Both the position numbers and the translations under genes were made by a program. This document shows, piece by piece, positions 1 through 64,000 of a stretch of 64,000 nt of DNA; position 1 is the stretch's first letter; the number at the start of each line of letters is the position of its first letter. This stretch comes from an uncultured Thermoleophilia bacterium (GTDB lineage: Bacteria > Actinomycetota > Thermoleophilia > UBA2241). Under the pieces are notes generated by a model, which was given only the letters and a program-made list of their open reading frames with translations, was not told the origin of the DNA and did no database searches. Location of the stretch: assembly GCA_963696935.1 (NCBI GenBank), contig CAVOMB010000056.1, positions 3,331 to 67,330 on the forward strand, read 5' to 3'.

Positions 1-627
1 CTTGGCGGCCAGCGCCTCCGGCCCGCCGCGCAGTTCCTCGGCGACGGCGCACATCACGGAGAGGTCGCCGCCGTGCTCGGACGTCATCACCATCGGCTTG
101 GTGGTGTTGGTGACCATCGCCTTGAAGCTCTCGAGGTAGGAGCGCGCCGGCTCGATGTCGCTTGGATGCGCGAACGACATGACGAAGTCGATGTTGGGCA
201 GCGCGTCGCAGAGGCGCGCGGCGCGCGCCACGTCGGCCAGCACGCTGATCCGGTGCTCGCCGGTCTCGAGGTCGTAGGTGCTCATCAGGTCGGAGCCGGT
301 CCCGAAATAGCTGTTGTGGCCGCCGAGGGACATCGCCGGCTCGCCGGCGCGGTCGAAGATGTCGACGACCGCCGGCGCCGTTGCCCGAGCCTTCTCCACG
401 AGCTCGCGCGGGATGCGCACCAGCTCGGGCTCGGTCAGCTCCGCGCCGGCCGCGACCAGCAGTTCGCGCGCGCCGGGGTGCAGGACGCGCATGCCGACGG
501 ATCCGATGATCTCGAGTGCAGCCTCGTAGATGGCCGTCTTGTCTGCCGCGGTCAGGTAGGTCAGCCGGCCGGGACGCGGCCGTACGTCTGGCGCGCTCGT
601 TTGGGGGGTCGGGTCTGAGGTAGGCAC
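1..627 (-). CDS. MttB-superfamily (trimethylamine methyltransferase family) protein, N-terminal 209 codons; 3' end runs off the window
   Basis: My own minus-strand translation. GTG at 627 is preceded by GGAGGAG. The product reads ...TYLTAADKTAIYEAALEIIGSVGMRVL...YFGTGSDLMSTYDLETGEHR...LPNIDFVMSF... and is collinear with the paralogs at 45690-47126 and 48868-50280. The listed + ORF 73-618 is its antisense shadow. Confidence 0.8.
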   Translation of the reverse strand, partial: MPTSDPTPQTSAPDVRPRPGRLTYLTAADKTAIYEAALEIIGSVGMRVLHPGARELLVAAGAELTEPELVRIPRELVEKARATAPAVVDIFDRAGEPAMSLGGHNSYFGTGSDLMSTYDLETGEHRISVLADVARAARLCDALPNIDFVMSFAHPSDIEPARSYLESFKAMVTNTTKPMVMTSEHGGDLSVMCAVAEELRGGPEALAAK

Positions 628-780
628 CGTAGGCTCCTCCGTGGTCCAGATGGGGGTCTCGCGTCGTTCACCCTGACGGCACCCTCGCACCGCCGCAAGC
701 TCCTCCTGCTGTTGTCCAGAGTATTGAACTCGTTTTCGTTGTCGTGCGGCGAGGTGACCGTTATGCTGGATTGACGGGAG

Positions 781-1659
781 GTGGAAGCGATAGCCGACGC
801 ACGCAGACCCGACGAAGAAGGCACGACCTGGGGAGCCGCACGCGTCCTCGACGTGCTCGAGTTCCTCGGCCGGCGCACGAGCCCGGCACCGGCCAGCATC
901 ATCGCGTCCTCGTGCCACATCCCGCGCTCGAGCACCTACGGTCTGCTCAACCTGCTCAAGGAGCGGCGCTTCGTGAGCTACCGCTCCGACGAGCGCGCCT
1001 GGTCGCTCGGCTCGGCGGCGTTCGAGCTCAGCGCCGACGCACCGCTGTTCGCCCACGGTCTCGCCGTGCTGCGCGCGTTCGCCACGTCGTCGCGCGGACT
1101 CACCGTGCAGCAGATCGCGTTCGGCGCCGGCATGTCGCGGGTCGCCGTCACGCGCATCCTGCCGTACCTCGTCGAAAGCGACCTGCTGCATGCGGACCCG
1201 GGCGGCACCTACTCGCTCGGCCTCGAACTGGTCAGCCTCGCCTCGCGCGTCGGCTGGGTCGACCGCCTGCGCATCACCGCCCGGGCGCACCTCGTGCGCC
1301 TGCGCGACGCCACCGCGGAGACCGCCAACCTCATCGTGCTCGACGGCGACCATGCGATCTACGTGGACCAGGTCGAGAGCTCCTACGCTCTGCGCCACAG
1401 CGGCTGGGTGGGTCGCCGCGTGCCGCTGGCGGGCACCGCGACCGGCGGCGCCTTCGGCGACCGCACCCGGTCCCACGTGGCCAAGGACGCCGTGGAGACC
1501 GGCGTGACCTCCATCGTCTGCGTCATCGACCTGCCCGGCGACGATGCCGCGGTCGGCATCACGGCGCCGAGCTGGCGCATCGAGGAGTTCGGCGTCCCGC
1601 GTGCGCAGCAGATGGTCGAGGCTGTGGCGCGGGAGATCTCCCAGAGGGTGCGCGGCTGA
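781..1659 (+). CDS. IclR-family transcriptional regulator
   Basis: 292 aa. N-terminal winged HTH (ARVLDVLEFLGRR...IIASSCHIPRSSTYGLLNLLKERRFV) followed by an IclR-type effector domain. The start codon is uncertain because GTG 781 sits directly on a GGGAG. Confidence 0.75.
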   Translation: MEAIADARRPDEEGTTWGAARVLDVLEFLGRRTSPAPASIIASSCHIPRSSTYGLLNLLKERRFVSYRSDERAWSLGSAAFELSADAPLFAHGLAVLRAFATSSRGLTVQQIAFGAGMSRVAVTRILPYLVESDLLHADPGGTYSLGLELVSLASRVGWVDRLRITARAHLVRLRDATAETANLIVLDGDHAIYVDQVESSYALRHSGWVGRRVPLAGTATGGAFGDRTRSHVAKDAVETGVTSIVCVIDLPGDDAAVGITAPSWRIEEFGVPRAQQMVEAVAREISQRVRG

Positions 1660-1859
1660 TCGATCCTCTGCGGCGCGTCCGGCCCACCAGCAGGCCTGGA
1701 ACGGCGGCGCCCATTTGCGTCCGTGATTTCGGACAACCCCCCCTGCGTCTGGGCATCCCGCTCGGCACCGCCTACATTCGCCAGTGAGTCAGCAGCGGCG
1801 CCCCCGCGGCCCTTCGGGCCGCCCGGCGCGGCGCCTACCCCGCGAGAGGAGACACCCCG

Positions 1860-3383
1860 GTGACCATCATCCTGGACGGCTCGTCGCTCACCGTAGAGAA
1901 GCTCGTCGCCATCGCCCGCCACGGCGAGCAGGTACAGCTCGACCCGGCAGCCGCCGAGCGCATCAACGTCTGCCGCGCCATGCTCGAGGAGAAGATCGCG
2001 GCGCGCGAGATCATGTACGGCACCAACACCGGCATCGGCGAGTTCAGCGAGATCGTGCTCGACGACGAACAGGTCCAGCAGTTCCAGCGCTTCCTCGTCT
2101 ACAACCACGCTGCAGGCATCGGCGAGCCTGCGCCGGCCGAGGTCGTGCGCGCCGCCATGGCGGCGCGCGCCAACGTCCACGCCCACGGCAACTCCGGCAA
2201 CCGGCTGGTGATCACGCAGACACTCATCGAGTGCCTCAACAAGGGCGTCACGCCACTGATGAGCTCCAAGGGTTCGGTCGGCGCCTGCGGCGACCTCGCC
2301 CCGATGGCCCAGATGGCGCTCGTCATGATGGGCGAGGGCGAGTCCTTCTACCAGGGTGAGCGCATGCCCAGCCGAGAGGCACTCGAGCGCGCCGGCATCC
2401 CGGTGCCCGGGCTGGAGGCGCGCGACGGCCTGGCCACGATCAACGGCTCCAACGTCCTCACCGGCATGAGCGCGCTCCTCTGCTACGACGCCGAGCGCTG
2501 GTTCAAGCAGGCGGAGATCGCCGCGGCGATGAGCCTCGAGGCGCTGCTCGCCAACCTCAAGCCGTACAACAGCAAGCTGCACGAACTGCGCGGCTTCTCC
2601 GGCGCCGTGCGCAGCGCCGCCGCCATCCGCGCCTGCATCGCCGAGAGCGACCTCGCCACCGGCAAGATCAAGACCAAGGTGCAGGACGCGTACTCCATGC
2701 GCTCCACGCCTCAGGTCATCGGCGCCGCACACGACGCGCTCAAGTGGGCGAAGAGCCAGGTCGAGATCGAGCTGAACGGCGTCGGCGACAACCCGATCTT
2801 CGTGCCCGAGGACAAGCTGACGCTGACCGGCGCCAACTTCCAGGGCACGCCGGTCAGCCTCCCCATGGAGATGGTCGGGCAGGCCATCACCATGGTCTGC
2901 GTACTCAGCGAGCGCCGGCTCAACCGCATGGAGAACACGGCGACCAGCCAGGGTCTGCCCGACTTTCTCACGCCGAACCCCGGCTTCTACAGCGGACTGA
3001 TGCTCAGCCAGTACACGGCCGACATGCTGATCACCGAGCAGCGTATCCTCGCGGCGCCGGCGGCGACCATGAGCATCCCCGCCGCCGCCGACCAGGAAGA
3101 TTTCGTCTCCATGGGCATGAACACGGCCCTCAAGAACCGGCAGATCCTCGAGAACGCCTGCGGGATTCTCGGCATCGAGTTCATGGCCGCGGCTCAGGCC
3201 CTGGACTTCCGTGACTTCACGCCGGGCAAGGGCGTGCGGAAGGCCAAGGAGGTCATCCGCACGCATGTCGACCACCTCGACGTCGACCGTCCGCTCTTCC
3301 CCGACCACAACGCGATGGCCGCCCTGGTCAAGTCGGGTGAGATCCTCGACGCCGTCGAGGCGGAGGTCGGCTCGCTCGGCTGA
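1860..3383 (+). CDS. Histidine/aromatic amino-acid ammonia-lyase family (HAL/PAL) enzyme with an Ala-Cys-Gly triad
   Basis: 507 aa. RBS AGAGGAG lies 8 nt before the GTG. HAL-family blocks present: YGTNTGIGEF, YNHAAGIG, GSVGACGDLAPM, GLATINGSN, QDAYSMRSTPQVIGA, GANFQGTP, DQEDFVSMG. Confidence 0.85.
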   Translation: MTIILDGSSLTVEKLVAIARHGEQVQLDPAAAERINVCRAMLEEKIAAREIMYGTNTGIGEFSEIVLDDEQVQQFQRFLVYNHAAGIGEPAPAEVVRAAMAARANVHAHGNSGNRLVITQTLIECLNKGVTPLMSSKGSVGACGDLAPMAQMALVMMGEGESFYQGERMPSREALERAGIPVPGLEARDGLATINGSNVLTGMSALLCYDAERWFKQAEIAAAMSLEALLANLKPYNSKLHELRGFSGAVRSAAAIRACIAESDLATGKIKTKVQDAYSMRSTPQVIGAAHDALKWAKSQVEIELNGVGDNPIFVPEDKLTLTGANFQGTPVSLPMEMVGQAITMVCVLSERRLNRMENTATSQGLPDFLTPNPGFYSGLMLSQYTADMLITEQRILAAPAATMSIPAAADQEDFVSMGMNTALKNRQILENACGILGIEFMAAAQALDFRDFTPGKGVRKAKEVIRTHVDHLDVDRPLFPDHNAMAALVKSGEILDAVEAEVGSLG

Positions 3384-3420
3384 GTCCGTCCCCGACCGGG
3401 GAGCGCCGGCGGCGTCAGGT

Positions 3421-3463
3421 CGGCCCAGGTGCGCGGGTCCTAGACACCCGCGCACCTGGGCCG
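3421..3463. terminator. Perfect 18-bp stem / 7-nt loop hairpin downstream of the lyase gene
   Basis: cggcccaggtgcgcgggt-cctagac-acccgcgcacctgggccg. No clear U-tract follows, so terminator function is inferred from position only. Confidence 0.4.
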
Positions 3464-3563
3464 ATGTCCCTCTCAAGCAGAGGACGCCGCAGGCCGAAAC
3501 CATAAGAGAGGAGCGCACCCCCCAGGGGTGGCGCTCGCCCCACTACCCGGGAGACGACGGACG

Positions 3564-3803
3564 ATGACAGAACCGCAGGACAACTTCACGCGGCGCGAGG
3601 TGACCGCGCGCGGGTTCGAGGCACAGTGCGTCGCCGACGAGTCGGTCGTCTACCTCTGGCACCTCGGCTGTGGACTGCGCGCGGACAAGCGGGACGGCTC
3701 CACCATCCTCATCACCGACCCGGCCACGCTACCGGAGGGTCCGTGGATGGCGACGGAGCTGGGACGCGAGGAGCTGCGTGACCCGACGCTGCTGGAGCTC
3801 TGA
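3564..3803 (+). CDS. Hypothetical small protein (79 aa)
   Basis: ATG at 3564 follows GGGAGA. Strong GC3 bias supports coding. I recognise no motif. Confidence 0.45.
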   Translation: MTEPQDNFTRREVTARGFEAQCVADESVVYLWHLGCGLRADKRDGSTILITDPATLPEGPWMATELGREELRDPTLLEL

Positions 3804-3848
3804 GTCCGACGGGCAGCCCACGGAGCGGCCACTGAGGATGGGGGTGGG

Positions 3849-3893
<45 letters not shown>

Positions 3894-4139
3894 TTCGCCT
3901 CTGCGCGCGCCGCACGCTGCCGATGGGTGCCATTCGAGCCTGAGCTGAGAAAGCACGACCTGAACTCATCTCGCGGCATCGGGCTGGGACCGGTCGCTGC
4001 CGCTGCCGTGCGTTCGCCCTCCACACCCCGGCCGGCGGGCACCCCGGGCGCTCAGCTGCGTCGTCAGGCTCTCGGCAAGCAGGTCGCGTGCAGGTCCTTC
4101 TGGCGTCGGGCAGGCCGCGTGACTTCCAGCTGCTTGCGC

Positions 4140-4376
4140 CTAGCGCCTCGGTCGCCGGCCCCCTGGTCGCAACGGCAGATGGTCACCGCTCCTGTAGCTG
4201 ATGACGAGGGCGACCGTTGCGCCAAGCAGCGAAAGGAAGAGCGTGAGAAGGAACCCGAGGGCGAAGCCGCCGCCGATCGACCTGCCTTTGCGACGAGAGA
4301 TGGTCATGCACCAGAAGCCGACGCAGACAGGAAGCACAACGCAGGAGAGCCAAAGCACGAGTTCTTCGCGTCCCAT
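4140..4376 (-). CDS. Small membrane protein (78 aa, two predicted TM helices)
   Basis: Two hydrophobic stretches (LVLWLSCVVLPVCVGFWCM and GFALGFLLTLFLSLLGATVALVI). GC3 is lower than in the flanking core genes. The RBS is weak. Confidence 0.4.
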   Translation of the reverse strand: MGREELVLWLSCVVLPVCVGFWCMTISRRKGRSIGGGFALGFLLTLFLSLLGATVALVISYRSGDHLPLRPGGRRPRR

Positions 4377-4595
4377 GGTGAACGCGCCTCAGGTCGCGCT
4401 TCGCGGCGATGCTCCCCTGGGAAAGACACGGCCCTCTGCCAGTCCTTCGCCAAGGCGAGTGACCCGCGGAGCTTGACGCGGCGTCAACGAACAGCCCTGG
4501 CAGGAACAACTTGGAACGTCGCCGCTCTTCCTCTGCCCATGCAGTTGGAGATGTCCGTGCAGCGGTGGACCTCACCCTCTCCAGGTCGCGACCGG

Positions 4596-6386
4596 TCAAT
4601 TGCACGCCTCATCTTCGACTGGCTCCCCGAGAGGGGGATGGGCTTGCCCCGGTATGCCGCGTCCGTGAACCACGTGTGCTTCCTCATGCACGAACTTGCC
4701 GCCGCGCATCCACGAGGCGAACGCCGCGATCAGGCACATCGCCGCCGCGAAGACGAGCACGTAGACGATGCCGTCCTTGAACGGATGGGCGATGAGTGAG
4801 GGGAAGAACTCCTTACCCACGAGCGTGTGCACGTTGATCGTGGGCAGCGCGCCCAAGACGTGCGCGCCGAGGAGTTCCCTCAGCGGGTTGAAGCCGAGAA
4901 AGGCGGCAAACAGGTAGCCCGTGGGCGGCATGTGCGAGAGCTGCGTAGCGACCTGCGCCGGCACGTGTTGGCCGGTGAGGCCGGCAAACATGGCTGCCGG
5001 AACGTGAGTCGTGAGGCCGACCACCATGAGCGAGAAGAAGATGCCGATGGAGAGCGGCATGCCGAGCGTCTGGGCGGTGGCGCGCATGCCCGAGGCGACG
5101 CCGCGGTTACGCGCCGGCACGCTGTTCATGATGGCCGCCGTGTTGGGGGCGGCGAACATGCCGAAGGCGATGCCGTTGAGGAAGAGTATGCAGCCGAAGG
5201 TCCAGTAGGCGAAGTCCGCGGGCAGGGTCATGAGCAGCAGGAAGCTGAGCGCCGCCAGCAGCATGCCGGTGGTGGCGAAGGGGCGGGCCCCGTAGCGGTC
5301 GGAGAGGATACCAGACACGGGCCCGGCGACGAGGAAGCCCAGGGTCATGGGAAGCATGTAGATGCCGGCCCAGAGCGGCGTCTGCTCGAAGCTGTAGCCG
5401 TGCAACGGCAGCCAGATGCCCTGGAGCCACATGATGAGCATGAACTGCAAGCCGCCGTTGGCGATCGAAGAGAGCAGCACGGCGAGGTTGCCGGCAGCGA
5501 AGGCGCGGATGCGGAAAAGTCCGAGGTCGAACATCGGCTCGTCGACGTGGCGCTCGATCACGACGAAGGCGATGAGAAGCGCGACGCCGCCTCCGATCAT
5601 GGCCACGACAAAGGGGTTCGACCAGCCCATGTCGGAGGCGCCGTGAGGCCTGATGCCGTAGGTGATGCCGGTGAGCAGGACGGCGAGGCCGGCGGCGAAG
5701 GTGAGGTTGCCGAGCCAGTCGATGCGGGCCCGGTGACGCTCACCGACCTCGCGCAGCTGCCAGAAGGACCAGAGGACGCCGAGGATGCCAAGCGGCACGT
5801 TGACGAGGAACACGAGCCGCCAGTCGACGGCGGCAAGCACGCCGCCCAGGATGAGGCCGATGAACGATCCCGCGAGCACAGAGACGCCGTTGATGCCGAG
5901 CGCCATGCCGCGCTGATCGGCGGGGAAGACGTCGGTGAGGATGGCCGCCGAGTTGGCCATCATCAGGGCGCCGCCCGCCGCCTGGACCATGCGAAAGGCG
6001 ATGATCTCGATGGCGCCGGTCGAGCCGGTGCTCCACACCAGCGTGAGGCCGAGGGCGGCTGCCGTGAAGACGACGAAGCCGATCTTGAATATACGCACGC
6101 GGCCGAACATGTCGCCGATGCGGCCCGCGGTGACGACGAGCGCGGCCGAGACCAGGCCGTAGCCCATGAGGATCCAGAGCAGGTAGGTGAAGTTGCCGGC
6201 GTCGAGCGGGCTCAGATGGATGCCGCGAAAGATGTCGGGCAGGGCGATCAGGAGGCTCGAGGCGTTGATCATGGCCATGAGCACGCCGAGAGTCGTGCAG
6301 GAGAGTGCAACCCACTTGTAGGGGATGCGGTGGCCCGTGGGCGCTCCCGGCTCGAGTGCGAGCCCCGCTGGTTCAGATGGTGTCAT
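4596..6386 (-). CDS. MFS transporter, DHA2 (EmrB/QacA-like, 14-TM) drug:H+ antiporter type
   Basis: 596 aa and highly hydrophobic. MFS motifs include GRIGDMFGRVRIF. The start overlaps the marR stop (ATGA). Confidence 0.85.
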   Translation of the reverse strand: MTPSEPAGLALEPGAPTGHRIPYKWVALSCTTLGVLMAMINASSLLIALPDIFRGIHLSPLDAGNFTYLLWILMGYGLVSAALVVTAGRIGDMFGRVRIFKIGFVVFTAAALGLTLVWSTGSTGAIEIIAFRMVQAAGGALMMANSAAILTDVFPADQRGMALGINGVSVLAGSFIGLILGGVLAAVDWRLVFLVNVPLGILGVLWSFWQLREVGERHRARIDWLGNLTFAAGLAVLLTGITYGIRPHGASDMGWSNPFVVAMIGGGVALLIAFVVIERHVDEPMFDLGLFRIRAFAAGNLAVLLSSIANGGLQFMLIMWLQGIWLPLHGYSFEQTPLWAGIYMLPMTLGFLVAGPVSGILSDRYGARPFATTGMLLAALSFLLLMTLPADFAYWTFGCILFLNGIAFGMFAAPNTAAIMNSVPARNRGVASGMRATAQTLGMPLSIGIFFSLMVVGLTTHVPAAMFAGLTGQHVPAQVATQLSHMPPTGYLFAAFLGFNPLRELLGAHVLGALPTINVHTLVGKEFFPSLIAHPFKDGIVYVLVFAAAMCLIAAFASWMRGGKFVHEEAHVVHGRGIPGQAHPPLGEPVEDEACN

Positions 6387-6868
6387 GTTTGTGGGCTCCT
6401 CACTGCTGCAGCATCGTCGGTGGCATGGATCTTGTCGGGGCTCAGCGCCCCGGCGAGCGCCCCCAGCCCCTTCGCAAGGGCGTCGAGAGCGTCGTCGCTC
6501 AAGTGGCCGAGCCCTTCCTTCAGGCTCTGATCACTCCCGTGGCGAAGCTCGCCCAGGAGCTTCGCGCCCCGCGGCGTGGCCGCCAGAAGCACACGCCGAC
6601 GGTCGCTCGCATCGGCTCCGCGCTCTACATAGCCGCGACGCACGAGCTGGTCGACGAGCAGGCTGGTCGCCGACTCGCCGATGCGTAGCTCGCGGCCGAG
6701 CCTGCAGACTGGGATGCCCGCGTTCTGCTCTACGGCGATGAGAGCCTTGAACTGCGCCATCGTCAGATCGAGTTGCAGCCACACGGGGACGCTCAGCCGA
6801 TGCAGGCCGGCGTAGACGGTCCGCAGGTCAGCGGTGATGGTCTGGGCGCGCGGGTCGTGACGGTTCAT
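6383..6868 (-). CDS. MarR-family transcriptional regulator
   Basis: 161 aa. Winged helix LTMAQFKALIAVEQNAGIPVCRLGRELRIGESATSLLVDQLVRRGYVERGADASDRRRVLL. Translationally coupled to the MFS gene. Confidence 0.85.
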   Translation of the reverse strand: MNRHDPRAQTITADLRTVYAGLHRLSVPVWLQLDLTMAQFKALIAVEQNAGIPVCRLGRELRIGESATSLLVDQLVRRGYVERGADASDRRRVLLAATPRGAKLLGELRHGSDQSLKEGLGHLSDDALDALAKGLGALAGALSPDKIHATDDAAAVRSPQT

Positions 6869-6942
6869 CTTTGCCTCGCGGGGTCAAGGAGGGCCGAAGG
6901 CGCAGAGGCCTCAGGCCGAACGCGGCAGGAAGGACAACGTCG

Positions 6943-6982
6943 AGTGTAGCAAAAGCCCATCTCGAAAGCCAATCAAATTGGC
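6943..6982 (-). promoter_or_regulatory. Candidate marR-MFS promoter with an overlapping palindromic operator
   Basis: On the minus strand: TTGGCT, 18 nt, TACACT (-10 at 6948-6943). The inverted repeat GCCAAT-nnn-ATTGGC at 6968-6982 overlaps the -35. It lies about 75 nt upstream of the marR ATG. Confidence 0.35.
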
Positions 6983-7358
6983 GACGCCAAAGTATCTAGC
7001 GTGATGTTGCGCAAGAGCTCCGTGACCATGTGTGCTCGCGGCTCTCATTCCGTCGGCGACGTCTGACGCGCCTAGTACGCAAACGCACTCAGGACACTAG
7101 GTGCCGCGATCGCCGAGCCTCTCTGAACCCTGCGGCTCGGCTCGCAGGGCGCCCTCGGCAGTGCACTGGTCGCCGGTCACCGTGGAGCGCGGGGGCTGGC
7201 GGGAACGTTCCTTGCACCCCATCCCGTACCTTGATGCGCGTCGATTGGCTCGTCGCTGCCAGTCAAGACCACTTGCGGCTCGCGCATCCCTTGAAGTAGG
7301 CGCGAACTCGGCGAGGCTGCGCGCGAACGAGGCGAACGAGGCTCCCCCGCGCGGGGCC

Positions 7359-8300
7359 TCAGGACGACTGGGCGACCAACTGCGGCGGCCGCTGCTCCAG
7401 GAGGTCGCGGGGCCAGCCCCCGCGCTCGGCCACGGCTTCATAGGTGCTGCGCAGGAACGTCAGCAGTGCCTCGCGTGGGTCCTCCGCCGTGCGCACCGCG
7501 TCGTAGGGCAGCATGAAGCCGCCCGGCATGCCGGGGGCCTGCACCCACTGCGCGGCTGCCGGCTGCACGCTGGCCGTCTCCAGGCCGCTCGGCGGGGGGA
7601 ATGCCATGACGAAGAAGGACGCCGCAGGTGCTGCCTCACTGCCGAAGCTAAGCGTCGAGCTCACGCCCTCCGCGTCGAGATTTCCGGACATGATCTTGGA
7701 CAAGCCCTCGGGCGCCTGGGCTGGCCGGCCCGAATGCCGCGTCGTGCCGAAGTCGCCGCCGCCCCAGTAGTAGCTCGGCGGCGTGTGCTTGCCCCAGTAG
7801 CCGCTGGCGTACTGCTCGTACACCGAGCCGACGCGGATCATCGCCTGCCAGAGCAGGTTCGCCTGCTCGGGGTCGTAGAGGTGGTGTGTCGCGTCCTCGT
7901 GGAACGGAATCGGCTCGGCGACCTCCTGCGGCAGCGGATTGATGGCGGCCGGGACCTCGAGCTCGGTGAGGGCGGCGAGCACCTCGCGGTAGAACTCCGC
8001 CACGGACGCACCGAGCTTCACGGCCACGCTCCGCCCGTCGCTGCGCTCGAAGCGCGCCTCGTGGCGGATCAGGTCGAGGTCGACGGCCATGGTGCCGTCA
8101 CCCGCCCACAGGGGAGTGGTCGTAAACCCGTCCTGTGAGAGGCGCAGCGGCGCGTGGCCCCACTGCGCCAGAGGCGGGGTGAGGGCGAGCCGGATCTTCC
8201 CGACGATCTGCGAGTACATGTGGAGCGTCTCGCGCGTGTCCTTGTAGGCCTCGTAGCGGAGCTCGGGCCACGTATCCGTCTTGCTAGTCATTTCGGTCAC
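7359..8300 (-). CDS. Conserved hypothetical protein (DUF5996-like)
   Basis: 313 aa. The N-terminus WPELRYEAYKDTRETLHMYSQIVGKIRLALTPP matches my recollection of the DUF5996 family. Function unknown. Confidence 0.5.
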   Translation of the reverse strand: MTEMTSKTDTWPELRYEAYKDTRETLHMYSQIVGKIRLALTPPLAQWGHAPLRLSQDGFTTTPLWAGDGTMAVDLDLIRHEARFERSDGRSVAVKLGASVAEFYREVLAALTELEVPAAINPLPQEVAEPIPFHEDATHHLYDPEQANLLWQAMIRVGSVYEQYASGYWGKHTPPSYYWGGGDFGTTRHSGRPAQAPEGLSKIMSGNLDAEGVSSTLSFGSEAAPAASFFVMAFPPPSGLETASVQPAAAQWVQAPGMPGGFMLPYDAVRTAEDPREALLTFLRSTYEAVAERGGWPRDLLEQRPPQLVAQSS

Positions 8301-8408
8301 CTCAGATGTCGATGCCAGTTTCGAGCCGGCGAGCGGCGTGGATACTACTTGTGGATGCAGTTACCCTCACCTACATGGTCGAAGGCAAAACAAAAAGGGG
8401 CGGATGCG

Positions 8409-8640
8409 ATGGCAAGGGTCACCGAGCGGCGCGAGCCGGGAGCGGCCCCAGCGACCGCCGCGTCGTGTACGCGGGGCTCACTTCCGACGGCCAGCGGATG
8501 CTCGAAGAAGCCGCCCCGCTGCTGTGCACCGGGCACATCGAGCACCTCGGTGCGCGAGAGGCCGACGTCGTGACCGCCGTGACCGTCGCCATGCGCAAGG
8601 TCCTCGAGGCCGAGGGCGTCGCGCCCTCATCTTCGGGGCC
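8409..8640 (+). pseudogene. MarR-family remnant (C-terminal half only, frameshifted)
   Basis: ARVTERREPG in one frame continues as SGPSDRRVVYAGLTSDGQRMLEEAAPLL in another. This is the wing/dimerisation part of a MarR protein. The N-terminal HTH is absent. Confidence 0.3.
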
Positions 8641-8745
8641 GACCATGAAGACTCGACTCGACCCCGCATCCGGACTCGCCGCCGCCGGCTCTGCGACCGG
8701 ATGGGCGCCTGACAGTGCCGCTGCTCCCCTCCCGAAGGAGGCAAG

Positions 8746-9243
8746 ATGCCACAAGTATCCCTGAACCAGATCGCTCCGGAGTTCAGCCTGCACGACTTCT
8801 CGGGCGCCCCGGTCAGCCTGTCGGACTACCGGGGCCGCAAGAACGTCCTACTGGTGTTCAACCGCGGCTTTACCTGACCGTTCTGCCGCCGGCATATGGC
8901 GCAGTTGCGCCATGACTACTCCGAGTTCGTGGCCCGCGACACGGAAGTCGTGGTGGTCGGCCCCGAGGATGCGTCGGCCTTTGCCACCTATTGGCAGAAG
9001 GAGTCCCTGCCGTTCGTCGGTCTGCCCGATGCCAAGCACACCGTGCTCAAGCTCTACGGGCAGGAGGTGAAGCTGTTCAGATTCGGACGGATGCCGGCCC
9101 AGGTGCTCATCGACAAGGCCGGCGTCGCGCGCTTCGTCCACTACGGGCACAGCATGAGCGACATCCCCGAGAACGAAGAGGTCCTGGCCCTGGTCGACGA
9201 GATCAACGCCTCAGCGGACCCGCCTGGGCCAGGGCGCGGCTGA
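8746..9243 (+). CDS. AhpC/TSA (peroxiredoxin/redoxin-like) protein with an in-frame TGA at the CxxC position; candidate selenoprotein (UxxC)
   Basis: RBS GAAGGAGG lies 5 nt before ATG 8746. A single in-frame TGA occupies 8875-8877 (codon 44) in ...NVLLVFNRGFT-TGA-PFCRRH..., which matches the redoxin motif F.RG.WCPFC. The frame continues uninterrupted into the listed ORF 8896-9243. A hairpin lies 18 nt after the TGA. Confidence 0.6.
8896..8913 (+). promoter_or_regulatory. SECIS-like hairpin downstream of the in-frame TGA
   Basis: AUGGCGC-AGUU-GCGCCAU: a 7-bp GC-rich stem with a GU-containing apical loop about 27 nt from the UGA, within the spacing described for bacterial SECIS elements. Confidence 0.4.
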
Positions 9244-9299
9244 CCGGCGATGTGCAGTCGGTCTGACCACTCTGACCACTGTCGCAGGGGCGGCCTCGA

Positions 9300-10108
9300 T
9301 CATTGTCTGCATCTCCTTCGCCGGCGCTGCCTATGCCGCGCCTGCCGCGTCATCGTCGATCTGCAGCGGGTGAGCTTCATCGAGGCTGCCGAGGAATAGC
9401 CCTGCGCTATCAGCCTGCCCGGCGGTGACTGCCCTCGATGGCGCCACTTCTGTCCCTCCTCCTTGCGCAGCGCCTGGCGCACGTGGATCCGTGAGCGCAC
9501 AAGGTCGACGTCGGTGACGCGCAGACCGAGCAGCTCGCCGCGGCGCAGTCCGGTGGCGGGGTCGAGCGCGACCGGTACAAAGCGCCCCCTCGCTGCGACC
9601 CTTGTGGTTGCCCTTCGGTCACCGTCTCCCGGCGCAGCCGCCGAGAGCAGCGCCGCCTGCTCGCTCGGCGCGTAGACGTGGAAGGGCGGCGGCTCCTCAT
9701 CGGGCAGCTCGACGTAGGTGAGGGGGTTCTCGGCGATCAGCCGCCAGGCGACCGCCAGGTTCATGGCGGCGCCGACGAAGATGAGGTGCTTGCGGACGGT
9801 GCTCGACGAGAGTTCGCCACTCTCCAGCTGCTTCTTCTTCCAGCTGGCGGCGACCTTGGGCGTGAAGCGCGCGAGAGTGACTGAAGCAAGGTCGCAGCGC
9901 ATGTGCTTGAGGTGGCCCGCGTCGCGGGCCCGCGTCGCCGGCGCCAGCTTGTCGCGGCCGTCCAGGTAGCGCTGGCAAGAAGTCGGGGACCGACTCGCCG
10001 GAGGGCTTCACGTGGCGGCCTTCGTAGCCGTCGTTCTGCAGCTTGGCGTCGAGCCGCTTGGCCTCTTCCTCGCTGACTATCGTGCGGCGGGGGCGGGAGA
10101 GAAAGTCC
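9300..10108 (-). pseudogene. Tyrosine recombinase/integrase remnant (frameshifted, catalytic C-terminus lost)
   Basis: ...TIVSEEEAKRLDAKLQNDGYEGRHVKPSGESVPDFL shifts frame near 9975 to ...QRYLDGRDKLAPATRARDAGHLKHM...TPKVAASWKKKQLESGELSSSTVRKHLIFVGAAMNLAVAW...GLRRGELLGLRVTDVDL. No HxxR or catalytic Tyr region follows, and there is no N-terminal Met. Confidence 0.7.
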
Positions 10109-10119
10109 CTGCAAATGAG

Positions 10120-10196
<77 letters not shown>

Positions 10197-10353
10197 GCGA
10201 GAGTACGCTGACGGCCGGTCAACCCACGACCGGCCGTTGTGCAGCGAATGCGGAGTCTAACACACGCGAAACGGCGCAGCAAAGCGAGGCGGAGCCCCTC
10301 CGGGAGCGGTCACGACAGCGGCCAGGGGACGCGTGGGGCGGCCTTGGGCGGCG

Positions 10354-11625
10354 TCAGCCCGGCGCAGCGCCGTCGGTCTTGGCGGCGTGCCGGGCCGAGT
10401 AGCCGCTGCGGCGCGCCCAGACCACGTACTCGAAGAGCGCGCGGTAGGCGACGGGCCTTCCGGGCAGCCCGTGCAGGCCGCGCACGCGCGGAGCCGCAAG
10501 CGCATCCTCATAGGCCTCGACGATGCGGTCGGTGATCTGCGCCCACGAGAGATCCGCGGCGGCGGCGATGCCGGCGGCCGCGAGCCGCCGCCGCTCCGCC
10601 TCGTCCTGCAGCAGATCGTAGAGTGCGTCGGCGAGCGCGACGGGATCTCCGGGTGGCACCAGGCGGCCGGCCTCGCCGTCGCGCAGCACCGCGCGATAGC
10701 CGGGCAGGTTGGAGGCGACGACCGGCACCCCGGCGGCCATGCCCTCCGCCAGCACGATGCCGAAGCTCTCCGCCGCGCGGGACGGCGCGCATAGGACCTC
10801 GGCCTCCCCCAGTTGCGCGACCTTCACCGCGTCGTCCACCCAGCCGAGCGCCTCCAGCCCCGTGAGGTCGACCGGGAGGTCACTGCCGGCGCGCTCCGTC
10901 TCGAGCACCTGGCGACGCGTGGCCCCGGCGACTACGAGCGTCGCGTCGGGCATACGCTTGCGCAGGAGCGCGAAAGCCTGCAGAAGCACGCCGAGGCCCT
11001 TGCGAGGCTCGGGGCGCCCAACGAAGAGGATGCGCCCCGGCACCTTGGCGGCGCCGACCGCCGGGGCGTACATCTCCACCGGGACACCGTTCGGGATGAT
11101 CCGGAACGGGCCGGGAAAGCGGCTCTGCGGGAAGGACCGCGCCGCCTCACTGACGGCGATGCGCACGTCGATCCGCTTCATCACGGCGCCGGCGACCAGC
11201 CGCCCGCGGTCGTAGAAGGCCGAGGACTCCAGCGCGGCATGGAACGTCCCCACCACGGGCGACGCAGCCATGACCACCGCCATCATCGAGACCGCCGGTG
11301 TACAGGGCTCGTGCACGTGCAGGATGTCGAAGCGGCCGTATCTGACGGCGCGGTCCATGCGCGGCGCGATCTGCGGGGAGAAGTTGACGTATGCGAGTGA
11401 CCCGTTGGTGGGGACGGGGAGGGCGTTGCCCATGGGGATGAAGCGTTCCGTCACGGTCTGCCGGCGGCTGTCCACGTGCCGGCGGGCGGGCGTCATGGCT
11501 CCCACCGGCGCGATGATCCACGGTTCGTGACCGCGCACCTCCAGTTCCGCGGCAAGGTGTTCGATGTGGTGGTTGACCCCACCGGGGACGGTCCAGGAAT
11601 AGGGGGTGACGAGACCTACGCGCAC
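10354..11625 (-). CDS. GT4 glycosyltransferase (PimA-like mannosyltransferase type)
   Basis: I chose the start at GTG 11625 (VRVGLVTPYSWTVPGGVNHHIEHLA...) after GGGGGTG. A GT-B fold EX7E-type C-terminal half is present (ESFGIVLAEGMAAGVPVVAS). The longer listed ORF N-terminus is Arg/Ser-rich non-coding-like sequence. Confidence 0.8.
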   Translation of the reverse strand: MRVGLVTPYSWTVPGGVNHHIEHLAAELEVRGHEPWIIAPVGAMTPARRHVDSRRQTVTERFIPMGNALPVPTNGSLAYVNFSPQIAPRMDRAVRYGRFDILHVHEPCTPAVSMMAVVMAASPVVGTFHAALESSAFYDRGRLVAGAVMKRIDVRIAVSEAARSFPQSRFPGPFRIIPNGVPVEMYAPAVGAAKVPGRILFVGRPEPRKGLGVLLQAFALLRKRMPDATLVVAGATRRQVLETERAGSDLPVDLTGLEALGWVDDAVKVAQLGEAEVLCAPSRAAESFGIVLAEGMAAGVPVVASNLPGYRAVLRDGEAGRLVPPGDPVALADALYDLLQDEAERRRLAAAGIAAAADLSWAQITDRIVEAYEDALAAPRVRGLHGLPGRPVAYRALFEYVVWARRSGYSARHAAKTDGAAPG

Positions 11626-11638
11626 CGGGACACCCCCG

Positions 11639-12271
11639 TCAGCGTTCGTCTCTGTCGAGCAGGAAGCGGTTCCGGTACACCTCGGGCGATCTGGGCAGCG
11701 GGCTGCCGAGCGGCCCGCGGAGGCGCGCCGCGAAGAAGACGGTGATGAGCGCGAGCGGCCCGAGCGCCCGGCGCGGGCTGCGGTGCAAGGCGAGACTGAT
11801 GAACGGCAGCGCGAGCGCCGTGACGCTGACTGCCTGGGCATGCCGATGCAGCAGGCTGCCGCCGACCAGCGGGACACACCCGACGGCCATCATGGCGGGG
11901 TCCATGGCGAACGCGGCCCCGAGGGCACAGGCCGCACCGCGTCCCTTGACCACGGCGATGTGCCCGCCCATGGCCGAGATGCCGACCGCCGCCACCGCGT
12001 TGTTGGCGGCTCCGTCCAGACGAGCCGCCGTCGCGGGCGCGTAAGCCTTGAGCGCATCGAGCGCGAGCACCAGGGCCCCGGGCTTCCAGCCGATGCTGCG
12101 GGCCACGTTGGACGAGCCCACCTTGCCGTCGCCGAGATCCTCCAGCCGCTGGCCTGTGAGTGCCTTGGTGACCAGCTTGCCCGTCGGGATGGTGCCGGCC
12201 GCGAAGCCGCCGGCCATGCCCGCGAGCGTGTGGAGCGCTCTGAGGCGCCTGCGACGGTCCGCGGCGCTCAC
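11639..12271 (-). CDS. plsY: PlsY-family (glycerol-3-phosphate acyltransferase-like) membrane protein
   Basis: GTG 12271 overlaps the upstream stop (GTGA). Motifs: GTIPTGKLVTK...GDGKVGSSNVARSIGWKPGALVLALDALKA, matching the PlsY signature GSxP...GSGNxGxTNxxR...D..K. Confidence 0.65.
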   Translation of the reverse strand: MSAADRRRRLRALHTLAGMAGGFAAGTIPTGKLVTKALTGQRLEDLGDGKVGSSNVARSIGWKPGALVLALDALKAYAPATAARLDGAANNAVAAVGISAMGGHIAVVKGRGAACALGAAFAMDPAMMAVGCVPLVGGSLLHRHAQAVSVTALALPFISLALHRSPRRALGPLALITVFFAARLRGPLGSPLPRSPEVYRNRFLLDRDER

Positions 12272-13470
12272 TTGGCCGCCGCCCGCCGCAGGAGCTCGCG
12301 ATAGCGCTCGCCGACCACGGCCGGCGTGTGACGCGCCAAGGCCAGCTCGCGACCCTTGGCGCCCATGGTCCGCCGCTGCTCGGGCGTGCGGCGCAGCAGC
12401 GACGCCAAAGCGGCGGCCACCTGCTGTACCGAGTGGCCGTCGACGACCAGGCCGGTGTCGCCGTGCACGACGGCCTCCGGGGCGCCGCCGGAGGCGCCGG
12501 CGATGACCGGCAGACCGGCGAGCGCGGCCTCGGCGAACACGATGCCGAAGCCCTCGACCTCGAGGCCGCCCCAGCGGCTGCGGCAGGGAGAGGCGAACAG
12601 GTCGGCGGCGCGCAGCCACTCCTTCATGGTCGTGTCGGCGAGCGCGCCGGTGAGGTGCACGCGCTCGCCTACCCCGCGCTTCTGGGCGCGGTCGAACAGA
12701 CCCGTCGTCAGCCGGCCCTCCCCGATGATCACCAGGTGCAGCCTCGGGAACTCCTGGCGCAGCAGGCACAGCGCATCGATGAGCTTGTCCTGGCCCTTGC
12801 GCGGCACGAGACGGCCGACGCACACGACAAGCTCCCCGTCGATGCCGAGCCGTTCGCGCAGGCGCACGGCCTCGTCGCCTTCGGCCGGCACGAACGCGTC
12901 CACGTTGAGCGGTGGGCGAAGGACCTCCGCGGCGACCTTGCCGTCCGTCTGCTTGCGCGCGATCCCGGCCGTGTACTCGCTGACGGTGAGGAGCATGGAG
13001 GCATTACCGAGTACGTGCCTCAGGGCATTGTTGACTCCCGGCACGACACCGGGCAGCGTGACCTCGGCGCCGCCGAGAAAGACAACGTAGGGGATGCCGT
13101 GACGCTCCCGGATCCGGGGGCCGAGCAAGCCCGCCGGCAGAGGATGGCCGAGCTGGATGAGCTCCGCTCCCTCGCGCTCGGCCATCTGCTCCACCGTGTG
13201 GAGCATCGCGCTGGTCGGCCAGAGCACGGAGCTCGATGCGCGCACGACGGTGTAGGGGTGGGTGGCGTCGAACGCAGCGCCGTCGATATGCGCCGGCGCC
13301 AGGATCGCGACCTCAGAAGGGTCGAGCGTCTGGATGACGCCCCAGTAGTACGACTGAGCGCCACCGATACGCGGCGGGAAGTCGTTGGTGACGAAGAGCG
13401 TGCGCGGCGCTCTGTCGGCTGACGTGCTGGTAGTCAGGGTGTTCCCTCCACTGTCGTCGGCACGGAACAT
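12268..13470 (-). CDS. GT4 glycosyltransferase (PimB-like)
   Basis: 400 aa. The N-terminus LFVTNDFPPRIGGAQSY is typical of actinobacterial PimB'-like enzymes. The C-terminal GT-B motif is EGFGIVFAEAALAGLPVIAG. Confidence 0.8.
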   Translation of the reverse strand: MFRADDSGGNTLTTSTSADRAPRTLFVTNDFPPRIGGAQSYYWGVIQTLDPSEVAILAPAHIDGAAFDATHPYTVVRASSSVLWPTSAMLHTVEQMAEREGAELIQLGHPLPAGLLGPRIRERHGIPYVVFLGGAEVTLPGVVPGVNNALRHVLGNASMLLTVSEYTAGIARKQTDGKVAAEVLRPPLNVDAFVPAEGDEAVRLRERLGIDGELVVCVGRLVPRKGQDKLIDALCLLRQEFPRLHLVIIGEGRLTTGLFDRAQKRGVGERVHLTGALADTTMKEWLRAADLFASPCRSRWGGLEVEGFGIVFAEAALAGLPVIAGASGGAPEAVVHGDTGLVVDGHSVQQVAAALASLLRRTPEQRRTMGAKGRELALARHTPAVVGERYRELLRRAAAK

Positions 13471-13542
13471 GCGTCGGCGCGCGGCCCCTGCTGAATCGGC
13501 TGGGCTTCACTCTACCATGACGTTTACGGGCGGCGGCCCCGG

Positions 13543-14113
13543 TCAGGTGCCGGAGGTGTGGAGCAGCGCCTCGGTCACCGCGGCGTTGAGCGCCTCCGGC
13601 GTCACGGGCTTGGCGAAGTACGCCACGGCGCCGGCGGCGAGGCGATCTGCTCCTCGGTCACAAGGCCCATGTCCTTGAGGATGTCGCCGAGGCGGCCGCC
13701 GCCGGCTGCGCCCGCGGCCGCTTCCGCAGCCGTCCCCACTTCTTCTCCCATGGCCACGCGCAGCGCCAAGACCAGGGCGTCCGGCTCGACCGGTTAGTGA
13801 GGTACGCGGACGCACCCTCCGCAAGTGCCTCGGTGCGATACTTCTCGGGGTCGCGACCGCTCATCATCACGACCGGCACGCCGGCGAGCTGCGGCAGGGC
13901 GTGCATGCGCTTCATGACGACGGTGGCCTCCCCGCCGGGGAGACCGACGTCGAGCACCACCACCTGCGGGCGGAGCTTCACCGCGGCGCCCATGGCGGCC
14001 ACTGCGTCCTGTGCCACGCCGACGTCGTAGCCGCGCTGCTTGAGCGTGGCGGACAGCACCATGAGCAGGTCCTGGTCATCGTCCACGAGCAGCACGAGGC
14101 GCGGCGCGGTCAC
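13543..14113 (-). pseudogene. Response regulator (receiver domain) with a frameshifted, mosaic C-terminus
   Basis: GTG 14113 overlaps the kinase stop (GTGA). An intact REC domain is present (LVLLVDDDQDLL...VLDVGLPGG...GASAYLT). The frame breaks near 13793. Downstream frames encode KPVEPDALVLALRVAMG...RLGDILKDMGLVTEEQIA and then a second REC tail, AVAYFAKPVTPEALNAAVTEALL. Confidence 0.6.
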
Positions 14114-14874
14114 GACTGCTCGCCTTCCACCGCGGGCAGCGTGAGCGTCGCCACCACGCCGGAGCCAGGCTCGCTCGCCAGAGCGAGGCTGCCGCCGTTG
14201 CGCTCCGCAAGGCGACGGCAGACCCACAGTCCGACGCCGAGGCCGGGCACCTTCCTCGAACGTGCGAGCTCACCGCGAAAACCGAACTCGAAGACCCGGC
14301 TCAGCTCCTCCGGAGGGATGCCGGGTCCGGTGTCCACGACCTCCAGCACGACCGTGTCGTCGCCGTCGCGCCGCGCCCGGACGGTCACGCGCCCGCCGGC
14401 CGGCGTGTACGCCGCGGCGTTGCCCACCAGATCCGCCAGAATCTGGCGCACGTCGTCGCGGTCCGCCCAAGCCCTCGGGGTGGGCGGCGGGCCGGCGTCA
14501 ACGACGATCGCAGCGCCCTCGAGGCCCTCCATCCGGCGCAGCGAGGACAACTCCTCGGCGACATCGCCCAGCACGACCGCCTCCGGCACGGCGGGCGCGA
14601 CGGAGCAGTCCGCCCAGCCGCTGGCCACAGTGCCGGAGACGAGCGTCTCCATCCGCACGACGTTGCGCTCAAGCACCTCCAGGTACTCCTCCTGCCGGGG
14701 CGTAAGCTCTCCGGCGCCGCCGCCGCGGAGCAGGGAGAGGAGCGGGTAGATGACGGCGAGCGGCGCCCTGAGCTCGTGACGCACGTGAGACTGGCGCTCA
14801 CGCGCCGCATCTCTGGCCGCTCTCTCGGCGGCGTCCTCGGCCTGGGCCTCGGCGCCGGGGGTGGTCTCGGTCAT
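14110..14874 (-). CDS. Soluble sensor histidine kinase (HisKA + HATPase_c, no TM or sensor domain)
   Basis: 254 aa. H-box SHVRHELRAPL. N/G boxes ADLVGNAAAYTP, VVDTGPGIPPEE, GLGVGLWVCRRLAERNGG. Confidence 0.85.
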   Translation of the reverse strand: MTETTPGAEAQAEDAAERAARDAARERQSHVRHELRAPLAVIYPLLSLLRGGGAGELTPRQEEYLEVLERNVVRMETLVSGTVASGWADCSVAPAVPEAVVLGDVAEELSSLRRMEGLEGAAIVVDAGPPPTPRAWADRDDVRQILADLVGNAAAYTPAGGRVTVRARRDGDDTVVLEVVDTGPGIPPEELSRVFEFGFRGELARSRKVPGLGVGLWVCRRLAERNGGSLALASEPGSGVVATLTLPAVEGEQS

Positions 14875-15051
14875 GCCGGTACTCTACTCCAGCCGGGCGC
14901 GCGCACCTGCACCGCGGTCACGGAGCCGGTGACGCCTGGGTGCACGAGGAGCTGAGCGAGCCGTTACCTTGGGCGTCCGAGAGCGTCAGGGTGTCGCCCT
15001 CGACCCTGAACTTCTTGGCTGCGGCGAGCAGTTCGAGGTATGTCCGCAGAG

Positions 15052-15126
15052 TGGTGGGCGATGCTGGATTTGAACCAGCGACTCCCTGCTTGTAAGGCAG
15101 GTGCTCTACCCCTGAGCTAATCGCCC
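15052..15126 (-). tRNA. tRNA-Val (anticodon TAC), CCA encoded
   Basis: 75 nt, GGGCGATTAGCTCAGGGGTAGAGCACCTGCCTTACAAGCAGGGAGTCGCTGGTTCAAATCCAGCATCGCCCACCA. Cloverleaf folded by hand. Confidence 0.9.
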
Positions 15127-15242
15127 GCGCGCGGCCAAGTATACGACGGGGCCGCACATCGGCGTCGCGCCGGTCGTGGACACACGCATCCGAGGTACGG
15201 CGCCGCGCGCGCCTCGAGGCGCGGCACCCTCGTAGGCAAGAA

Positions 15243-15273
15243 GGGGCGGGAGGCACTCCCGGCCTCCCGCCTC
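15243..15273 (-). terminator. Hairpin terminator candidate after pseudopilin cassette A
   Basis: GGCGGGAGGC / GCCTCCCGCC forms a 10-12 bp stem about 30 nt after the stop at 15302. On the minus strand it is followed by CCUUCUUGCC. Confidence 0.45.
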
Positions 15274-15301
15274 TCGCCGCTTCGTGCGACATGCAGCCTG
15301 T

Positions 15302-16480
15302 CTACTGCGGCTGCACCTCGCGCCATGTGTTCTTGATACGCCGCACCATCGACGGGAAGCGCTGGTCCAGGTTCGCGATGCAGTTGTCGTTGTAGAGGAT
15401 GTTAGGCGTTCCCTTCATGTCCTCGTTGGTGTTGGTCACCACCATTCCGTGGATGTCGCCGGTACCGTGTGACGTGTCCATCGGGCCCTCGGAGTAGATC
15501 ACACCCCAGAACTGGGCCGTGCCGCCCCAGCTCAGCGTGCTGCCTCCGAGAATCAGGAAGATGCCCGGCTGCGCCTCGGTGTTGAGGTTCGTGTTGCCCT
15601 GGATCTTGATTTCGGTCGGCGTCGGCGGGTCGATCACACACAGTCCGCTGCAGCCGCCCGTCGGCGCCCAGATGGGGTCTCTCGGGCTTGCCTCAGCGGC
15701 GCCCAGCGAGGTGAAGTACCGGCCATTCGACTGCGCGGTTGAGACAAGCGAGTCGACCAGCGCCTGCGGGAAGACGTCTTCGAGTGGGCTGATGTTGCTC
15801 CCGGTGATCTGTGCGATGCCGGACTGCGTGACGCTGGACGTCTCGATGGTGCCGCCCACCTGCACCGACGTCGTGGTCCCCGTCGGCGGTGCCACTTCGA
15901 TGCGGATCTTGGGGTTGTTGCCTTGGCCGTTGCTGGTCAGGTTGCCGCCGGCCCAGAGAGGGATACCTCGCGGAAGCGACATCGTCATGTACGACCGCTC
16001 GACCTCACTGACCACCCGCGTCTTGCGCTTGCCGACACCCGCCTGCGCGACCATCCACATGATCCCGTCGGGCTGGTTGGGATTGGTAGGGCCGCCCTTG
16101 TCGTAGTGGACCAAGGTGTCAATCGGGTCCAGGTTGTCATACCACTCCACGGTGATGAACTGGCCACTGGTGGGGTTCGGGTACTCGCTGGCGCTGAAAC
16201 GGTTGCGGAATGCGGTGGCGTTGAACGTCGGGACGGCGGCGGACGATGTCGGCCAACTGCTGCCCAGCAAGGCCATCCCGGCATCCAGCCCCGCCTCGGT
16301 CACCGTGAACGACTTGACGTGCTGATGTGTGTCGCTGGTCCCGCCTTGGACGTTGGCCGTGAGAGCCACCAGCGCCGCGGCGGAGATCGCGAGCGCCGCG
16401 ACCACTCCGATGATCAGCACGAGGCCGGCGCCACGCTCACGCTCGCGTGTGTCGCTCCCCATGAGACGTGCCCACCCCAT
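15302..16480 (-). CDS. PilX-N-domain pseudopilin-like protein (cassette A, 392 aa)
   Basis: RBS GAGGTGA. N-terminus ...RERERGAGLVLIIGVVAALAISAAALVAL (PilX_N type hydrophobic helix). The C-terminus ends ...NTWREVQPQ, like its paralogs. Confidence 0.7.
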   Translation of the reverse strand: MGWARLMGSDTRERERGAGLVLIIGVVAALAISAAALVALTANVQGGTSDTHQHVKSFTVTEAGLDAGMALLGSSWPTSSAAVPTFNATAFRNRFSASEYPNPTSGQFITVEWYDNLDPIDTLVHYDKGGPTNPNQPDGIMWMVAQAGVGKRKTRVVSEVERSYMTMSLPRGIPLWAGGNLTSNGQGNNPKIRIEVAPPTGTTTSVQVGGTIETSSVTQSGIAQITGSNISPLEDVFPQALVDSLVSTAQSNGRYFTSLGAAEASPRDPIWAPTGGCSGLCVIDPPTPTEIKIQGNTNLNTEAQPGIFLILGGSTLSWGGTAQFWGVIYSEGPMDTSHGTGDIHGMVVTNTNEDMKGTPNILYNDNCIANLDQRFPSMVRRIKNTWREVQPQ

Positions 16481-16484
16481 AACA

Positions 16485-17216
16485 TCACCTCGTGTTCCGC
16501 AGCTGCGCGGTGGTGCGCAGATGAGTGTAGGTGGGCGACTTGCCCGGGTTCAGGTCGACCAGCAGGTTGAGCTCGACGGCGCGGATCTGAGCGCGGTCGT
16601 CCGTGCCGCGTACGTCGCTCTCGTGCGCCAGAGTGCCGTCGCTGTTGTAGTAGATGTACGTGAAGACCGGAGTCGGGTTGGTGCTGCTGGGTGTCGTCAG
16701 GTTGATGACGTTGGACGCCAGCAGTTGCCCGCCCTCGCCGTTTGTCTGCTCGGACAGGTCAAAGCCCGACTCGGCAGTCTCATCGACACCGGAGATGGAA
16801 TTGCCGGTGCCGAGGTCCTGGAAACGCCAGAGCTGCCCGTTGGAATACAGGCGGTACATGACGAGGCGCGGAGTCACGTTGGCGAACTGGTTCCCGGTCT
16901 TGTTGAAGGTGGTGTACAGCTCGATGTAGAACGGTCGCGCGCGGACAATGCCGACCTCACTGATCGTGGCCGGGGGCTGCTCGACATCGCGGGTCTCCCG
17001 CTCCATTCGCGCCAGAGCCAGCCGCACGGTGTCGACCGTCTCATCACGCTTGGCCGTGGTCGCATACGAGCGCGAGAGAGCGAACCAGCTTAGCAAGATC
17101 ATCCCCGTCAGGAGCACGCTGATGCTCGCCGCCACGACGAGCTCGACCATCGTCATGCCGCCCTGGTCTCTCGCCTGCCTGGTCAGGGCCTCGTACGCCC
17201 TCCATCTGCAGTTCAT
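16485..17216 (-). CDS. Prepilin-type N-terminal methylation-domain protein, PilW-like (cassette A)
   Basis: Leader ...ARDQGG|MTMVELVVAASISVLL. Paralogous to 21050-21742 and 25758-26546 (shared motifs ...VFTY.Y...G...IR.V.L.L.VD.N...P....L.T....RN). The start could be ATG 17216 or the ATG at 17258. Confidence 0.7.
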   Translation of the reverse strand: MNCRWRAYEALTRQARDQGGMTMVELVVAASISVLLTGMILLSWFALSRSYATTAKRDETVDTVRLALARMERETRDVEQPPATISEVGIVRARPFYIELYTTFNKTGNQFANVTPRLVMYRLYSNGQLWRFQDLGTGNSISGVDETAESGFDLSEQTNGEGGQLLASNVINLTTPSSTNPTPVFTYIYYNSDGTLAHESDVRGTDDRAQIRAVELNLLVDLNPGKSPTYTHLRTTAQLRNTR

Positions 17217-17235
17217 CGCCGCACCACCAAGCCGA

Positions 17236-18972
17236 TCATGGATAGGTCGCGGTCCCATTACCGCTGCCGGTGTCGACGACCTCGGTCTTCAGTTGGTTCG
17301 CATGGCTGAAGGTCGTCGACTTCATGAAGAACACGTTGTACTGACCGGCGGGGAGGCTGGACCAGGTGATGCTGTTGCCGTTCTTCTTGACCCAGGTTCC
17401 CGAGGGCGGGGTGGTCGAGGCGGTGCCGGTCGTGGTGTACCACTTGGACGTGGCGACGTTCTGCACCCAAACGTAGGCCTGGGTCGTGCTGTTGTTCGTG
17501 ACTTTGATCTGGCGCAAGACGAGCGGGCCTGTCGTGACGGGGCCCGCACTGGCATAGGCCGAGGAGTTACCGGCCACGTCGACCGCGCAGACCCTGTAAG
17601 TATAGGTGGTCGCCCAGTTCGCCGTAGTGTCATCGTAGACGACGCCTTGATACAGGACCTGCAACTGCTGCCATGTGGAGTTGCCGCTCTGCTGGCGCTC
17701 GAGTGTGTATCCCGCGAGCCCGCTTGTAGGGGTGCCGGAGTCCGTGGACGTCGCCCATGTCAGATGCACGACCGCCTGTCCAGAGACGGGACTTGCCGTG
17801 AGCGGCGACGGGACGCTTGGCGGGTCCTTGTCTGAGGCCGGGTTGGGAAGCGCGGTCACCGCGGCAGTGAATGGGCCGACGAGATTGTTCGTATCGACCG
17901 TGCGCACCTTGTAGTAGTAGGTCGTCCCGTTCGTGACGCTGTTGTCCGGGTACGAGGTCGTCGTCGCCGCCTCGCCGATCTTCGCGTAGCTGACACCGTT
18001 CGTCGAGCGATACACCTCGTACTTCAGCACGCTGCCGGAGGCGGCCGTGGTCCACGTGAGGACCACCTGGCCGTCGTAGCTGTTTGCCACGAGGTCGGTC
18101 GGCGCGGGCGGCGCCAGGTTCTGGTAGTACATGGCGATGCTCCACGGCATGCCCTGACTGCGTGAGCCGAAGCCGGCAACAGCGACCGCCTGGATGATGT
18201 ACGTCCCGTTGGGCGCGTTCGAGTCATCCCACGAGTACTGATAGTGACCGGTATCTGTGGTGCTGACCGGCAGGTCGACCTTCTGCGAGGCGACCGCCGT
18301 TCCGTTGGCGGGCGTGATGGTGAAGAGCACGTATCCACGGTCCGTCGCCGTCGCACTCTGGTTCATGCTGGCGATGTCCTCGGGTGCGAGGTAGGCATCG
18401 ATGACAAGCGGCCCGCTGACGATCTTCGTAGTGTTCGTCGCGGCATCCGTCTGCAGCACACCGTCCGGGCCGAGGTCCACCCGAAGGATCTGCGGTCCGG
18501 CATACTGCTTGGAGATCATCGTACTGAGCTCGACCGGCTTCACCGGCTTTGGGGGAGCCGTCCATCGCGCCGTCACCGTGACTTGCTTGTACTTCTCCGT
18601 GCCGGGAGTGGCGCCGGCGTTGCCGGCGGAGTCGATGTAGTCGACACGGTAGGAGACGACGAACGTGCGATTCCCACCCCCGCCAGTCGTCCAGCCGACA
18701 GTGGTGCCGAACTGGCCGTTGGGGATCGTGTTGTTCGTGAGGGCGGTCTGTTCGATCTGGTCGTAGTCCAGCCCGCGGATCTTCTCGAGCTTGTCCTGCG
18801 CCAGTTGCAGTGCCGCATTTCGCACGACATCGCCCGAGGAGGCCTCGGATGCGCTCACGAACACTGGCACCAGCGCCGTGAACGCAAGTCCTGCGATAAT
18901 AATAGTGACCAGCAACTCCACGAAGCTGAAGCCAGCTCCGCGGTCACAGGCCCGCCAGAAGTGCCTGTTCAT
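17236..18972 (-). CDS. Prepilin-type protein, PilV-like N-domain fused to two fibronectin-III-like repeats (cassette A, 578 aa)
   Basis: ATG 18972 follows GGAGG. Leader MNRHFWRACDRGAG|FSFVELLVTIIIAGLAF. The module AQDKLEKIRGLDYDQI is PilV-like. FN3-like segments are PPAPTDLVANSYDGQVVLTWT...YEVYRS...YYYKVRTVD and PPSVPSPLTASPVSGQAVVHLTW...YTLERQ...YTYRVCAVD. Confidence 0.75.
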   Translation of the reverse strand: MNRHFWRACDRGAGFSFVELLVTIIIAGLAFTALVPVFVSASEASSGDVVRNAALQLAQDKLEKIRGLDYDQIEQTALTNNTIPNGQFGTTVGWTTGGGGNRTFVVSYRVDYIDSAGNAGATPGTEKYKQVTVTARWTAPPKPVKPVELSTMISKQYAGPQILRVDLGPDGVLQTDAATNTTKIVSGPLVIDAYLAPEDIASMNQSATATDRGYVLFTITPANGTAVASQKVDLPVSTTDTGHYQYSWDDSNAPNGTYIIQAVAVAGFGSRSQGMPWSIAMYYQNLAPPAPTDLVANSYDGQVVLTWTTAASGSVLKYEVYRSTNGVSYAKIGEAATTTSYPDNSVTNGTTYYYKVRTVDTNNLVGPFTAAVTALPNPASDKDPPSVPSPLTASPVSGQAVVHLTWATSTDSGTPTSGLAGYTLERQQSGNSTWQQLQVLYQGVVYDDTTANWATTYTYRVCAVDVAGNSSAYASAGPVTTGPLVLRQIKVTNNSTTQAYVWVQNVATSKWYTTTGTASTTPPSGTWVKKNGNSITWSSLPAGQYNVFFMKSTTFSHANQLKTEVVDTGSGNGTATYP

Positions 18973-19254
18973 ATGCCCCTGCCTCCGGATAGACGGGGAG
19001 TTCTCTATTCGCTCTATCGGCGGGGAGGGAAAAAGCATGAGCCCTCTCCGGCTCATCCGTTGCCCCACCGGGCGCATGTCCTAGTAGGTTCGCCCGCCTC
19101 GCTTGTCCACCTTCGCCGCGGTCCTTTGCCAGTATCCCCGGGAAGGTGTACAGACGACCATTGTGACACTACTTCCCGGGCGACGAAAGGTGCGACGCGC
19201 TGGTTCGCCCCCCGGAACGACTACGTCGCCGGCGGAGACAACGCGGAAAGAAGA

Positions 19255-19343
19255 GACGGGGCGCCGGGCGGCTCTGGCGACCACCCGGCGCCCCTGGGAT
19301 CCTCACAGTCGCCTGTTCCGGAGGCAGAGAGAGGTGTGAGGAC
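19255..19343 (-). repeat. Conserved ~90-nt post-PilX element, copy 1 (two hairpins, the distal one terminator-like)
   Basis: Near-identical to 23302-23392. The hairpin GGGGCGCCGGG(15 nt)CCCGGCGCCCC at 19258-19294 is followed on the minus strand by UCUCUUCUUUCC. A second hairpin, CCTCACA...TGTGAGG, spans 19301-19341. Confidence 0.7.
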
Positions 19344-19376
19344 CGTGCTCAGCAGGGTTGCGCCCCGTGTCGGACC

Positions 19377-21038
19377 TCAGTTGACGTTGGGCGAAAGCTC
19401 CTGCCAGGTGCCGGGCACCATGTTCGTCGCCGTTGTGGCCGCGGTGATCTGCAGGTTGGCTAGCGCCCGGGGATCGTACCCGACGTTGCCGTTGTTGGTG
19501 AAGCGGACGTCGCCCTTGGACATGACGGCACCGCGGACGAAGAACGTGCCGTCGCCGTCGTTGTCCAGGTTCACGCCGCCGTCCATGTTGACCACCAGCC
19601 CGGTGAACACGGCATCGGCGCTCAGTTGGATGGCTCGCGTGGCCGAGGTCCCGTCGTCGATGCCCAGCAGCACCATCGGGTCGTTCACGGTGCCGAACCC
19701 GCCGCTGCCCGATGTGGTGATCTGCCCGGGTGAGACGAGGATCGGGCAGAGGATCTGCGCGTTATTACCCGAGAAGGTAACCGCTCCCTGGACATACGTC
19801 GGCCCGAAGACGTGACTGAACGGGCCGCCCGACGACGTGAAGCTCCCGCCCACGTACAGAGGGCCCGGATCCTTGGACGCGTCGGTGTAGTCGGTCGTCT
19901 TGACCGTCAGAGCGCCGCCCCAATTGACGGTCCCTCCGACGTAGATCGGCCCGAACTGGCTGGTGCCCGAAGGTCCGGAGATGGTGAAGTTGCCACCCAC
20001 ATACAGGGCGGTGGCGTTGGTGTGGGTATTACCGCCCAGCGTGAGATTGCCGGTCACGTACAGCGACCGGAAGTTGAACGTGCTCTCGCCGCCGCCCAGC
20101 GTGAGGTTGCCGTTGACGACCAGGTCGGTGCTCGCGTTGTACGTTTGCGGGCTGGTCTTCTGCAGTTGGGTGATCAGCGCTGCGTCCGCCACGGTCCCCG
20201 CCGCGTTCGCCTTGGTCGGCGTCCCCTGTTTGGCCTGCGCGGTCATGGTGTCGATGGTGGCCTGAGGAAGAACGGTGCTCAGCGGCGGTACGCCGCCGGT
20301 CCCGGCCACTGCGGGGTTGATGCCGACTTTCGGATTGTAGACCGTACCGTTGGTCTTGACCTGGAGCGTGGTGGGACCACCGCTCGGCGAGAGATCCGTG
20401 TTCCAGTTGCCGGCGAAGTTGCCACCGGCGTAGATGGCCGCGTTCTTGTCTGTGTCAGCCACCCACGACGTGCTATTGGGGTCCGGGTACTTGATGCCGA
20501 AGGCGTCGCCGCCGCCGCCCGTGAACGCGACGTTACCGTCGCTGTAGATAGCGGCGGCGGGCAGGCTCAGAGAGCCGGTCGAGTTCACCTGGCCGACCAG
20601 CGTCCTAATCCGCGCGGTCTTGCCGTTGTAGGTGGCCGCGGCCTCGACCCACAGCTTGCCGTCGGGCGTGCTGGGCGCGGTCGGTCCGCCCTTGTCCCAG
20701 GTGATCGCCTCGTTCACCGTCGCCTGGTTGTCGTACACCTTGACCGTGAGAGGCGGTCGACTGCCCGACGGGTACGTGGCGTCGTAGGCCGAATTCAGGG
20801 TGCTCTGGGCGAACGCGGCGTTGGCTGCCGGCCAGGTCGTGGTGCGCACGGCCATCACTGCGCTGTCAAGACCGGCCTCGGCGTAGTTGAAGGCTTCGTC
20901 ATGATGCCGCTCGGCCGCCGTCGCCCCCTGCTGGTTGGCGAGCACGAACACTGCCGTGCCCGCGAGGATGGCAAGCGTGGCGGTGATGCCGAGCAGCAGG
21001 ATCAGCGCCGCTCCCGACTCAGAGGTGTGTCTCGGCAT
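19377..21038 (-). CDS. PilX-N-domain pseudopilin-like protein with a Gly/Thr/Asn-rich beta-solenoid-like repeat region (cassette B, 553 aa)
   Basis: ATG 21038 follows GAGGAGGAG. N-terminus MPRHTSESGAALILLLGITATLAILAG. Repeats such as LYVTGNLTLGGNTHTNATALYVGGNFTISGPSGTSQFGPIYVGGTVNWGG. Ends ...GTWQELSPNVN. Confidence 0.7.
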   Translation of the reverse strand: MPRHTSESGAALILLLGITATLAILAGTAVFVLANQQGATAAERHHDEAFNYAEAGLDSAVMAVRTTTWPAANAAFAQSTLNSAYDATYPSGSRPPLTVKVYDNQATVNEAITWDKGGPTAPSTPDGKLWVEAAATYNGKTARIRTLVGQVNSTGSLSLPAAAIYSDGNVAFTGGGGDAFGIKYPDPNSTSWVADTDKNAAIYAGGNFAGNWNTDLSPSGGPTTLQVKTNGTVYNPKVGINPAVAGTGGVPPLSTVLPQATIDTMTAQAKQGTPTKANAAGTVADAALITQLQKTSPQTYNASTDLVVNGNLTLGGGESTFNFRSLYVTGNLTLGGNTHTNATALYVGGNFTISGPSGTSQFGPIYVGGTVNWGGALTVKTTDYTDASKDPGPLYVGGSFTSSGGPFSHVFGPTYVQGAVTFSGNNAQILCPILVSPGQITTSGSGGFGTVNDPMVLLGIDDGTSATRAIQLSADAVFTGLVVNMDGGVNLDNDGDGTFFVRGAVMSKGDVRFTNNGNVGYDPRALANLQITAATTATNMVPGTWQELSPNVN

Positions 21039-21049
21039 GGTGCTCCTCC

Positions 21050-21742
21050 TCAATGCTGGGGGGCGTTGCGCGGCCGCACCGTAGTCTGGAGGCCCGCGTA
21101 GCTCGGCGTATGAGACAGGTTCGCGTCCACGATCAGGTGGATCTGGACGGAGATGATCTTGGAGAGCTCGGCGGTGGCCATGCTCGTGGCCGTCGTGAAG
21201 TTGCCCGAGCCGTCGCGGTAGCCGTAGGTGAACACGGGCGTCGGCGACTCCGTGCTTGGGACGCTGGTGTTCACCACGTTGCGGGCGAGGACCATCTTGC
21301 GGTCGGCGCTGTCGAAGCCTCCGCTCGCGTTGGTGTCGCGCTGCCAGTACAGCGTCTTCTGGACAGCGGCGCCGCTCGTGTCCAGGTAGATGCGCGTGAG
21401 ACGGAGCGCGCCGGTCCCGCTCCCGTCCGACCGTTGGAGCGGGTCGTTGAATGCAGAGCGATAGTCAATCTCGGTGGACGTGGCCACCGTGAACGGCGAG
21501 CTCGCCGGAGTGGTGATCGCCGCAGGCTGGGCGTCGCGGATCTCGCGGGCGGCGCGGGAGATCGCGTCCCTCGCCTCGCCGTTCGCATTGTCGGTCCGCA
21601 CGCCGTTGGCGTAGGACCGCTGGAGCGAAGTCCACCCCATGATCAGCATCGTGGTCACTACGCCCAGGATGATCATGGAGACGAGTAGTTCGATCAGGCT
21701 GATGCCGCGCTGACGACGGCGCGTGTCTGTGAGGCGGCGCAT
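21050..21742 (-). CDS. Prepilin-type methylation-domain protein, PilW-like (cassette B, 230 aa)
   Basis: MRRLTDTRRRQRG|ISLIELLVSMIILGVV. ATG 21742 overlaps the upstream stop by 1 nt. Confidence 0.75.
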   Translation of the reverse strand: MRRLTDTRRRQRGISLIELLVSMIILGVVTTMLIMGWTSLQRSYANGVRTDNANGEARDAISRAAREIRDAQPAAITTPASSPFTVATSTEIDYRSAFNDPLQRSDGSGTGALRLTRIYLDTSGAAVQKTLYWQRDTNASGGFDSADRKMVLARNVVNTSVPSTESPTPVFTYGYRDGSGNFTTATSMATAELSKIISVQIHLIVDANLSHTPSYAGLQTTVRPRNAPQH

Positions 21743-22644
21743 CACAGGGTGAACGTGTAGCTCTGGTTGCTGGTCGTGACGTACACGGTCTGCGTGAGCG
21801 TCTTCTGGTTCCCCGTGTTGCCGTTCTTGTAGTAGTTGCAGGTGACCAAATACGTGCCGGGGGCCAGACCGCTCCAGACAGAGGGCACAGACGTGGTCGG
21901 CACCAGCATCGACGGCGTCGCGGGCGCGTTCGGAGTGACGTCGATGCGCACCACGGTCACGCCCGACGACGAGTTCACGTAGTTGTTCGTAACCAGGATG
22001 GTGAGACTGTAGGTGGACGCCGACGTGGGACTCGGCGAAGGCGAGGGGCTGGCGCTCGGAGACGGTGACGGAGAGGCGGAGGAGCTCGCGCTCGTGCCTT
22101 GCGGGTTCATGACGATCGTCGTCAGGCTCACAGGCCGCACCGGCGACGGCGGAGCGGTCCACGACACCGTCACACTCACCCGCTTGTAGTTGACGGCTCC
22201 GGTGCTGGGCACGTTCTCGACCGAGTAGACGACCGAGTACGGCTTGGCCGAGCCCGCCGGCGTGAAGGTGCTGCCGAACTGCCCGCCGGCGAACGTGCCC
22301 GACTGCAGGTGCGACGCGTCGTTGACGATCTGGTCGAAGGCGAGCAGGCGGATCTTCTCGATGCGGTCCTGGGCGATGTTGTTCGCGACATTGCGCGCCC
22401 TGTCCCCCGAAGACGCCTTCTGGGCGCTTACGAACACCGGGACGAGCGCGGCGAAGACGATGCCGGCGAGGACGATGGTAACGAGGAGCTCCACGAGGCT
22501 GAAGCCCGCCGAAGATGAGCGAAGCGACTCGGAACGCAGGTGCGCCGGGTGCACCGCAAGAGCGCGCGGCGCGCGACGATGGGTGAATGTACCGGCGCGC
22601 TCTCCCGCGGGCGACGCGCCGCCTCTCTCTGCCAGGCTGTTCAC
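21742..22644 (-). CDS. Prepilin-type methylation-domain protein, PilV-like (cassette B, 300 aa)
   Basis: GTG 22644 follows GGGGAG. ...SSSAG|FSLVELLVTIVLAGIVF. AQDRIEKIRLLAFDQI. An SPSPSPSASPSPSPSP linker is followed by a beta-rich C-domain. The leader is unusually long, so the start is uncertain. Confidence 0.7.
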   Translation of the reverse strand: MNSLAERGGASPAGERAGTFTHRRAPRALAVHPAHLRSESLRSSSAGFSLVELLVTIVLAGIVFAALVPVFVSAQKASSGDRARNVANNIAQDRIEKIRLLAFDQIVNDASHLQSGTFAGGQFGSTFTPAGSAKPYSVVYSVENVPSTGAVNYKRVSVTVSWTAPPSPVRPVSLTTIVMNPQGTSASSSASPSPSPSASPSPSPSPTSASTYSLTILVTNNYVNSSSGVTVVRIDVTPNAPATPSMLVPTTSVPSVWSGLAPGTYLVTCNYYKNGNTGNQKTLTQTVYVTTSNQSYTFTL

Positions 22645-22935
22645 ATGGTCTCCCCAATTGCTTCAGGGGGAGCTCTGTGCGCGGGGTGCCAGCCCCGCAC
22701 TGCTCCACATAGAATGCTATCGGCAAGGAGAGGCGCGTCCATGAGGCCTGTCGAACCTCAGACTCGCCACTGGTTCACACGAGCCGCGCCTGCCCCGCCG
22801 GGCTTTGCCCTCCCATCTTCTCCTTGGGGGTCGGCTCTCCTACCATCACCGGACTCAGGCGATTCGAAGCTGGAACATCCGTTTGGGCGCTCTGGGGGAG
22901 AAGTTCGGAAGAGCGCCGATCGGCGTGTTCGCGCG

Positions 22936-23259
22936 TCAGGGCAGCACGTGGACCAGGTGCCCCGCGACCACCAGGAGGACGAGGTTGAGTGCCAGCAGGG
23001 CGATGATAGCCACGACCAAGGCCCTTTTGACCCCCGCCCTGCGCTCAACATCCGGCGAGCCCGTCGCGCTGCTCGCCGCCCTCGAACCCACCCACGCACG
23101 CGTGCCCTCGTCCGCCCAGACGAGGTGGCCCTGCCGGTCGTACTCCATGACGTCCGCGGCGGTCACCGCCCCATGGCCTTCGAGAATGAACGCGCCGTCC
23201 GCCCAGGTGATCCGCGTTCCCTGCCAAGCCGTTGTGGGTCCGAATGTCGCTATCAGCAT
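22936..23259 (-). CDS. Hypothetical protein with a C-terminal TM anchor (107 aa)
   Basis: High GC3. C-terminal helix ALVVAIIALLALNLVLLVVAG. No recognisable motif. Confidence 0.4.
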   Translation of the reverse strand: MLIATFGPTTAWQGTRITWADGAFILEGHGAVTAADVMEYDRQGHLVWADEGTRAWVGSRAASSATGSPDVERRAGVKRALVVAIIALLALNLVLLVVAGHLVHVLP

Positions 23260-23301
23260 GGGTCGTGTCGGGTGGGATGTCGGGTGGGCGGCGAGAGAGT
23301 G

Positions 23302-23392
23302 GACGGGGCGCCGGGCGGCTCTGGCGACCGCCCCGGCGCCCCTGGATCCTCACAAGTTGCCTGTTCCGGAGGCAGAGAGAGGGATGTGAGGA
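23302..23392 (-). repeat. Conserved ~90-nt post-PilX element, copy 2
   Basis: gacggggcgccgggcggctctggcgacc...cctgttccggaggcagagagag..tgtgagga aligns with 19255-19343 with only a few substitutions or indels. It starts 31 nt after the stop at 23423. Confidence 0.7.
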
Positions 23393-23422
23393 TCGTCTCC
23401 TGCGGACTCTACCCGCATCTTC

Positions 23423-25747
23423 TCAGTTCACCGGCAACTGTTGCCAGGAGCCGGGAAGTGTCTGGGTCACGGTCGTCTTGGTCTTGAGCGACGAGGTTGC
23501 GATGTTGCCGACCACCGTCATGTTGTAGGCGATGGAGTCGGAGTTGCTCAGGACGATGTCGCTCATCGACATGCCGCTGGTGTGACTCGGGTCGTAGGGG
23601 CAGCCTGCGAACACGGCGCCCTCCACCGTCGGCGTCGAAGCGTCGGTGTCGCCGGAGAAGTCGATGGTGGATTCGTTGATGACCATGAGGCCGAAGTACG
23701 TACCGATGTTGGTCCAGTCGACCACCTGCGGGTAGATGCCATTGTTGTCGCACACGAAGAAGTACACCATCGGAACGAGCCGCGAGCCGAACCTGATGTT
23801 CCCGCCGACCTGAGTCTTCTCCGTGGTCGCTAACAGCGGACACATGACGGTCGAGGCCGCGTCGCTGTCGAACACCACACTGGTGCTGGAGTTGCCCGGC
23901 ACCCAGATGTTGCCGTACTTGTCGCTGAACGTGCCGTCCCGTTTGAAGTAACGGCCGAGCCACATCGGCTTCGGCTGGGCCTCGTCTGAGGCAGGATTCG
24001 CGTTGTAGGCCACGGGATCGATCGACCACACGGAGGCCTTGCCGCCCCAGTTGACGTCCCCGTGGTTCGCGGAGGGGTTGGAGCTGCTGCTGTACGCCGC
24101 CACGTACACGGCGCCGAGCATGTCCGTGACCGCTGTCGAGGAGCCACTGATGGTGAAGTCGCCGTTGGCCGTCACGCCCGTCGCCTTCACGACGACGTTG
24201 CCGCTGAACGTCAGCGTCTTGGTGGTGCCGCTGGTGTAAATCAGCCCGAAGGTGTCGGTGTAGGTGGTGCTCCCTGATGTGGGTCCGTTCAGCCTGACGT
24301 TGCCGGCGCCGCAGAGAGAGGTCGCGGCGTTCAGCGCCACGGGCCCCGACACGCTGAAGTCGCTCAGGCAGTAGATCTGGCTGATGGCGTCGGCGACGCT
24401 CGTGGTCTGCGTGTTGTTGATGGTGAGCGCCCCGGCGCAGTACAGGGCGGCGGCACTCAGTTCGACCCGGTCCTTGACGGTGCTGGCCGACGAGCCGGCA
24501 ACGTACAGCGTCCCGGAGAGGGTCTGCGATACCGTCGCGCTGGTGGGTCCGGTGATCGTCAGCTTGCCGCCCACGTGGATGGACCGGGCGTTCAGCGTGA
24601 TGGGGCCGGTGATCGCCAGGTCGCCCGTCACGTACAGGTCGCGGAAGGTGAAGGAGCGGCCGGTGGTGCCGTTGCGCTGGAGCGTCAGGCTGCCGTTCAC
24701 CTTGTAGTCGGTGCCTGACACGTTCACCGCCGTGGTCGAAGAAGTGCTCGTCCAGCTCGAGAGGGTGGTCGCGTCGGGCGTCGACGTGGGGACCGGCGTC
24801 ATGTCCGCAGGCGCCGTCGGCGCCGTGGCGGGCGTGCCGCCCTCCTGCGCTTCGTTGACGAGGCTCGCCTGGGCGGCCTGGTCGAAGTAGTCGCTCAGGA
24901 ACCCGACCGTGCCGGCCCCGATGAAGACGTTGGTGAACTTGGGGCTGGCGGTGTCGGGGACCTTGTGGTTGGGTGCGCTGGTGTAGAGCGTGCCCGTGGT
25001 GCCGAGCCTGACGGAGCCGTTCACCTTGATGCCCAGGGTTTGCTTGGTGGCGCCGGGCCCGGCCATGTTGGCGGTGGTGTTGACAGTGAGCCGGCCGACC
25101 TCACCCCAACTGCTGGACATCGACGGCGTCCACGTGCCGCCGGCGGACATGTAGGTGGGCATCGACCCATCCGTGATGGGGCTGCCGTCGGCGTTGACCG
25201 CGTAGATGTCGCTGCTGCCGCCCATGTAGATGCCGGTGTCGCTGTAGGTGACGGCCTTGGGCAGCGCCGCGGCGAACGGCAGGGTGACCTGCTGGATGAG
25301 CACTCGCTCGCGCGTCTTGGTCGCCCTGCTGTCCGGCGCGGTGGCGGTGGCGTCGACCCACATGCGGTGATCGCCGTTGGAGTCGTAGCCGATCAGGTTG
25401 GCCCCGTCGCTGCTGAAGTCGATGGTCGCCACGTTGTCGTAGATCTTGTACGCGACCGTCGAGCCGGGCGGGAACTGGTTGTTGAACGCCGCCGCGAGGT
25501 CGGCCTGGGTGAGCCAGGTCTGGCCTGAGGCGGTCGGCATGGGGCGGGCGATCTTGAGCCTCTGGACGGCCGAGTCGAGGGCCGCCTCGCCGCCGTAGAA
25601 GGACTGCGTGCGGGCGCGCGTGATCGCAGTGGCCTTGCTCTGGTTGGCGATGACGAAGACGAGGGTGGCCGCCAGAATGGCGAGCGCCGCCGTCATGCCG
25701 ATGAGCATGATCAGCGCGGCGCCTCTCTCGTTGGAGTACCTGCGCAT
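23423..25747 (-). CDS. PilX-N-domain pseudopilin-like protein, very large (cassette C, 774 aa), beta-solenoid-like repeats
   Basis: ATG 25747 follows AGGAGGAAGG. N-terminus MRRYSNERGAALIMLIGMTAALAILAA. Repeats such as DLYVTGDLAITGPITLNARSIHVGGKLTITGPTSATVSQTLSGTLYVAGSS. Ends ...GSWQQLPVN. Confidence 0.7.
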   Translation of the reverse strand: MRRYSNERGAALIMLIGMTAALAILAATLVFVIANQSKATAITRARTQSFYGGEAALDSAVQRLKIARPMPTASGQTWLTQADLAAAFNNQFPPGSTVAYKIYDNVATIDFSSDGANLIGYDSNGDHRMWVDATATAPDSRATKTRERVLIQQVTLPFAAALPKAVTYSDTGIYMGGSSDIYAVNADGSPITDGSMPTYMSAGGTWTPSMSSSWGEVGRLTVNTTANMAGPGATKQTLGIKVNGSVRLGTTGTLYTSAPNHKVPDTASPKFTNVFIGAGTVGFLSDYFDQAAQASLVNEAQEGGTPATAPTAPADMTPVPTSTPDATTLSSWTSTSSTTAVNVSGTDYKVNGSLTLQRNGTTGRSFTFRDLYVTGDLAITGPITLNARSIHVGGKLTITGPTSATVSQTLSGTLYVAGSSASTVKDRVELSAAALYCAGALTINNTQTTSVADAISQIYCLSDFSVSGPVALNAATSLCGAGNVRLNGPTSGSTTYTDTFGLIYTSGTTKTLTFSGNVVVKATGVTANGDFTISGSSTAVTDMLGAVYVAAYSSSSNPSANHGDVNWGGKASVWSIDPVAYNANPASDEAQPKPMWLGRYFKRDGTFSDKYGNIWVPGNSSTSVVFDSDAASTVMCPLLATTEKTQVGGNIRFGSRLVPMVYFFVCDNNGIYPQVVDWTNIGTYFGLMVINESTIDFSGDTDASTPTVEGAVFAGCPYDPSHTSGMSMSDIVLSNSDSIAYNMTVVGNIATSSLKTKTTVTQTLPGSWQQLPVN

Positions 25748-25757
25748 GACCTTCCTC

Positions 25758-26546
25758 CTAGCTGCCACTCGCGTTGCGAAGGAGCACGGTGGTCGTCGTG
25801 TCGATGTACTTGGGTGCGTGGTAGATGTTGGCGTCGATGATGACCCGTGCACGGACACCTACGATGGTGCTCAGCGTGATCGCGCCCTCTGTGTCATTGT
25901 CGCCCCACTGAAGTGGGCTGGTCGCGGCGGTGCGCCAGGCGTACCGGAACAACTGGTACGCGAGTTTCTCAGGGCCACTGGGAGTGTCGTCGTAGTAGGA
26001 CCTGCTGACGACGTTGCGCGCCAGGACGACCTGCTTGTCGCCGCTGTCGGTGAACCCCGCCGGACCGGCTGCTGAGCTGGACGCGTTGCCGTTCATGTCG
26101 CGCTGCAGGTAGAGCGTCTTCTGCGGCGAGGTCCCCGTCGTGTAGTCGAGGTAGATGCGCGTGAGGTGCACCGCGCCGATGCCGGTGCCGTCGGTCGTGA
26201 TGTTGGTCGAGCCCAAAGACGAGTAGAACTTGATCTCCCACGGGCCGGCGAAGGTGATCGGCGGCTGCCCCACGGGCATCGCGGTCGTCGTGGCGGTCGG
26301 TGTGGGCGTGGGCGGCAGGACGTTGGGCTGGGCGGCACGCAACTCGGTACCGATGCGCGCCGACGCGTCGCGTGCCACGGAGGTGGCTCTGTCCGCCTGC
26401 ATGGCGAACACCGCGCTGCGCTGCAGGTTGACCCACACCATGACCAGCATGGTGGTGATGATGCCGAGGATGATCATCGAGATGAGCACCTCGATGAGCG
26501 TCAGGCCGGCCTCGCGGCCTCCACGGGAGTGAGGTGGGATCCGCAT
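25758..26546 (-). CDS. Prepilin-type methylation-domain protein, PilW-like (cassette C, 262 aa)
   Basis: MRIPPHSRGGREAG|LTLIEVLISMIILGII. The C-terminus parallels the other PilW-like paralogs. Confidence 0.75.
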   Translation of the reverse strand: MRIPPHSRGGREAGLTLIEVLISMIILGIITTMLVMVWVNLQRSAVFAMQADRATSVARDASARIGTELRAAQPNVLPPTPTPTATTTAMPVGQPPITFAGPWEIKFYSSLGSTNITTDGTGIGAVHLTRIYLDYTTGTSPQKTLYLQRDMNGNASSSAAGPAGFTDSGDKQVVLARNVVSRSYYDDTPSGPEKLAYQLFRYAWRTAATSPLQWGDNDTEGAITLSTIVGVRARVIIDANIYHAPKYIDTTTTVLLRNASGS

Positions 26547-26556
26547 CGCCGAGGTC

Positions 26557-27373
26557 TCAGTCGCCGCCGGGGTACGTGTCGAACTTGATCTTGCCGCTGC
26601 TCCACAGGCGGAACGGTGGCGCGGCCATGACGTAGGTAGCCTTGCTGCTCTTGCAGAACACCGAGTACGTGTAGTTGGGGCCGCCGACCAGGTTGGAGAA
26701 CTTGACAGTCGGATACGTGGCGTTGGGGATCGCCCCCGGCGGTGAGTCGGGCAGCGGCGACGTGGTGGCGTTGGGGGTCACGTTGGTCTGCACGCGCCGG
26801 AGCGTGACCCCGGGCGACACCACGTACGAGTGGGTGTCGAAGTAGACGGTGAGCGTCAGGTTGGTCGGCTCCCCATCGGTGACCGAGTTGGTCGTGGCCG
26901 ACGGATCGCGGACGATTGGTGTGGGCGGACATGATGAACGCCGTGTCCGCCCTGCCGACCGTCACCTTGACGTACTTCTGCAGCGAAGTGGGCTCGGGCG
27001 TCGGGGTGACGTAGTAGTGCACGTTGTACGCCCCCGACTCACCGACCAAAGTGTAAGTGGGGCCGAACCGCCCGTCCCCGAACGGGTTGGCCGTCGGGCT
27101 TGGCGAGTAGTTGAGATTCTCCTCCGTGATGTCCGTGTAAGGGAGCAGACGGATCTGCTCGATGCGGTCCTGGGCGATGGTGTTGGAGTCCACACGTACC
27201 TCGTCCTCTGAGGTGCGGGAGAGCGCGTTCGCGAAGAACGGGACCATCGCGGTGAATACCACACCGGCGATGATGACCGTGACCAGAAGCTCGATGAGGC
27301 TGAAGCCGCGCGTCGACCCGGTGAGGGATGCCAAACGTTTTGCCGTCAGGAGACGGCTGTGTGGGGAGCGCAT
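26557..27373 (-). pseudogene. PilV-like prepilin (cassette C) interrupted by a 1-nt frameshift near 26915-26920
   Basis: ATG 27373 follows GGAGGT. ...GSTRG|FSLIELLVTVIIAGVVF...AQDRIEQIRLL... stays in frame up to ...FIMSAHT. The paralog-like C-domain (IVRDPSATTNSVTDGEPTNLTLTVYFD...KFDTYPGGD*) continues in another frame, ending at 26557. Confidence 0.65.
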
Positions 27374-27476
27374 GCGCTCACCTCCGCTGCCAGGCTATGG
27401 AGGCCCCCCTGAACACGTCCCCGTACCGGTGAAACGCGGCTCCACCCGCTGCCGGCGAGCCCGAGGCGTCAGGACC

Positions 27477-27494
27477 ATTGTAAAGATGAGTATA
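27477..27494 (-). promoter_or_regulatory. AT-rich -10-like hexamers (TATACT, TACAAT) in the 320-nt intergenic region upstream of cassette C
   Basis: These are the only AT-rich hexamers in an otherwise GC-rich spacer, about 100-120 nt upstream of ATG 27373. The -35 elements are poor, so this is tentative. Confidence 0.25.
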
Positions 27495-27692
27495 CCGCCC
27501 TATTCGGACGGGGCATGGTTCTTCATGAGCAACAGGTATTGCCTCGTCCGACAACGATACGTACTACATTAGACGGACGTTCCTTTCAGAACGCCCGGCC
27601 TGAGGCTGGGAACAGCAAATCGATAAGAAGCAACGCCCGGCGACAGCCACTCGAGCTTCGTCCCGGAACATCCGTCTAGAAGGGGTTGACGG

Positions 27693-30647
27693 CTATTTCT
27701 CCTGGAGGCGCTGCAGGTCCGTGAGGGCCCGCTGCAGCGCCTTGATGTGGTCGCCGTAGCCGGCGAAGTCGCCCGCCTTCAGGGCGGCCTGAGCCGCGTT
27801 GAACTCGGTGTTGGCGCGCGCGATGAGCGCGGCCGCCTGGGCGCTGACCGTGCCCGTGGCTCCGCCGGTCGTCCCGCCCGTGCCGGTGCCCCCGCCGCTC
27901 GTGCCGGTCCCGCCGCCGACGCCGGCCTGGCCCGGAAGGACCGCCTGACCGAACGCGGCCGTGAGCGCCTGCGCGAGCGTCGGCTCCATGGCCACGTACT
28001 GGTTGGCGTTGTTGCCGCTCTCGGCGGTGGCCGGCGCGCGGTAGAAGACGATCACGCGCTGGAGCTGCGGGATCTGGGTCTGGGTGGACTGCAGGTACAG
28101 GGGCTGCACGTACAGCAGTGAGTCTTCGATGGGGACCACGAGCAGGTTGCCCATGATCACCTGCGACCCCTGCTGGCCCCACAGCGTCCGCTGGGCACTG
28201 ATGTCCGGGTTCTGGTTGATGGCGGCTTCGACCTGGCTCGGCCCGTACACCAGCGAGCTCTTGGAGAAGAGATAGTTGAGCGACTTGCCGTACTGGGGTT
28301 CGTCGGAGCGAGCGCCCAACCAGCTGATCATGTTCTGTCGCGTGTTCGGTACGAACGGGAGGATCAGGACGAACTCCTCCTTGGGCGAGCCGGGCAGCTT
28401 CATCATCACGTAGTAGGGCGCCATGGGCCCGGAACCCGAGAGCGAGACGTTGGTCGGGATCGACCACTGGTCACCCTTGTTGTAGAGCACGTCCGGGTTG
28501 TCGACGTGGTACGTCGCGAAGACCTGGGTCTGGATGGTGAAGAGGTCCTCGGGGTAGCGCACGTGCGCGAGCAGCGCCTGCGGGACCTGGCTCTTGGGAG
28601 TGAACAGCGACGGGTAGGCGGCCTCGTAGGTCTTGAGGATGGGGTCGGTGGGGTCGAAAACGTAGAACTTCATCGTGCCGTTGTAGGCGTCGACGACGAC
28701 CTTGACCGAGTTGCGGATGTAGTTCACGCCGTCCTGCGGCGTCGAGTACGGGTAGCGGTCCGTGGTGGTGTAGGCGTCCTGCACCCACCACAGGCGACCG
28801 TCGGCGACGACCATGTAGGGATCCTGATCGAGCTGGAGGAACGGCGCCGCGGCGTGGATCCTCGTCGAGATGTCGTTGCGGATGATGATCCGGCTCTGGC
28901 TCTCGATCGCCGAGGTGAAGAAGAACTTGAGCGTGCCGTACTTCGCGGAAAATGCCAGGCGGTTGAGCAGCGGCGAGATGGGGATGCCGCCGCTGCCGGT
29001 GTACGTCGTGTACACGTCCGTGTTGTTGGCGCCCGGGTAGTCGAACTCCTTGTTGTTCGTCTTGACGAGGCTGTAGCCGGTGCCGCGCTCGCCGTAGTAG
29101 ATGCGCGGCTGCTTGATCTCCAGGCCCGGCGCGGTCACCGGCGGGATGTCCTGGATGAGGAAGTCCGGGGAGCCGTCCTTGGTCACCTGGTTCACGGCCG
29201 ACATCGCCACGCCGAAGCCGTGGGTGTAGGTGATGTGCTGGTTGACCCAGCTCTGGGACGACGTCGGGAGCCCCGCGATGTTGAGCTCGCGAGCCGAGAG
29301 CATCGTCTGCGTATACACGCCGTTGACCGTGTAGCGGTCCACGTCGGCGTCCAGGAACGCATAGTACGGCTGGAGCTCCTGTTGCTGCTTGTAGTTGGCG
29401 ACCAGCGTCTGGGGGTCCCACAGGCGGATGTTGTTCAGCGTCGCCTGGTTCGCGAGGAGCTTCTGCGGGGTGAGCGGCGTTTTGGGGTTCAGCGGGGTCT
29501 GGGTGATCTGGTCCAGGTTGTAGGCCAGTCTCGTCGCCGCGAGGTTGTTGGTGATGTAGGTGCGTTCCTTGGTGAGCTGGTTCGGGTTGACGATGATCGA
29601 CTGGTAGATCGCCGGCACGATGCCGCGCAGCAGGATGAGCGCGACGATCCAGACGGCGATGGTGACGGGCCACCACTGGTGTCGCCGCCAGATGTTCCAG
29701 ACCAGCACCGCGGCAAGCAGGAAGGCGATCGCCATGGTGACGTACATGAGCGGCAGCCGGATGTGCACGTCGGTGTAGCCGGCGCCGAAGACCGCGCCGG
29801 CGGTGGAATAGAGCAGCCTCCAGCCGCGGAAAAGCTGCCCGATGCCCACGACGAGGAAGATCGCCGCAAGGATGGCCGAGAGGTGAGCGACTGCGCGGCC
29901 GCCGAGTTTGATGTCGAACTGCGGCAACTGCGGCGCGGCGGCTTGCTGGGCGCGGGCGAAGGGCGAGGCCGGCCCGGCCTCGTCGTCTCCTGCGCCGCCG
30001 GCGCCCGCCGGCTTGCGTGCGTTCTGGGTGAGCTCGATGCCGCCCATCACCACGTGCATGATCGCGGCCAGCACGAGCGAGGCGATGAGGGCGGCGAGAA
30101 CGAAGCTCTGCAGTGACTGCCACATGGGCAGCGAGAACACGTAGAAGCCGACGTCGTGACCGAAGACCGCATCCTTCTCTCCGAACGGGGACTGCTTGAG
30201 GTAGAGCAGGAAGGTCTGCCACTGCGCGGAGCCCGAGACCCCGGCGAAGAAGGCGACCACGAGGCTCACGCCCAGGGCGCCCCAGCCCACCCAGCGGCGA
30301 ACGAGGTCGCTGCGCGGCTCGAGCAGGTCGCCGGTGGCGGTCACGCGGTAGCTCGGCGCGAGCCGGCGCGCGAGTTCCAAGTTGAACTCGACGATGACGA
30401 AGAAGAGCGCAAAGGCGACCACGCCCACCAGCACCTGCCACCAGAGGCGCGTCCAGAAGACGCCGCGGAAGCCGACCTCGCCGAACCACAGCCAGTCGAC
30501 GTAGAAGCCGAGGATGCGGCTGCCGAAGGCGAGCACGACGACCACTATCGCGATAATGATCGCGGTGATGATGCGGCGCCGCGACCGGCGGTCTCGCCGC
30601 GGCTTGGGTGGCTGCTTCTTAGGGCGGATCGGGCGCACGTTGTCCAT
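27693..30647 (-). CDS. UPF0182-family large polytopic membrane protein (985 aa)
   Basis: ATG 30647. N-terminal TM bundle with the family signature FYVDWLWFGEVGFRGVFWTRLW, a large extracytoplasmic domain, and a Gly/Thr-rich tail plus terminal helix. Confidence 0.8.
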   Translation of the reverse strand: MDNVRPIRPKKQPPKPRRDRRSRRRIITAIIIAIVVVVLAFGSRILGFYVDWLWFGEVGFRGVFWTRLWWQVLVGVVAFALFFVIVEFNLELARRLAPSYRVTATGDLLEPRSDLVRRWVGWGALGVSLVVAFFAGVSGSAQWQTFLLYLKQSPFGEKDAVFGHDVGFYVFSLPMWQSLQSFVLAALIASLVLAAIMHVVMGGIELTQNARKPAGAGGAGDDEAGPASPFARAQQAAAPQLPQFDIKLGGRAVAHLSAILAAIFLVVGIGQLFRGWRLLYSTAGAVFGAGYTDVHIRLPLMYVTMAIAFLLAAVLVWNIWRRHQWWPVTIAVWIVALILLRGIVPAIYQSIIVNPNQLTKERTYITNNLAATRLAYNLDQITQTPLNPKTPLTPQKLLANQATLNNIRLWDPQTLVANYKQQQELQPYYAFLDADVDRYTVNGVYTQTMLSARELNIAGLPTSSQSWVNQHITYTHGFGVAMSAVNQVTKDGSPDFLIQDIPPVTAPGLEIKQPRIYYGERGTGYSLVKTNNKEFDYPGANNTDVYTTYTGSGGIPISPLLNRLAFSAKYGTLKFFFTSAIESQSRIIIRNDISTRIHAAAPFLQLDQDPYMVVADGRLWWVQDAYTTTDRYPYSTPQDGVNYIRNSVKVVVDAYNGTMKFYVFDPTDPILKTYEAAYPSLFTPKSQVPQALLAHVRYPEDLFTIQTQVFATYHVDNPDVLYNKGDQWSIPTNVSLSGSGPMAPYYVMMKLPGSPKEEFVLILPFVPNTRQNMISWLGARSDEPQYGKSLNYLFSKSSLVYGPSQVEAAINQNPDISAQRTLWGQQGSQVIMGNLLVVPIEDSLLYVQPLYLQSTQTQIPQLQRVIVFYRAPATAESGNNANQYVAMEPTLAQALTAAFGQAVLPGQAGVGGGTGTSGGGTGTGGTTGGATGTVSAQAAALIARANTEFNAAQAALKAGDFAGYGDHIKALQRALTDLQRLQEK

Positions 30648-30708
30648 ACGCAGAGTATGGCAGATTTGCGCGCTCTCGCGGGCGATGACCGCAACGCCGG
30701 CGCAGAAG

Positions 30709-33700
30709 CTAGTTGTGGACCGCCTTGTCCGCGCGCAGCATCGCCGTGAAGCGCTGGACCATGCGCGGATCCAGCTCGTGCGAGGCGCGCCCGCGGAGAT
30801 CGGCGACGCTGTCGCCGTTGCGCGCGCCGGGGTCCCAGGCACGGCACACGGCGAAGGCGCGGGCCACGCGAGGTATGTCCGCCCCGCGCCGGCCCTCCGG
30901 GTAGCCTCCGCCGTCCCAGCGCTCGTTGCCGTACACGAGCGCCGCCACGGCGTTCTGGCGCACCTCGTTCGCAGCCGCGGCGGCGCTGCCGCCGCTGCCG
31001 AGGACCGCCTGGATACCGTCCTGGACCGCCGCGCCGGTCTCGTGCACGGCGAGGGCGGTGACGAGGCCGGCCGTCTCCGGCTCGCTCAACCCGATGAAGG
31101 CTGCGAACCGGCGGCCGGCGGCCGCCAGCTCACCCTCGAAGGAGGCCGTCGCGGTCGCGATGACGTCGCTGTAGAGACACACACGGTTGCGGCCGCCGGT
31201 CTTGGCGCGCAGCAGCGCGGCGTCGGCGGCCCCCAGCACCCCGTCCGCATCCTTCGCCGACTGGGGGTAGGCGGAGACGCCGATCGACATGGTCACGTGC
31301 AGGTCCGGGTGGCCCGGGTCCAGCCGCGCCACGGAGGCGCGGATGCGCTCGGCCAGCGTGGTGGCCTCCTCGAGCGTCGTCCGCGGCAGGATCATCGCGA
31401 ACTCCTCGCCGCCGTAGCGAGCGAGGTAGTCGGACTCGCGTGAGCAGCTGCGCAGCACGCCGGAGACCGCGCGCAGAACGTCGTCGCCCTTCTGGTGGCC
31501 GATGGTGTCGTTGACCGCCTTGAAGTGGTCGAGGTCCATCATCAACAGGCAGAAGTGCTCGCCGTACCGCCCGGCACGGCTGACCTCGGACTTGAGCGAC
31601 TCGTGGAAGTGCTTGTAGTTGTGGATGCCGGTGAGGCCGTCGCTGATGGCCTGCCGCTCCATCTCCTCGTACGTGCGCGCGTTCTGGATGGCGATGGCGG
31701 CCAGATTGGCGAACAGTGCGACCGGCTCGAGGTCTTCGGCGGAGAAGGTGCGACCACCAAGGCGGTCGAGGCACAGCACGCCGGTCACCTTGCCGAGGAC
31801 GCGCAGGGGCACGACGATACTGGCCTGCGGCACGTCCTCACTGGTGCCCGGGATGTGCACACCTCGAGGGTCGCGCGCCATGTCGTTGACCAGTTGCGCC
31901 TCGTCGTGGCGGACGACCCAGCCGGCGAGGCCCTCGTCTATGGAGATGCGGAACAGCTCGTTGAGCTCCGCGTTCTGGTCGCGCGAGTAGATGCACACCA
32001 GCTCGCGCGTCCCCTCGTCCAGTAGACGGATGTCCATGGCGTCGTAGTCGACGATCACCTTGAGCATCTCGGTGATCCGCACGAACACCTCGCGCTGGTC
32101 GAGCGTGCTGAGCAGCAGCGTGCTGACGGTCATGAGCTCGTGCTGGATGCCCAGCTGGCTCTCGAGCCTCGCCGATGTGGTCTCGAGCGCGTCGTACTGG
32201 CGTGCGTTGCGGATGGCCAGCGCCGCCAGGTTCGCGAACAGGCGCGCGGGCTCCAGCTCGCGCGCCTCGAACGTGCGGCCGCCCAGCCGGTCCATGGTCA
32301 TGATGCCGATGACCTCGTCCCCCACCGAGAGCGGCACCAGGATGCAGGCCTGCACCTCGTCCTGCTCCGTGCCGGGGATGTGGACCGCCCGCGGATCCGC
32401 AGCCATGTCGTTGATGAGCTGCGCCTCGTTGTGGCGCACCACCCAGCCGCTGATGCCGACGTCCATGGGGATGGCGAAGTCGATGATCTCCTGACCGTCG
32501 TTCTCGTCGCGAGCGTAGAGAGCGACGAGCTGCTCGTGCGCCTCGTCCACGAGGCGCACGTCCATGGCGTCGTAGTCGACGATCTGCTTGAGCGTGTCGG
32601 CGATGTGCTCCAGCACCTCCGTCTGCTCGAGCGAGGAGAGCACGGCCCCGCTGGCGCTCAGCAGCTCATGGCTCAGCGCGAGCTGCTCCGCCAGCTGACG
32701 GGATGCCTTGTCGGCATCCTCGTACTGGCGGGCGTTGTGGATCGCGATCGCCGCCAGGTTGGCGAACAGCGTGACCGGCTCCAGCTCGTGCTCGGCGAAG
32801 GTGCGCTCGCCCAGCCGGGCGAGCGCGAGCACCCCGAGCACCGTGTCGCCGAGGGCCAGCGGCGCGACGATGCTGGCCTGGGACTCCCACTCCGTGCCGG
32901 GCACCAGCGCCCCGCGCTCGTCGCGGAGCATGTCGTTGACCAGCTGTGCCTCGTTGTGCTGGACGACCCAGCCGCTGACCCCGACGTCCAGCGGGCTGCG
33001 CCAGGACCGCATCTGCTCGGCATCCTCATCCGCGGCGAAGCCGCAGTAGAGCTCCTGGGCCTCCTCGTCGACGAGCCTGACCTCCAACGCGTCGTAGTCG
33101 ACGATCTCCTTGAGCAGCGTCGCGATGCGGGCGAAGACCTCGCGCGGCTCGAGGGTCGCGAGGAGCGCGCCGCTGACATCGAGGATCGCGTGCTGTAGGG
33201 CCAGCTGGGCCTCGAGCGCCGCGGTGGCCTCCTCCAGCGCCTCGTACTGGCGCGCGTTCTCGATGGCGACGGCCGCATGCGTGGCGAAGACCTCGAGTGA
33301 CTTGACCAGCTCGAGCGTAGGCAATTGCCTGTCCGCGGGATCGAAGAGGTCCAGCACGCCCATGAGCTGGCGGTCCTTGTCGTAGAGCGGCACGAACAGG
33401 TCGTCGTTGCTGCTCCACTCGTCGGGCCCGCGCGGGCCGAGGTCCAGCTCCGGCAGGTAGTGGAGCTCCTCGTCCGTCCAGTCGTGGCGGCGATGGTCAA
33501 CGAAGAACGACGAACCAATCTGATGCTTCTCGAGGAAGAGCTGGTCCCAGATGCGCTTCGGCACCGGCCGCTCGAAGAGGAGGCTGTCGTACTCCGGGAA
33601 CTCACCGACGGTGGCATGGACGGCAAACAAGCCTGAGGGCTCGCGCAGGTACACGCTCGCCTCGCGGAACCCGAACGTCTCGCTCAGCGCCGTGGCGATG

Positions 33701-33819
33701 ACGTGGACGATGGCGTCGAGCGTGAGGCTCGACTGCAGCTGATTGGCCAGCCTGATGAGGCCACGCAGAAGCTCCACCTCACCGTGCTCGGCCTTGCGAT
33801 TCCTGGTGCGAAACGCCAT
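30709..33819 (-). CDS. Four-GAF-domain diguanylate cyclase (GGDEF, GGEEF active site with RxxD I-site) carrying a degenerate C-terminal HD-GYP-like region
   Basis: ATG 33819 follows GGGGGA. There is one divergent GAF and three closely related GAFs (repeated ...IVDYDA.D.RL.DE...GWVV.H.EAQL.NDM..DPR...PGT...). GGDEF motifs: LTGIHNYKHF, RESDYLARYGGEEF. The tail contains NERWDGGGYPEG, but the HD is replaced by HE and the HHE by GNE. Confidence 0.8.
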   Translation of the reverse strand: MAFRTRNRKAEHGEVELLRGLIRLANQLQSSLTLDAIVHVIATALSETFGFREASVYLREPSGLFAVHATVGEFPEYDSLLFERPVPKRIWDQLFLEKHQIGSSFFVDHRRHDWTDEELHYLPELDLGPRGPDEWSSNDDLFVPLYDKDRQLMGVLDLFDPADRQLPTLELVKSLEVFATHAAVAIENARQYEALEEATAALEAQLALQHAILDVSGALLATLEPREVFARIATLLKEIVDYDALEVRLVDEEAQELYCGFAADEDAEQMRSWRSPLDVGVSGWVVQHNEAQLVNDMLRDERGALVPGTEWESQASIVAPLALGDTVLGVLALARLGERTFAEHELEPVTLFANLAAIAIHNARQYEDADKASRQLAEQLALSHELLSASGAVLSSLEQTEVLEHIADTLKQIVDYDAMDVRLVDEAHEQLVALYARDENDGQEIIDFAIPMDVGISGWVVRHNEAQLINDMAADPRAVHIPGTEQDEVQACILVPLSVGDEVIGIMTMDRLGGRTFEARELEPARLFANLAALAIRNARQYDALETTSARLESQLGIQHELMTVSTLLLSTLDQREVFVRITEMLKVIVDYDAMDIRLLDEGTRELVCIYSRDQNAELNELFRISIDEGLAGWVVRHDEAQLVNDMARDPRGVHIPGTSEDVPQASIVVPLRVLGKVTGVLCLDRLGGRTFSAEDLEPVALFANLAAIAIQNARTYEEMERQAISDGLTGIHNYKHFHESLKSEVSRAGRYGEHFCLLMMDLDHFKAVNDTIGHQKGDDVLRAVSGVLRSCSRESDYLARYGGEEFAMILPRTTLEEATTLAERIRASVARLDPGHPDLHVTMSIGVSAYPQSAKDADGVLGAADAALLRAKTGGRNRVCLYSDVIATATASFEGELAAAGRRFAAFIGLSEPETAGLVTALAVHETGAAVQDGIQAVLGSGGSAAAAANEVRQNAVAALVYGNERWDGGGYPEGRRGADIPRVARAFAVCRAWDPGARNGDSVADLRGRASHELDPRMVQRFTAMLRADKAVHN

Positions 33820-33966
33820 CGTTCCCCCGCTGGCTTTCGGCCGGATCGAAGGGCGCCCACTAGTGTACGCCCCGTAACATGCCCGCGACACGGCCGACGC
33901 TCGCCTTGCCTACGTCACCCGTTTCGGCAGTCCCGGCGGATTGCTTGAGGGGAACAAGCGCCTATG

Positions 33967-34797
33967 TCAGCCCTCAGCGGACTCCCCGAGCTTGAGGATC
34001 TGCCGCGCCTCGTCCGGCGTCGCGCAGGGACGGTCCCACTCCTGCGCCACGCGCGCGACACGGCCGACGAGCTCCGCGTTCTCCTTCGCGAGCACGCCCT
34101 TGTGCAGGAAGATGTTGTCCTCGAAGCCGAGGCGGACGTTCCCGCCCAACGCGAGGGCCGTCATCGTCACCGGCATGTGCCAGCGGCCGATGCCGGTGCA
34201 GGTCCAAGTGGACCCCTCGGGGATGCGGTCCACCAGGAACATCAGGTTGCGCGGCTCGCCGCTCATGCTGCCCGGCACGCCCAGCACGAAGTCCCAGTGC
34301 AGCAGCGGGCCGGCCGGGCCGTACTTCTTGACCAGCTTGAGCGCGTTGTCGATCTGGCCAGCCTCGAAGATCTCGAACTCAGGCCGGACGCCCTTCTTCT
34401 GCATGCGCTGGTAGAACTCGCTCATCAGCGCCGAGTCGTTGAAGAAGACATCGTCGCCGAAGTTGGCCGTGCCCGTCGTGAGCGACGCCATCTCCGGGCC
34501 GAGCTCGAGCGGCTGCAGCCGCTCGTCGGCGGTCATGCCCATGGCGCCGCCGGTGCTCGTCTGGACGATGATGTCCGTGCGCTCGCGGATCGCCTCGATG
34601 GCCGCCGTGAAGACCTCGCGAGCCTGCGTCGGGTTCGCCTCGGCGTCGCGCACGTGCAGGTGGTACATCGCGGCGCCGGCCTCGCGGCAGCGCGCCGCGT
34701 CGGCGCCGATCTCGGCGGCCGTCACCGGCAGGCCGGGCTGCGCGTCCTTGGTGGTCTCGGCGCCGACGCCGGCCACCGTGATGATGAGCTTGTCCAT
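33967..34797 (-). CDS. kce: BKACE-family beta-keto acid cleavage enzyme (3-keto-5-aminohexanoate cleavage enzyme-like, DUF849)
   Basis: 276 aa. MDKLIITVAGVGAETTKD...YHLHVRD...IIVQTSTGG...EIFEAGQI...NVRLGFEDNIF, the TIM-barrel Zn-site pattern of Kce/BKACE. True substrate specificity is not determinable from the sequence. Confidence 0.75.
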   Translation of the reverse strand: MDKLIITVAGVGAETTKDAQPGLPVTAAEIGADAARCREAGAAMYHLHVRDAEANPTQAREVFTAAIEAIRERTDIIVQTSTGGAMGMTADERLQPLELGPEMASLTTGTANFGDDVFFNDSALMSEFYQRMQKKGVRPEFEIFEAGQIDNALKLVKKYGPAGPLLHWDFVLGVPGSMSGEPRNLMFLVDRIPEGSTWTCTGIGRWHMPVTMTALALGGNVRLGFEDNIFLHKGVLAKENAELVGRVARVAQEWDRPCATPDEARQILKLGESAEG

Positions 34798-34800
34798 CGT

Positions 34801-36069
34801 CTACCCCTCGTACGGGAACTGCTGGTGCACGAACGCCAGGCTCTCCTCCACGACCTCGAGCGCCCGGTCCAGATCGGCCTCGGTGTGGCGGTAGCAGATG
34901 TACCAGTGGTGGTACGGCTGCACGAAGAGCCCGCGGCGGATGCACTGCGTGTAGAACTCCGTCCGCCGCTCCTTGTACTTGTCGTCGGCGTGGTCGAAGG
35001 TCAGGAAGGGCATCGGCGGGATGCCGCTCTTCGTCACCGGCACGCCGGAGGCGTCGACGATCGCGCCGAGCTTGTCCAGGAACCGCGTGCCGCGCTCCCA
35101 GATCGTGTCCTGCACCTTCTCGCGCTCGAGGATCTCGAGGCACTTCATGCTGGCCGCCATCTCAAGGCTGTTGGGGAAGTAGGTGGAGCTGAGGAAGGCG
35201 TCCTTGACGTAGACGCTGAGGATCTCGCGCCTGCCCACCAGCGCGGCGATCGAGTAGCCGTTGGCCATCGCCTTGCCGACCGTGGTGATGTCGGGGGTGA
35301 CGCCGTAGCGCTCACTGGCGCCGCCCATGGCAACGCGGAAGCCGGTGCGGATCTCGTCGAAGCACACCGGCGTGTCGTTCTTGTGACAGAGGTCGACTAC
35401 CGCCTGCAGATAGCCGTCCGGCGGCGCGATGATGGGCAGGGCCATCGGGTGGCCGACCGGCGTGATGACGACGCCGCCGATCTCGCCCGGGTTCTCGGCG
35501 AACACGCGCTCGAGATGAGCGATGTCGCCGTACTCAAACTCCTTGGTCAGCTCGTACACGGCCTGCGGCACGCCGCCGTGGTGCTCCACGCACCAGTCGC
35601 CCCAGCCGTGGTAGCCGCAGCGGGCGATCTTGTCGCGACCGGTGTAGGCGCGCATGGCGCGGACGGCCGCGTTGGTCGCGTCCGAGCCGGTCTTGACCAG
35701 GATGGTCTGCTCGCCGCACGGCATGATGTCGGCAAGCCGCTCCTCGAGCTCGTTCTGGAGCGGCTGCACGAGGCTGAAACAGAAGCCCTTGTCCATCTGC
35801 GCCTTGGCGGCGTCGTTGATCTCGTCCTCGACGTAGCCGAGGATGATCGGCCCGTAGGCGCAGAGCATGTCGATGTACTCGTTGCCGTCCACGTCGACGA
35901 TGTGGCCGCCGTGGCCGTGGTCGATGAAGACGGGGTACTCGCCGACGACGAAGTTGTAGGGCCGGCGGATGCCGCCGACGCCGCCGGGTGTGAGCCGCTG
36001 GGCGTCCTCGAGCATGGCCATGGACTGGGTCAGGTTCAGCTTGGGGGCGCTATCGAGAGGCTTCGTCAT
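34801..36069 (-). CDS. Class-III PLP aminotransferase / GSA-aminomutase-like enzyme
   Basis: ATG 36069 follows AAAGGAG. Motifs: GPIILGY, TGSDATNAAVRAMRAYTG, CFDEIRTGFR, and the PLP lysine in TTVGKAMANGYSIAAL. Confidence 0.8.
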   Translation of the reverse strand: MTKPLDSAPKLNLTQSMAMLEDAQRLTPGGVGGIRRPYNFVVGEYPVFIDHGHGGHIVDVDGNEYIDMLCAYGPIILGYVEDEINDAAKAQMDKGFCFSLVQPLQNELEERLADIMPCGEQTILVKTGSDATNAAVRAMRAYTGRDKIARCGYHGWGDWCVEHHGGVPQAVYELTKEFEYGDIAHLERVFAENPGEIGGVVITPVGHPMALPIIAPPDGYLQAVVDLCHKNDTPVCFDEIRTGFRVAMGGASERYGVTPDITTVGKAMANGYSIAALVGRREILSVYVKDAFLSSTYFPNSLEMAASMKCLEILEREKVQDTIWERGTRFLDKLGAIVDASGVPVTKSGIPPMPFLTFDHADDKYKERRTEFYTQCIRRGLFVQPYHHWYICYRHTEADLDRALEVVEESLAFVHQQFPYEG

Positions 36070-36406
36070 GTGGGCTCCTTTCGGACCGAGAGGCGAGGTG
36101 GGCGGCGGCATGATTGGTGTGCGGTCCGCCCTCCTTGAAGTTCTGGCTGAGCGGTGACCGGCTCAGGGACAGGCAGTGACGGCCGGGCCTCACCCGGGGT
36201 CTGGCCAGAGGCGACTGTACATGAGAAGGATGGTCACGCGGAGGCTCCCTCCCGAGACTGCGGCCGGCGGCGAGGACCGCCTCCGGCCGATCCTGCGAGC
36301 GTATCGGATTCGCCGTGTCTTGGCATCCCACGCGCGTGCACGCGAGGGAGAGCGGCGCGGCCGTCGTCCGCCGGGATGTCCAGCAACGCGAGTCGTGACG
36401 GCGCCG

Positions 36407-37318
36407 TCAGGGCGCCGGCTCCAATGACTCGGCGCCCTCCTCCTCGTGCTCGCCGAGCAGCACCACGAGCAGGCCGGCGACCACGATGAGCGCGCCGCCG
36501 ATGACGGTCCACAGGGAGATGGCCTGGCCCAGCAACAGCAACGCGTAGACCGGCGCCGACACCGGCTCCAGGTACCCGAGAATGGCGCTGTGCTGCACCT
36601 TTATCATGCCCATCCCGTACGTCCACATCAGGTACGCGAGGGCGGTGCAGACCACGCCGAGGATCAGGCCGGCCACCAGGTCGCGCGTCGTCAGCCGGTA
36701 GCCGGCCCCCACCGTCTGCCAGAGCGCGAGCGGCAGCAGGATGAGCGCGTCGAGCCAGGCCTCGGTGAAGACGATGGTGACGGCCGAGATGCGCTTGGTC
36801 AGGTCCTTGACCAGGAGCTGGAAGGCGGCGTAGCCCACACCGGCGAGCAGACCCGCCGTCACGCCCCACGGCGAGAGCTCTATGCCCTCGCCGAGCAGTG
36901 ACGGCGCGAGGATGACCGCGAGGCCGGCGAGCGCGATCGCCAGTGCGGGGTAGACGATGCCCTCGGTCCGGGCGCGGAACACCCGCGGCGCGATGAGCGC
37001 CACCCACACCGGAGCCAGGAACTGCAGGAACATGCCAATGGCGACACTCGTGCCGCGGATGGCGACGAAGAAGAGCAGCAGGGTGAATGCGTCGATCACG
37101 GCCATGAGCAGCAGGCGCGGCCAGACGGTGCGGGCGGCCGCGCCGGCGAGCGGGCGGCGGCGGGCGAACACGATGCCGAGCGCGATGCCCGCCGTGGCGA
37201 AGCGGAGCACCAGCAGGGCGCTCTCGGGGGCGGTCGCCCATTCCACGAGGGCGCCGATCACCCCCATGATGAGGAACGAGCCGGCGACCAGCAGGTAGCC
37301 GCGCGCCGCCCGGCTCAC
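36407..37318 (-). CDS. EamA/DMT-family permease, paralog 1 of 5
   Basis: GTG 37318 overlaps the upstream stop (GTGA). About 10 TM helices. Conserved blocks shared with paralogs: FF.A.R.T.VA...FL....PV.VA..AP, LPLALWQ. Confidence 0.8.
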   Translation of the reverse strand: MSRAARGYLLVAGSFLIMGVIGALVEWATAPESALLVLRFATAGIALGIVFARRRPLAGAAARTVWPRLLLMAVIDAFTLLLFFVAIRGTSVAIGMFLQFLAPVWVALIAPRVFRARTEGIVYPALAIALAGLAVILAPSLLGEGIELSPWGVTAGLLAGVGYAAFQLLVKDLTKRISAVTIVFTEAWLDALILLPLALWQTVGAGYRLTTRDLVAGLILGVVCTALAYLMWTYGMGMIKVQHSAILGYLEPVSAPVYALLLLGQAISLWTVIGGALIVVAGLLVVLLGEHEEEGAESLEPAP

Positions 37319-38247
37319 AGCGGCTCCGGCTCCGTCAGCGCGGCGGCGGACTCCTCGCCCTCGCCGCGCCCGAAGACCACGATCAGCAGCCCGGACGCCA
37401 GGATCATCGCCCCCCCGACGACCGTCCAGAGCGTCAGCGGCTGGCCCACCAGGAAGACGGCGTACAACGGGCCGGCCACCGGCTCGATGTAGCCGAGGAC
37501 CGTCACGTGCTCCACGCGCACGCGCTTGGTCCCCATGATCCAGAGCGTGTAGGGGATGGCGGTGCAGAACACGCCCATGACCACCGCCGCGACCCATGCC
37601 TTGCCGTCCAGCTCGTAGCTCGTGCTGTGGAACTGCCAGAGCGCGAGAGGGAGGACAAAAACGGCGTCGAGCGTCGCCTCGGCCATGGAGATGGTCGAAG
37701 AGTTGACGATCTTGGTCAGGCCCTTGACCGAGACGGTGTACGTCGCGTAGCCGAACCCGGTGAACAGCGCCGCCAGCATGCCGAGCATGGAGATCTTGAC
37801 GCCCTCCCCGAGGAGGTCGGGAACCAGGATGACCGCGAGGCCGGCCAGAGCGAGGCCGAGGGCCGGCCACACCACCGGCTCGCGCGGCGACTTGAAGAGG
37901 CGCGGCGCGGCCAGGGCCACCCACACCGGCATGAGGAACAGCATGAACATGGCGATGGCGACACTGGTGGTGCGCACCGCGTAGAAGAAGAGCAGCAGCG
38001 TGAGAGACGACATCGCCGCCATGAGGAGGAGCCGCCAGGCGGCGCCCGGGCGGCGCCAGTCGGCGAGCATCGGGCGCCGCAGGAACACGGCGCCGAGCGC
38101 CAGCGCGGCGAAGGCCATCCGCAACGAGAGGATGATCGCCTCGGGCGCGTCGGCCCAGGCGACCAGCGGGGCGCTGCCGGCCATGCCGAGGTACGAAAGG
38201 ATGACGATGAAGTAGCCGAACGGGTCGCGGCGGCGCGGCGAGGTCAC
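37315..38247 (-). CDS. EamA/DMT-family permease, paralog 2 of 5
   Basis: 310 aa. GTGA overlap with paralog 3. Same TM architecture. Confidence 0.8.
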   Translation of the reverse strand: MTSPRRRDPFGYFIVILSYLGMAGSAPLVAWADAPEAIILSLRMAFAALALGAVFLRRPMLADWRRPGAAWRLLLMAAMSSLTLLLFFYAVRTTSVAIAMFMLFLMPVWVALAAPRLFKSPREPVVWPALGLALAGLAVILVPDLLGEGVKISMLGMLAALFTGFGYATYTVSVKGLTKIVNSSTISMAEATLDAVFVLPLALWQFHSTSYELDGKAWVAAVVMGVFCTAIPYTLWIMGTKRVRVEHVTVLGYIEPVAGPLYAVFLVGQPLTLWTVVGGAMILASGLLIVVFGRGEGEESAAALTEPEPL

Positions 38248-39158
38248 AGCGGCTCCATCTCCTCTTCCGCCCTGCCGAACACGACCACCAGGATGCCGGC
38301 GAGAAGGACGAGGGCTCCGCCAGCGGCGGTCGCCAGCGTTATCCCCTCACCGAGGAACACCCAGGCGACTATCGGAGCGACGACGGGGGTGAGAAAGCCG
38401 AGGATCGCGCTGTGCTGCACCCGGATCCGGCCCACGCCCTCCACCCACAGGGTGTACGCGACAGCCGTGCACACAAGGCCGAGGATGGCGGCCGCGACCA
38501 GGTCGTGCGCCGTGACCGACAGTCCGGATGCCGCGACCTGCCAGAGCGCCAGCGGGAGGATCACGATGGCGTCCATGGTGACCTCGACGGTGACGATTGT
38601 CGTGCTCTCCAGCTTCTCGTCCGTCAGGGTCTTGACCAACAGCTGGAAGAACGCGTAGAGCCACCCGCTGACCAGTCCCACAGCCATGCCGACGACTGAG
38701 AGCGTGGCGCCTGAGCCCAGCAGTGACGGCAGGATGATGACGGCGAGGCCGCCGACCGCGACCCCGAGCGACAGATAGACGAGCTTCTCGGTGCGCGAAC
38801 CGAGGAAGCGCGGCGCGAGCACCGCAACCCACACCGGCTGCATGAAGAGCAGGAAGGTCGCGACGGCGACCCCGGTCAGCCGGACGGCGAAGAAGTAGGC
38901 CAGCAAGGAGCCGCCGTCCAAGGGGCCGATCAGCAGGAGCTTGAACCAGAGGCCGCGGCGCAGGAAGACGGCGAACGGCCGGCGGCGCCAGAACACGATG
39001 ACGAGGGCGGCGGCGGCGAAGGACATGCGCAGGACGACCAGGACGCTGGACGGCGCGTCCGCCCAGCTCACCAGCGCGCCGCTGAAGCCCACGAGGATGA
39101 AGCAGGCCGCGACCAGGCCGTAGCCGGTCAGGTCGCGCCCTGATGCTGCTGTTCTCAA
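38244..39158 (-). CDS. EamA/DMT-family permease, paralog 3 of 5
   Basis: 304 aa. TTG start follows GGGGGAG. Same TM architecture. Confidence 0.75.
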   Translation of the reverse strand: MRTAASGRDLTGYGLVAACFILVGFSGALVSWADAPSSVLVVLRMSFAAAALVIVFWRRRPFAVFLRRGLWFKLLLIGPLDGGSLLAYFFAVRLTGVAVATFLLFMQPVWVAVLAPRFLGSRTEKLVYLSLGVAVGGLAVIILPSLLGSGATLSVVGMAVGLVSGWLYAFFQLLVKTLTDEKLESTTIVTVEVTMDAIVILPLALWQVAASGLSVTAHDLVAAAILGLVCTAVAYTLWVEGVGRIRVQHSAILGFLTPVVAPIVAWVFLGEGITLATAAGGALVLLAGILVVVFGRAEEEMEPL

Positions 39159-39176
39159 CTCACTCCCCCGACCGGA

Positions 39177-40118
39177 CTATCCCAGCGGCTCCAACTCCGG
39201 CTCCCCCCGAGCGTACAGCACCATGAGGATGCCGGCAGCCACGATCAGCGCCCCGCCGGCGACCGTCCAGCCGCTTGGCACTTGGCCGAGGAAGAGGAGA
39301 GCGTAGAACGGGGCGCTCACCGGCTCGACGTAGGCGATGATGCTGGCGTGCTGCACGCGGATGTAGCGCAGACCGTCCATGAAGAGGCTGAAGCTGAAGG
39401 CGGTGGTGACGAGCCCGAGCAGCGCCGCCATCAGGAGGTCGACGCCCGTAGAGCTGTAGTGCGCGGCGCCCACCGCCAGCAGACCCGGGACGAGCATCAC
39501 CGCGGCGGTGAAGGCGCTCTGCGCGAACACCACCGGCGTGCTGCGCACGTGCAGGCCGCGCAGGCTCTTGGCGAACAGCAGGTACACGGCGTACATCACG
39601 CCTGCGGCCAAACCGCAGAGCAGCCCAGGGGCGGACAGCTTGACGCCCTCGAGCACCAGGCCCGGCACCAGGATCAGCGCCATGCCGGCCAGTCCCACCG
39701 CGAGGGCCACGTACACCACCGGCTCCGTCTTCTCCTTGAGGACGCGCGGCGCGACAAACGCGAGGTACACCGGCGCGAGGTAGCTGAGGAAGATGGCGAC
39801 CGCGACCCCGGTGTAGCGGATGGCGAGGAAGTACAGGATCAGGTTGAGCGACAGCGCGATGCTGATGCCGACGATGCGCAGCGGAGCGCCGGGGGTGCGG
39901 AGGTCGCGCCAGCTGCCGGTGGCCGCGACGACGAGGCCGAGCGCGGCCGCCGCGAACGCCATGCGCAGGCACAGAAGCATGGTCGCCGGCATGTCCGCGT
40001 AGGTGACCATGACGCCGATGGCGCCGTTGGCCAGGCTGGCAAGGCCGACCTCGAAGTAGCCGCGCAGCCGCTCCGGTGACTGCCCGCCCGCCGTCCGAGG
40101 CTCCGCGGCGGCGCTCAC
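39177..40118 (-). CDS. EamA/DMT-family permease, paralog 4 of 5
   Basis: 313 aa. GTG 40118 overlaps the upstream stop (GTGA). Confidence 0.8.
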   Translation of the reverse strand: MSAAAEPRTAGGQSPERLRGYFEVGLASLANGAIGVMVTYADMPATMLLCLRMAFAAAALGLVVAATGSWRDLRTPGAPLRIVGISIALSLNLILYFLAIRYTGVAVAIFLSYLAPVYLAFVAPRVLKEKTEPVVYVALAVGLAGMALILVPGLVLEGVKLSAPGLLCGLAAGVMYAVYLLFAKSLRGLHVRSTPVVFAQSAFTAAVMLVPGLLAVGAAHYSSTGVDLLMAALLGLVTTAFSFSLFMDGLRYIRVQHASIIAYVEPVSAPFYALLFLGQVPSGWTVAGGALIVAAGILMVLYARGEPELEPLG

Positions 40119-40888
40119 GTGAGCGGCTCCAGCAGCGACTCCGACTCGCCCCTGGCGAACACGATGACGAGGATGCCGGCGTGCTCCACGCGAACGTAGC
40201 GCAGGCCGTCGGTGAGGAGGCTGAAGCAGAGCGCCGTGTACACGAGGCCGCTGATGATGACGATCCAGACGTCAGGCCAGGTGAGCAAGTACCCGCTGGC
40301 GACCGTCTGCCAGACGGCCAGCGGGGGAACAGGATGACGGACCCTGCGCAGTAGAGAAGCGCGAAGGTGGAGCCACGCACGCCGGCATCGCTCATGCTGC
40401 CGACGAGCATGATCGCCGTGGCGAACATGAGGCCGGCCAGCAGGCCGAAGACGGCGCCGGGGACGGGGACGGGGACGGCGCCGCGTGCGCAGCGCCCACG
40501 GCGCCAGCACCGCGACCCACACCGGCGCCATGTACTCGAGCGACACGCCGACGGTGACGTTCGAGGTCCGGATGGAGGCGAAGTAGAAGATCATCTCCAG
40601 TGCGACGACGAACCCGAGCACGACCATGCGGCGGATGCGGCCCGACCGGCGGACCTCATCGACACCGCCGGTAAGGAAGAAGAGCGCCGCAAGCGCGATG
40701 CCGGCCAGCCCCATCCTCAAAACGAGGAACAGGCTGGCCGGCATGGTCGAGATCTGGGTGAGCGTCGCCGAGGTGCCGAGGATCAGCGACGACGCGCCGA
40801 TCTCCGCGTACCCGCGGAGGCGGTGATCGGCTCCCGTGAGGGCCGCGTCCCCCGGCGCGGCTCTCGTTGACTCGCCGTCACCCGTCAA
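40115..40888 (-). pseudogene. EamA/DMT-family permease, paralog 5, disrupted (two frame changes plus internal deletions)
   Basis: The N-terminal half is intact up to ...YMAPVWVAVLAPWAL. The frame is lost at the GGGGAC x3 hexamer repeat (about 40461-40480). The middle helices (GAVFGLLAGLMFATAIMLVG...CAGSVILFP) read in another frame. The frame is regained at a C5 run (about 40330). About 35 aa before the C-terminus are missing relative to the paralogs. Confidence 0.7.
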
Positions 40889-42672
40889 TCGCTTGCGAAG
40901 CCCATCCGGCCCGAGAACACCTCGAGGAAGCGCTTGTCGGTGGCGAGGTCCAAGAACTCGATACGGTCCCGCACCTTGGCCATCCTGTCTCTGGCTTTCA
41001 CGTCGATGAGCGCCATCTGCGCGCCCACGCCGGCGGCGTTGCCCACGAACGCGACGCGCTCGGTCTCTACGGGCGGGAACAGGCCGAGGTACTGCGCCGC
41101 GGCCAGGTCGAGGTAGTTGCCGAACGCCCCGGCGATGTACACGGTGTCGAGCTCTTCGAGAGGGACGTCGAGGCTCTGCATGAGCAGCTCCCAGCCCGCG
41201 TGGATGGCGCCCTTGGCGAGCTGCAGACTGCGCACGTCGTGCTGGGTGAAGACGATGTCGCCGTGCGGGCCCTCGGTGAGCAGGTACTCCCAGCCCTCCT
41301 CGCCCTTGCGCACGCGCGGGTGCTTGGAGTTCATGCGGCCGCTCTTCTCGACCACGCCGGCGTGCACGAGACCGGCGAGCAGGTCGACGACACCCGAGCC
41401 GCAGATGCCGATGGGCTCTTCGCCGGCGATAGTGACGATGTCGGTGGCTTCGCCATCGGGAGTGATCTTGACGCGCTCGATGGCGCCGGCGACGGCCTTC
41501 ATGCCGTTGCGGATCTGGTAGCCCTCGAACGCGGGGCCGGACGCGCAGCTCGTCACGGTGACGCGGCCGTCGTGCGCCAGCGCGATCTCCGTGTTGGTAC
41601 CGATGTCGATGGCCATGCTCGGCTTCTTCTTGTCGGCGAGGTGCGTGGCCGCGACCACGGCGAGAGCGTCCGAGCCGACGAACCCGGCGATGGGCGGGGG
41701 GAAGTGCACGCCGCCGTCGGGGTTCATGTGGATGCCGAGCTCGCTCGCCTTGAACGTGAGGGGCTCGGCGGCGGCAGGCGCGAACGGGGCCTGGCCGAGG
41801 CCGACGGGAGACAGGCCAAGCGCCAGGTGATGCATGGCGGTGTTGCCGACCACGGTCATGTCGTAGACGTGATTGACGTGGATGTCCTGACGCTCGTACA
41901 GCGCCTTGAGGTTGGTGTTGACGCCCTCGCGGACGGCCGAGGCCAGCAGAGCCGTCTCGTTGTGCTGGGAGGCGTGAGCGATGCGGCTGATGACGTCCTC
42001 ACCGTAGCGCATCTGCGGGTTCTCGATGGCCTCCTGGTCGATGAGGGCGCCACGGCGCAGATCGAACAGGTAGGCGATGACCTTGGAGGTGCCGATGTCG
42101 ACGGCCACCCCGTAGCACTCGCAATCTCGCTGGCCCGGATGGACGTCGATGACGCGCTTGCCGTAGGTGGTCGCGGTGACCCGCCACTTACCGTCGCGCA
42201 GCGTCGACGGCAGCTCCTTGAGCACGTGCAGCGGGACCTCGACGCCGCCGAGGGCCTGGTCGAACCGCTCCAGGTCCGAGCGCTTGTCGGCCAGCGTCGG
42301 CGGCTCGAGCTGGATCGACCTCGTGGCAACGACCGGGTGTGCGGCGCCGTGCGTGAGCTGCGACGTCGTCAGGATCCGTCGCTGACCGGCGGTGCCGCGC
42401 ACCTCGATGCTGACGCGCGCGGAGCGCGGGTGGGCCTGGCACGCGAGACGCCAGCCCTCGTCGCGCAGCTTCTCCGGGATGCGCTTGAGCTCGCGCTCGG
42501 TGGGTGCCGTCAGCTCTCCGGAGCCCAGACGGACAAGGCACTTGCCGCAGGTACCGCGGCCGGCGCAGTCGGTGGGGATATCGATCTGGGCACGGATGAG
42601 ACCCTTGAGCAGGTTGTCCTGCTCCTCGACGGTCAGGGTCAATCCGATGGGCTCGACAAAGACTTTCGGCAC
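40885..42672 (-). CDS. RamA/RACo-like corrinoid reductive activase (N-terminal 2Fe-2S ferredoxin + ASKHA ATPase domain)
   Basis: GTG 42672 follows AAGGAG. Plant-type ferredoxin Cys motif CAGRGTCGKCLV...C. ASKHA blocks: GVAVDIGTSKV, MAIDIGTNTEIAL, GICGSGVVD, YIAGAFGNY. Confidence 0.8.
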   Translation of the reverse strand: MPKVFVEPIGLTLTVEEQDNLLKGLIRAQIDIPTDCAGRGTCGKCLVRLGSGELTAPTERELKRIPEKLRDEGWRLACQAHPRSARVSIEVRGTAGQRRILTTSQLTHGAAHPVVATRSIQLEPPTLADKRSDLERFDQALGGVEVPLHVLKELPSTLRDGKWRVTATTYGKRVIDVHPGQRDCECYGVAVDIGTSKVIAYLFDLRRGALIDQEAIENPQMRYGEDVISRIAHASQHNETALLASAVREGVNTNLKALYERQDIHVNHVYDMTVVGNTAMHHLALGLSPVGLGQAPFAPAAAEPLTFKASELGIHMNPDGGVHFPPPIAGFVGSDALAVVAATHLADKKKPSMAIDIGTNTEIALAHDGRVTVTSCASGPAFEGYQIRNGMKAVAGAIERVKITPDGEATDIVTIAGEEPIGICGSGVVDLLAGLVHAGVVEKSGRMNSKHPRVRKGEEGWEYLLTEGPHGDIVFTQHDVRSLQLAKGAIHAGWELLMQSLDVPLEELDTVYIAGAFGNYLDLAAAQYLGLFPPVETERVAFVGNAAGVGAQMALIDVKARDRMAKVRDRIEFLDLATDKRFLEVFSGRMGFASD

Positions 42673-42803
42673 GTTTGCTCCTTGCGTTCCGTGAGGACGG
42701 GCGGGCGGCTCTTCCGGCCGCCCGCCCCACCGGCGCACTCTGCCGCGCCGGAGGTCCCCCCGGTCCTACCCCACAGGCTCCGCAGTCAGACCCCGGGGGG
42801 CCC

Positions 42804-44099
42804 TCAGGCCCTGGTCGCCTCGCCGAACACGTCGGCCATGCGGTTCTTCCTGTCGACGACTTTCTGCATGCGCGCGTCCCAGACCTCGCTCAGCGTCGGG
42901 CCGCGGCCGGGGTCGAACATACCGGCGACACCGGAGCGCGGCTTCTCTTCGCAGCCCTCGCAGTGGCACTTGCCCGGGACGTAGTCCTCGGGCTCGGTGT
43001 ACAGGCTGATGACGCCCTCGTAGTTGCGCAGCACGACCTTGCCCGGCGCCTGGCTGATGACGTAGTTGGGAAACACCGGCGTCTTCCCGCCGCCGCCGAT
43101 GGCGTCGATGATGTAGGTCGGCACGCCGAAGCCCGTGGTGTGGCCGCGCAGGCTCTCGTAGATCTCGATGCCCTTGGAGACACTGGTGCGGAAGTGCGCC
43201 GTGCCCTGCGCGAGGTCGCACTGGTAGTAGTAGTAGGGCTTGACCCGGTACTGCAGCAGCTTGTGGGAGAGCTTCATCATGACGCGCGCGTCGTCGTTGA
43301 TGCCGCGCATGAGCACAGTCTGGTTGCCCATCGGGATGCCGGCGTCGTTGATCCGGTCGCAGGCGAGCTTGCTCTCGGCGGTGAACTCCTGCGGGTGGTT
43401 GAAGTGCGTGTTCAGATAGATCGGCTGGTACTTCTTGAGCATGGCGACCAGCTCGGGGGTGATGCGCTGCGGGCAGACCACCGGCATGCGCGAGCCGATG
43501 CGGATGATCTCCACGTGGTCGATGGCGCGCACGCGCTGGATGATGTTCTCAAGTTGCCCGTCACTCAGCACCAGCGGGTCGCCGCCGCTGATGAGCACGT
43601 CGCGGACCTCGGTGGCCCGCTCGATGTACTTGATGGCGTTGTCGATCTCGGTCTTGGCGACGATGTCCTCGCTGCCGCCGACGAGGCGACGCCGCGTGCA
43701 GTGGCGGCAGTACATGCTGCACATCTCGGTGACGACGAAGAGCACGCGGTCCGGATAGCGGTGCGTGATGCGCGGCGTCGGGGAGTCGAAGTCCTCGGAG
43801 ACGGCGTCCTCGATGTCCTCGGAGTGGATGACGAGCTCGGCCGGCGTCGGCACGCCCTGCATACGCACGGGGTCGGTCGAGTCGTCCGGGTCCATGAGCG
43901 ACGCGTAGTACGGCGTCACGCTGACGCGGAACTTGCCCATACACGCCTCGAGGTCCTTGCGCTGTGCGTCTGTGAGGTTCAGCACGCTCTCGAAATCCTC
44001 GGTGGTGGTGAGACGGTTGCGCAACTGCCACTTGTAGTCGTTCCAGTCGGCGTCGCTGACGTCCATGAAGCGCGGGATGCTCTTGCGGTCTCTGATCAT
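42804..44099 (-). CDS. kamA: Lysine 2,3-aminomutase (KamA/AblA family radical-SAM, PLP enzyme)
   Basis: 431 aa. CSMYCRHCTRRR cluster motif, GGDPL, PVVCPQRITPEL, NTHFNHP, YYYQCDLAQG, IIDAIGGGGKTPV. Both acidic residues that I recall binding the lysine epsilon-amino group in the clostridial enzyme are present. C-terminal Zn Cys motif. Confidence 0.85.
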   Translation of the reverse strand: MIRDRKSIPRFMDVSDADWNDYKWQLRNRLTTTEDFESVLNLTDAQRKDLEACMGKFRVSVTPYYASLMDPDDSTDPVRMQGVPTPAELVIHSEDIEDAVSEDFDSPTPRITHRYPDRVLFVVTEMCSMYCRHCTRRRLVGGSEDIVAKTEIDNAIKYIERATEVRDVLISGGDPLVLSDGQLENIIQRVRAIDHVEIIRIGSRMPVVCPQRITPELVAMLKKYQPIYLNTHFNHPQEFTAESKLACDRINDAGIPMGNQTVLMRGINDDARVMMKLSHKLLQYRVKPYYYYQCDLAQGTAHFRTSVSKGIEIYESLRGHTTGFGVPTYIIDAIGGGGKTPVFPNYVISQAPGKVVLRNYEGVISLYTEPEDYVPGKCHCEGCEEKPRSGVAGMFDPGRGPTLSEVWDARMQKVVDRKNRMADVFGEATRA

Positions 44100-44280
44100 C
44101 TTGGCGTCTCCTCCTCCGCGGGTCCATGACCTCCGCGGCAGCTGAATCCGGTGACGCCCCGGCCTCCACGTGGCGGGGCGTGATGCACTCGTGTATACGG
44201 AGCTTACAGCGTCGGCGGGAGCGCCGTCGCTGTCGTCCGGGAGGGCGCGGCGGGCGTGCCGCAGCCGCGCCCGCGGGCTG

Positions 44281-45693
44281 CTACAGGCCGGGGCCCGCGG
44301 CGATGCGCTCGATGACCCCGCGGGCCTCGGCGCCGAGCGGCACGGGAGTGTGCTCGGCGAGCAGTTGCCGCGCGATGACGGTCGCCTTCTCGTAAGCGCC
44401 CTCGCGGCCGGAGGCGACCCAGGCGTCCCACATGGTGCGGTCGAGCAGGCGGGGACGCCACACCTCCTTCATGTGCCGGCGAGTGTGGCGCTGGCCGAGA
44501 TAGTTGCCGCCGATGCCGACTTGCTTGATCGCGTCGGCGGCGATGGTCTCTTCGTCCACCCGGATGCCGGCGGCGATGAAGGCGTTCCAGCTGAAGATCT
44601 CCGTGTCCATCACGAGCTGCTGCGGGCTGAAGGCCGCGGCGGCGCCCAGCAGACCGGCTCCGCCGGTCACACCGGCGCCCGAGGCCGTGGTCGTCATCGA
44701 GGCGAAGGCGTCCTGCTGGCACGCCTGCCAGTCCGGTTCGTGACTGGTGGTACGCAGGCCGCCGGCGACGAGCGGCAGCCCCACGCGGGCTGCAAGCTGC
44801 GCGGCGGCAAGCTGGAACAGCGACGCCTGGGGGCCGGCCGCGGGCAGGCCGGCCGCCGCGGGGTCGGCGACGTAGAAGAACGGCGCGCCGGGAGCAGCAG
44901 CCTGGACGGCCGCGCAGCCGGCGAGCACGCCGGCGTGATGACGGACCAGAGCGGAGCCGAGGTCGACGGCCGCGGGCGGAGCACTGTCGGCCGTCGCAGC
45001 CGGCGGCGAGGGCGGAGCGGTCACGCCCGATGCCGCATCCGCCGGCGCGAGCACCAGCCCGACGGGCAGGCCGGCGCGGGCGAAGACGAGCGCCGCGTCC
45101 AGAGCGGCGGAGCCGCCGCAGAGCGAGAGCGGCGGGCGCCGGCGGGCCTCTTCGGCGGAGCCGGCTATGGCCGCGGCCGCCTCGACGACGCCCTCGGCGT
45201 CGGGAGCGGACGTCAACAGACCGGCCATCACGTGCTTGCTGGTGCCGGCCAGGCAGCGTGCGACTCCAGCGACCACGGGCACGCCGGCCGCACGCAGCGG
45301 CGGGCCGGCGAGCACGGCCACCTCGGGCAGCGCGTCTGCGAGCTTGACGGCGTCGTCCAGATCAGCGGCCGTCGCCGGCACGGAGTCCCCGTCGGCGAGG
45401 CGGCGGACCCGCTCAGGCACGCCGGCCGGTCCGGCGGTCGCGGCGCCGGCGGCCAGCCACACGTGGCCGGCGCCCAGCACGACGTCATGCTCCGGCACGC
45501 GTCCGGCGAGGACGAAGCTTGAGGGCGCCGACTGGGCCGCGGCCTCAGCCGCGGCTGCCCCGACGCCCAGTAGTCCGAGCGCGGCTGCGTGCACGCGCGC
45601 CACGTCGTCGTCGCTCAGTACGCGCAGCGCAAGACGAGCCTGCGTAGTCAGGATGGGCCGCGCCTGCGGCGTCTGCGGAGTCGGATCGGTCAC
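44281..45693 (-). CDS. Divergent, Ala-rich MttB-superfamily protein (N-terminal and central motifs degenerate)
   Basis: GTG 45693 overlaps the upstream stop (GTGA), with AGAGGAG inside the upstream gene. The C-terminal third is clearly MttB-like (QQLVMDTEIFSW...VDEETIAADAIKQVGIGGNYLGQRHTRRHMKEVWRPRLLDR). The substrate-side blocks (GTGSD/SNDG) are absent. Confidence 0.65.
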   Translation of the reverse strand: MTDPTPQTPQARPILTTQARLALRVLSDDDVARVHAAALGLLGVGAAAAEAAAQSAPSSFVLAGRVPEHDVVLGAGHVWLAAGAATAGPAGVPERVRRLADGDSVPATAADLDDAVKLADALPEVAVLAGPPLRAAGVPVVAGVARCLAGTSKHVMAGLLTSAPDAEGVVEAAAAIAGSAEEARRRPPLSLCGGSAALDAALVFARAGLPVGLVLAPADAASGVTAPPSPPAATADSAPPAAVDLGSALVRHHAGVLAGCAAVQAAAPGAPFFYVADPAAAGLPAAGPQASLFQLAAAQLAARVGLPLVAGGLRTTSHEPDWQACQQDAFASMTTTASGAGVTGGAGLLGAAAAFSPQQLVMDTEIFSWNAFIAAGIRVDEETIAADAIKQVGIGGNYLGQRHTRRHMKEVWRPRLLDRTMWDAWVASGREGAYEKATVIARQLLAEHTPVPLGAEARGVIERIAAGPGL

Positions 45694-47126
45694 CGGCTGC
45701 TCCTCTCTGCCTCGGCGAGCACGGCCTGTAGCCGGTCGCGGATCGTCTGGTCCAGCGCGAACGCGCGCGGCTCCTCGCGCAGCTCCTGCGCGCGTGCGGC
45801 CACTCGTTCCTTGAGCGTCGTCGCGCCCGCGGCCGCCCAGCGGTCGTGCGTGGCGCGGTCGAGCAACCGCGGCTGCCAGGTCTCGCGGTGGTGCTTGCGC
45901 GTGTAGCCTCGGCCCAGGTGACTGCCGCCGGGGCCGACCGCGTCGATCTCGTTCAGCGCCAGCGCCTCGTCATCGACACCCACCTCGACCAGCAGCGCTC
46001 GCGCGAACCCCACGAGCTCGTCGCCGAGGACGATGGTCTCGTAGCTGCTCTGCAGACCGCTCTCCAGATAACCGACGTCGTGCAGCAGCGTGGCGCGGCT
46101 GAGCGCGCCGAGCACCGCCGTCATCCCGGCCTCGGCAGCCCACTGCTCGTCGAAGTTCTTGGCGTCCGCGACCGCTGCGTAGGCGAAGCTCGGAAGCCCG
46201 TAGAAGCGCGCCAGGTCGGTGGCCGCGGCGTTGCCGAGGAAGTGCTCGGGCGCGCCGTACACGTCGACAGCCGTGCGCATGTCGAACGCCCCGCAGCCGA
46301 CACCGTAGACGAACGGCGCGCCGGTCCGGCGGAGCTGGTGCACGACGAGGCCGCTCAGCGTCTCGGCGTTGCCGACGACGATGGTCGCCGTCATGGAGGC
46401 CGGCGCCGTGGTGCCCATGGCCGGCGCCGGCGCGTAGATCAGCGGGATGTCCAGGTCGGCGCAGGCGAGGACCTTGTCCAGCGCCTCCTCGCTGTGGATG
46501 AGCGGCGGATTGGGCATGGCATAGCAGCCGAAGCTCCGCGCCTCGCCGCACATGGCCGCCATGTCCTTCATGCGGCGCAGAGCGACTCCGTCATGCGCCG
46601 TGGTCAGCAGCGGCTTGCGCGTGCCGGCCAGCATGGCCGCGAACTGGGCGAGGTCGCCGATCTCCGCCGGGACGTCGTCCGGCAGGCCCATGCTCATCAC
46701 GAAGTCGAGGTTGGGCAGCTTCTCGGCCAAGGCGGCCATGCCCTCGACGTCGGTGGTGGTGCTCCGGCGGCGCTCGCCGGTGTCGGGGTCGGTGACGAAC
46801 ACACAGTCCGATCCCGTGCCGAAGTAGTTGCGACCGTCCGCCAGCTCGAGCCCGCCGAGCTCGCCGCGGCGTGCGTGGCCCTCGCCGCCCGTGGCGCCGC
46901 GCTCCTTGAGCTTGAAGTGGCGCGGCGCGCCCTGCAGGGCGGCGTCCACCAAGGCCGCCGGGATGCGGGCGCGCGTCCCTTCGACGCGCGCGCCCGCCTC
47001 CGCCAGCAGCTCGCGACTGCCGGCGTGGCGGACCTCCACGCCGGTCTCCTCGAGCAGCGCGAGCGTCGCCTGGTGCACGCGCCAGCAGGCGGCGTCGTCC
47101 CAGACGATGAGGCGAGCGGCGGGCAT
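45690..47126 (-). CDS. MttB-superfamily methyltransferase, non-Pyl (type with YFGTGSD / LPNLDFVMSMGLP)
   Basis: 478 aa, full-length family architecture. Val at the position aligned with the TAG of 51799-53268 (...SFAYAAVADAKNFDEQ...). Confidence 0.85.
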   Translation of the reverse strand: MPAARLIVWDDAACWRVHQATLALLEETGVEVRHAGSRELLAEAGARVEGTRARIPAALVDAALQGAPRHFKLKERGATGGEGHARRGELGGLELADGRNYFGTGSDCVFVTDPDTGERRRSTTTDVEGMAALAEKLPNLDFVMSMGLPDDVPAEIGDLAQFAAMLAGTRKPLLTTAHDGVALRRMKDMAAMCGEARSFGCYAMPNPPLIHSEEALDKVLACADLDIPLIYAPAPAMGTTAPASMTATIVVGNAETLSGLVVHQLRRTGAPFVYGVGCGAFDMRTAVDVYGAPEHFLGNAAATDLARFYGLPSFAYAAVADAKNFDEQWAAEAGMTAVLGALSRATLLHDVGYLESGLQSSYETIVLGDELVGFARALLVEVGVDDEALALNEIDAVGPGGSHLGRGYTRKHHRETWQPRLLDRATHDRWAAAGATTLKERVAARAQELREEPRAFALDQTIRDRLQAVLAEAERSSR

Positions 47127-47148
47127 GGGCGGGTCCGGCGGCAGGCCC

Positions 47149-48615
47149 TCAGGCCCCCGCCATCTCCTTGTCGGCGCGCTCGACGATCGCGCGCAGCTCC
47201 GCGACGACGTCGTCCGGCAGCGGCTCGGGCTTGTAGTTCGCCAGGATGTCGTCGGCGATCTCCGTCGCCTTCTCCAGGGCGCCCTTCTTACCCTCGCGCA
47301 GCCAGATGTCGTAGGGGGTGCGGTCCCAGACGCTCGGGCGCCAGATCTCCTTCATGTGCCGGCGCGTGTGCTTCTGCGACAGGTACGTGCCGTTCGGACC
47401 GACGCTCTTGATCACGTCGAGCGCTAGCGTCTCGTCGTCCACTTCGATGCCGCCGGCGACCTTCTGGACGATGCCGTAGATCTCGGTCTCCATGACCATG
47501 TGCGGGTAGCTGAGGATCTTGGAGCCGTTCAGCAGCCCGGCGCCGTTCATCATGTCCGCGTTGGTCATCACGCTGGCGAAGGTGCTGAGCGAATCGTCGA
47601 TAGCCGCCTGCCAGTCGGGCTCCTTGGCGCCGGTGGCCATGGTGCCCATCGCCATCGGCACGCCGTAGAAATGGGCCAGCTGGGTGGACGCGCCGGCGAG
47701 CAGGTAATCCTCGGGCGAGCCGCCGGTGTAGCCGCCGGTCTTGAGGTCGATGACGCTCGGAGCGCCGGCGAAGAAGGCCGGCACGCCGGGAAAAGCCAGC
47801 TCGAGAAGCACGACGCCACTGAGGGCCTCGGCGTTCTGGACGACAAGGTTGCCGGCGAGCGTCGCCGGGCCGGTGCCGGCCGCGAGCGGCATGGGCATGA
47901 AGCCGCTCGCGAGCCCGTGCTCGGCGGCCACGAGGTTGGCCTCGAGGTTCGGGCCGTCGTGCGCGAGCGGGTCCACGGCGCACTGCATGAAGCTGAGGAT
48001 CGGCCGCTCGCGCAGCTTCTCCGCACCGCCGACGATGGCGGCCGCCATCTCGACGAGATAGCGTGCGGGCTTCTCGCCGACGGTGGTCACCGTCTGGAAG
48101 TGCTTGCTGGTGTTGGTGAACACTGCCTCGGCGTCGTGCAGCGCCTTGGTGGCCGACGGCACGTCCTGGCTGGTGACCACCGGGCCCCAGTAGTAGCTGA
48201 TGCTGGGCAGCGCGTCGACGAAGCGGGCGCTGGTCGCCGCGTCGGCCTTGGTGCTCGGCCGCTTCTCGCCCGTCTTGTGGTCGAAGACGAACACGCCGGA
48301 GCCGTCATTGCTCAGATAGCAGTGCTTGCCGTCGATGAGCATGTCGCAGGCGGGGTCGCGGCCGGCAAGCACGTAGCTGTCCGGCACCTGGGAGACGGCC
48401 TCCATGACGATCGCCCGCGGCATCCTGGCGGCCTGCGTGGCGCGGTCGACCTCGCAACCGCTCTTCTCGAGCACCTCGAGGGCGCGCGCACTGGGGAAGC
48501 GCACGCCGACCGTCTCCAGCACGTCGAGGGTGGCCTCGTGGATGCGCTCGAGCTCGCTGGCGCTCAGTACGTCCCACCAGAGCTTGGGGGCGATGGGATT
48601 GATTCGGGATGTCAT
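47149..48615 (-). CDS. MttB-superfamily methyltransferase, non-Pyl (type with YLSNDGSGV)
   Basis: 488 aa. ...GTMATGAKEPDWQA... at the Pyl-aligned block. C-terminal YLSQKHTRRHMKEIWRPSVWDR. Confidence 0.85.
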   Translation of the reverse strand: MTSRINPIAPKLWWDVLSASELERIHEATLDVLETVGVRFPSARALEVLEKSGCEVDRATQAARMPRAIVMEAVSQVPDSYVLAGRDPACDMLIDGKHCYLSNDGSGVFVFDHKTGEKRPSTKADAATSARFVDALPSISYYWGPVVTSQDVPSATKALHDAEAVFTNTSKHFQTVTTVGEKPARYLVEMAAAIVGGAEKLRERPILSFMQCAVDPLAHDGPNLEANLVAAEHGLASGFMPMPLAAGTGPATLAGNLVVQNAEALSGVVLLELAFPGVPAFFAGAPSVIDLKTGGYTGGSPEDYLLAGASTQLAHFYGVPMAMGTMATGAKEPDWQAAIDDSLSTFASVMTNADMMNGAGLLNGSKILSYPHMVMETEIYGIVQKVAGGIEVDDETLALDVIKSVGPNGTYLSQKHTRRHMKEIWRPSVWDRTPYDIWLREGKKGALEKATEIADDILANYKPEPLPDDVVAELRAIVERADKEMAGA

Positions 48616-48799
48616 TGCGGCAACCTCGCAGGGGTCCGTCGACGACAGGTCAGGTGAAGTCGGGCAACGGGCGGGCGGGCGCGGTGATGCTCAGAGAGAG
48701 CCCGTCCGCGGGGAGCGGAAGGGCTTACAGGCCGCAGGAGCGGTTGATGGTGCTGATGCTGATTTTCGCTGCGTCCGGCACGGGCCGAATCCTATCACC

Positions 48800-48866
48800 G
48801 GCCTCGCGCGCGGAAAACCGCAGCGAGGCCGGCGGAGTGCGGCACGTGCAGCGGTTTTTGCCGCAC
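48800..48866 (-). other. Two adjacent 8-bp hairpins whose loops are complementary over 8 nt
   Basis: Hairpin 48800-48830 (GGCCTCGC/GCGAGGCC) and hairpin 48837-48866 (GTGCGGCA/TGCCGCAC). Loop segment 48814-48821 (AAAACCGC) is the exact complement of loop segment 48851-48858 (GCGGTTTT). Confidence 0.4.
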
Positions 48867-48867
48867 C

Positions 48868-50280
48868 TCACGTACCGGGACGGTGGGCCTCGACGTCCGC
48901 GAGGATAGCGTCGAGGCCCGTGCCCACGGCATCCGGCAGCTCGAAGGCGCGCGGCTCGGAGCGCAGCTCCGCGACCCGCGCCTGGAGCCGGTCGAGCAGC
49001 GTCTGCGCCCCGTCCGCCTGCCACGCGTCGTGGCGGGTCGTGTCGAAGAAGTCGCTCTGCCAGATGCTGCGGAAGTGCTTGCGTGTGTAGGGCCGGGCCA
49101 AGTGGTTGCCGCCCGGCCCCGCCGCCTTGATCTCGTCCAGGGCCAGCGCCTCGTCGTCCACGGGCAGCGGCGCCATGAACGCCTTGGCCCAGCCGAGCAG
49201 GTGGTCGCCGAACACGATCGACTCGTAGCTGCTCTGCAGGCCGCACTCGAGGTAGCCCACGTCGTGCAGCAGCGTGCCGCGGCTGAGCTTGCCGAGCATG
49301 GCGGTCAGCGCCGCCTCCGCACTCCACTGCTGGTCGAGCATCTTGCTGTCGGTGTGCGCCGCATAGGCGAAGCTGGGCAGGTCGTACCAGCGCGCGAGAT
49401 CGGTCTGGGCCTGGTGGCCGCGGAAGACGTCCGCCGACGAGTAGACCTCGTTCATCGTCTTCATGTTCATCGCGCCGACACCGACGCCCCAGACGAACGG
49501 CGCACCCGGCTTGACCGCCTGGCTCAGGACGAGGCCGGCGAGGACCTCGGCGTTGGCGACCACGATCACGGCGGCGACGCTGGCCGGCGCCGTGCTGCCC
49601 GCGTTCGGCGCCGGCGCCCAGACCACGGGGATGCCGAGCTCGGCGCAGGCGATCACCTTGCTGGCGCCGTCCTCGTCGAAGAGCAGCGGCGGCACGGGCA
49701 TCGCGTAGATGGCGAAGCTGTCGCGCTCGCCGGCCAGCGCCGCCATCTCCTGCAGCTTCGGCAGGATGTGGCCGTCGCGCGGCGCGACGATCAGCGGCTT
49801 GCGCGTGCCGCGCAGCATGGCGTCGACCTGGACGAGGTCGTCGACGGCCTGCGGCGCGTCCTCGGGCAGGCCCATGCTCATCACGAAATCAATGTTGGGC
49901 AGCTTCTCGCAGAGCGCCGCCATGCCCTCCACGTCGGCCCGCCGGACCCGGCGGCGCTGCCGGGTGTCAGGGTCGCGGACGTAGAGAACGTCCGACCCGG
50001 TGCCACAGTACGTGTGGCCGGCGTCGAGGACGATAGGCTCCGTGTCGCCGCCGCGCGGCTTGATCGTCCAGTCGCGCGGCGCGCTCTTGAGGGCCACCTC
50101 GACGAGGTCCGCCGGGATGCGCACACGCGTCCCGTCGATTTGCGCGCCGGCTGCGGAGAAGATCTCGACCGCCGGCGCGTAGTGCACGTCGATACCCGTC
50201 TCGACGAGCACCTCGAGCGTCGCCTCGTGCACGCGCCGGCAGGCGACGTCGTCCCAGATGGTCAGGCGAGCAGCGTCCAC
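48868..50280 (-). CDS. MttB-superfamily methyltransferase, non-Pyl (paralog of 45690-47126)
   Basis: 470 aa. GTG follows AAGGAG. YCGTGSD, LPNIDFVMSMGLP, ...SFAYAAHTDSKMLDQQ... Confidence 0.85.
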   Translation of the reverse strand: MDAARLTIWDDVACRRVHEATLEVLVETGIDVHYAPAVEIFSAAGAQIDGTRVRIPADLVEVALKSAPRDWTIKPRGGDTEPIVLDAGHTYCGTGSDVLYVRDPDTRQRRRVRRADVEGMAALCEKLPNIDFVMSMGLPEDAPQAVDDLVQVDAMLRGTRKPLIVAPRDGHILPKLQEMAALAGERDSFAIYAMPVPPLLFDEDGASKVIACAELGIPVVWAPAPNAGSTAPASVAAVIVVANAEVLAGLVLSQAVKPGAPFVWGVGVGAMNMKTMNEVYSSADVFRGHQAQTDLARWYDLPSFAYAAHTDSKMLDQQWSAEAALTAMLGKLSRGTLLHDVGYLECGLQSSYESIVFGDHLLGWAKAFMAPLPVDDEALALDEIKAAGPGGNHLARPYTRKHFRSIWQSDFFDTTRHDAWQADGAQTLLDRLQARVAELRSEPRAFELPDAVGTGLDAILADVEAHRPGT

Positions 50281-50398
50281 GAGCTTCTCCTTCGTTCGGC
50301 GCCGACGGAAGGCCGCTCGCCGGGCGCGTGATCGTCAACGGCCACCGTCGCCGCTGGCGACGGGTCTTTCGGGTCTTTCTTTGACGTCACGGGTACCG

Positions 50399-50770
50399 CT
50401 ATTCGTCGTCGCCCCCGGGGCCGCACACCGCTTCGGGTGCCTGCGGCGCCATCCCGACCTTGGCGCCGCGAAGCATGCCCACGAGCTCTACCCGGTTCAG
50501 CCCCTTGAACATCCAGCCGAGCCACCGGAACAGGTCCATCTCCGCGATGATGGCCCCCTGGATGGCCATCAACTGGGCGTCGTCGGAATGCCGCCATGTC
50601 GCCGGCAGGACCAGGGCCTCTTCCTGGGGCAGGTGCTGGAAGTACAGTGCGACCAGTTCGTTGAACCGGCAGTTCGCGTTTGCGCCCGCCTGGATGCGAA
50701 CCTCCCCATCCGCGACGCGCACCTGCCGGCGCGCGTCGTCCGCGACGTCCAGCAGCCCCACCGGTCCCAC
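50399..50770 (-). CDS. Hypothetical protein (about 120 aa)
   Basis: A GGAGGTG RBS is followed by alternative GTG starts at 50770/50761. High GC3. No confident motif. Confidence 0.4.
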   Translation of the reverse strand: MGPVGLLDVADDARRQVRVADGEVRIQAGANANCRFNELVALYFQHLPQEEALVLPATWRHSDDAQLMAIQGAIIAEMDLFRWLGWMFKGLNRVELVGMLRGAKVGMAPQAPEAVCGPGGDDE

Positions 50771-50863
50771 CTCCGTGTCGAGTCCCCCTTTTGAAGGGTT
50801 GTTCCTCGACGAAGGGCGGATCGGCGCGTCGTCGTTGCCGCCCCGGCCCGGGCGGGGGCGCGC

Positions 50864-51517
50864 TCAGATCCAGAAGCCCGGCGGCTCCGCGAGGTCCGGA
50901 TGCTCGCGCTCGAATGCGAGTGCGTCATCGAGTGTGCGCACCCAGTCGTAGTAGACGCCCTTGCAGTGGACGAGCTCGACGCCGAGGTCGCGGAGGCGGG
51001 CGAGGCCGTAGGCCTGTGCGCCCGCCGGAGAGTACACGGCATCCGCGGCCACGACGACGCGATAGCCGGCCTCGGCGAGGCCGACCGCCGAGTGGGTCAC
51101 GCACACATCGGTCTCGAAGCCGCAGAGCACGGCCGTCCTGCGGCCGGTCGCCGCGATCGCCGCCATGATGTCCGGGCAGGCGGCGGCGCCGAACACCGGC
51201 TTGGTGAAGATGGGCGCTCTCCGGTCGACGGCCAGCAGCACTCCCACCGCCGTCGGCCCGTTCCGCTCCGGGCTCTCCTCGGTGAGCACGACGGGCACGT
51301 CGAGAGCCATGGCCGCGCCGGCCAGCCAGGCGGCTCGCGCCACTGCTCTGCTCACCTCGGCGGCGTCGTCCTTGTCGAGCCTGTCGCTCCAGAACTTGGG
51401 CTGCAGGTCGATCACGACCAGAAGCGAGTCGTCACGGTCGATGAGGGGCACGGTCGCCTCCACGGCGTCGACGGGTTGCCGGGCGGCGGCCGCTGCGATG
51501 CGACCGCTGCCCGGCAC
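50864..51517 (-). CDS. Isochorismatase-family cysteine hydrolase (amidase type)
   Basis: D-K-C triad context: LLVVIDLQ, IFTKPVFGA, VLCGFETDVCVTHSA. The start is uncertain (GTG 51517 or 51463). The upstream part of the listed ORF looks non-coding. Confidence 0.7.
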   Translation of the reverse strand: MPGSGRIAAAAARQPVDAVEATVPLIDRDDSLLVVIDLQPKFWSDRLDKDDAAEVSRAVARAAWLAGAAMALDVPVVLTEESPERNGPTAVGVLLAVDRRAPIFTKPVFGAAACPDIMAAIAATGRRTAVLCGFETDVCVTHSAVGLAEAGYRVVVAADAVYSPAGAQAYGLARLRDLGVELVHCKGVYYDWVRTLDDALAFEREHPDLAEPPGFWI

Positions 51518-51798
51518 GATATCACCGCCGCCGTCCGGGCCGGCGTGTGGCCCCGAGACCCGCCAACTTGGGCGAACTTCGCAGATGCATCGGACCGCCC
51601 GCGACGGACTGCTCGGCGAAGTTGGACGCTCGAGCCGGCCACGCTTTACTCGCGCGCGCCCCGCCGATACCCTCGGTCTCTGCGAGCGGCGGGGCGCTCC
51701 CCGCGACCACGCCTGTGAGGCCGGGCGGCTCTTGACGGCTTCGCCTCGCCCGTCGTCTCGCCGGCCGTGACTCATCGCGTGGCAGCGGAGGTGCTCCA

Positions 51799-53268
51799 GT
51801 GAAGCGAAACCTGCACGCCGGGCGGCCCAGCTCGGGCGGGCTCAGCCTGAACGTGTTCACGGAGGCTGAGCTCAACGACGTCCACCTCGGCTCGCTCGAG
51901 ATCCTCGAACGCACCGGGATGTGGGTCGAGGCCGACGATGCGCTCGACATCTTCAGCGATGGTGGCTGCATCGTGGACCGCGAGACGCGCATGGTCCGCA
52001 TCCCGCCACACCTGGTGGAGGAGGCAATCCGATCCGCTCCACCCAAGAGCTTCCTGAACGGGCGAGACCCCGACCAGGACATCGTGCTCGAGGCCGGGCG
52101 CGTCTACGTCTCCAACTTCGACGAGGGCATCATGATCGTCGACGCGCGTACCGGCGAGTACCGCCACCCCGTGCTGGAGGATGTGCACGAGGCGGCTCGC
52201 CTGGTCGACGCCCTCAGCGACATCGACACCTACGAGTCGGCGGTGCACCCGGGCGACGTCCCCGAGGAGACGGCGAGCCTCCGCAAGTGGTGGGCGGCGA
52301 CCCAGAACACGGGCAAGCCAGTCGGCACCGAGGCGACGAGCGCCTACGACTGTCGCAGACTGATCGAGATGGCCACGGTGGTCGCGGGCGGCGAGGATGA
52401 GTTCCGCCGCCGCCCGCTCATCGGCTTCGGCGTCTGCCCGGTGAGCCCGCTCAAGCTGCCGCGCGACGCCACCGAGGTGATCATCGAGTCGGCGCGCGCC
52501 TGGTGCCCGGACACGATCCTCAGCATGGCGATGTCCGGAGGATCCTCCCCAGTCACTCTCGCCGGCACGCTGGTGCTGCACAACGCCGAGGTGCTCAGCG
52601 GCATCGTGCTGGCGCAGCTCGTCGAGCGCGGCTGCCCCTGCACCTACGGGTCGTCCACGACGGCCATGGACCTGAAGCTGGCGGCGGCGTGTGTGGGCTC
52701 GCCGGAGCTCGCCCTCTTCTCCGCCGCCTGCGCCCAGATCGCCCGTCACTACCTGCTGCCAAGCTTCGTGGCCGGGTTGTAGAGCGATTCCAAGCTCGGT
52801 GACGCGCAGACCGGTCACGAGAAGACCCTCACCGGACTCCTTCCTGCGTTGGCAGGCGCCAACCAGATCTACGGTGCGGGGATGATCGAATCGGGCGTCA
52901 CCTTCGACCTTGGCCAGCTGGTCATGGACAACGAGATCGCGCGGATGATCAAGTTCGCCGTCGGCGGCATCGCGGTCACCGACGAGACCATGGCGATCGA
53001 CGACATCGCCAAGGTGGGCGCGTTCGGCGACTTCCTCTCGCTGGACGCCACGCTCAAGCACATGCGCGAGCTCAGTCAGCCGGCAGTGCTCGACCGCCGC
53101 GTGCGTGAGGACTGGGAGAGCAGAGGGGCGACCGACCTCGCCTCCCGCTCGCGCGCCCGGGCGCTGGAGCTTGTAGAGTCTCATCAGCCGGCGCCCGTCG
53201 ACCCCGACGTGGCCGAAGAGGTTCGCCACATCATTGCAGCGGCAGACCGTGAGAAAGGCGTGGCATGA
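51799..53268 (+). CDS. mttB: Trimethylamine:corrinoid methyltransferase MttB with an in-frame TAG (52780-52782) at the pyrrolysine position
   Basis: GTG 51799 follows GGAGGT. Listed ORFs 51799-52782 and 52849-53268 are in the same frame and separated only by one TAG. The merged product is 489 aa, with context ...HYLLPSFVAGL-TAG-SDSKLGDAQTGHEKT... The stop overlaps the mttC start (ATGA). Confidence 0.7.
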
Positions 53269-53891
53269 AAGACCAGCTCAAGCAGTCCATCATCGACGGC
53301 AACGAGGGCGTGGCCACGGCCATGACGTCCGCGCTGCTCGCTACCGGGGCCAGCCCCCGTGAGATCCTCGACGAGGGCCTGCTCCCCGGCATGGAGGTGG
53401 TGGGCGCGCGCATGCGCGAGGGCGAGTGCTTCATCCCCGAGGTGCTGCTCTCCGCCCGCGTCATGCAGGCCTGCCTCGACCTGCTGCGCCCGCACATGGC
53501 GGCCGGCGACTCGGCCGGCATGGGCACCGTCGTGATCGGCACCGTCGAGGGCGACCTGCACGACATCGGCAAGAACCTCGTGGGCATGCTCCTGCAGGGC
53601 GCCGGCTTCACGGTCGTCAACCTCGGCACCGGGGTGACCAGCGCCGACTTCGTCGCCGCGGTCAGAGAGCACTCCCCGCAGATCATCGGCATGAGCGCCC
53701 TGCTCACCACCACCCTGCCGCACATGAGCGAGACCATCGCCCTGCTCAAGGGCGCGGGCCTGCGGGACTCGGTCAAGGTGATGGTCGGCGGCGCCCCCGT
53801 GACCGCCGCCTACGCCGAGGAGATCGGCGCCGACGGCTACGGCGCCAACGCCGGCATGGCGGTGGAGCGGGCGAAGGAGTTGGTGGGGTAG
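53265..53891 (+). CDS. mttC: Corrinoid (cobalamin-binding) methyltransferase partner protein, MttC-like
   Basis: 208 aa. An N-terminal helical cap is followed by a B12-binding Rossmann domain with the DxHxxG motif (GDLHDIGKNLV) and ...IGMSALLTTT... It ends with tandem TAG TAG. Confidence 0.85.
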   Translation: MKDQLKQSIIDGNEGVATAMTSALLATGASPREILDEGLLPGMEVVGARMREGECFIPEVLLSARVMQACLDLLRPHMAAGDSAGMGTVVIGTVEGDLHDIGKNLVGMLLQGAGFTVVNLGTGVTSADFVAAVREHSPQIIGMSALLTTTLPHMSETIALLKGAGLRDSVKVMVGGAPVTAAYAEEIGADGYGANAGMAVERAKELVG

Positions 53892-53923
53892 TAGGCTCAC
53901 ACCGTCCAGTCCCGGGAGGGCTC

Positions 53924-55285
53924 ATGACGGCGACCATCGACCGCAAGCGGCTCGCGGCGCTCAAGGCGCGCGAAGACGAGGCCTTCGTCGCAAGCCATCG
54001 GCGCTCGCGCGAGCTCTTCGAGCGGGCGCAGGCGCACATGCTCGACGGCGTCCCCATGAATTGGATGACGCGCTGGGCGAGCCCGTTCCCGCCGTATGTC
54101 GCCGAGGCGCACGGCGCCCGGTTCACCTGCGTCGACGGGCACGAGTACATCGACTTCTGCCTCGGCGACACCGGCGCCATGACCGGCCACTCCCCGGAGG
54201 GACCAGTCGCCGCCGTCGCCGCCCAAGCCAGCCGCGGCATCACCACGATGCTGCCGACTGAGGATTCTCTTTGGGTGGCCGCAGAGCTCGCGGACCGCTT
54301 CGGCCTGCAGTACTGGCAGCTCGCCCTGACGGCTACCGATGCCAATCGCTTCGCCGTCCGCCTGGCCCGCCATGTCACCCGGCGGCCCAAGATCCTCGTC
54401 TACAACTACTGCTATCACGGCTCGGTCGACGAGACGATCATCACTATCAGCGACGGCGTGCCGGGACCGAAGCCGGGCAATGCCGGACCGCCGGTCGACC
54501 CCGCCGTCACCACCAAGGTGATCGAGTGGAACGACCTCGCGGCGCTGGAGAGTGCGCTCGCGCCCGGCGACGTGGCCTGCGTCCTCGCCGAGCCCGCCCT
54601 CACCAACATCGGCATCGTCCTTCCGGACGACGGCTACCACGACGCTCTGCGCCGCCTGACGCGAGAGACGGGGACGCTGCTCATCATCGACGAGACGCAC
54701 ACGATCTGCGCCGGCCCAGGCGGATGCACCCTGGCCTGGGCGCTCGAGCCGGACATGGTCACGCTCGGCAAGCCCATCGGGAGCGGCGTGCCCGCCGCCG
54801 TCTACGGCTTCGGCCCGGCGGTGGCCGACCTCATCCACGCGAACTGGGACTACCACGCCGCCGACGAGTGCGGCATCGGCGGCACGCTGGCCGGCAACGC
54901 CCTCAGCGTCGCGGCGGTCCGCGCGACGCTCAGCGAGGTCCTCACAGAGGAGGCCTACGAGCGGATGATCCCGCTGGCCGGCCGCTGGGCCGACGGCGTG
55001 CAAGGCGTCATCGACGAGTTCGCCCTGCCGTGGGTGGTCAAGCGCCTCGGCTGCCGTGCGGAGTACTGGCCGCGCCCTGTGCCACCGCACAATGGCGGCG
55101 AGGCGGCCGCGGCTGAGGATGAAGAGCTCGATCGCTACCTGCACCTGTTCATGCTCAACCGTGGCATCCTCATGACGCCGTTCCACAACATGGCGCTCAT
55201 GTCGCCGCAAACCGCGGCGGCCGACGTTGATCGTCACACCGAGGTGTTGCGCGAGGCCGCGCGGACGCTCACTGCCACAACCTAG
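53924..55285 (+). CDS. Class-III PLP aminotransferase / GSA-aminomutase-like enzyme (second copy)
   Basis: ATG 53924 follows GGGAGGG. Motifs: TATDANRFAVRLAR, LIIDETHT, and the PLP lysine in VTLGKPIGSGVPAAVYG. Confidence 0.75.
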   Translation: MTATIDRKRLAALKAREDEAFVASHRRSRELFERAQAHMLDGVPMNWMTRWASPFPPYVAEAHGARFTCVDGHEYIDFCLGDTGAMTGHSPEGPVAAVAAQASRGITTMLPTEDSLWVAAELADRFGLQYWQLALTATDANRFAVRLARHVTRRPKILVYNYCYHGSVDETIITISDGVPGPKPGNAGPPVDPAVTTKVIEWNDLAALESALAPGDVACVLAEPALTNIGIVLPDDGYHDALRRLTRETGTLLIIDETHTICAGPGGCTLAWALEPDMVTLGKPIGSGVPAAVYGFGPAVADLIHANWDYHAADECGIGGTLAGNALSVAAVRATLSEVLTEEAYERMIPLAGRWADGVQGVIDEFALPWVVKRLGCRAEYWPRPVPPHNGGEAAAAEDEELDRYLHLFMLNRGILMTPFHNMALMSPQTAAADVDRHTEVLREAARTLTATT

Positions 55286-55343
55286 GTGAGATGCGGCGGC
55301 GGCCGGCCGCGAATCCGCTACCGTCTCCGTGCGCACGGCCCGT

Positions 55344-55786
55344 TCAGTCTCGGCGCAGCGGCTCCCAGCCCTTCGGGTCCGTGCCTGAGTCGGTACCGGA
55401 CCGGGCGCGGCCCTGGAGCACTGCGCCGGCAGATGCCCGAGAGGCCTCGACATCGATCGTGCCATGCAGCGACCCCTCGTACCTGGCAGGCGGCAGCGCG
55501 TAGTTACGGCCCGTCATGTCGTCGACAAGATCGATGCCGCTGACTCCGACCTTCTCGTCGTCGCTCACGACGACGATCACGGTCTTGCCTGCGTCGACGG
55601 TCGGGATCAGCGCATGCCCTCCGCCATTCCGCTGGTCCAGGCTGAGCCCTCCTAACGGCACCGTCCCGGTGTTGCGCACCATCACGGTCAAGTGCAGCGC
55701 CGGCACGCCGCCAGCAGGAGCGCGCCGGTGAGGGCCCAGAAGCGCCGCCTGCGGCGACGCCGGCTGCTGAGGCCCTCCGACGACAT
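55344..55786 (-). pseudogene. Putative secreted/lipoprotein, frameshifted after the signal peptide
   Basis: ATG 55786 encodes MSSEGLSSRRRRRRRFWALTGALLLAAC (twin-Arg-like, lipobox-like). The mature part (VPALHLTVMVRNTGTVPLGG...) continues in another frame from about 55705. Confidence 0.4.
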
Positions 55787-55844
55787 CGCGGTCAAAGCTC
55801 CACGGGCCGCCGGTGCCGGTGTCCCACCGGGTCGCGCTCGCCGC

Positions 55845-57326
55845 TCACGCCGTGACCCCGGCGAGTTCCAAGTCGGCAGCCGCGACGAGCCGCCGCAACT
55901 CCAGGCTCACGTCGTCGGGGAGGGGAGCGGGCGCGTGCGTCCGCAAGATCTCACGCGCCCGCTCCTCAGCGTTCTCGAGCGCTCCCTTCTTGCCCCCGAC
56001 GAACCAGGCGTCGTAGGGCGTCCGGTCCCACACCCCCGGCCGCCAGATCTCTCCCATGTGCCGGCGTGTGTGCTTCTCCGCCAGGTACGCGCCCTTCGAT
56101 CCGACCTTCTTGATCACGTCGAGTGCCAGCGTCTCGTCGTCCACCACGATGCCGCCGGCGACCTCCTGCATGATGCCGTAGATCTCGGTCTCCATGACCA
56201 GGTGCGCGTAGCTCAGGGTCTTCGATCCGTCGAGCAGACCGCAGCCGCTCATCATCTCTGCACCCGCGCCCACGCCGGCGAGCGTCGAGAGCGCATCGTC
56301 AACGGCGGCCTGCCAGCCCGGCTCCTTGGCGCCGCTCGCCATGGTGCCTATGTTCATGGCGAAGCCGAAGTGGTGCGCGAGCTCGGTGGCGGCGGCAGCC
56401 AGGACGTAGTCCTCAGGGCTGCCGCCGGTGTAGCCGCCCGTCTTGAGGTCCATCACGGAGGGCGCGCCGGCCAGGAAAACGGGCGCGCCTGGATGCGCGA
56501 GTTGCACGAGGACCATGCCCGCGAGGACGGCGGCCATGTTGACGACGAGGTTGCCGGCCAGCGTCGCAGGCGCGGACGCACATGCGAGCGTCAGCGAGAG
56601 GAAGCCGACGGGGACGCCGGCCTCGGCACAGACCAGCGCCGCCTCGAGGCTCACCGCCTCGTTGCCCAGCGGGTCGATCGGGCAGGCGATCAGGCTCATG
56701 ATGGGCCGGCGGCGGAGCTCTTCGTCCCCGCCGGCCACGACGCGCGCCATCTCGACCACGCGGCGGGTCATGTCCTCGCCCACCACGTCCACCGCCTGGA
56801 AGTGCTTCGTGGTGTTGGCGAAGATCGCCGCGGCCTCGTGCACGGGCCGCGCGGCGACGGGCACGTCCTCGGCCGTCACGACCGGGCCCCAGTAGAAGCT
56901 CACCTGCGGGAGGGCGTCGACGAAGCGGGCAGACTCTGCCACGTCGGCGATCCCGCTCGCGCGCAGCTCACCGCTGTGCGGGTCGATGACACGGACGCCG
57001 CAGCCGTCGTTGCTCAAGTGGCAGGCGGAGCCGTCCAGCCGGATGTCGCAGCGGGGGTCGCGGGCGGCGAGAAGCGGCACCTTGTGCGCCGCCTGCAGCG
57101 CCGCCCGGACGACGTCCCGCGGCAGGAGCGCGATCTGCGATGCGCGGTCGACGCGGCAGCCGCCTCGTTCGAGCGCGTCGAGCGCGCGCTCCAGCGGGAA
57201 GCGCACGCCGACCTCGGCCAAGGTCTCGAGGATCGCCTCCTCGAGCCGCTCCACGTCCGCTGCGCTGAGCACGTCCCAGCGCAAGCGCGGCCGGATGGGG
57301 TCGATCCTTGCTACCGCCTCAGCCAT
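55845..57326 (-). CDS. MttB-superfamily methyltransferase, non-Pyl (paralog of 47149-48615)
   Basis: ATG 57326 follows AGGAGGAG. 493 aa. HLSNDGCGV, ...GTMASGAKEPGWQA..., YLAEKHTRRHMGEIWRPGVWDR. Confidence 0.85.
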   Translation of the reverse strand: MAEAVARIDPIRPRLRWDVLSAADVERLEEAILETLAEVGVRFPLERALDALERGGCRVDRASQIALLPRDVVRAALQAAHKVPLLAARDPRCDIRLDGSACHLSNDGCGVRVIDPHSGELRASGIADVAESARFVDALPQVSFYWGPVVTAEDVPVAARPVHEAAAIFANTTKHFQAVDVVGEDMTRRVVEMARVVAGGDEELRRRPIMSLIACPIDPLGNEAVSLEAALVCAEAGVPVGFLSLTLACASAPATLAGNLVVNMAAVLAGMVLVQLAHPGAPVFLAGAPSVMDLKTGGYTGGSPEDYVLAAAATELAHHFGFAMNIGTMASGAKEPGWQAAVDDALSTLAGVGAGAEMMSGCGLLDGSKTLSYAHLVMETEIYGIMQEVAGGIVVDDETLALDVIKKVGSKGAYLAEKHTRRHMGEIWRPGVWDRTPYDAWFVGGKKGALENAEERAREILRTHAPAPLPDDVSLELRRLVAAADLELAGVTA

Positions 57327-57441
57327 GGCTCCTCCTGGTCGCCTCCCCGATGCTACCGGGGCTGGGCGACCGGCGTCATCCGGCCGGCGCCGTGTCTCTC
57401 CCGTGACGCCGACACACATGCCGCCTCGGCCGCGTACGCAC

Positions 57442-57477
57442 GAAGGGCGGCGAGGCACTCACGCCCCGCCGCCCTTC
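57442..57477 (-). terminator. 11-bp perfect-stem hairpin after the ABC operon
   Basis: GAAGGGCGGCG(14 nt)CGCCGCCCTTC, 25 nt downstream of the ATPase stop. No U-tract. Confidence 0.35.
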
Positions 57478-57501
57478 CGCGGTCCAGCCCAGCTGATGGA
57501 A

Positions 57502-58506
57502 CTACAGCTCCTCGTCCCCCGGAGGCAGCGGTGTCTCGCCGGCCGCACCTTGCCCGAGCGGGATCTCGGGCAGAGCCGTGTCTCTGAGGTCGTCCTCGTT
57601 GAACGCCGCGCCGGCTGCGTGCTGCAGCGACTCGCCGGAGTCCGAATCGGGCAGGTTCTCGTCAACCTCGGTCACGCTCAGCTCCTTGGCGTGCTCGGGC
57701 TCCTTCTCCGGCAGGATGTGCCGCAGGAACCGCTTGGTGCGGTCGTCCTTAGGATGGAAGAAGACGTCGCTCGGCGGGCCTTGCTCGATGAAGTAGCCGT
57801 CTTCCATGTACACGACACGGTCGGCGACGTCGCGGCTGAAGCCCATCTCGTGGCTCACCACGATCATCGTCATGCCGCCTTCAGCGAGGTCCTTCATGAC
57901 CTTGAGCACCTCGCCGATGAGCTCGGGGTCCAGCGCACTGGTCGGCTCGTCGAAGAGCATGAGCACCGGGTCCATCGCCATGGCGCGGGCGATGGCGACA
58001 CGCTGCTTCTGGCCACCGGAGAGCTGGCTCGGGAAGAAGTCCATGCGATCGGCCAAGCCCACCTTGGTGAGCAGTTCATGGGCCTCGCGAATGGCTTCTT
58101 CCTTCTTCAGGCCCTTCACCAGGATAGGACCCTCGGTGACGTTCTCAGTGGCGTCCTTGTGTGGGAAGAGGTTGAACTCCTGGAACACCATGCCGCACTT
58201 CATGCGGATCTCGTGCACGTCCTTCTTGAACTTGCCGCCGTGACTGCCGCAGGTGACGTGGACGTCCCCGACCCTGATCTCGCCCGAGGTCGGGTCCTCG
58301 AGGAAGTTCAGGCAGCGGAGGAAGGTGCTCTTGCCGGAGCCGGATGGCCCGATGAGCACCAGCACTTCACCCTTGTAAACCTCGAGGTCGATGCCCTTGA
58401 GCACGTGGTTCTTGCCGAAGTATTTCTGCAGACCCTCGACCTTGACGACGAGTTCGCGCCCCTTCTCGTCGGTGATCGTCTCATGTGCGTATGTCTTTGT
58501 GCCCAT
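57502..58506 (-). CDS. Polar amino-acid ABC transporter ATP-binding protein with an ~80-aa acidic C-terminal extension
   Basis: Walker [10 protein letters not shown], signature [14 protein letters not shown], Walker [13 protein letters not shown]. The tail is ...[15 protein letters not shown]...PPGDEEL. Confidence 0.85.
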
Positions 58507-58507
58507 G

Positions 58508-59737
58508 CTACTTCGCCTTCCCCTTTTCCTTCTCGCGGGCCTTGTCGCGCGCCATGCGCGTCTCGAGCTTGGCCTGCCAGAAGCTGAAGAAGATCGTCAA
58601 CGCCCAGTACCAGGCCGCAGCCACCAGCAGCGTGCTGAAGAAGCTGAAGGTCGCGGCGCCGGCAAGCTGCGAACGGCGCAGCAGTTCTTCGACGGTGATG
58701 ACCGATACCAGCGAGGTGTCCTTGATGAGGGCGATGAAGTCGTTGCCCACCGCCGGAATGACGATCTTTAGCGCCTGCGGCAGGATGATGCGCCGCTGCG
58801 TCTGCCAGCCGCTGAGGCCGATGGCCCACGCGGCTTCGTTCTGGCCCTTGGGGACCGCCTGGATACCGGCGCGGAACACCTCGGTGAGGTAGGCGCCGTA
58901 GTTGAGCGAGAGTGCGACGACGCCCGCCCAGAAGGCCGGCGGGTTGAGCGACTCCGGCAGACCCGCCTTCTGGATGATCTCGGGGATCACCTGGTAGATG
59001 GCGATGATCTGCAGCAGCAGTGGCGTACCTCGGAACAGTGACGTGTAGAACGTCGCGACCCAGTACGGGATGCGGCCGAGGACCATGCGCCACATGTAGC
59101 CCCAGCTCTGGTACCGGTTCCACGCTTGTCTGAAGGTCATCTTCTTGGAGAGGCGCCCCAGGGAGCCGAAGAGCGCGAGAAGGCAGGCGAAGACGATGGA
59201 GATGACGGTGAGCTCGACGGTGACCAAGCCGCCGCGAGCGATGTACCAGAACCAGTCCTTCATCACCTGGACGCTGACGAGGCTGCCGGCCTCGGCGTCG
59301 CCCGTCGAGCCGAACTTCCAGGTGTAGGTGACCTTGGTGCCCGTCTTGGTCTCGAGGGTCGTCTTGAACGCGTAGTCGCCGGAGCCGTACTTCTTCACCA
59401 AGTCGAACTGCAGCGTCGACGTAGCGCGGGAGACGGCGGGGACGATGAACGGCGGCTTGCTGAGCTTCTGCTCCACGCCGTTGATGAACACCTTGCTCTT
59501 CCCGACCGCGAGCTCGGCGCCGTTGGGTTGGAAGTTGACCTGCACGATATCGCCGGTCCACTTCTGGATGCCCTTAGGATCGAGTGGATTCGGGATCGTG
59601 CCCTTGACGACGGGAGTGCCGCTGGGCGCCGGCGATGACGATGCCGCCGCCAGAGCGATTGGCGTGAGGGATGCCACCGCCAACGCGAGCACTGCCGCGA
59701 AGAAGGCGACACTCACGAACCAGTGTCGTTTGTGCAT
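58508..59737 (-). CDS. Amino-acid ABC transporter permease (HisM/GlnP type) with a ~150-aa N-terminal extracytoplasmic domain
   Basis: Signal/anchor helix, then a beta-rich domain, then a permease core with EAA-like loop [22 protein letters not shown]. Confidence 0.8.
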
Positions 59738-59845
59738 CGGCGAAGACCTCTCGGTAGGGACCGCGGCGGGGGGCCCGTTGGGGGCACCCCCGCCGTGATC
59801 GACCCAACTATGCGGCCGCGCCCCGCGGGCGCGGCCGCAGTGTCA

Positions 59846-60728
59846 CTACTCCTTGACCGTCAAATCGAGGCCGTTGTACCACTTCTCGCTCATCGCGGTG
59901 AGCGAGCCGTCCTCGTGCATCTGCGCGATGGCGTAGTTGAGCATCGTGAGCCAGTCGCCCTCGCCCTTTTTGATAGCGAACGCGAGGTCCTCGTAGTAGA
60001 GCGGAGCGCCGGAGAAGTCGAACGGCTGACCCTGCGAGGATGGCCTGCTGGCCGGTGGGGCCGGCGGTCATCACGAAGTCGAGGTTGCCGTTGCGCAGGT
60101 CCGGGAAGGCGTCCGCGTCGGTGGTGTACGTCTTGACGTCGGCGGTGCTGTTCGTCTTGAGGTAGTCGTAATAGGTGGTCGCAGCGCCCACGCCGACCTT
60201 CTTACCGTCGAGATCCTTGACGCTGGTGATCTGCGTGCCGCCCTTCTTCACGAACACCTGGCCCGACGTGTAGTAGTACGGCTCGGTGAAGTCGAGGGCC
60301 TTTTGGCGCTCGGGCGTCACAGTCATGGAGCCGATGGACACGTCGTACTTGCCCTGGTTGAGGCCCGCCGGGATGGTCTCCCACGCCGGGTTCTCGAACT
60401 TGACCTGGAGGCCGAGGATCTCAGCCATCTTCTTGGCCACGTCGACGTCGAAGCCCACGAGATCGCCCGTGGCCTTGTCGATGGAGCTCTGCGGCGCGTA
60501 GTTGGCGTCGTTGGCGACGACCACGGTGCCTGCGGTGACGATCTTGGCCGCGAGACCCGTCGGCGCCTTGCCCAGGATCTGCTGTGCGATGTCCGCGGCC
60601 GAGGTGGCCTGCGGGCTGGGGCTGGACTCTGAATCGCTGCTGCCACCGCACGCGGCTGCGAACCCCGCGAGAGCGATGACGGCGACCAGGAGTACTGCCG
60701 CCAGAATGTAGGTCTTGCCCTTTCTCAT
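59846..60728 (-). pseudogene. Amino-acid ABC substrate-binding lipoprotein, 1-nt frameshift near 60030
   Basis: Lipobox LAGFAAAC. Family-3 SBP motifs: VVANDANYAPQS, GFDVDVAKKMAEILG. After ...GQQAILAG the true continuation (QPFDFSGAPLYYEDLAFAIKKGEGDWLTMLNYAIAQMHEDGSLTAMSEKWYNGLDLTVKE*) lies in another frame. Confidence 0.7.
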
Positions 60729-60855
60729 GCCTCAGTCCTTTCCGGCTGACTTCTCCCGACGCCGCTGAGCCACGGGTGTGGACGCGGATGGCGGCCCCCA
60801 CCGCCTGTCAGGAACGTACTGTGTCGCACTCCCCCAGCGCGACGTATCGACTTGG

Positions 60856-60884
60856 ATTTATACAGCACCACCCCCGAAAGGCAA
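60856..60884 (-). promoter_or_regulatory. Candidate sigma-70-type promoter for the ABC operon
   Basis: On the minus strand: TTGCCT (60884-60879), 16 nt, TATAAAT (60862-60856), about 125 nt upstream of the SBP ATG. This is the best consensus match I found in the window. Confidence 0.45.
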
Positions 60885-60999
60885 GCCTGCGCGAAGCTGG
60901 TGGCGAAAAGAGTCGGCCTGAGTTGTGAGTATCTGGGCATTCCTGCGCCGGGATGTCGCTCGCACGATGCGCAGACTGCGAGCCTGTCGCGCGGACGCG

Positions 61000-62379
61000 T
61001 CAGTCGATGGAGGCCAGACGACGCAGCCCCGCATCGACCGCGGGCTCGAGCGCAGGCGGGCGATGCGAGGCGGCAGTGCGCGCGACCCGCTCGTGCGCTC
61101 TGTCGATCGCGGTCTCCCGCCCGCTGGCGGTCCACTGGCGCATCGGCATGTCGACCGCGAGGGTCGGCCCGGCGGCGGGGTCGGCGTGCCCGCCGGCCGA
61201 ACCGCCGGCGGCAGTGAGGTCGACGCCCGCGGCTATCGCCCGCGCATGCGAGAGGGCCTCTACCCCTAGCGCCATCTCCTCGTAGCTGAAGATGCGGCCG
61301 CCCGAGACCATGCCGACACCGGTCAGCATGTCCACGCCGGCAGCCAGCGAGAGCCAGGTGGTGGTGGTGTCGTCCAGCGCCGACTGCCAGCTCGGCTCCT
61401 TGGCGCCGCTGGAGTTGACCCCGCACTGGGTCGGCAGGCCGTAGAAGTGGCCCACGTCGCCGACGGCGGCAGCCATGATGGTGTCCTCGGGAGCCCCGCC
61501 TGTGAAGTCGCCGCTCTTGAGATCCATCACGCTCGGGATGAAGCAGATGAACACAGGTGCACCCGGGAACGCCGCCTGGATCACGCACACGGAACTGAGG
61601 GCCTCGGCGATGCCGACCACGAGCGAGCCGGCCATGGTGATCGGCGTCGTCGAGCCGCCCATCGGCATCGTCACGAAGCCGATGGGAATGCCGGCCTCGG
61701 CGAAGACCAGGCCGGCTTCGAGCGTGCCGGCGTCGTTGCCGAGCGGCGTGACGGTGCCGAGCAGGGCGCTGATCGGCGGCTCGGCGCGGAGCTTCTCGTT
61801 CGAGCCGCTCACCGCCAGCGCCATCTTCACGGCGACCTCGGCTAGGTCGGGCTCCACGACCGTCACCGTCTGCACGTGCTTGCCGGTGTTGGCGATGGCC
61901 AGGTACAACTCGTGCAGCCCGCGGACCTCAACCGGCCGGTCCTGCGCGCTGACGGCCGGCCAGCAGAAGTCGACCTCGGGCATGGCGTCGACGACGCGGC
62001 TGATGGTCGCGACGTCTTCGGCCGTCGTGCCACGCTTCTGGCCGGTCTCGAGATCGTAGATCTCCACACAGCAACCGTCGGTGGTGAGCAGCGAGCCGGT
62101 GCCGGTGACGATGGGCGCCCCCGCGCGAGCGCCCAGCGTCATGCGCGCCGGTGCCAGGCCGACCAGCCGGCGCACGAGCTCCCGCGGCAGCGTGACGCGC
62201 GCGCCGTCGGCGGTGGCGCCCTGCGCCACCAGGGCGGCGCGCGCCCGCTCACACGGGATGGAAACGCCGGTATCGGCGAGTACGTCGAGTGCCGCCTCGT
62301 CGAGGCGCTGAAGGTCATGCTCCGAGAGGATGGCCAGTCGCCCGGCCGAGCCGATCGTGTGGGTGAGGCTCTGCGTCAT
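61000..62379 (-). CDS. MttB-superfamily methyltransferase, non-Pyl, with a divergent C-terminus
   Basis: 459 aa. LLTTDGCCV, ...QCGVNSSGAKEPSWQS... The usual C-terminal HTRRH...W.P block is replaced by unrelated sequence. Confidence 0.75.
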   Translation of the reverse strand: MTQSLTHTIGSAGRLAILSEHDLQRLDEAALDVLADTGVSIPCERARAALVAQGATADGARVTLPRELVRRLVGLAPARMTLGARAGAPIVTGTGSLLTTDGCCVEIYDLETGQKRGTTAEDVATISRVVDAMPEVDFCWPAVSAQDRPVEVRGLHELYLAIANTGKHVQTVTVVEPDLAEVAVKMALAVSGSNEKLRAEPPISALLGTVTPLGNDAGTLEAGLVFAEAGIPIGFVTMPMGGSTTPITMAGSLVVGIAEALSSVCVIQAAFPGAPVFICFIPSVMDLKSGDFTGGAPEDTIMAAAVGDVGHFYGLPTQCGVNSSGAKEPSWQSALDDTTTTWLSLAAGVDMLTGVGMVSGGRIFSYEEMALGVEALSHARAIAAGVDLTAAGGSAGGHADPAAGPTLAVDMPMRQWTASGRETAIDRAHERVARTAASHRPPALEPAVDAGLRRLASID

Positions 62380-62463
62380 CGTCGCGCTCCACTTCGTCCG
62401 CTGGTTCTCACTTGGACGGCCGGGGCGCTCCCGTCCGTCGGTACTCGGTTCTCCATCACGTCC

Positions 62464-62939
62464 TCAGGTCCGGTGCGCGATGGCCAGCCTCCGCAGCGCG
62501 AGCAACTCCTCGAGGTCGGCGATCACGGGCAGAGGCGTCGCCAATCCCATCGGTGGAACCGCGCCGGGCTTGAACCCGGTCGATTCTCGCACCTCACGCG
62601 CGCGGGCAAGCGTCACCTCGCCTGCGCCCAGCTCGCGCGCAAGCGCGTCAGTGTCCACGGTCGCGTCGCCGGGGACGAGGGCCAGTACGGGGCGTGCGGC
62701 GACGAGGAGACCAGCGACTTGACGACGTCGGTGACGGGCACGCCGAGCGCGTTCGCCGCGAGCTGCGCGGTGCGCGACGATGACGGCAGATGGATGATCT
62801 CGTGCGCCACGCCCTCGGCGGCGAGCGCTTCGTGGGCGTCGGTGAAGGATCGCACGCTGACCGGCTCCTCGCTCGGGGTGCGACAGTCTAGCACGACCCT
62901 GCGCGCCGAAGCCGTGCTCCACGGGGTACCATCAGCCAA
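62464..62939 (-). pseudogene. YbaK/ProX-type aminoacyl-tRNA trans-editing domain protein, frameshift near 62705-62712
   Basis: ...TAQLAANALGVPVTDVVKSLV in one frame continues as LLVAARPVLALVPGDATVDTDALARELGAGEVTLARAREVRESTGFKPGAVPPMG in another. Confidence 0.55.
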
Positions 62940-63703
62940 TGGACCAGCCGGACAACAGCCCGGACCCGAATGCTCCGGCCACGGACCCGGGCCAGTCTCG
63001 ACGGCGACGACGGGGGCGCTGGATGCGCCTCGCCGGCGACTTGCTGCTCATCGCCGGCGGGCTCGTGCTCGCGTACCCCTTCTGGTCGGCGGCCTACGCC
63101 CAGGTCCAGCAGTCCCGCCTCGACTCCACCTACCGCCAGCAGAGCGCGGCGTTCATCCAGGACATCAACGCGAACCAGGACACACGCCCTCACGGCGTCT
63201 CCGACGAGGAGCTCGTCCGGAGACTCGCCGTCCGGTACGGCAAGAAGCTGAGGCCGGGCGACCCGGTCGGCCGTCTGATCATCCCGCGGATCAAGCTCGA
63301 CCGGCTGGTCCAGCAGGGGGTGGGCGGCAAGATGGCGCTCGACCCGCAAGGCGACACGGCGCTCCTCCGCAACGGTCCAGTGCACTACGGGATCACGCCG
63401 CTTCCGGGGGCCGGCGAGCCGTTCGCCGTCGCCGGCCACCGCACCACCTACGGCGCACCGTTCTACAAGCTCGACAAGCTGCGCGCCGGCGACCCGATCT
63501 ATGTGGACACGCCCTATGCCAGGTTCCGCTATTCAGTCGCCAAGACGACCACGGTGGACCCGACAGACACGAGTGTCCTGCTCGACCGGGGCTACGGACT
63601 CGTGCTCACCACCTGCACACCGCCGTACAGCGCCGCACACCGTCTGGTCGTCTGGGCCACACTCGCAAAGGCGAAGCCGCTACGCGCGGCGCGCGGTCGC
63701 TGA
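62939..63703 (+). CDS. Sortase (actinobacterial class E/F-like)
   Basis: N-terminal TM anchor, catalytic His in FAVAGHRTTYG, Cys in LVLTTCTP, and Arg in HRLVVWA. Confidence 0.75.
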   Translation: MDQPDNSPDPNAPATDPGQSRRRRRGRWMRLAGDLLLIAGGLVLAYPFWSAAYAQVQQSRLDSTYRQQSAAFIQDINANQDTRPHGVSDEELVRRLAVRYGKKLRPGDPVGRLIIPRIKLDRLVQQGVGGKMALDPQGDTALLRNGPVHYGITPLPGAGEPFAVAGHRTTYGAPFYKLDKLRAGDPIYVDTPYARFRYSVAKTTTVDPTDTSVLLDRGYGLVLTTCTPPYSAAHRLVVWATLAKAKPLRAARGR

Positions 63704-63712
63704 GATTCGGAG

Positions 63713-64000
63713 TCAGCCCCCCATGGGAGGGCTCGGGTATGGCGGGCGCTCGGCCGCGCTGCCGGCCAGCAACGTGACCAGCATCTCCGTGCCGACCTCA
63801 CCGCCCGGGTACCGCGTCGGGACGAAGAAAAGTCCCTCGGCTCCAGCCATTGAGCTCAGGATGCCGGAGCCCTGGGGGCCGGTCGTCGTGTAGCGGATCG
63901 TCCCATCAGGGTCGTGCGTGAGCCGGCAGCGGCGGACCTCGGTGCGGTCCTTGGAGCGGCGCACCGGCTCGCTGGACCGAGCGTTGAACCACGGCCGCCA
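63713..64000 (-). CDS. MoeA-like molybdopterin molybdenumtransferase, C-terminal domain only (5' part outside the window)
   Basis: ...RRSKDRTEVRRCRLTHDPDGTIRYTTTGPQGSGILSSMAGAEGLFFVPTRYPGGEVGTEMLVTLL matches the MoeA domain IV pattern (..QGSg.l.sla.A.gl...P......G..V.V.ll). Confidence 0.55.
   Translation of the reverse strand, partial: WRPWFNARSSEPVRRSKDRTEVRRCRLTHDPDGTIRYTTTGPQGSGILSSMAGAEGLFFVPTRYPGGEVGTEMLVTLLAGSAAERPPYPSPPMGG

Follow-up and report, generated by a model that had tools for sequence, protein, structure and literature searches.

We analyzed a 64,000-nucleotide stretch of DNA (hereinafter, the window) from an uncultured soil actinobacterium of the class Thermoleophilia. Its minus strand, between positions 15302 and 27373, carries three gene triads, denoted A, B and C, each encoding three predicted pilin-like proteins in the order V-W-X. 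All nine genes were located at the positions and on the strand given in a preliminary description of this DNA. The triads and the associated features are as follows (related contigs are designated by L numbers):

30709-33949, minus: GAF-GGDEF-HD (c-di-GMP) gene identified with Pfam, ATG at 33819, two genes upstream of triad A
27500-27529, minus: promoter-like site of triad A, CTCAT-N16-TCCGAATAG, sigma-28/WhiG-type with one mismatch in the -10 element (pattern match at 27504-27529)
26557-27373, minus: VA, PilV-like prepilin (N_methyl, 23.4 bits, above the cut-off)
25758-26546, minus: WA, PilW-like prepilin, 262 aa (N_methyl, 25.7 bits; 40% identity to WB)
23423-25747, minus: XA, putative PilX/GspK/ComZ-type tip pilin, 774 aa, with a long beta-solenoid (weak N-terminal GspK match, E 5.8e-5)
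23305-23394, minus: double hairpin terminator 3' of XA (fold -70.2 kcal/mol, z -3.0)
22936-23259, minus: small ORF of 107 aa between triads A and B (gene call in L001), with a C-terminal hydrophobic helix
22717-22745, minus: promoter-like site of triad B, CTCAT-N16-GCCGATAG (pattern match)
21742-22644, minus: VB, PilV-like prepilin, 300 aa (N_methyl, 26.9 bits; TIGR02523, E 1e-4)
21050-21742, minus: WB, PilW-like prepilin, 230 aa (N_methyl, 33.3 bits; weak Pfam PilW match, E 0.076)
19377-21053, minus: XB, putative PilX/GspK/ComZ-type tip pilin, 553-558 aa, start at 21053 or 21038 (PilX_N, E 0.0028; N-terminal GspK, E 7.9e-5)
19259-19345, minus: double hairpin terminator 3' of XB, a 15-pair stem followed by GTCTCTTCTT (terminator scan and fold)
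19014-19041, minus: promoter-like site of triad C, CTCAT-N15-GCCGATAG (pattern match)
17236-18972, minus: VC, modular PilV-like prepilin, 578 aa (N_methyl, 17.3 bits, below the cut-off; G|FSFVELLV present)
16485-17258, minus: WC, PilW-like prepilin, 243-257 aa (N_methyl, 17.9 bits, below the cut-off; 31% identity to WB, E 4e-29)
15302-16480, minus: XC, putative PilX/GspK/ComZ-type tip pilin, 392 aa, with a short beta-solenoid (AF2 model, fold match to ComZ)
15245-15271, minus: hairpin terminator 3' of XC, upstream of tRNA-Val at 15052-15126 (fold computed)

The motifs quoted in the preliminary description were all recovered, namely G|FS[LF][IV]ELLV and AQD[KR][IL]E[KQ]IR in the V proteins, G|MTMVELVV, G|ISLIELLV or G|LTLIEVLI in the W proteins, and E[RS]GA[AG]L together with the C-terminal NTWREV, GTWQEL or GSWQQL in the X proteins. 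A six-frame regular expression scan of the 64 kb detected exactly six class-III signal peptides, those of all the V and W genes. In the HMM searches, VA, WA, VB and WB passed the gathering cut-off of the N_methyl family, and VC and WC narrowly missed it; the matches to PilV, PilW, PilX_N and GspK are weak. VA weakly matches TIGR02523 (PilV) and the N-terminal region of HpsC, and the X proteins, which lack Glu5, show PilX_N and N-terminal GspK matches under the curated cut-offs. All 242 homologues of WB are named prepilins or pseudopilins by their sources.

The AF2 model of XC (pLDDT 88, pTM 0.70) comprises an N-terminal helix of 60 residues, a small sheet, a solenoid and C-terminal strands; the closing strand of the X proteins bears the conserved C-terminal ...TW(R/Q)E(V/L). 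The top fold match of this model in the PDB is ComZ (6QVI; E 6.9e-5, probability 0.96); solenoids of the ice-binding type rank next. The likeness to ComZ is one of fold alone, with a low TM-score (0.21) and 11% identity, and a profile search of PDB sequences revealed no similarity between the two at the sequence level. The similarity of ComZ itself to ice-binding solenoids has been published (PMC6561018), as has that of the cyanobacterial PilX to ComZ and ice-binding solenoids (bioRxiv 10.64898/2026.02.12.705559). A pilin fold is predicted for XC; a W model, that of WB (pLDDT 83.5), in which a helix (residues 16-69) is followed by approximately ten strands, produced no significant match to PDB folds. 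The assignment of the W proteins is based on gene order, the weak Pfam match and homology. Taken together, the weak family matches and the XC model suggest that V and W are PilV/GspI-like and PilW/GspJ-like prepilins, respectively, and that X is a PilX/GspK/ComZ-like protein with a beta-solenoid inserted into a pilin fold.

Each triad has homologous counterparts in the other two, as the preliminary description had proposed: in BLASTP comparisons, the V paralogues are 36-49% identical (E 6e-27 to 2e-36), the W paralogues 24-40% (E 7e-10 to 7e-49) and the X paralogues approximately 30% (E 3e-9 to 4e-41), with XA being homologous to XB and XC at both the N-terminus and the C-terminus. Judging from these comparisons, the paralogy of the triads is real and old. 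The accessory regions differ between the sets. VA consists of the pilin module and one C-terminal beta domain; VB, with a start (MNSLAERG) that is conserved in the alignment of orthologues, contains a Ser/Pro linker and one C-terminal beta domain; and in VC the pilin module is followed by a FlgD-Ig-like domain, two Fn3 domains and a C-terminal beta domain (profile matches to Fn3/titin, E 4.6e-18, FlgD, and the Fn3 region of CbhB, E 1.6e-16). The solenoid-like repeat units of XA are visible in the DNA as the repeat families D6-D8, D14 and D16. PilB and PilC of Streptococcus sanguinis are modular type IV pilins in which the pilin module carries extra C-terminal adhesive or Ig-like domains. We take VC, with its two Fn3 domains, VA and VB to be built likewise, from a pilin module with C-terminal Ig-like additions; the grafted domains differ from the streptococcal ones.

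The previously reported protein sizes hold for XC (392 aa), XB (553-558 aa), XA (774 aa), VB (300 aa) and VC (578 aa); the 272 aa given for VA are obtained only after frame repair. The 817-nt span of VA is not a single open frame owing to a 1-nt insertion near position 26919 relative to L005, a locus that is 86%-related and in which the VA gene is intact. The insertion, which the preliminary description did not mention, is shared by Logan contig L001, another assembly of the locus, which differs from the window solely in a G5/G6 run at position 19208. Given this frameshift, set A of this strain may not be fully functional.

Within the triads, the genes are separated by 4-19 nt, except for the 1-base overlap of VB and WB, and a GC-rich hairpin, with the fold computed, lies 3' of every X gene; the XA terminator duplicates that of XB (direct repeat D9, 82% identity). 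With a promoter-like site and a terminator for each triad, the earlier view of three independent transcription units of PilV/PilW/PilX-type minor pilins stands. Likewise, Pfam scans found no PilB/T, PilC, PilD, PilM-Q or further pilin among the remaining ORFs called in the window, and these scans together with the six-frame scan yielded no major pilin in the 64 kb; neither a FimU/GspH-type fourth minor pilin nor PilY1 is present.

As to the number of triads, related Thermoleophilia MAGs contain one, two or three complete triads in the same place, downstream of UPF0182. Across these MAGs, the V type and the X type always co-occur, and A, B and C form recognizable orthologous groups with intact genes down to approximately 35-50% identity in several MAGs; the Fn3 array of VC and the solenoid length of X are conserved within each type. 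No assembly genes were found at the triad locus in 13 syntenic loci, and, for 20-kb flanks taken from seven syntenic loci, the top 25 of 45 Pfam families included no PilB, PilC, PilD, PilM or major pilin. Diverged homologous triads were identified in three other Thermoleophilia contigs (L023, L025 and L026, one labelled Solirubrobacteraceae), where they lie between a gene for a 143-344 aa pilin and pilM/pilD genes (plus pilN/pilO-like genes); the three proteins of the L023 triad match VC, WC and XC at E 7e-11, 3e-14 and 1e-10, respectively. Given these pilA-V-W-X-pilM/pilD clusters, the triads in the window appear to be genuine minor-pilin sets of a type IVa pilus that are detached from the machinery.

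Each triad is preceded by a conserved candidate promoter of the sigma-28/WhiG type, CTCAT-N15/16-GCCGATAG, a common feature of the triads that was likewise missing from the preliminary description. In the 64 kb, GCCGATAR occurs at two sites only, upstream of VB and VC; the promoter pattern is over-represented, with 10 matches compared with an expected 4.3, and in related loci the matches are strongly skewed to the gene strand. Upstream of the orthologous triads, the site is retained in L005-L008 for triad A, in L005-L010 and L013 for triad B, and in 9 of 9 regions for triad C, including the distant L012, L015 and L017. This promoter type is found in two of the three pil clusters mentioned above, those of L023 and L025, where it precedes pilA, V, pilM and pilN. 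A WhiG-type site, CTCAAGCAATCCGCCGGGACTGCCGAAAC at 33921-33949 (pattern match), precedes the GAF-GGDEF-HD gene, which is possibly co-regulated with the triads; this motif is kept 5' of the orthologue in L009, L014 and L015. The triad motif agrees with the actinobacterial WhiG consensus (-35 xT(C/A)Ax, 16 nt, -10 GCCGA; PMC13595943); the strict Rubrobacter WhiG consensus has zero matches in the window, and no whiG or rsiG genes were seen. In Rubrobacter, WhiG controls a type IV pilus cluster and cyclase genes (PMC8325347), and sigma-28-type promoters precede several pil units and diguanylate cyclase genes, with one cyclase gene located near pil genes (PMC8325347; PMC13595943); the -35 element there is TAAA, in contrast to CTCA in the triads. 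The Thermoleophilia are the sister class to that of Rubrobacter and possess WhiG/RsiG homologues (PMC8325347; PMC13595943). From the promoters of the triads and of the cyclase gene, we infer that the three sets are part of a pilus regulon of the c-di-GMP/WhiG type, resembling that of Rubrobacter.

The interpretation we favor, with a probability of roughly 0.7, is that the triads are three old paralogous core minor-pilin sets of a type IVa pilus, most likely providing alternative tips for one machine. By analogy with GspIJK, Thermus PilA2-ComZ and the cyanobacterial V/W/X sets, the three proteins of a set, once processed by prepilin peptidase, would associate in the membrane; the trio would prime polymerization of a major pilin by a PilB/PilC/PilMNO machine whose genes lie elsewhere and would finally occupy the pilus tip, where the X solenoid and the accessory domains of V would be exposed, so that the three sets could confer different binding specificities or pilus functions. 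Alternative tips are the likeliest role because V and X vary most between the sets in type and size, and W less, and such use of the three sets is plausible. That all three share one promoter type argues for co-expression and against switching.

It is considerably less probable that the sets serve different filaments or machines, for example, C in DNA uptake and A and B in adhesive or motility pili. The resemblance of the XC fold to ComZ, a DNA-binding competence pilin, and the weak HpsC match of VA point in this direction, as do the cyanobacteria, in which two V/W/X sets prime morphologically distinct competence and motility filaments and the expanded-solenoid PilX is tied to motility/EPS. 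However, the window and the flanks examined contain neither ComEA/ComEC nor another ATPase or major pilin that could serve as a second one, and the XC-ComZ likeness exists only at the level of the fold, from which DNA binding cannot be read. Somewhat more doubtful still is the notion that the sets are redundant, decaying duplicates without specialization, one of which primes while the others drift towards loss; the VA frameshift in both assemblies, the relatives that live with a single triad of any type, the identical promoter type and the failure to detect one of the three Myxococcus clusters under laboratory conditions (PMC7541494) are compatible with decay, but the persistence of A, B and C as intact groups, the conserved Fn3 array and solenoid lengths, and the intact VA of L005 argue against it. 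That V, W and X are membrane-anchored surface adhesins or pseudopilins of another system (Tad/Flp accessory pilins, a secretion pseudopilus or a Verrucomicrobia-type prepilin cassette) is highly improbable: the lack of assembly genes at the 13 syntenic loci, an orphan triad in L022 and weak N-terminal matches to the Verru_Chthon cassette proteins C and D could suggest as much, but these matches score 15-19 bits against cut-offs of 70-256, no TadE/TadG-type Pfam matches were obtained, G|F-x-x-x-E is a PilD-type site, and homologous triads are embedded in pilA...pilM-pilD-pilN clusters.

Monoderm bacteria are not known to have a T2SS. Several described systems are comparable to the triads. The triads resemble GspI-GspJ-GspK and the PilIJK family (PMC13533445) in combining two prepilins, one small and one of medium size, with a large cap subunit lacking Glu5; GspK, however, has an alpha-helical insert in place of the solenoid of X, and the kinship of W with GspJ/PilW was not confirmed by the fold search. 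In Thermus thermophilus, comZ belongs to the competence pilin locus pilA1-pilA2-pilA3-comZ-pilA4 (PMC6561018). Like ComZ, X lacks a canonical prepilin motif and would have a GspK-like pilin fold that is interrupted, ahead of its last strand, by a large beta-solenoid of the ice-binding type; X is also preceded by two prepilin genes, as PilA2 and PilA3 adjoin comZ. Thermus, however, has a single set with a GspH-like pilin and a major pilin, whereas here there are three sets, no major pilin and a monoderm actinobacterial host. In Myxococcus xanthus, several sets, the minor pilin/PilY1 clusters 1-3, serve one machine (PMC7541494). [quoted passage not shown] Cyanobacteria have two V/W/X core sets with a beta-solenoid PilX, the proposed replacement of PilY1 as a tip plug (bioRxiv 10.64898/2026.02.12.705559); as in Thermoleophilia, there are several sets per genome, some away from the machinery, V and X, but not W, show a deep split and strict co-occurrence, and solenoid length depends on the set. 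In contrast to the cyanobacterial arrangement, the present sets are three in tandem, include no FimT/FimU-type member, and carry Fn3/Ig modules in V and a WhiG-type promoter each. A number of actinobacterial families have been described as having type IV pili, and these include the sister class Rubrobacteria (PMC8325347, PMC13595943). The occurrence of more than one minor-pilin set, PilX proteins with a beta-solenoid and the regulation of type IV pili by WhiG having all been published, the novelty claimed in the preliminary description was overstated, and the Thermoleophilia triads are a further example of the multi-set arrangement reported in Myxococcus (PMC7541494) and cyanobacteria (bioRxiv 10.64898/2026.02.12.705559), not a new kind of system.

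The 107-aa ORF between triads A and B, which matched no Pfam family, is not clearly part of the pilin system; it is conserved only in L005 (87%) and L007 (55%).

The preliminary description had reported three tandem cassettes, each consisting of a PilV-like prepilin (V), a PilW-like prepilin (W) and a protein of the PilX/GspK/ComZ type (X), and examination of the window recovered exactly this arrangement, namely nine genes on the minus strand, at positions 15302-27373, that form three complete sets. These sets are denoted triads A, B and C, and the genes and their products are named by triad:

27373..26557, minus strand: VA, V gene of triad A
26546..25758, minus strand: WA, W gene of triad A
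25747..23423, minus strand: XA, X gene of triad A
22644..21742, minus strand: VB, V gene of triad B
21742..21050, minus strand: WB, W gene of triad B
21053..19377, minus strand: XB, X gene of triad B
18972..17236, minus strand: VC, V gene of triad C
17258..16485, minus strand: WC, W gene of triad C
16480..15302, minus strand: XC, X gene of triad C

Within the triads, the genes overlap or are separated by 4-19 nt, in agreement with the tight packing noted originally, and all the motifs quoted in that account were found in the proteins. Between the triads, sequence identity is 36-49% for V, 24-40% for W and ~30% for X, which makes the triads true but old paralogs. A recent duplication or an assembly artifact is rejected because the paralogs are just 24-49% identical and the layout with three sets recurs in four other metagenome-assembled genomes (MAGs). 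The GC content of the window is ~64-72%, and the nearest species representatives are MAG contigs labeled "uncultured Thermoleophilia bacterium", with WB identity of 86% and 77%. The remaining called ORFs encode a UPF0182 protein, a GAF-GGDEF-HD protein, BKACE, an aminotransferase, three EamA transporters, RACo, a lysine-aminomutase-like enzyme, several MTTB paralogs, an ABC transporter, a histidine kinase with a response regulator, two GT4 glycosyltransferases and a sortase; the sortase-domain gene (62939-63703, plus strand) is close to the right-hand end of the window. A small ORF between triads A and B (22936-23259, minus strand) encodes a 107-aa protein with a C-terminal hydrophobic helix, which belongs to no Pfam family and has conserved counterparts in just the two closest relatives, the syntenic loci L005 (87%) and L007 (55%).

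The V and W proteins were tested for membership in the type IV pilin-like class of prepilins (Pfam PF07963 / TIGR02532). All six contain the N-terminal G|(F/M/L/I)xxxE motif, which in this class precedes a hydrophobic helix of ~20 residues, and a six-frame regular expression scan of the 64 kb for class III signal peptides yielded exactly six matches, the V and W genes. In a Pfam search, VA, WA, VB and WB exceed the gathering score of N_methyl (PF07963), and VC (17.3) and WC (17.9) score slightly less than the cut-off of 21.2. The V proteins share a pilin module of ~150 residues, with weak matches to PilV (TIGR02523) and to the HpsC N-terminal region, followed by variable C-terminal domains: a single beta domain of ~90 residues in VA and VB, preceded in the alignment of VB by a Ser/Pro linker, and an FlgD-Ig-like domain, two Fn3 domains and a further beta domain in VC. 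In the W proteins, conservation spans the whole length. The structural model of WB (pLDDT 83.5) consists of a 54-residue N-terminal helix (16-69) followed by approximately ten strands; given that a fold search with this model against the PDB retrieved nothing significant (best E 0.53), the PilW/GspJ label is based on gene order, a weak match of WB to Pfam PilW (E 0.076) and the source annotations of W homologs, such as PulJ and PulG. When profiles of W and V were searched against PDB sequences, both matched pilins at the N-terminal helix only, and V additionally matched Fn3 domains.

Other prepilin-like assignments were rejected. The Verru_Chthon cassette (TIGR02596-02599) produced matches confined to the N-terminal helix, at 15-19 bits against cut-offs of 70-256. 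Accessory pilins of the Tad/Flp system (TadE/TadF/TadG) are rejected inasmuch as none of the nine proteins matches TadE (PF07811) or Tad (PF13400) at E <= 0.1. A T2SS pseudopilus was set aside because the host is a monoderm, and monoderm bacteria are not known to have a T2SS.

The X proteins start with a hydrophobic helix that lacks Glu at +5 (ERG|AALIMLIG, ESG|AALILLLG and ERG|AGLVLIIG) and are only marginally recognized by existing profiles: XB scores 18.0 bits with PilX_N (PF14341), below the curated cut-off of 25.5, XA and XB score ~22 bits with GspK (NF037980; cut-off 130) in the N-terminal region, and XC has no match in PilX_N or GspK searches. A profile search of PDB sequences with X returned only spurious repeat matches. 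The structural model of XC, built on 41 homologs, is confident (pLDDT 88, pTM 0.70). Its topology, read from the secondary-structure string only, includes a helix (15-74), a three-strand sheet (109-164), a beta-rich solenoid region (~175-364) and two closing strands (376-389) that carry the conserved NTWREV motif. In this model, a pilin fold appears to be interrupted by a large inserted beta-solenoid, as it is before the last strand in ComZ and cyanobacterial PilX. The best PDB match of the model detected with Foldseek is the Thermus thermophilus competence pilin ComZ (6QVI; E 6.9e-5, probability 0.96), followed by DUF3494 ice-binding beta-solenoids (probability up to 0.99). ComZ itself combines a GspK-like pilin domain with an ice-binding-type solenoid, and has been argued to be a tip pilin that binds the PilV-like PilA2 (PMC6561018), so that XC and ComZ display the same pair of similarities. 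The same pairing of a solenoid with a pilin has been reported for cyanobacterial PilX proteins, in all of which the solenoid is inserted between the penultimate and the last strands (bioRxiv 10.64898/2026.02.12.705559). The N-terminal 170 residues and the C-terminus are common to all three X proteins; XA and XB contain repeated solenoid-like units and appear to be longer-solenoid versions of XC. The X family is moderately large, with 1778 clusters at E <= 1e-3 and 124 at E <= 1e-30 in a profile search; a distant member, P0341, leads to a subfamily that is often named PilX by JGI, includes some proteins with PF14341, and has two NCBI members from Solirubrobacteraceae and Thermoleophilaceae MAGs.

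The PilV-like protein of triad A had been listed at 272 aa, and a frame change in its gene had been missed: the 817-nt span of VA is not a single open frame and shifts near 26919. Compared with the intact ortholog in L005, the 86%-related locus, the window carries a single additional base (CACACCAATCG versus CACA-CGATCG). The frameshift is probably real in this population because the same insertion is found in L001, the second (Logan) assembly of this locus, in which the sole difference from the window in 14.9 kb is a G5/G6 run at 19208, an intergenic position upstream of VC. This frameshift would spare the pilin module and remove the C-terminal domain.

The lack of nearby assembly genes noted in the preliminary description holds: PilB/T, PilC, PilD, PilM-Q and a major pilin are absent among the called ORFs of the 64-kb window, and there is no seventh prepilin motif. 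The window sets, of three genes each, include no FimU/FimT/GspH-type pilin and no PilY1, with no further prepilin motif or PilY1-like domain present. In the flanks of seven syntenic loci, no pilus assembly families were found among the best 25 of 45 Pfam families. The connection to the machinery comes from diverged homologous triads. In three of the four contexts read (Thermoleophilia contigs L023, L025 and L026), the triad is flanked by a pilin gene on one side and by pilM/pilD on the other, with pilD adjoining the triads in all three; the fourth, L022, is an orphan triad. The pilins encoded beside these triads are 143-344 aa long, and the one in L023, of 153 aa, starts with G|FTLIELLVV. Downstream of the triad, L023 has a PilN-like gene (INLLP N-terminus) and L025 shows a faint PilO match; no PilB or PilC was seen in the window or in the triad contexts read. 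The V, W and X proteins of L023 match VC, WC and XC at E values of 7e-11, 3e-14 and 1e-10. A search of the literature on pili in Solirubrobacterales found nothing specific.

Comparison of the cassette number across relatives, as suggested originally, revealed one to three triads per syntenic MAG locus:

Three triads: L005, L006, L007, L008
At least two triads: L009, L012, L016
One triad: L010 (type B); L011, L013, L014 (type A); L015, L017 (type C-like); L020

The triads of the relatives are always complete and in the V-W-X order; the V type and the X type co-occur, and W is less type-specific. The syntenic gene order is GGDEF, UPF0182, triads, META, kinase, regulator, GT4. The gene for the large membrane protein UPF0182 (27693-30842 in the window, with the triads directly downstream) is located immediately upstream of the triads in each of the seven syntenic loci with scanned flanks, even where W identity falls to 34%, as well as in locus L003, and does not adjoin the triads in L023, L025 and L026, the clusters linked to machinery genes. 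This adjacency may reflect plain synteny or a functional link.

As initially described for each unit, a GC-rich hairpin follows every X gene; after XA and XB these are double hairpins of ~90 nt, which duplicate one another as direct repeat D9. At the other end, each triad is preceded by a promoter-like site, and a similar site precedes the gene for the GAF-GGDEF-HD protein:

Upstream of VA, minus strand: promoter-like site of triad A, CTCAT-N16-TCCGAATAG
Upstream of VB, minus strand: promoter-like site of triad B, CTCAT-N16-GCCGATAG
Upstream of VC, minus strand: promoter-like site of triad C, CTCAT-N15-GCCGATAG
30709-33819, minus strand: GAF-GGDEF-HD gene (four GAF domains), two genes upstream of triad A
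33921-33949, minus strand: WhiG-type site CTCAAGCAATCCGCCGGGACTGCCGAAAC before the GAF-GGDEF-HD gene, conserved in L009, L014 and L015

The WhiG-type sites were recognized using a relaxed published consensus together with ortholog alignments. The actinobacterial WhiG consensus comprises a -35 element xT(C/A)Ax, a 16-nt spacer and a -10 element GCCGA (PMC13595943); the sites of triads A and B fit it exactly, that of the cyclase gene also agrees with it, and triad C has a 15-nt spacer. The motif GCCGATAR has just two occurrences in the 64 kb, namely the triad B and C sites, on the gene strand. The composite promoter pattern has 10 matches in the window versus 4.3 expected (none of 100 shuffles reaches 10), and in 13 related loci it occurs 32 times on the gene strand versus 6 on the other strand. 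Alignments of the regions upstream of orthologous genes show conservation of the promoter-like sites; for triad C, this extends to loci in which W is just 34-51% identical. Considering that the strict Rubrobacter/flagellar consensus (TAAA-N13-18-GCCGATAA, up to two mismatches) has no match in the window, which also contains neither whiG nor rsiG, we only infer that the sigma factor acting at these promoters is of the WhiG/sigma-28 type. Rubrobacter represents the sister class of Thermoleophilia; there, WhiG acts with RsiG and c-di-GMP to drive several genes for cyclases/phosphodiesterases as well as three promoters located within the type IV pilus cluster, and WhiG/RsiG homologs have been reported in cultured Thermoleophilia (PMC8325347). 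In L023 (6811-13143) and L025 (4018-13290), CTCAAG-N15/16-GCCGATA sites, all on the gene strand, precede pilA, V (in L023 only), pilM and pilN; the presence of such sigma-28-type sites before pil genes suggests that type IV pili are under WhiG-type control in Thermoleophilia as well as in Rubrobacteria. That homologous triads sit in pil clusters, with the same promoter sites, is the strongest evidence that the triads of the window would be genuine minor-pilin sets of type IVa pili, belonging to one regulon and detached from the machinery cluster. The 5' leaders of VA and VB (~27400-27450 and ~22660-22710, minus strand) are long (~70-130 nt) and contain conserved hairpin-forming segments, such as GTGGAGCAGTGCGGGGCTGGCACCCCGCGCAC, that are kept across L005-L009; a search of 14800-27800 against Rfam for riboswitches in these leaders detected only a tRNA-Val.

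The locus accordingly comprises three paralogous sets, each of two prepilins and a ComZ-like cap protein and each with an independent, similarly built putative promoter and terminator; homologous sets occur inside pil clusters of the same class, and whole sets have been gained or lost between lineages. By analogy with GspIJK, PilVWX and ComZ-PilA2, V and W would be cleaved by a PilD-type peptidase and would bundle with X via their N-terminal helices into an initiation complex that could prime the polymerization of the major pilin and stay at the tip. There, the solenoid of X might take the role of the PilY1 plug or adhesin, as proposed for cyanobacteria, and the Fn3/Ig modules of V might be exposed as well. 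More speculatively, the three sets could represent three tip specificities or filament types built on one machine and, because the promoter type is common to all of them, co-expression in a mixed pilus population is suggested rather than a switch. The most inclusive reading, whereby, in a monoderm soil host, co-regulated tip sets under WhiG/c-di-GMP control yield three functionally different filaments on one machine (for example, for DNA uptake, adhesion to different substrates and motility), and the position of UPF0182 reflects a functional link, is unlikely to hold in full, with a probability of roughly one in eight. If it did, UPF0182, a widespread actinobacterial protein of unknown function, would be assigned to pilus biogenesis or to the sensing of surfaces.

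The preliminary description knew of no published system of this layout among high-GC Gram-positives; its principal features already appear in published systems. In Myxococcus, three clusters, each encoding four minor pilins and PilY1, function with one machine (PMC7541494), and in cyanobacteria, two V/W/X core sets, with beta-solenoid PilX, prime distinct filaments (bioRxiv 10.64898/2026.02.12.705559). The genome represented by the window resembles these in harboring at least two complete paralogous minor-pilin sets, three in this case; unlike the Myxococcus and cyanobacterial sets, those in the window lack a FimU/FimT/GspH-type pilin and, unlike those of Myxococcus, they lack PilY1. ComZ as a solenoid tip pilin (PMC6561018) and WhiG control of actinobacterial type IV pili (PMC8325347; PMC13595943) are likewise already published, and the locus opens no new class of system. 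Particular to the window are the host, an uncultured member of Thermoleophilia, the tandem of three minimal three-gene sets without a FimU-type pilin or PilY1, the modular V proteins and the fixed place beside UPF0182. Thermoleophilia are common, almost uncultured soil Actinomycetota whose surface appendages are essentially unstudied. Taken together, the window locus and the pilA-V-W-X-pilM-pilD clusters of its relatives indicate, at the level of gene content, that members of this class use type IVa pili built on a core of three proteins and with a ComZ-like solenoid as the cap, that the pilus genes lie behind WhiG-type promoters, as in Rubrobacter, and that the number of tip sets varies from one to three among lineages. 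The class is therefore a natural comparison set for the question of how tip complexes specify pilus function without an outer membrane.

Apart from the pilin genes, an MTTB-family methyltransferase gene in the window (51736-53891, plus strand) contains an in-frame TAG codon (52780-52782; ...SFVAGL*SDSKLGD...), with positions 24-334 of the Pfam MTTB profile matched before the TAG and 340-497 after it. No tRNA-Pyl was detected in the window with ARAGORN, and a search of the literature found nothing specific. Five MTTB paralogs in the window have no in-frame stop, and a RACo gene is also present. A gene for a B12-binding corrinoid protein is located directly 3' of the TAG-containing gene, and together the two resemble an MttB/MttC pair of the pyrrolysine type, here in an actinobacterial MAG.

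What the first reader, a model, noticed from the sequence alone, without database searches (positions are those of the whole stretch)
44281..50280. Four consecutive MttB-superfamily genes, including a canonical/degenerate pair coupled by a GTGA overlap
48868-50280, 47149-48615, 45690-47126 and 44281-45693 are all MttB-family genes on one strand. They belong to two sequence types: YxGTGSD/LPN[IL]DFVMSMGLP and [LY]SNDG[SC]GV. The last gene is translationally coupled to 45690-47126 and is extremely Ala-rich. It retains only the C-terminal third of the family signature (…VDEETIAADAIKQVGIGGNYLGQRHTRRHMKEVWRPRLLDR). It may therefore be a non-catalytic partner or scaffold subunit rather than an independent enzyme. 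Non-Pyl MttB homologs characterised so far demethylate glycine betaine, proline betaine, carnitine or gamma-butyrobetaine, so each paralog here may have its own quaternary-amine substrate.
Basis: partly seen in the sequence, partly recalled or inferred. Interest (0 to 1): 0.6.

Follow-up and report, generated by a model that had tools for sequence, protein, structure and literature searches.

The report
Degenerate MttB paralog keeps only partner loop
Four tandem vitamin-B12-type methyltransferase genes in a soil Thermoleophilia bacterium are real, and the fourth belongs to a conserved subfamily whose substrate barrel has decayed while the loop that normally reaches over to a partner subunit is fully preserved, so it probably works as a non-catalytic partner rather than as an enzyme.

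Summary
Four MttB-superfamily ORFs lie head to tail on the minus strand. M1 and M3 form one sequence type and M2 the other. M3 and M4 overlap by GTGA, and M4 is 23.8% alanine.

M4 is not a pseudogene. Full-length orthologs (43-92% identity) occur in about 60 Thermoleophilia species genomes. In every locus long enough to show it, M4 is followed by lysine 2,3-aminomutase and a corrinoid activase. M4 keeps the whole MttB TIM-barrel fold, so "only the C-terminal third" is overstated.

Four loops on the catalytic face of the barrel are deleted or replaced. Substrate-pocket positions vary among M4 orthologs, and the barrel evolves 2.4-3.3 times faster than in M1-M3 (dN/dS 0.43 against 0.14-0.19). 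The dimerisation loop is as constrained as in the catalytic paralogs (0.20). In the MttB-MttC crystal structure this loop docks the corrinoid protein onto the partner subunit. That pattern favours a non-catalytic, loop-donating partner (confidence about 0.5).

M3 is not the obligate partner, because it is absent from 15 of 43 loci. One is a pyrrolysine-type mttB. Another, M7, shows the reverse defect: a conserved barrel with the loop lost.

The parts
48868..50280 (-). M1, non-Pyl MttB-superfamily gene (470 aa), type 1 (YxGTGSD)
   Evidence: ORF. Pfam MTTB 239.5 bits. 56% identical to M3. Orthologs 72-94% identical in related loci.
47149..48615 (-). M2, non-Pyl MttB-superfamily gene (488 aa), type 2 (LSNDGSGV); the most constant MttB neighbour of M4
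   Evidence: Pfam 329.7 bits. TIGR02369 464 bits, below the 525 cut-off. Present within 10 kb upstream of M4 in 39 of 43 loci. Barrel dN/dS 0.14.
45690..47126 (-). M3, non-Pyl MttB-superfamily gene (478 aa), type 1; sister of M1
   Evidence: Pfam 250.7 bits. Tree. Present in 28 of 43 loci.
44281..45693 (-). M4, divergent Ala-rich MttB paralog (470 aa); proposed non-catalytic loop-donor subunit
   Evidence: Pfam 160.4 bits over profile positions 82-483. More than 120 ortholog clusters at 60-92% identity. 66 related loci, nearly all Thermoleophilia. AF2 model, then Foldseek TM 0.71 to MttB 7xcl. Barrel dN/dS 0.43, loop 0.20.
45690..45693 (-). GTGA stop/start overlap of M3 and M4
   Evidence: Sequence read. 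Same 4-nt overlap in 32 of 34 M3-M4 loci.
45700..45704 (-). AGGAG Shine-Dalgarno-like motif 6 nt upstream of the M4 GTG, inside the end of M3
   Evidence: Sequence read.
44398..44568 (-). M4 residues 376-432, homologous to the MttB dimerisation loop (residues 396-452); the most conserved part of M4
   Evidence: Alignment mapping. Mean pairwise identity 0.79-0.84, equal to M1-M3. dN/dS 0.20. Role of the loop in MttB-MttC docking from PMC9842639.
44959..45054 (-). M4 residues about 214-245: variable Ala/Pro-rich insert replacing the conserved SMAMSGGSSP-type loop after beta-strand 5
   Evidence: Alignments. AF2 pLDDT below 50 for residues 219-240.
42804..44099 (-). Lysine 2,3-aminomutase (KamA/AblA type); invariant downstream neighbour of M4
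   Evidence: TIGR03820 565 bits, above the 525 cut-off. It follows M4 in every related locus long enough to show it.
40885..42738 (-). RACo-type reductive activator of corrinoid proteins
   Evidence: Pfam Fer2, RACo_linker, RACo_middle and RACo_C_ter. Invariant after kamA.
51799..53268 (+). M5, pyrrolysine-type mttB with an in-frame TAG at 52780-52782
   Evidence: Translation with TAG read through. Rfam PYLIS_3 at 52780-52879, 73.9 bits against a gathering score of 38. Groups with M. barkeri MttB in the tree.
53265..53891 (+). Corrinoid (B12-binding) protein; the only one in the window and the likely shared methyl acceptor
   Evidence: Pfam B12-binding and B12-binding_2. MtgC/MtbC-like in NCBIfam.
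61000..62379 (-). M7, MttB paralog with a highly conserved barrel whose dimerisation loop is replaced by a short variable segment (residues about 385-423, window 61111-61227)
   Evidence: Pfam match covers profile positions 26-407 only. Alignments. Barrel identity 0.80 and loop identity 0.41 in the same genomes where M4 shows 0.51 and 0.73.
55845..57458 (-). M6, MttB paralog 61% identical to M2, at the end of an M7 / amino-acid ABC transporter operon

Best explanation
M1, M2 and M3 are ordinary, probably active, pyrrolysine-free MttB-superfamily methyltransferases. They would take a methyl group from methylated amines and pass it to a corrinoid protein. Their substrates are still unknown.

M4 belongs to a lineage-specific subfamily found in Thermoleophilia. 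It arose from an M2-like gene and has become a pseudoenzyme. It keeps the TIM-barrel scaffold, but the substrate face of the barrel has decayed. What selection maintains is the C-terminal dimerisation loop. In MttB this loop wraps over the partner subunit, forms the rim of the partner's active site and supplies the main docking surface for the corrinoid protein.

M4 is made by translational coupling with the MttB gene directly upstream of it. It most likely joins a mixed MttB dimer or hexamer as a loop-donating, non-catalytic subunit.

Shown here: conservation of the family, synteny, translational coupling, retention of the fold, loss of the catalytic-face loops, and the inverted pattern of constraint.

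Inferred: that M4 does not bind a substrate, that it forms heteromers, and which paralog is its partner.
For: 1. M4 is a functional gene. More than 120 ortholog clusters are full length. It occurs in about 60 species-level Thermoleophilia genomes. dN/dS is below 1 throughout.

2. The fold is kept. The AF2 barrel is confident, and Foldseek gives TM 0.71 to MttB and 0.69 to MtgB.

3. The catalytic face is remodelled.
   - An 8-aa deletion removes the CPTSPL loop after beta-strand 4.
   - A variable Ala/Pro insert replaces the SMAMSGG loop after beta-strand 5.
   - A 5-aa deletion shortens the DLKxG..GSPE loop after beta-strand 6.
   - The NAE motif has become HAG.

4. Pocket positions are variable in M4 but fixed in M1, M2 and M3. 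The defining residues come from PMC13080624 and PMC9842639.
   - Pyl334 position: R19/A8/T5.
   - Y364/H348 position: G17/A8/T6.
   - R312 position: V20/S5/A4.

5. Constraint is inverted. Barrel divergence is 3.3, 3.0 and 2.4 times that of M2, M3 and M1. For the dimerisation loop the ratio is 0.98-1.08. NG86 dN/dS is 0.43 for the M4 barrel and 0.20 for its loop. M1-M3 give 0.14-0.19 and 0.20-0.27.

6. No M4-specific invariant polar residue exists in the barrel. Nearly all of the 72 positions that are at least 95% conserved are shared with M2 or MttB, and 26 of them lie in the 57-residue loop.

7. Coupling is conserved. The M3-M4 overlap of 4 nt is present in 32 of 34 loci. Where M2 is the upstream gene, an overlap or a gap of at most 1 nt is present in 8 of 14 loci.
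Against: - The MttB superfamily has no universal catalytic residue, so 'dead' cannot be read from one position.
- The M4 barrel is still under purifying selection (dN/dS 0.43). It keeps K153/H154, D363/E365 and the G83/G91 loop glycines shared with active members. A remodelled but working pocket is therefore possible.
- The dimerisation loop is also the most conserved region between paralogs in general, so its retention is not unique to M4.
- No heteromer of MttB paralogs was found in the literature searched here.
- No multimer model could be built, and no RNA or protein expression data were found.
- M4's invariant neighbour is kamA rather than any one MttB gene. This could mean its function is tied to lysine metabolism in some other way.
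Confidence: 0.5

Rival explanations
1. M4 is an active methyltransferase with a widened, remodelled pocket. It could be an MT1 for a bulky donor such as a methylated lysine or a methylated peptide, which would feed lysine to the adjacent KamA. Alternatively it could be the missing MT2 that passes methyl from the corrinoid protein to tetrahydrofolate.
For: - The ORF is conserved and dN/dS is below 1 in the barrel.
- There is one copy per locus whatever the number of other MttB genes, and it sits beside the shared activase RACo.
- No MtqA/MtaA-type or pterin-binding MT2 gene was found in the window or in the flanks of related loci.
- Pocket positions carry small residues (G/A/V), which would enlarge the cavity.
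- kamA, kce and a Kat-like aminotransferase always follow.
Against: - Pocket positions vary among orthologs, and there is no M4-specific invariant polar residue that could bind a new ligand.
- The barrel evolves about 3 times faster than in the catalytic paralogs.
- Four catalytic-face loops are deleted or replaced by a disordered insert.
Confidence: 0.28
2. M4 and M7 form an obligate asymmetric heterodimer with one complete active site, made of the M7 barrel and the M4 dimerisation loop. This is a specific version of the best explanation with the partner named.
For: - The defects are reciprocal in the same genomes. M7 has barrel identity 0.80 and loop identity 0.41, with 39 instead of 57 residues and no motif. 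M4 has barrel 0.51 and loop 0.73. M2 has 0.83 and 0.75.
- Both belong to the M2/M6/M7/M4 clade.
- M7 lies in the same locus or on the same contig as M4 in at least 8 genomes, judged from matching contig lengths. It also lies within 10 kb in 13 compact loci.
- M7 is present in the three loci that lack both M2 and M3 near M4.
- In MttB the partner's loop is what docks MttC.
Against: - M7 and M4 are 15 kb apart in the window and in different operons.
- M4 is translationally coupled to M3 or M2, not to M7.
- M7 is not seen within 10 kb in L003 or L057.
- Any paralog that has a loop could serve M7.
- No multimer modelling was possible.
Confidence: 0.15
3. M4 is a decaying duplicate with no protein function of its own. 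The ORF stays open because stop codons are rare at 75% GC, or because translation through it is needed to express the downstream kamA-RACo genes.
For: - This is the highest-GC segment of the window (0.746).
- GC1/GC2 are raised and GC3 lowered relative to neighbouring genes.
- The protein is 23.8% Ala.
- Long spurious ORFs are common on the opposite strand.
- M4 evolves faster than its neighbours.
Against: - The reading frame is intact with conserved length in about 60 species down to 43% identity.
- dN/dS is 0.20 in the loop and 0.43 in the barrel, not about 1.
- 72 columns are at least 95% conserved.
- The AF2 barrel is confident.
- kamA is separated from M4 by 40-180 nt, so coupling into kamA is not required.
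Confidence: 0.07

Closest known systems
Methanosarcina barkeri MttB, the trimethylamine:corrinoid methyltransferase (PDB 7XCL/7XCM/7XCN; PMC9842639)
   Same: Same Pfam family and TIM-barrel fold (Foldseek TM 0.71 for M4). The dimerisation loop is homologous, and M4 is 44% identical to MttB over residues 396-452. A cognate-type corrinoid protein and a RACo/RamA-type activase lie in the locus.
   Different: M1-M4 have no pyrrolysine codon. Only M5 at 51799-53268 has one. M4 lacks Tyr364, Met249, the CPTSPL loop and the SMAMSGG loop. All four score below the TIGR02369 cut-off.
Desulfitobacterium hafniense MtgB, the glycine betaine:corrinoid methyltransferase (PDB 2QNE/9YCE; PMC13080624), and the related MtpB, MtcB, MtyB and MthB of Eubacterium limosum
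   Same: Pyrrolysine-free MttB-superfamily MT1 enzymes. They are dimers in which the C-terminal extension of one subunit edges the other's cavity. Several paralogs share one corrinoid protein. M1+M3 group next to MtgB and 4YYC in the tree (95/84).
   Different: None of M1-M7 has Arg312, which binds the substrate carboxylate. Its equivalents are F, A, F, V, F, N/A and Q. None has the Y97/F356 aromatic pair. Only M1 and M3 have a His at the H348 position. The E. limosum sequences could not be fetched, so no direct phylogenetic placement against them was made.
Catalytically dead paralogs that complete or activate an active partner, for example the Trypanosoma brucei AdoMetDC prozyme (PMC5201418)
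   Same: A duplicated enzyme gene loses its own active site but is kept under selection because it pairs with an active paralog.
   Different: The fold and chemistry are unrelated. For M4 the pairing is inferred from sequence constraint and has not been shown biochemically.
Multi-paralog MttB clusters in anaerobes, for example 'Ca. Formimonas warabiya' DCMF with 82 MttB-superfamily genes and clusters holding three MT1s (PMC9768040)
   Same: Tandem MttB paralogs sit in one operon together with a corrinoid protein and transporters.
   Different: The sections of that paper read here describe no degenerate or loop-less members. Here the array is fused to lysine-fermentation genes (kamA, kce, a Kat-like aminotransferase) in an actinobacterial lineage.

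Membership tests
MttB superfamily (Pfam PF06253) | Profile match above the gathering score (25 bits) over most of the profile | tested here: met
   M1 239.5, M2 329.7, M3 250.7 and M4 160.4 bits. M4 covers profile positions 82-483 of 500.
MttB superfamily (Pfam PF06253) | MttB/MtgB-type TIM barrel with a C-terminal dimerisation extension | tested here: met
   The M4 AF2 model has eight barrel strands. Foldseek gives TM 0.71 to 7xcl and 0.69 to 2qne/9yce. Only M4 and M7 were modelled.
True trimethylamine methyltransferase MttB (NCBIfam TIGR02369 equivalog) | In-frame UAG (pyrrolysine) at the position of M. barkeri residue 334 | tested here: not met
   M1 has H, M2 has A, M3 has V and M4 has R at that column. 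The feature is met only by the separate gene M5, which has TAG at 52780-52782 and a PYLIS_3 element at 73.9 bits.
True trimethylamine methyltransferase MttB (NCBIfam TIGR02369 equivalog) | Score at or above the curated cut-off of 525 bits | tested here: not met
   M1 293, M2 464, M3 305 and M4 213 bits.
MtgB-type betaine:corrinoid methyltransferases (MtgB, MtpB, MtcB, MtyB, MthB) | Arg312 (MtgB numbering), which binds the substrate carboxylate and is conserved in the characterised quaternary-amine enzymes (PMC13080624) | tested here: not met
   The aligned column holds F in M1, A in M2, F in M3 and V/S/A/C/L in M4.
MtgB-type betaine:corrinoid methyltransferases (MtgB, MtpB, MtcB, MtyB, MthB) | Aromatic pair Y97/F356 for the cation-pi contact (specific to MtgB itself) | tested here: not met
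   The columns hold S/G, G/S, S/G and G/(G or A) in M1, M2, M3 and M4.
Three-component corrinoid methyltransferase system (MT1 + corrinoid protein + activase + MT2) | A cognate corrinoid protein and a RACo/RamA activase encoded nearby | tested here: met
   The corrinoid protein is at 53265-53891. RACo is at 40885-42738. Both are conserved in related loci.
Three-component corrinoid methyltransferase system (MT1 + corrinoid protein + activase + MT2) | A methylcorrinoid:THF (or CoM) methyltransferase (MT2) present | tested here: inconclusive
   None is present in the 64-kb window or in the flanks of related loci.
Pseudoenzyme / non-catalytic paralog | Loss or variability of substrate-pocket features that are fixed in the active paralogs, with selection retained elsewhere in the protein | tested here: met
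   Loop deletions and variable pocket columns. Barrel divergence 2.4-3.3 times that of the paralogs, with loop divergence equal. dN/dS 0.43 against 0.20.
Pseudoenzyme / non-catalytic paralog | Demonstrated lack of activity and a physical complex with an active paralog | not testable with these tools
   This needs biochemistry or multimer modelling. Structure prediction accepts single chains only.

The most novel reading that the evidence does not exclude
The locus encodes a division of labour within one enzyme family. M7 has a strongly conserved catalytic barrel but has lost the dimerisation and corrinoid-docking loop. M4 has a decayed barrel but a fully conserved loop. Together they would form an obligate asymmetric heterodimer with a single complete active site. 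This would be the first pseudoenzyme-dependent member of the MttB superfamily. Because the island is always joined to kamA-kce-kat and to a polar-amino-acid ABC transporter, its substrates may be methylated lysines, which after demethylation would be fermented as lysine.
Probability: 0.15. Interest if true: 0.75.

Novelty: new variant of a known kind. Interest (0 to 1): 0.55.

Why it matters
MttB-superfamily enzymes control how anaerobes and soil bacteria strip methyl groups from trimethylamine and quaternary amines. These processes bear on methane emission and on trimethylamine in the gut. All characterised members are treated as self-sufficient homo-oligomers.

A conserved subfamily that keeps only the trans-acting loop, and a sister subfamily that has lost exactly that loop, would show that paralogs in this family can assemble into mixed complexes. 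It would also warn against counting every MttB hit in metagenomes as an independent substrate-specific enzyme.

The invariant fusion of the array to lysine-fermentation genes points to an unexplored class of substrates in Thermoleophilia. This class is abundant in soil and peat, has few cultured members, and has already been reported to express Pyl-type mttB and mtbB (PMC10805028).

Tried and rejected

2. Expression could not be tested. No RNA run holds M4, and only DNA metagenomes hold the M3-M4 stretch.

3. The reading 'M4 retains only the C-terminal third' was rejected. Pfam and the fold cover the whole barrel.

4. M3 as the obligate partner was rejected. It is absent from 15 of 43 loci.

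5. A conserved His/Cys metal site in M4 (H252, H253, C260, C147, H318) was considered. It was rejected because those residues are not kept in the distant orthologs L039, L045 and L047.

6. A riboswitch or other known RNA element in the M4-kamA spacer was looked for. None was found. The only Rfam hit above the gathering score is the PYLIS element in M5.

7. A 971-aa 'fused' MTTB gene in L071 looked like a natural fusion of two paralogs. It is an M1 frameshift running into M2, most likely an assembly indel.

8. The first MAFFT run timed out. The fast alignment was distorted by over-long translations. It was replaced by a filtered L-INS-i alignment.

9. Literature searches for MttB together with trimethyllysine, aminomutase or heterodimer returned nothing relevant.

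10. The AF2 model of M7 was only moderately confident and was not used as evidence.
Full report
**Observation**

All four match Pfam MTTB (PF06253) far above the 25-bit cut-off, at 239.5, 329.7, 250.7 and 160.4 bits. All four score below the 525-bit equivalog cut-off for true trimethylamine methyltransferase.

The GTGA overlap of M3 and M4 is real, and an AGGAG sits 6 nt upstream of the GTG. M1 and M3 are 56% identical. M2 is 28-29% identical to them and 35% to M4. M4 is 23.8% Ala against 13-17% in its paralogs.

The window in fact holds eight MttB homologs.
- M5 (51799-53268, + strand), with an in-frame TAG.
- M6 (55845-57458).
- M7 (61000-62379).
- A fragment at 70-585 that runs off the left end of the window.

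**M4 is a conserved gene family, not a relic**

A search of 5.8 billion proteins returned more than 120 clusters of full-length M4 orthologs at 60-92% identity. A scan of one genome per prokaryotic species found 66 related loci. Nearly all come from uncultured Thermoleophilia, with identity down to about 43%. A profile search of 1.84 billion cluster representatives gave only some 15-25 strong hits before scores fell to the level of generic MttB. The subfamily is therefore small and lineage-specific.

The AlphaFold model has a confident eight-stranded barrel. It superposes on MttB (TM 0.71) and MtgB (TM 0.69). 'Only the C-terminal third is retained' is therefore too strong.

**Context**

I ran tblastn of the window's proteins against all fetched loci. 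In every locus long enough to show it, M4 is followed by a lysine 2,3-aminomutase, a RACo corrinoid activase, several EamA permeases, a class-III aminotransferase and a BKACE enzyme. The aminomutase passes the AblA equivalog cut-off, and the BKACE enzyme just reaches the Kce cut-off.

The gene directly upstream of M4 varies. It is M3 in the closer relatives and M2 where M3 is absent. In L046, L053 and L056 there is no adjacent MttB gene. Within 10 kb upstream of M4, M2 is present in 39 of 43 loci, M1 in 30 and M3 in 28.

Coupling to whichever MttB gene lies upstream is conserved. The 4-nt overlap with M3 occurs in 32 of 34 loci. With M2 upstream, an overlap or a gap of at most 1 nt occurs in 8 of 14 loci.

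In a maximum-likelihood tree M4 belongs with M2, M6 and M7 (100/99 support). It does not group with M1 and M3, which sit next to MtgB and 4YYC. The 'canonical/degenerate pair' M3-M4 is therefore a clade-specific arrangement. The older pairing is M2-M4.

**What is degenerate in M4**

The structural papers define the functional positions.
- MtgB binds glycine betaine with Y97, R312, H348 and F356 (PMC13080624).
- MttB uses Pyl334, Tyr364, the Gly110-Thr111 cis peptide, Met249 and Gly372.
- In MttB the dimerisation loop (residues 396-452) of the partner subunit provides the main contacts to the corrinoid protein MttC (PMC9842639).

I rebuilt the MttB and MtgB sequences from the HMMER alignments and checked their numbering. 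I then aligned them with 130 orthologs of M1-M7.

The M4 family differs from the active members as follows:
- It lacks 8 residues of the CPTSPL loop after strand 4.
- A variable Ala/Pro-rich insert replaces the SMAMSGGSSP loop after strand 5. That insert has pLDDT below 50.
- It lacks 5 residues of the DLKxG..GSPE loop after strand 6.
- NAE has changed to HAG.
- The window's clade has also lost the N-terminal hairpin of about 35 aa, which distant M4 orthologs still have.

Pocket columns are variable in M4 but fixed in each of M1, M2 and M3:
- Pyl334 column: R19/A8/T5.
- Y364/H348 column: G17/A8/T6.
- R312 column: V20/S5/A4.

Nearly all of the 72 columns that are at least 95% conserved in M4 are shared with M2 or MttB. 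Of these, 26 lie in the 57-residue dimerisation loop. There is no M4-specific invariant polar residue in the barrel.

**Inverted constraint**

In matched sets of genomes, the M4 barrel is 3.3, 3.0 and 2.4 times more divergent than the barrels of M2, M3 and M1. The dimerisation loop diverges at the same rate as theirs (ratios 1.08, 0.99 and 0.98).

Nei-Gojobori dN/dS is 0.43 for the M4 barrel and 0.20 for its loop. M1-M3 give 0.14-0.19 for the barrel and 0.20-0.27 for the loop. The catalytic paralogs conserve the barrel most, whereas M4 conserves the loop most.

Since that loop acts in trans on the partner subunit and on the corrinoid protein, the simplest reading is that M4 survives as a loop-donating, non-catalytic subunit. 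It remains an inference, for four reasons:
- The family has no single catalytic residue to score.
- The barrel is still under some selection.
- No multimer model could be built.
- No expression data were available.

**An unexpected counterpart**

M7 is also a widely conserved family. Its barrel is very strongly conserved, with many invariant polar residues. Its dimerisation loop, however, is replaced by a short, variable Ala/Gly/Pro segment of 39 residues instead of 57, with none of the family motif.

In the seven genomes where both could be aligned, the figures are:

| Paralog | Barrel identity | Loop identity |
|---|---|---|
| M7 | 0.80 | 0.41 |
| M4 | 0.51 | 0.73 |
| M2 | 0.83 | 0.75 |

The two defects are complementary. 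M7 lies in the same island as M4 in many genomes. In the window, however, it is 15 kb away, in an operon with a polar-amino-acid ABC transporter and M6. I rate an obligate M7-M4 heterodimer as possible but unproven.

**Substrates**

Pocket residues are fixed within each ortholog group and differ between groups. This fits distinct specificities. None of the paralogs has the Arg312 that is conserved in the characterised betaine enzymes, so they cannot be assigned to MtgB, MtpB, MtcB, MtyB or MthB. Sequences of the Eubacterium limosum enzymes were not obtainable here, so the phylogeny uses only MttB, MtgB and 4YYC as references.

The constant link to kamA, kce and kat, and to a family-3 solute-binding protein, suggests methylated lysine-type substrates. 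This is speculation.

**Other points**

M5 carries TAG at the pyrrolysine position, followed by an Rfam PYLIS_3 element at 73.9 bits.

Tandem MttB paralogs as such are known, for example the 82 genes in strain DCMF (PMC9768040). I found no report of degenerate or heteromeric MttB paralogs.

**Verdict**

The array is an ordinary multi-paralog MttB cluster with one unusual member. M4 is best seen as a new, degenerate variant of a known family. The case for a non-catalytic partner role is moderately well supported (about 0.5). Interest is 0.55.

Noticed in passing
window 51799-53268 (+); TAG at 52780-52782; 52780-52879: Pyrrolysine-type mttB. It has an in-frame TAG at the canonical position, immediately followed by an Rfam PYLIS_3 element (73.9 bits against a gathering score of 38). 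A corrinoid protein (53265-53891) and a class-III aminotransferase (about 53897-55285) follow.
   Followed up: partly
window 61000-62379 (-), especially 61111-61227: The M7 family of MttB paralogs has a very conserved barrel, but its dimerisation loop is replaced by a short variable Ala/Gly/Pro segment. This is the mirror image of M4's defect. The family is conserved in more than 120 protein clusters.
   Followed up: partly
window 55845-62379 (-): Operon of M7, an SBP_bac_3 solute-binding protein (59808-60728), an ABC permease (58508-59737), an ABC ATPase (57502-58506) and M6. This is a polar-amino-acid-type importer flanked by two MttB paralogs. In L070 and L071 it lies a few kb from dnaA and dnaN.
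   Followed up: partly
window 70-585 (-), 781-1659 (+), 1860-3383 (+): An eighth MttB homolog (N-terminal 170 aa, running off the left end of the window) sits beside an IclR-type regulator and a histidine ammonia-lyase-family gene. The latter scores just below the hutH cut-offs. It could be a betaine-lyase-type enzyme, but this was not examined.
   Followed up: no
L003 1326-2777 and 1-1308: A relative carries a split Dimeth_Pyl (mtbB-like, 344 + 117 aa) gene and a split MTTB gene upstream of its M2-M4 pair. This suggests further pyrrolysine-encoding methyltransferase genes in this lineage.
   Followed up: no
L045 1510-3000 and L047 10001-11368, compared with window 45540-45693: Distant M4 orthologs still have the N-terminal hairpin of about 35 aa that the window's M4 clade has lost. 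The degeneration therefore looks stepwise along the lineage.
   Followed up: partly
L071 16839-19754: A 971-aa gene called as MTTB is an M1 ortholog with a frameshift near its 3' end, reading through into M2. This is most likely an assembly indel and not a natural fusion.
   Followed up: yes
window 44001-46000: This is the highest G+C stretch of the window (0.746). M4 has raised GC1/GC2 (0.81/0.59) and lower GC3 (0.88) than its neighbours (0.94-0.95). The pattern fits relaxed amino-acid constraint drifting toward Ala, Gly and Pro codons.
   Followed up: partly

What the first reader, a model, noticed from the sequence alone, without database searches (positions are those of the whole stretch)
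51799..53268. In-frame TAG at the pyrrolysine position of a trimethylamine methyltransferase in a high-GC bacterium
From GTG 51799 (RBS GGAGGT) the frame is interrupted only by TAG 52780-52782. It resumes immediately in the same frame (52849 minus 51799 is 1050 nt, or 350 codons) and runs to a TGA that overlaps the start of a DxHxxG corrinoid protein. The merged protein is 489 aa with the TAG at codon 328, in the context ...HYLLPSFVAGL-TAG-SDSKLGDAQTGHEKT... As I recall, Methanosarcina MttB is ~495 aa with pyrrolysine at residue 334, in this same conserved block. The six TAG-free paralogs in this window carry V, H, A, A, S or T at the aligned column (YAAV-ADAK, YAAH-TDSK, GTMA-TGAK, GTMA-SGAK, GVNS-SGAK, LRT-TSHE), as non-Pyl MttB homologs do. 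There are caveats. TAG also terminates at least ten ordinary genes here (for example 15302, 25758, 27693, 30709, 34801, 39177, 57502, 58508). No pylT or pylSBCD is visible in the 64 kb. The window also contains real frameshift pseudogenes.
Basis: partly seen in the sequence, partly recalled or inferred. Interest (0 to 1): 0.8.

Follow-up and report, generated by a model that had tools for sequence, protein, structure and literature searches.

The report
Pyrrolysine-encoding mttB in a Thermoleophilia bacterium
The in-frame TAG is real and is almost certainly a pyrrolysine codon in a trimethylamine methyltransferase gene of a high-GC Thermoleophilia actinobacterium, a group whose use of this 22nd amino acid I found in only one passing published count and in database annotation.

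Summary
GTG 51799 to TGA 53268 is one frame, broken only by TAG 52780-52782 at codon 328.

- **Identity:** the merged 489-aa protein is a full-length MttB. It scores 655.9 bits on NCBIfam TIGR02369 (cut-off 525).
- **Position:** the TAG aligns exactly with Pyl334 of the solved Methanosarcina barkeri MttB.
- **Conservation:** all 61 related copies fetched (58-97% identical, mostly Thermoleophilia MAGs) carry TAG at this column, never TGA, TAA or a sense codon. Their true terminal stops vary.
- **Downstream half:** the 161 codons after the TAG stay open and under purifying selection (dN/dS 0.11-0.36).
- **Machinery:** no pyl genes lie in the window. Sixteen MAGs carry both a TAG-mttB and pylSc, including ones with MttB 88-95% identical to this one. 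Where enough of the contig was fetched, pylSc sits in a conserved locus with pylSn, tRNA-Pyl(CUA) and pylBCD.
- **TAG usage:** TAG is still about 24% of ordinary stops, so decoding must be ambiguous or regulated.

Verdict: a genuine new member of a known kind. Three extras are worth follow-up:
- a strong synonymous-constraint zone in the 45 codons after the UAG;
- an invariant rare TTG codon just before the UAG;
- Asp-Glu in place of the reportedly invariant Gly110-Thr111.

The parts
51787..51792 (+). Shine-Dalgarno-like GGAGGT, 6 nt upstream of the GTG start of mttB
   Evidence: Read directly from the sequence.
51799..52779 (+). mttB codons 1-327, the part gene callers report as a 327-aa protein
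   Evidence: More than 70 database relatives are exactly 327 aa.
52780..52782 (+). In-frame TAG, codon 328, inferred to be a pyrrolysine codon. It is preceded by the rare Leu codon TTG.
   Evidence: It aligns with Pyl334 of M. barkeri MttB (PDB 7xcl). TAG is present in 61 of 61 related copies. TTG precedes it in every copy with Leu at position 327.
52783..53268 (+). mttB codons 329-489 plus the TGA stop. This part carries Tyr358 (M. barkeri Tyr364) and Gly366 (M. barkeri Gly372), and, by alignment, the end of the TIM barrel and the dimerisation loop.
   Evidence: The frame stays open for about 161 codons in relatives. dN/dS is 0.11-0.36 in 20 pairwise comparisons. Domain boundaries are taken from PMC9842639.
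52783..52917 (+). Synonymous-constraint zone, codons 329-373, directly 3' of the UAG. It is a candidate cis element for UAG read-through, but its function is not shown.
   Evidence: Synonymous codon entropy is 0.30-0.36 here against a gene mean of 0.70. All 12 lowest 20-codon windows lie in codons 326-373. Mann-Whitney p = 3.6e-6, permutation 0 of 20000, and invariant 4/6-fold codons are 6 of 26 here against 3 of 214 elsewhere.
52811..52835 (+). Predicted hairpin 1, CCGGUCACGAGAAGACCCUCACCGG
   Evidence: 93-99% of cells are paired, but the pairs hardly vary, so the structure is neither supported nor refuted.
52844..52866 (+). Predicted hairpin 2, CUGCGUUGGC-AGGC-GCCAACCAG. It is built from the rare codons TTG and GCA, and the third position in its loop varies freely.
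   Evidence: Four pairs show changes on both sides. One is a doubly synonymous G-C to A-U change in L061, and another is U-A to C-G in 7 sequences. The covariation score is 0.078 against 0.041 for shuffles (0 of 500 reach it). Six sequences have a C·A mismatch.
53265..53891 (+). mttC-like cognate corrinoid protein, 208 aa. Its start overlaps the mttB stop (ATGA) and it ends in TAG.
   Evidence: Pfam B12-binding_2 plus B12-binding. It carries the DxHxxG motif. E is 2.8e-47 against M. barkeri MttC (7xcn) and 2.1e-60 against PDB 1y80, a predicted cobalamin-binding protein. It falls below the cut-offs of all substrate-specific NCBIfam corrinoid models.
40885..42690 (-). RACo-type reductive activator of corrinoid proteins (2Fe-2S ferredoxin plus ASKHA domain)
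   Evidence: Pfam Fer2, RACo_linker, Raco_middle and RACo_C_ter.
47164..48615 (-). TAG-free MttB-superfamily paralog, Ala at the Pyl column
   Evidence: TIGR02369 scores 464 bits, below the 525 cut-off.
55866..57323 (-). TAG-free MttB-superfamily paralog, Ala at the Pyl column
45705..47126 (-). TAG-free MttB-superfamily paralog, Val at the Pyl column
   Evidence: TIGR02369 scores 305 bits, below the 525 cut-off.
48886..50280 (-). TAG-free MttB-superfamily paralog, His at the Pyl column
61015..62382 (-). TAG-free MttB-superfamily paralog, Ser at the Pyl column

Best explanation
This is a functional mttB gene, encoding trimethylamine:corrinoid methyltransferase, in a Thermoleophilia (Actinomycetota) bacterium. 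Codon 328, UAG, is read as pyrrolysine.

Inferred mechanism:
- Elsewhere in the genome, a pyl locus supplies the decoding machinery. It encodes the split synthetase PylSc and PylSn, tRNA-Pyl(CUA), and PylB, PylC and PylD, which make pyrrolysine from lysine.
- Pyl-tRNA(CUA) competes with release factor 1 at this UAG, giving the full 489-aa TIM-barrel enzyme.
- As in the M. barkeri enzyme, the pyrroline ring of Pyl328 would bind and activate trimethylamine. Tyr358 would assist, and the methyl group would pass to Co(I) of the corrinoid protein encoded by the overlapping downstream gene (53265-53891).
- The RACo-type activase (40885-42690) would re-reduce that corrinoid when it becomes oxidised.

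Shown here: the gene anatomy, the homology, the exact Pyl column, TAG conservation, purifying selection on the downstream half, and a complete pyl locus in same-lineage genomes.

Inferred: that this genome has the pyl locus, that Pyl is actually inserted, and that the substrate is trimethylamine.

Because TAG is not avoided as a stop in this lineage, insertion must be either competitive or conditional. The low synonymous variation in the 45 codons after the UAG, and the invariant rare TTG before it, may help read-through. That is a hypothesis only.
For: **Gene and protein**
- One frame with a single TAG.
- Full-length Pfam MTTB match.
- TIGR02369 equivalog at 655.9 bits against a cut-off of 525. 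The window's TAG-free paralogs score 464 and 305 and fail.
- The best PDB hit is M. barkeri MttB, E 1.5e-113, against 1e-65 for the non-Pyl MtgB. The TAG sits on Pyl334.
- Tyr364, Met249 and Gly372 of the M. barkeri active site are conserved as Tyr358, Met243 and Gly366.

**Conservation of the TAG**
- More than 70 database relatives at 65-93% identity are all exactly 327 aa.
- All 61 copies in fetched loci carry TAG at the column, followed by about 161 open codons. Their terminal stops are TGA, TAA or TAG.
- Downstream dN/dS is 0.11-0.36 in 20 pairs.
- The 22 codons between the TAG and the first possible restart codon are the most conserved stretch of the family.

**Pyl machinery in the lineage**
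- One scan of species-representative genomes returned TAG-mttB and pylSc from the same MAG in 16 cases.
- In nine of these pairs the MttB N-terminal part is 88-95% identical to the window's and the fetched pyl locus holds pylSc, pylSn, tRNA-Pyl, pylD, pylC and pylB: L011/L080, L015/L076, L017/L072, L018/L082, L019/L078, L023/L087, L026/L069, L029/L083 and L059/L073.
- The pyl locus is conserved, 68-73% GC in all but one locus (L051, 58%), and contains tRNA-Pyl with a CUA anticodon.
- In L080 all five Pyl proteins exceed the NCBIfam equivalog cut-offs.
- L011, from the same MAG as L080, is syntenic with window 43367-53860 at about 87% nucleotide identity.

**Other Pyl-type genes in relatives**
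- A dimethylamine methyltransferase gene (mtbB) has an in-frame TAG in 8 of 8 copies. The one tested passes TIGR02368.
- A second mttB copy in L001 also has the TAG.
Against: - No pyl gene or tRNA-Pyl lies in the 64 kb. The rest of this genome could not be reached: its MttC protein is not in the gene-position collection that encoding-contig searches, and the closest genome found shares only 84-91% nucleotide identity.
- TAG is about 24% of ordinary stops, with no enrichment of nearby backup stops. Unregulated Pyl insertion would therefore extend many proteins.
- Gly110-Thr111 of M. barkeri MttB forms a cis peptide, and Gly110 is reported as 100% conserved in 66 Pyl-MttBs (PMC9842639). It aligns with Asp108-Glu109 here.
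- Close TAG-free homologues (50-56% identical; Leu, Trp, Ser or Val at the column) exist, and the one tested (P0042) also passes TIGR02369. The model alone therefore does not prove Pyl dependence.
- The corrinoid protein does not reach any substrate-specific family cut-off.
- There is no proteomic or enzymatic evidence.
Confidence: 0.88

Rival explanations
1. The pyl machinery is absent or silent in this particular genome. In that case the UAG either terminates translation, leaving a relic gene, or is read through at a low level by a near-cognate canonical tRNA.
For: No pyl genes in the window. The genome could not be examined.
Against: The gene is intact over all 489 codons and its downstream half is under purifying selection even against the closest relatives (dN/dS 0.13-0.14 against L009 and L010). 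Sixteen of the 22 MAGs returned with pylSc also had a TAG-mttB. The pyl locus sits among housekeeping genes in conserved synteny, which argues for stable inheritance in the clade.
Confidence: 0.07
2. The gene encodes two separate polypeptides that assemble: a 327-aa piece ending at the TAG and a C-terminal piece restarted at TTG 52849. No read-through would be needed.
For: The ORF finder lists a TTG-initiated 139-aa ORF in frame. TTG at that codon is conserved in 35 of 48 distinct sequences.
Against: The 22 codons between the TAG and that TTG contain no start codon, yet they encode SDSKLGDAQTGHEKT, the most conserved block of the family, shared even with M. barkeri. Thirteen of 48 sequences have CTG instead of TTG. 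There is no Shine-Dalgarno sequence before it. The stop is always TAG, never TGA or TAA, which a simple split would not require.
Confidence: 0.03
3. The TAG is a sequencing or assembly error, or a recent inactivating nonsense mutation, making this a pseudogene.
For: The window and its relatives do contain frameshifted genes. Examples are a degenerate MttB copy at 44335-44967 and a frameshifted paralog in L001.
Against: The same TAG occurs at the same codon in 61 of 61 copies from many separate MAG and metagenome assemblies, spanning 58-97% identity. The downstream frame is intact and selected.
Confidence: 0.02

Closest known systems
Methanosarcina barkeri MttB, the pyrrolysine-containing trimethylamine:corrinoid methyltransferase (PDB 7XCL, 7XCM, 7XCN; PMC9842639)
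   Same: - 43% identity over the full length, E 1.5e-113.
- UAG at the exact Pyl334 column.
- Tyr364, Met249 and Gly372 conserved.
- An adjacent cognate corrinoid protein with the DxHxxG motif.
   Different: - The host is bacterial, high-GC and actinobacterial.
- The Gly110-Thr111 cis-peptide position is Asp108-Glu109.
- Glu225, the salt-bridge partner of MttC, is Lys219 here.
- The methyl acceptor downstream is presumably tetrahydrofolate rather than coenzyme M. That is inference, as no MT2 gene was identified in the window.
Bacterial pyrrolysine systems with a split synthetase, such as Desulfitobacterium hafniense and Acetohalobium arabaticum (pylSc plus pylSn, pylBCD, pylT)
   Same: - The same-lineage MAGs have separate pylSc and pylSn genes, pylB, pylC, pylD and a tRNA-Pyl(CUA). 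All five proteins exceed the NCBIfam equivalog cut-offs.
- PylSc is about 53% identical to its Desulfitobacterium relatives.
- TAG remains an ordinary stop, as, to my knowledge, in those bacteria.
   Different: - The phylum is Actinomycetota. Guo et al. 2022 (PMC9630628) counted only two Actinobacteria among 81 bacterial PylRS genomes.
- The locus layout differs. pylSc follows and overlaps an amidase_3 gene, pylSn is divergent, and pylB-pylC-pylD-pylT sit on the other strand among housekeeping genes (cysS, gltX, leuBCD, gatB), not next to mttB.
Non-pyrrolysine MttB-superfamily methyltransferases, such as the glycine betaine enzyme MtgB (PDB 2QNE)
   Same: The same fold and Pfam family. Seven such copies, five full-length and two partial, lie in this window next to the TAG gene.
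   Different: - They carry a sense codon at the Pyl column (A, A, V, H, S).
- They lack Tyr at the Tyr364 column.
- They score below the TIGR02369 cut-off and are only 26-35% identical to the TAG gene.
PYLIS, the stem-loop proposed downstream of the UAG of Methanosarcina mtmB1
   Same: A region directly 3' of the Pyl UAG has unusually low synonymous variation and predicted hairpins.
   Different: - The gene family is different (mttB, not mtmB).
- The better-supported hairpin starts 64 nt after the UAG.
- Covariation support is thin.
- PYLIS itself is, to my knowledge, not essential for Pyl insertion, and such structures are not found in all Pyl genes (PMC3639795, abstract).

Membership tests
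Pyrrolysine-dependent trimethylamine:corrinoid methyltransferase (MttB, TIGR02369 / PF06253) | Full-length match to the family model above the curated cut-off | tested here: met
   TIGR02369 scores 655.9 bits against a cut-off of 525. Pfam MTTB matches residues 17-483 to profile positions 31-496 of 500.
Pyrrolysine-dependent trimethylamine:corrinoid methyltransferase (MttB, TIGR02369 / PF06253) | In-frame UAG at the column of Pyl334 of the solved enzyme | tested here: met
   Pairwise phmmer against 7xcl and 7xcm and a MAFFT alignment. TAG is conserved in 61 of 61 copies.
Pyrrolysine-dependent trimethylamine:corrinoid methyltransferase (MttB, TIGR02369 / PF06253) | Active-site residues Tyr364, Met249 and Gly372 (PMC9842639) | tested here: met
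   They align with Tyr358, Met243 and Gly366.
Pyrrolysine-dependent trimethylamine:corrinoid methyltransferase (MttB, TIGR02369 / PF06253) | The Gly110-Thr111 cis peptide, with Gly110 reported as 100% conserved in 66 Pyl-MttBs | tested here: not met
   It aligns with Asp108-Glu109. The motif [SCT]NFDEGI[MK] is conserved in all seven MttB sequences of alignment A1, and NFDEG is invariant in them. The sister TAG-free clade has [FY]GEG. In M. barkeri only the backbone carbonyl and N-H of these residues are used, so function may be kept, but this is a real departure.
Pyrrolysine-dependent trimethylamine:corrinoid methyltransferase (MttB, TIGR02369 / PF06253) | An adjacent cognate corrinoid protein (MttC) with the DxHxxG cobalt ligand motif | tested here: met
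   The gene at 53265-53891 overlaps the mttB stop. It has the Pfam B12-binding domains and D97-x-H99-x-x-G102, and scores E 2.8e-47 against M. barkeri MttC. It is below the substrate-specific NCBIfam cut-offs.
Pyrrolysine-dependent trimethylamine:corrinoid methyltransferase (MttB, TIGR02369 / PF06253) | Trimethylamine-dependent methylation of the corrinoid protein (enzyme activity) | not testable with these tools
   This needs a biochemical assay.
Pyrrolysine-decoding organism (pylT, pylS, pylB, pylC, pylD) | tRNA-Pyl(CUA) and the PylS, PylB, PylC and PylD genes in the same genome | tested here: inconclusive
   They are absent from the 64-kb window, and the rest of the genome was not available. 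pylSc co-occurs with a TAG-mttB in 16 same-lineage MAGs. The full set is seen in nine pairs whose MttB is 88-95% identical to this one.
Pyrrolysine-decoding organism (pylT, pylS, pylB, pylC, pylD) | Pyrrolysine detected at the UAG position in the protein | not testable with these tools
   This needs mass spectrometry of a peptide spanning residue 328.
PYLIS-like recoding element | A conserved RNA structure 3' of the UAG, supported by compensatory changes | tested here: inconclusive
   Synonymous constraint is strong. Hairpin 1 does not vary. Hairpin 2 has four pairs with changes on both sides but also six C·A mismatches.

The most novel reading that the evidence does not exclude
Thermoleophilia from soils, peat and freshwater sediments may be a large, essentially undescribed reservoir of pyrrolysine-decoding bacteria. 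They keep UAG as a common stop (about 24%). They may steer Pyl insertion at mttB through a cis-acting mRNA signal, made up of the invariant rare TTG codon before the UAG and the 45-codon synonymous-constraint zone with its hairpins after it. Their MttB would also work with a changed active-site loop, Asp-Glu in place of the 'invariant' Gly110-Thr111.
Probability: 0.3. Interest if true: 0.75.

Novelty: new member of a known kind. Interest (0 to 1): 0.6.

Why it matters
Pyrrolysine is the rarest natural expansion of the genetic code. In bacteria it has been documented mainly in Firmicutes and Deltaproteobacteria. Actinobacteria appear only as two genomes in one survey (PMC9630628), and I found no paper in the library searched that describes Pyl in Thermoleophilia.

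What this locus and its relatives add:
- A whole high-GC actinobacterial clade, recovered mostly as MAGs whose names suggest soil, mire, lake and sediment samples, carries Pyl-type mttB and mtbB genes together with a conserved pyl locus.
- This affects gene calling, because these genes are stored as 327-aa fragments in public protein sets.
- It affects estimates of which organisms consume trimethylamine and dimethylamine, and so compete with methylotrophic methanogens.
- It adds new, diverged PylRS/tRNA-Pyl pairs to those usable for genetic code expansion.
- Ambiguous UAG use combined with a sharply localised synonymous-constraint zone makes the old question of whether Pyl insertion uses an mRNA signal directly testable in a new system.

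Tried and rejected
1. **Looking for the window's own genome.** An exact look-up of its MttC protein found nothing. The nearest genome shares only 84-91% nucleotide identity. The pyl genes of this exact genome therefore could not be checked.
2. **Searching with D. hafniense PylSc.** It returned only Firmicutes in the top 120. The route that worked was the 50%-representative library, picking a representative with high-GC amino-acid composition, and then its contigs.
3. **Linking MttB and PylSc by equal contig lengths or by cluster accessions.** This gave no link. The link came from one genome scan with a chimeric MttB-N plus PylSc alignment.
4. **Other Pyl-type genes in the window.** No mtbB homologue is present. 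The other in-frame TAG junctions at 34801 and 39177 are simply adjacent genes in the same frame, and the one at 10792 is an antisense artefact.
5. **A nearby backup stop after TAG-terminated genes.** None was found.
6. **Structure prediction.** Not run, because the alignment to the solved structure already answers the question.
7. **Literature.** No paper describing Pyl in Thermoleophilia was found in the library. No supplementary files of Guo et al. 2022 are held in the library, so which two Actinobacteria they found is unknown.
Full report
**1. The observation**

The sequence is as described. GTG 51799, preceded by GGAGGT at 51787-51792, opens a frame that runs to TGA 53266-53268. Its only interruption is TAG 52780-52782, at codon 328. 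The merged product is 489 aa. The TGA overlaps the ATG of a 208-aa corrinoid protein (53265-53891) with B12-binding domains and a D97-x-H99-x-x-G102 motif.

The merged protein matches Pfam MTTB from end to end. It scores 655.9 bits on the NCBIfam equivalog model TIGR02369, '[trimethylamine--corrinoid protein] Co-methyltransferase', whose cut-off is 525. Two TAG-free paralogs from the same window score 464 and 305 and fail.

**2. Position of the TAG**

Against all PDB sequences the best hit is M. barkeri MttB (7xcl, 7xcm) at E 1.5e-113. The non-pyrrolysine glycine betaine enzyme MtgB scores about 1e-65.

The TAG falls exactly on residue 334. That residue is written X in the native entry and K in the entry with Lys at 334. 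The local contexts are LPSFVAGL-x-SDSKLGDAQTGHEKT here and LPSYVAGS-x-SDAKVPDDQAGHEKT in M. barkeri. A MAFFT alignment gives the same column.

For the sixth, degenerate copy, an ungapped tblastn alignment puts R rather than T at the column.

According to the structure paper (PMC9842639), the TIM barrel spans residues 82-395, followed by a dimerisation loop at 396-452. A product ending at residue 327 would therefore lack the end of the barrel, Tyr364 and the dimer interface.

**3. Is the stop accidental?**

No.
- A search of 5.8 billion proteins found more than 70 relatives at 65-93% identity that are all exactly 327 aa long. Gene callers stop at the same codon in all of them.
- In DNA fetched from relatives, all 61 copies (58-97% identity in the N-terminal part) have TAG at this column, never TGA, TAA or a sense codon.
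- The frame then stays open for about 161 codons. The exceptions are three loci that end early and three copies cut short by a premature stop, presumably frameshifts.
- The real terminal stop varies among TGA, TAA and TAG.
- The downstream half is under purifying selection. dN/dS is 0.11-0.36 in 20 comparisons with the window, similar to the upstream half.

This rules out an assembly error or a recent nonsense mutation. It also argues against a split two-polypeptide enzyme, because the 22 codons between the TAG and the first possible restart codon are the most conserved block of the family.

**4. Who is it?**

The window has an actinobacterial flavour: a UPF0182 protein, PIM-type glycosyltransferases and 64-75% GC in 2-kb windows.
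- The closest protein cluster contains an NCBI entry named Thermoleophilia bacterium.
- In a scan of one genome per species, most of the 80 loci returned carry titles of Thermoleophilia MAGs, and the rest are titled Actinomycetes or Actinomycetota bacterium. Their names suggest soil, mire, lake and sediment projects.
- The nearest locus, L009 (CAVZIA010000005.1), has an MttB N-terminal part 97% identical to the window's. It is syntenic with window 44410-60728 at 87-91% nucleotide identity in the main blocks. That is a close relative, not the same genome.

**5. Is the pyrrolysine machinery there?**

It is not in the window. The only tRNAs are Asp and Val, and no ORF resembles a pyl gene. I therefore looked for it in the lineage.
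- Starting from D. hafniense PylSc (verified against PDB), the 50%-identity representative library has only 202 relatives.
- One representative with a high-GC amino-acid composition (P0242) lies on 68%-GC contigs. These carry pylSc, a 109-aa pylSn, tRNA-Pyl with a CUA anticodon, and pylD, pylC and pylB, all embedded among housekeeping genes.
- Its relatives are named 'pyrrolysine--tRNA(Pyl) ligase large subunit [Thermoleophilia bacterium]' by NCBI.

A single scan with a chimeric MttB-N plus PylSc alignment then returned both gene types from the same MAGs in 16 cases.
- In nine of these pairs the MttB N-terminal part is 88-95% identical to the window's and the fetched locus holds the full pyl set. 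Among them are CAIYOD (95%), CAVXJO (93.6%), CAWAUK (92.7%), CAVXRL (92.4%), JAAZAR (91.7%) and CAVOGK (90.8%); CAVXXF, CAVQXS and CAVPXV complete the nine.
- The other seven pairs have truncated pyl loci or more distant MttB copies.
- In CAIYOD (L080) all five proteins exceed their NCBIfam equivalog cut-offs:

| Protein | Score (bits) | Cut-off (bits) |
|---|---|---|
| PylSc | 319.6 | 178 |
| PylSn | 129.9 | 51 |
| PylD | 198.1 | 150 |
| PylC | 354.2 | 248 |
| PylB | 439.2 | 348 |

- tRNA-Pyl lies at L080:6924-6996.
- The mtt locus of that MAG (L011) is syntenic with the window at about 87% nucleotide identity.
- Relatives also carry dimethylamine methyltransferase genes (mtbB) with an in-frame TAG in 8 of 8 copies, one of them right beside pylSc, and second TAG-mttB copies. 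The mtbB tested passes TIGR02368.

**6. Mechanism and its limits**

The best reading is ordinary Pyl biology. Pyl-tRNA(CUA) decodes UAG 328, and the pyrroline ring activates trimethylamine. The methyl group goes to the Co(I) corrinoid protein encoded next door, and a RACo-type activase (40885-42690) repairs oxidised corrinoid.

By crude gene calling, TAG ends about 24% of ordinary genes in these loci, with no nearby backup stops. UAG is therefore ambiguous. This matches what is reported for methanogens (PMC12626013, abstract) and, to my knowledge, for bacterial Pyl users in which the pyl genes are induced by trimethylamine.

Insertion of Pyl, the substrate, and the presence of pyl genes in this exact genome are inferred, not shown.

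**7. Departures and things noticed**

(a) *Active-site loop.* Gly110-Thr111 of M. barkeri MttB forms a cis peptide whose backbone holds the water bound to Pyl and contacts the corrinoid. Gly110 is stated to be 100% conserved in 66 Pyl-MttBs (PMC9842639). It aligns with Asp108-Glu109 here, within an NFDEG motif that is invariant in the seven MttB sequences aligned. TAG-free sister proteins have [FY]GEG.

(b) *Synonymous constraint.* Variation is sharply reduced in codons 329-373, right after the UAG.
- Codon entropy is 0.30-0.36 against a gene mean of 0.70, and all 12 lowest windows lie there.
- The equally conserved SMAMSGGSSPV block shows entropy near 1.0, so amino-acid conservation does not explain it.
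- Mann-Whitney p = 3.6e-6, permutation 0 of 20000, and invariant 4/6-fold codons are 6 of 26 against 3 of 214.
- Rare T- or A-ending codons (GGT, TTG, GCA) are fixed in a genome with about 90% GC at third positions.

(c) *Predicted hairpins.* Two are predicted. The one at 52844-52866 has four pairs with changes on both sides, including a doubly synonymous G-C to A-U change, but also six C·A mismatches. The one at 52811-52835 does not vary. This is suggestive of a PYLIS-like signal, not proof.

(d) *Codon before the UAG.* It is the rare TTG in every copy with Leu at position 327, and in 5 of 8 mtbB genes.

**8. Known or new?**

Pyl-encoding mttB in bacteria is a known kind. Guo et al. 2022 counted two Actinobacteria among 81 bacterial PylRS genomes, and NCBI already names PylS in Thermoleophilia MAGs. 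I found no paper describing Pyl use in Thermoleophilia.

The finding is therefore a new, well-supported member of a known kind. It shows that an entire high-GC clade has the trait, and it comes with a testable recoding-signal lead.

Noticed in passing
window 52783-52917 (codons 329-373 of mttB): Synonymous variation is lowest in the whole gene directly after the UAG, with codon entropy about 0.3 against a mean of 0.7 across 37 orthologues. Rare codons (GGT, TTG, GCA) are fixed there. This points to selection on the mRNA, possibly a read-through signal.
   Followed up: partly
window 52777-52779, and the same position in L001-L077: The codon before the UAG is TTG, a rare Leu codon at about 90% GC3, in every copy that has Leu at position 327. 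It is also TTG in 5 of 8 mtbB genes of relatives. The shared context is UUG-UAG-G.
   Followed up: partly
window 52120-52125 (Asp108-Glu109 of MttB): The Gly110-Thr111 cis-peptide position of M. barkeri MttB is Asp-Glu here. It is also Asp-Glu in the six relatives from this TAG clade that I aligned. Gly110 is reported as 100% conserved in Pyl-MttBs.
   Followed up: partly
L003:8919-15581, L080:1624-10159 and about 20 other loci: The Thermoleophilia pyl locus has a conserved layout: amidase_3, then pylSc (starts overlapping in L003), a variable insert, divergent pylSn, a Germane/Gmad2 lipoprotein, tRNA-Pyl, and pylD-pylC-pylB. In L003 to L008 it sits among cysS, gltX, leuBCD and gatB. The conserved layout suggests vertical inheritance. 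In L080 the insert holds a corrinoid protein and a radical SAM gene, and in L079 it holds a TAG-containing mtbB.
   Followed up: partly
P0042, P0045, P0049, P0058, P0062, P0092, P0094, P0097 (database proteins): These full-length TAG-free homologues are 47-56% identical to the window's MttB. They carry Leu, Val, Trp or Ser at the Pyl column and keep Tyr or Phe at the Tyr364 column. P0042, the one tested, also passes TIGR02369 (681.9 bits). They may be MttB-like enzymes that replaced Pyl, and their substrate is unknown.
   Followed up: no
window 22-582, 44335-50280, 55866-57323, 61015-62382: Seven TAG-free MttB-superfamily copies, five full-length and two partial, are packed around the Pyl-type gene. 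With them are a RACo activase, a corrinoid protein and an amino-acid ABC transporter (57502-60731). This looks like a methylated-amine or quaternary-amine demethylation island.
   Followed up: partly
window 34798-34803 and 39174-39179 (minus strand): Two gene pairs are joined in the same frame by a single TAG: aminotransferase then BKACE, and two EamA-type transporters. If UAG is read as Pyl, fusion proteins would be made. The arrangement is probably incidental.
   Followed up: no
window 33967-36162 and 42804-44468: A lysine 2,3-aminomutase (KamA-type), a BKACE beta-keto acid cleavage enzyme and class-III aminotransferases lie near the methyltransferase island. This is a lysine or beta-lysine degradation set. 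No link to Pyl synthesis was shown.
   Followed up: no
window 15302-25858 (minus strand): A run of very large Thr/Ser/Gly-rich secreted proteins with N-terminal pseudopilin-like hydrophobic segments. It looks like a type IV pilus or Tad-like cluster, with lower GC (64-67%) than the rest of the window.
   Followed up: no
window 59808-60731 and 44335-45690; L001:6308-7721: Apparent frameshifted or degenerate genes: a solute-binding protein whose C-terminal part goes out of frame, a truncated MttB copy, and a frameshifted paralog in L001. These could be pseudogenes or sequencing indel errors.
   Followed up: no
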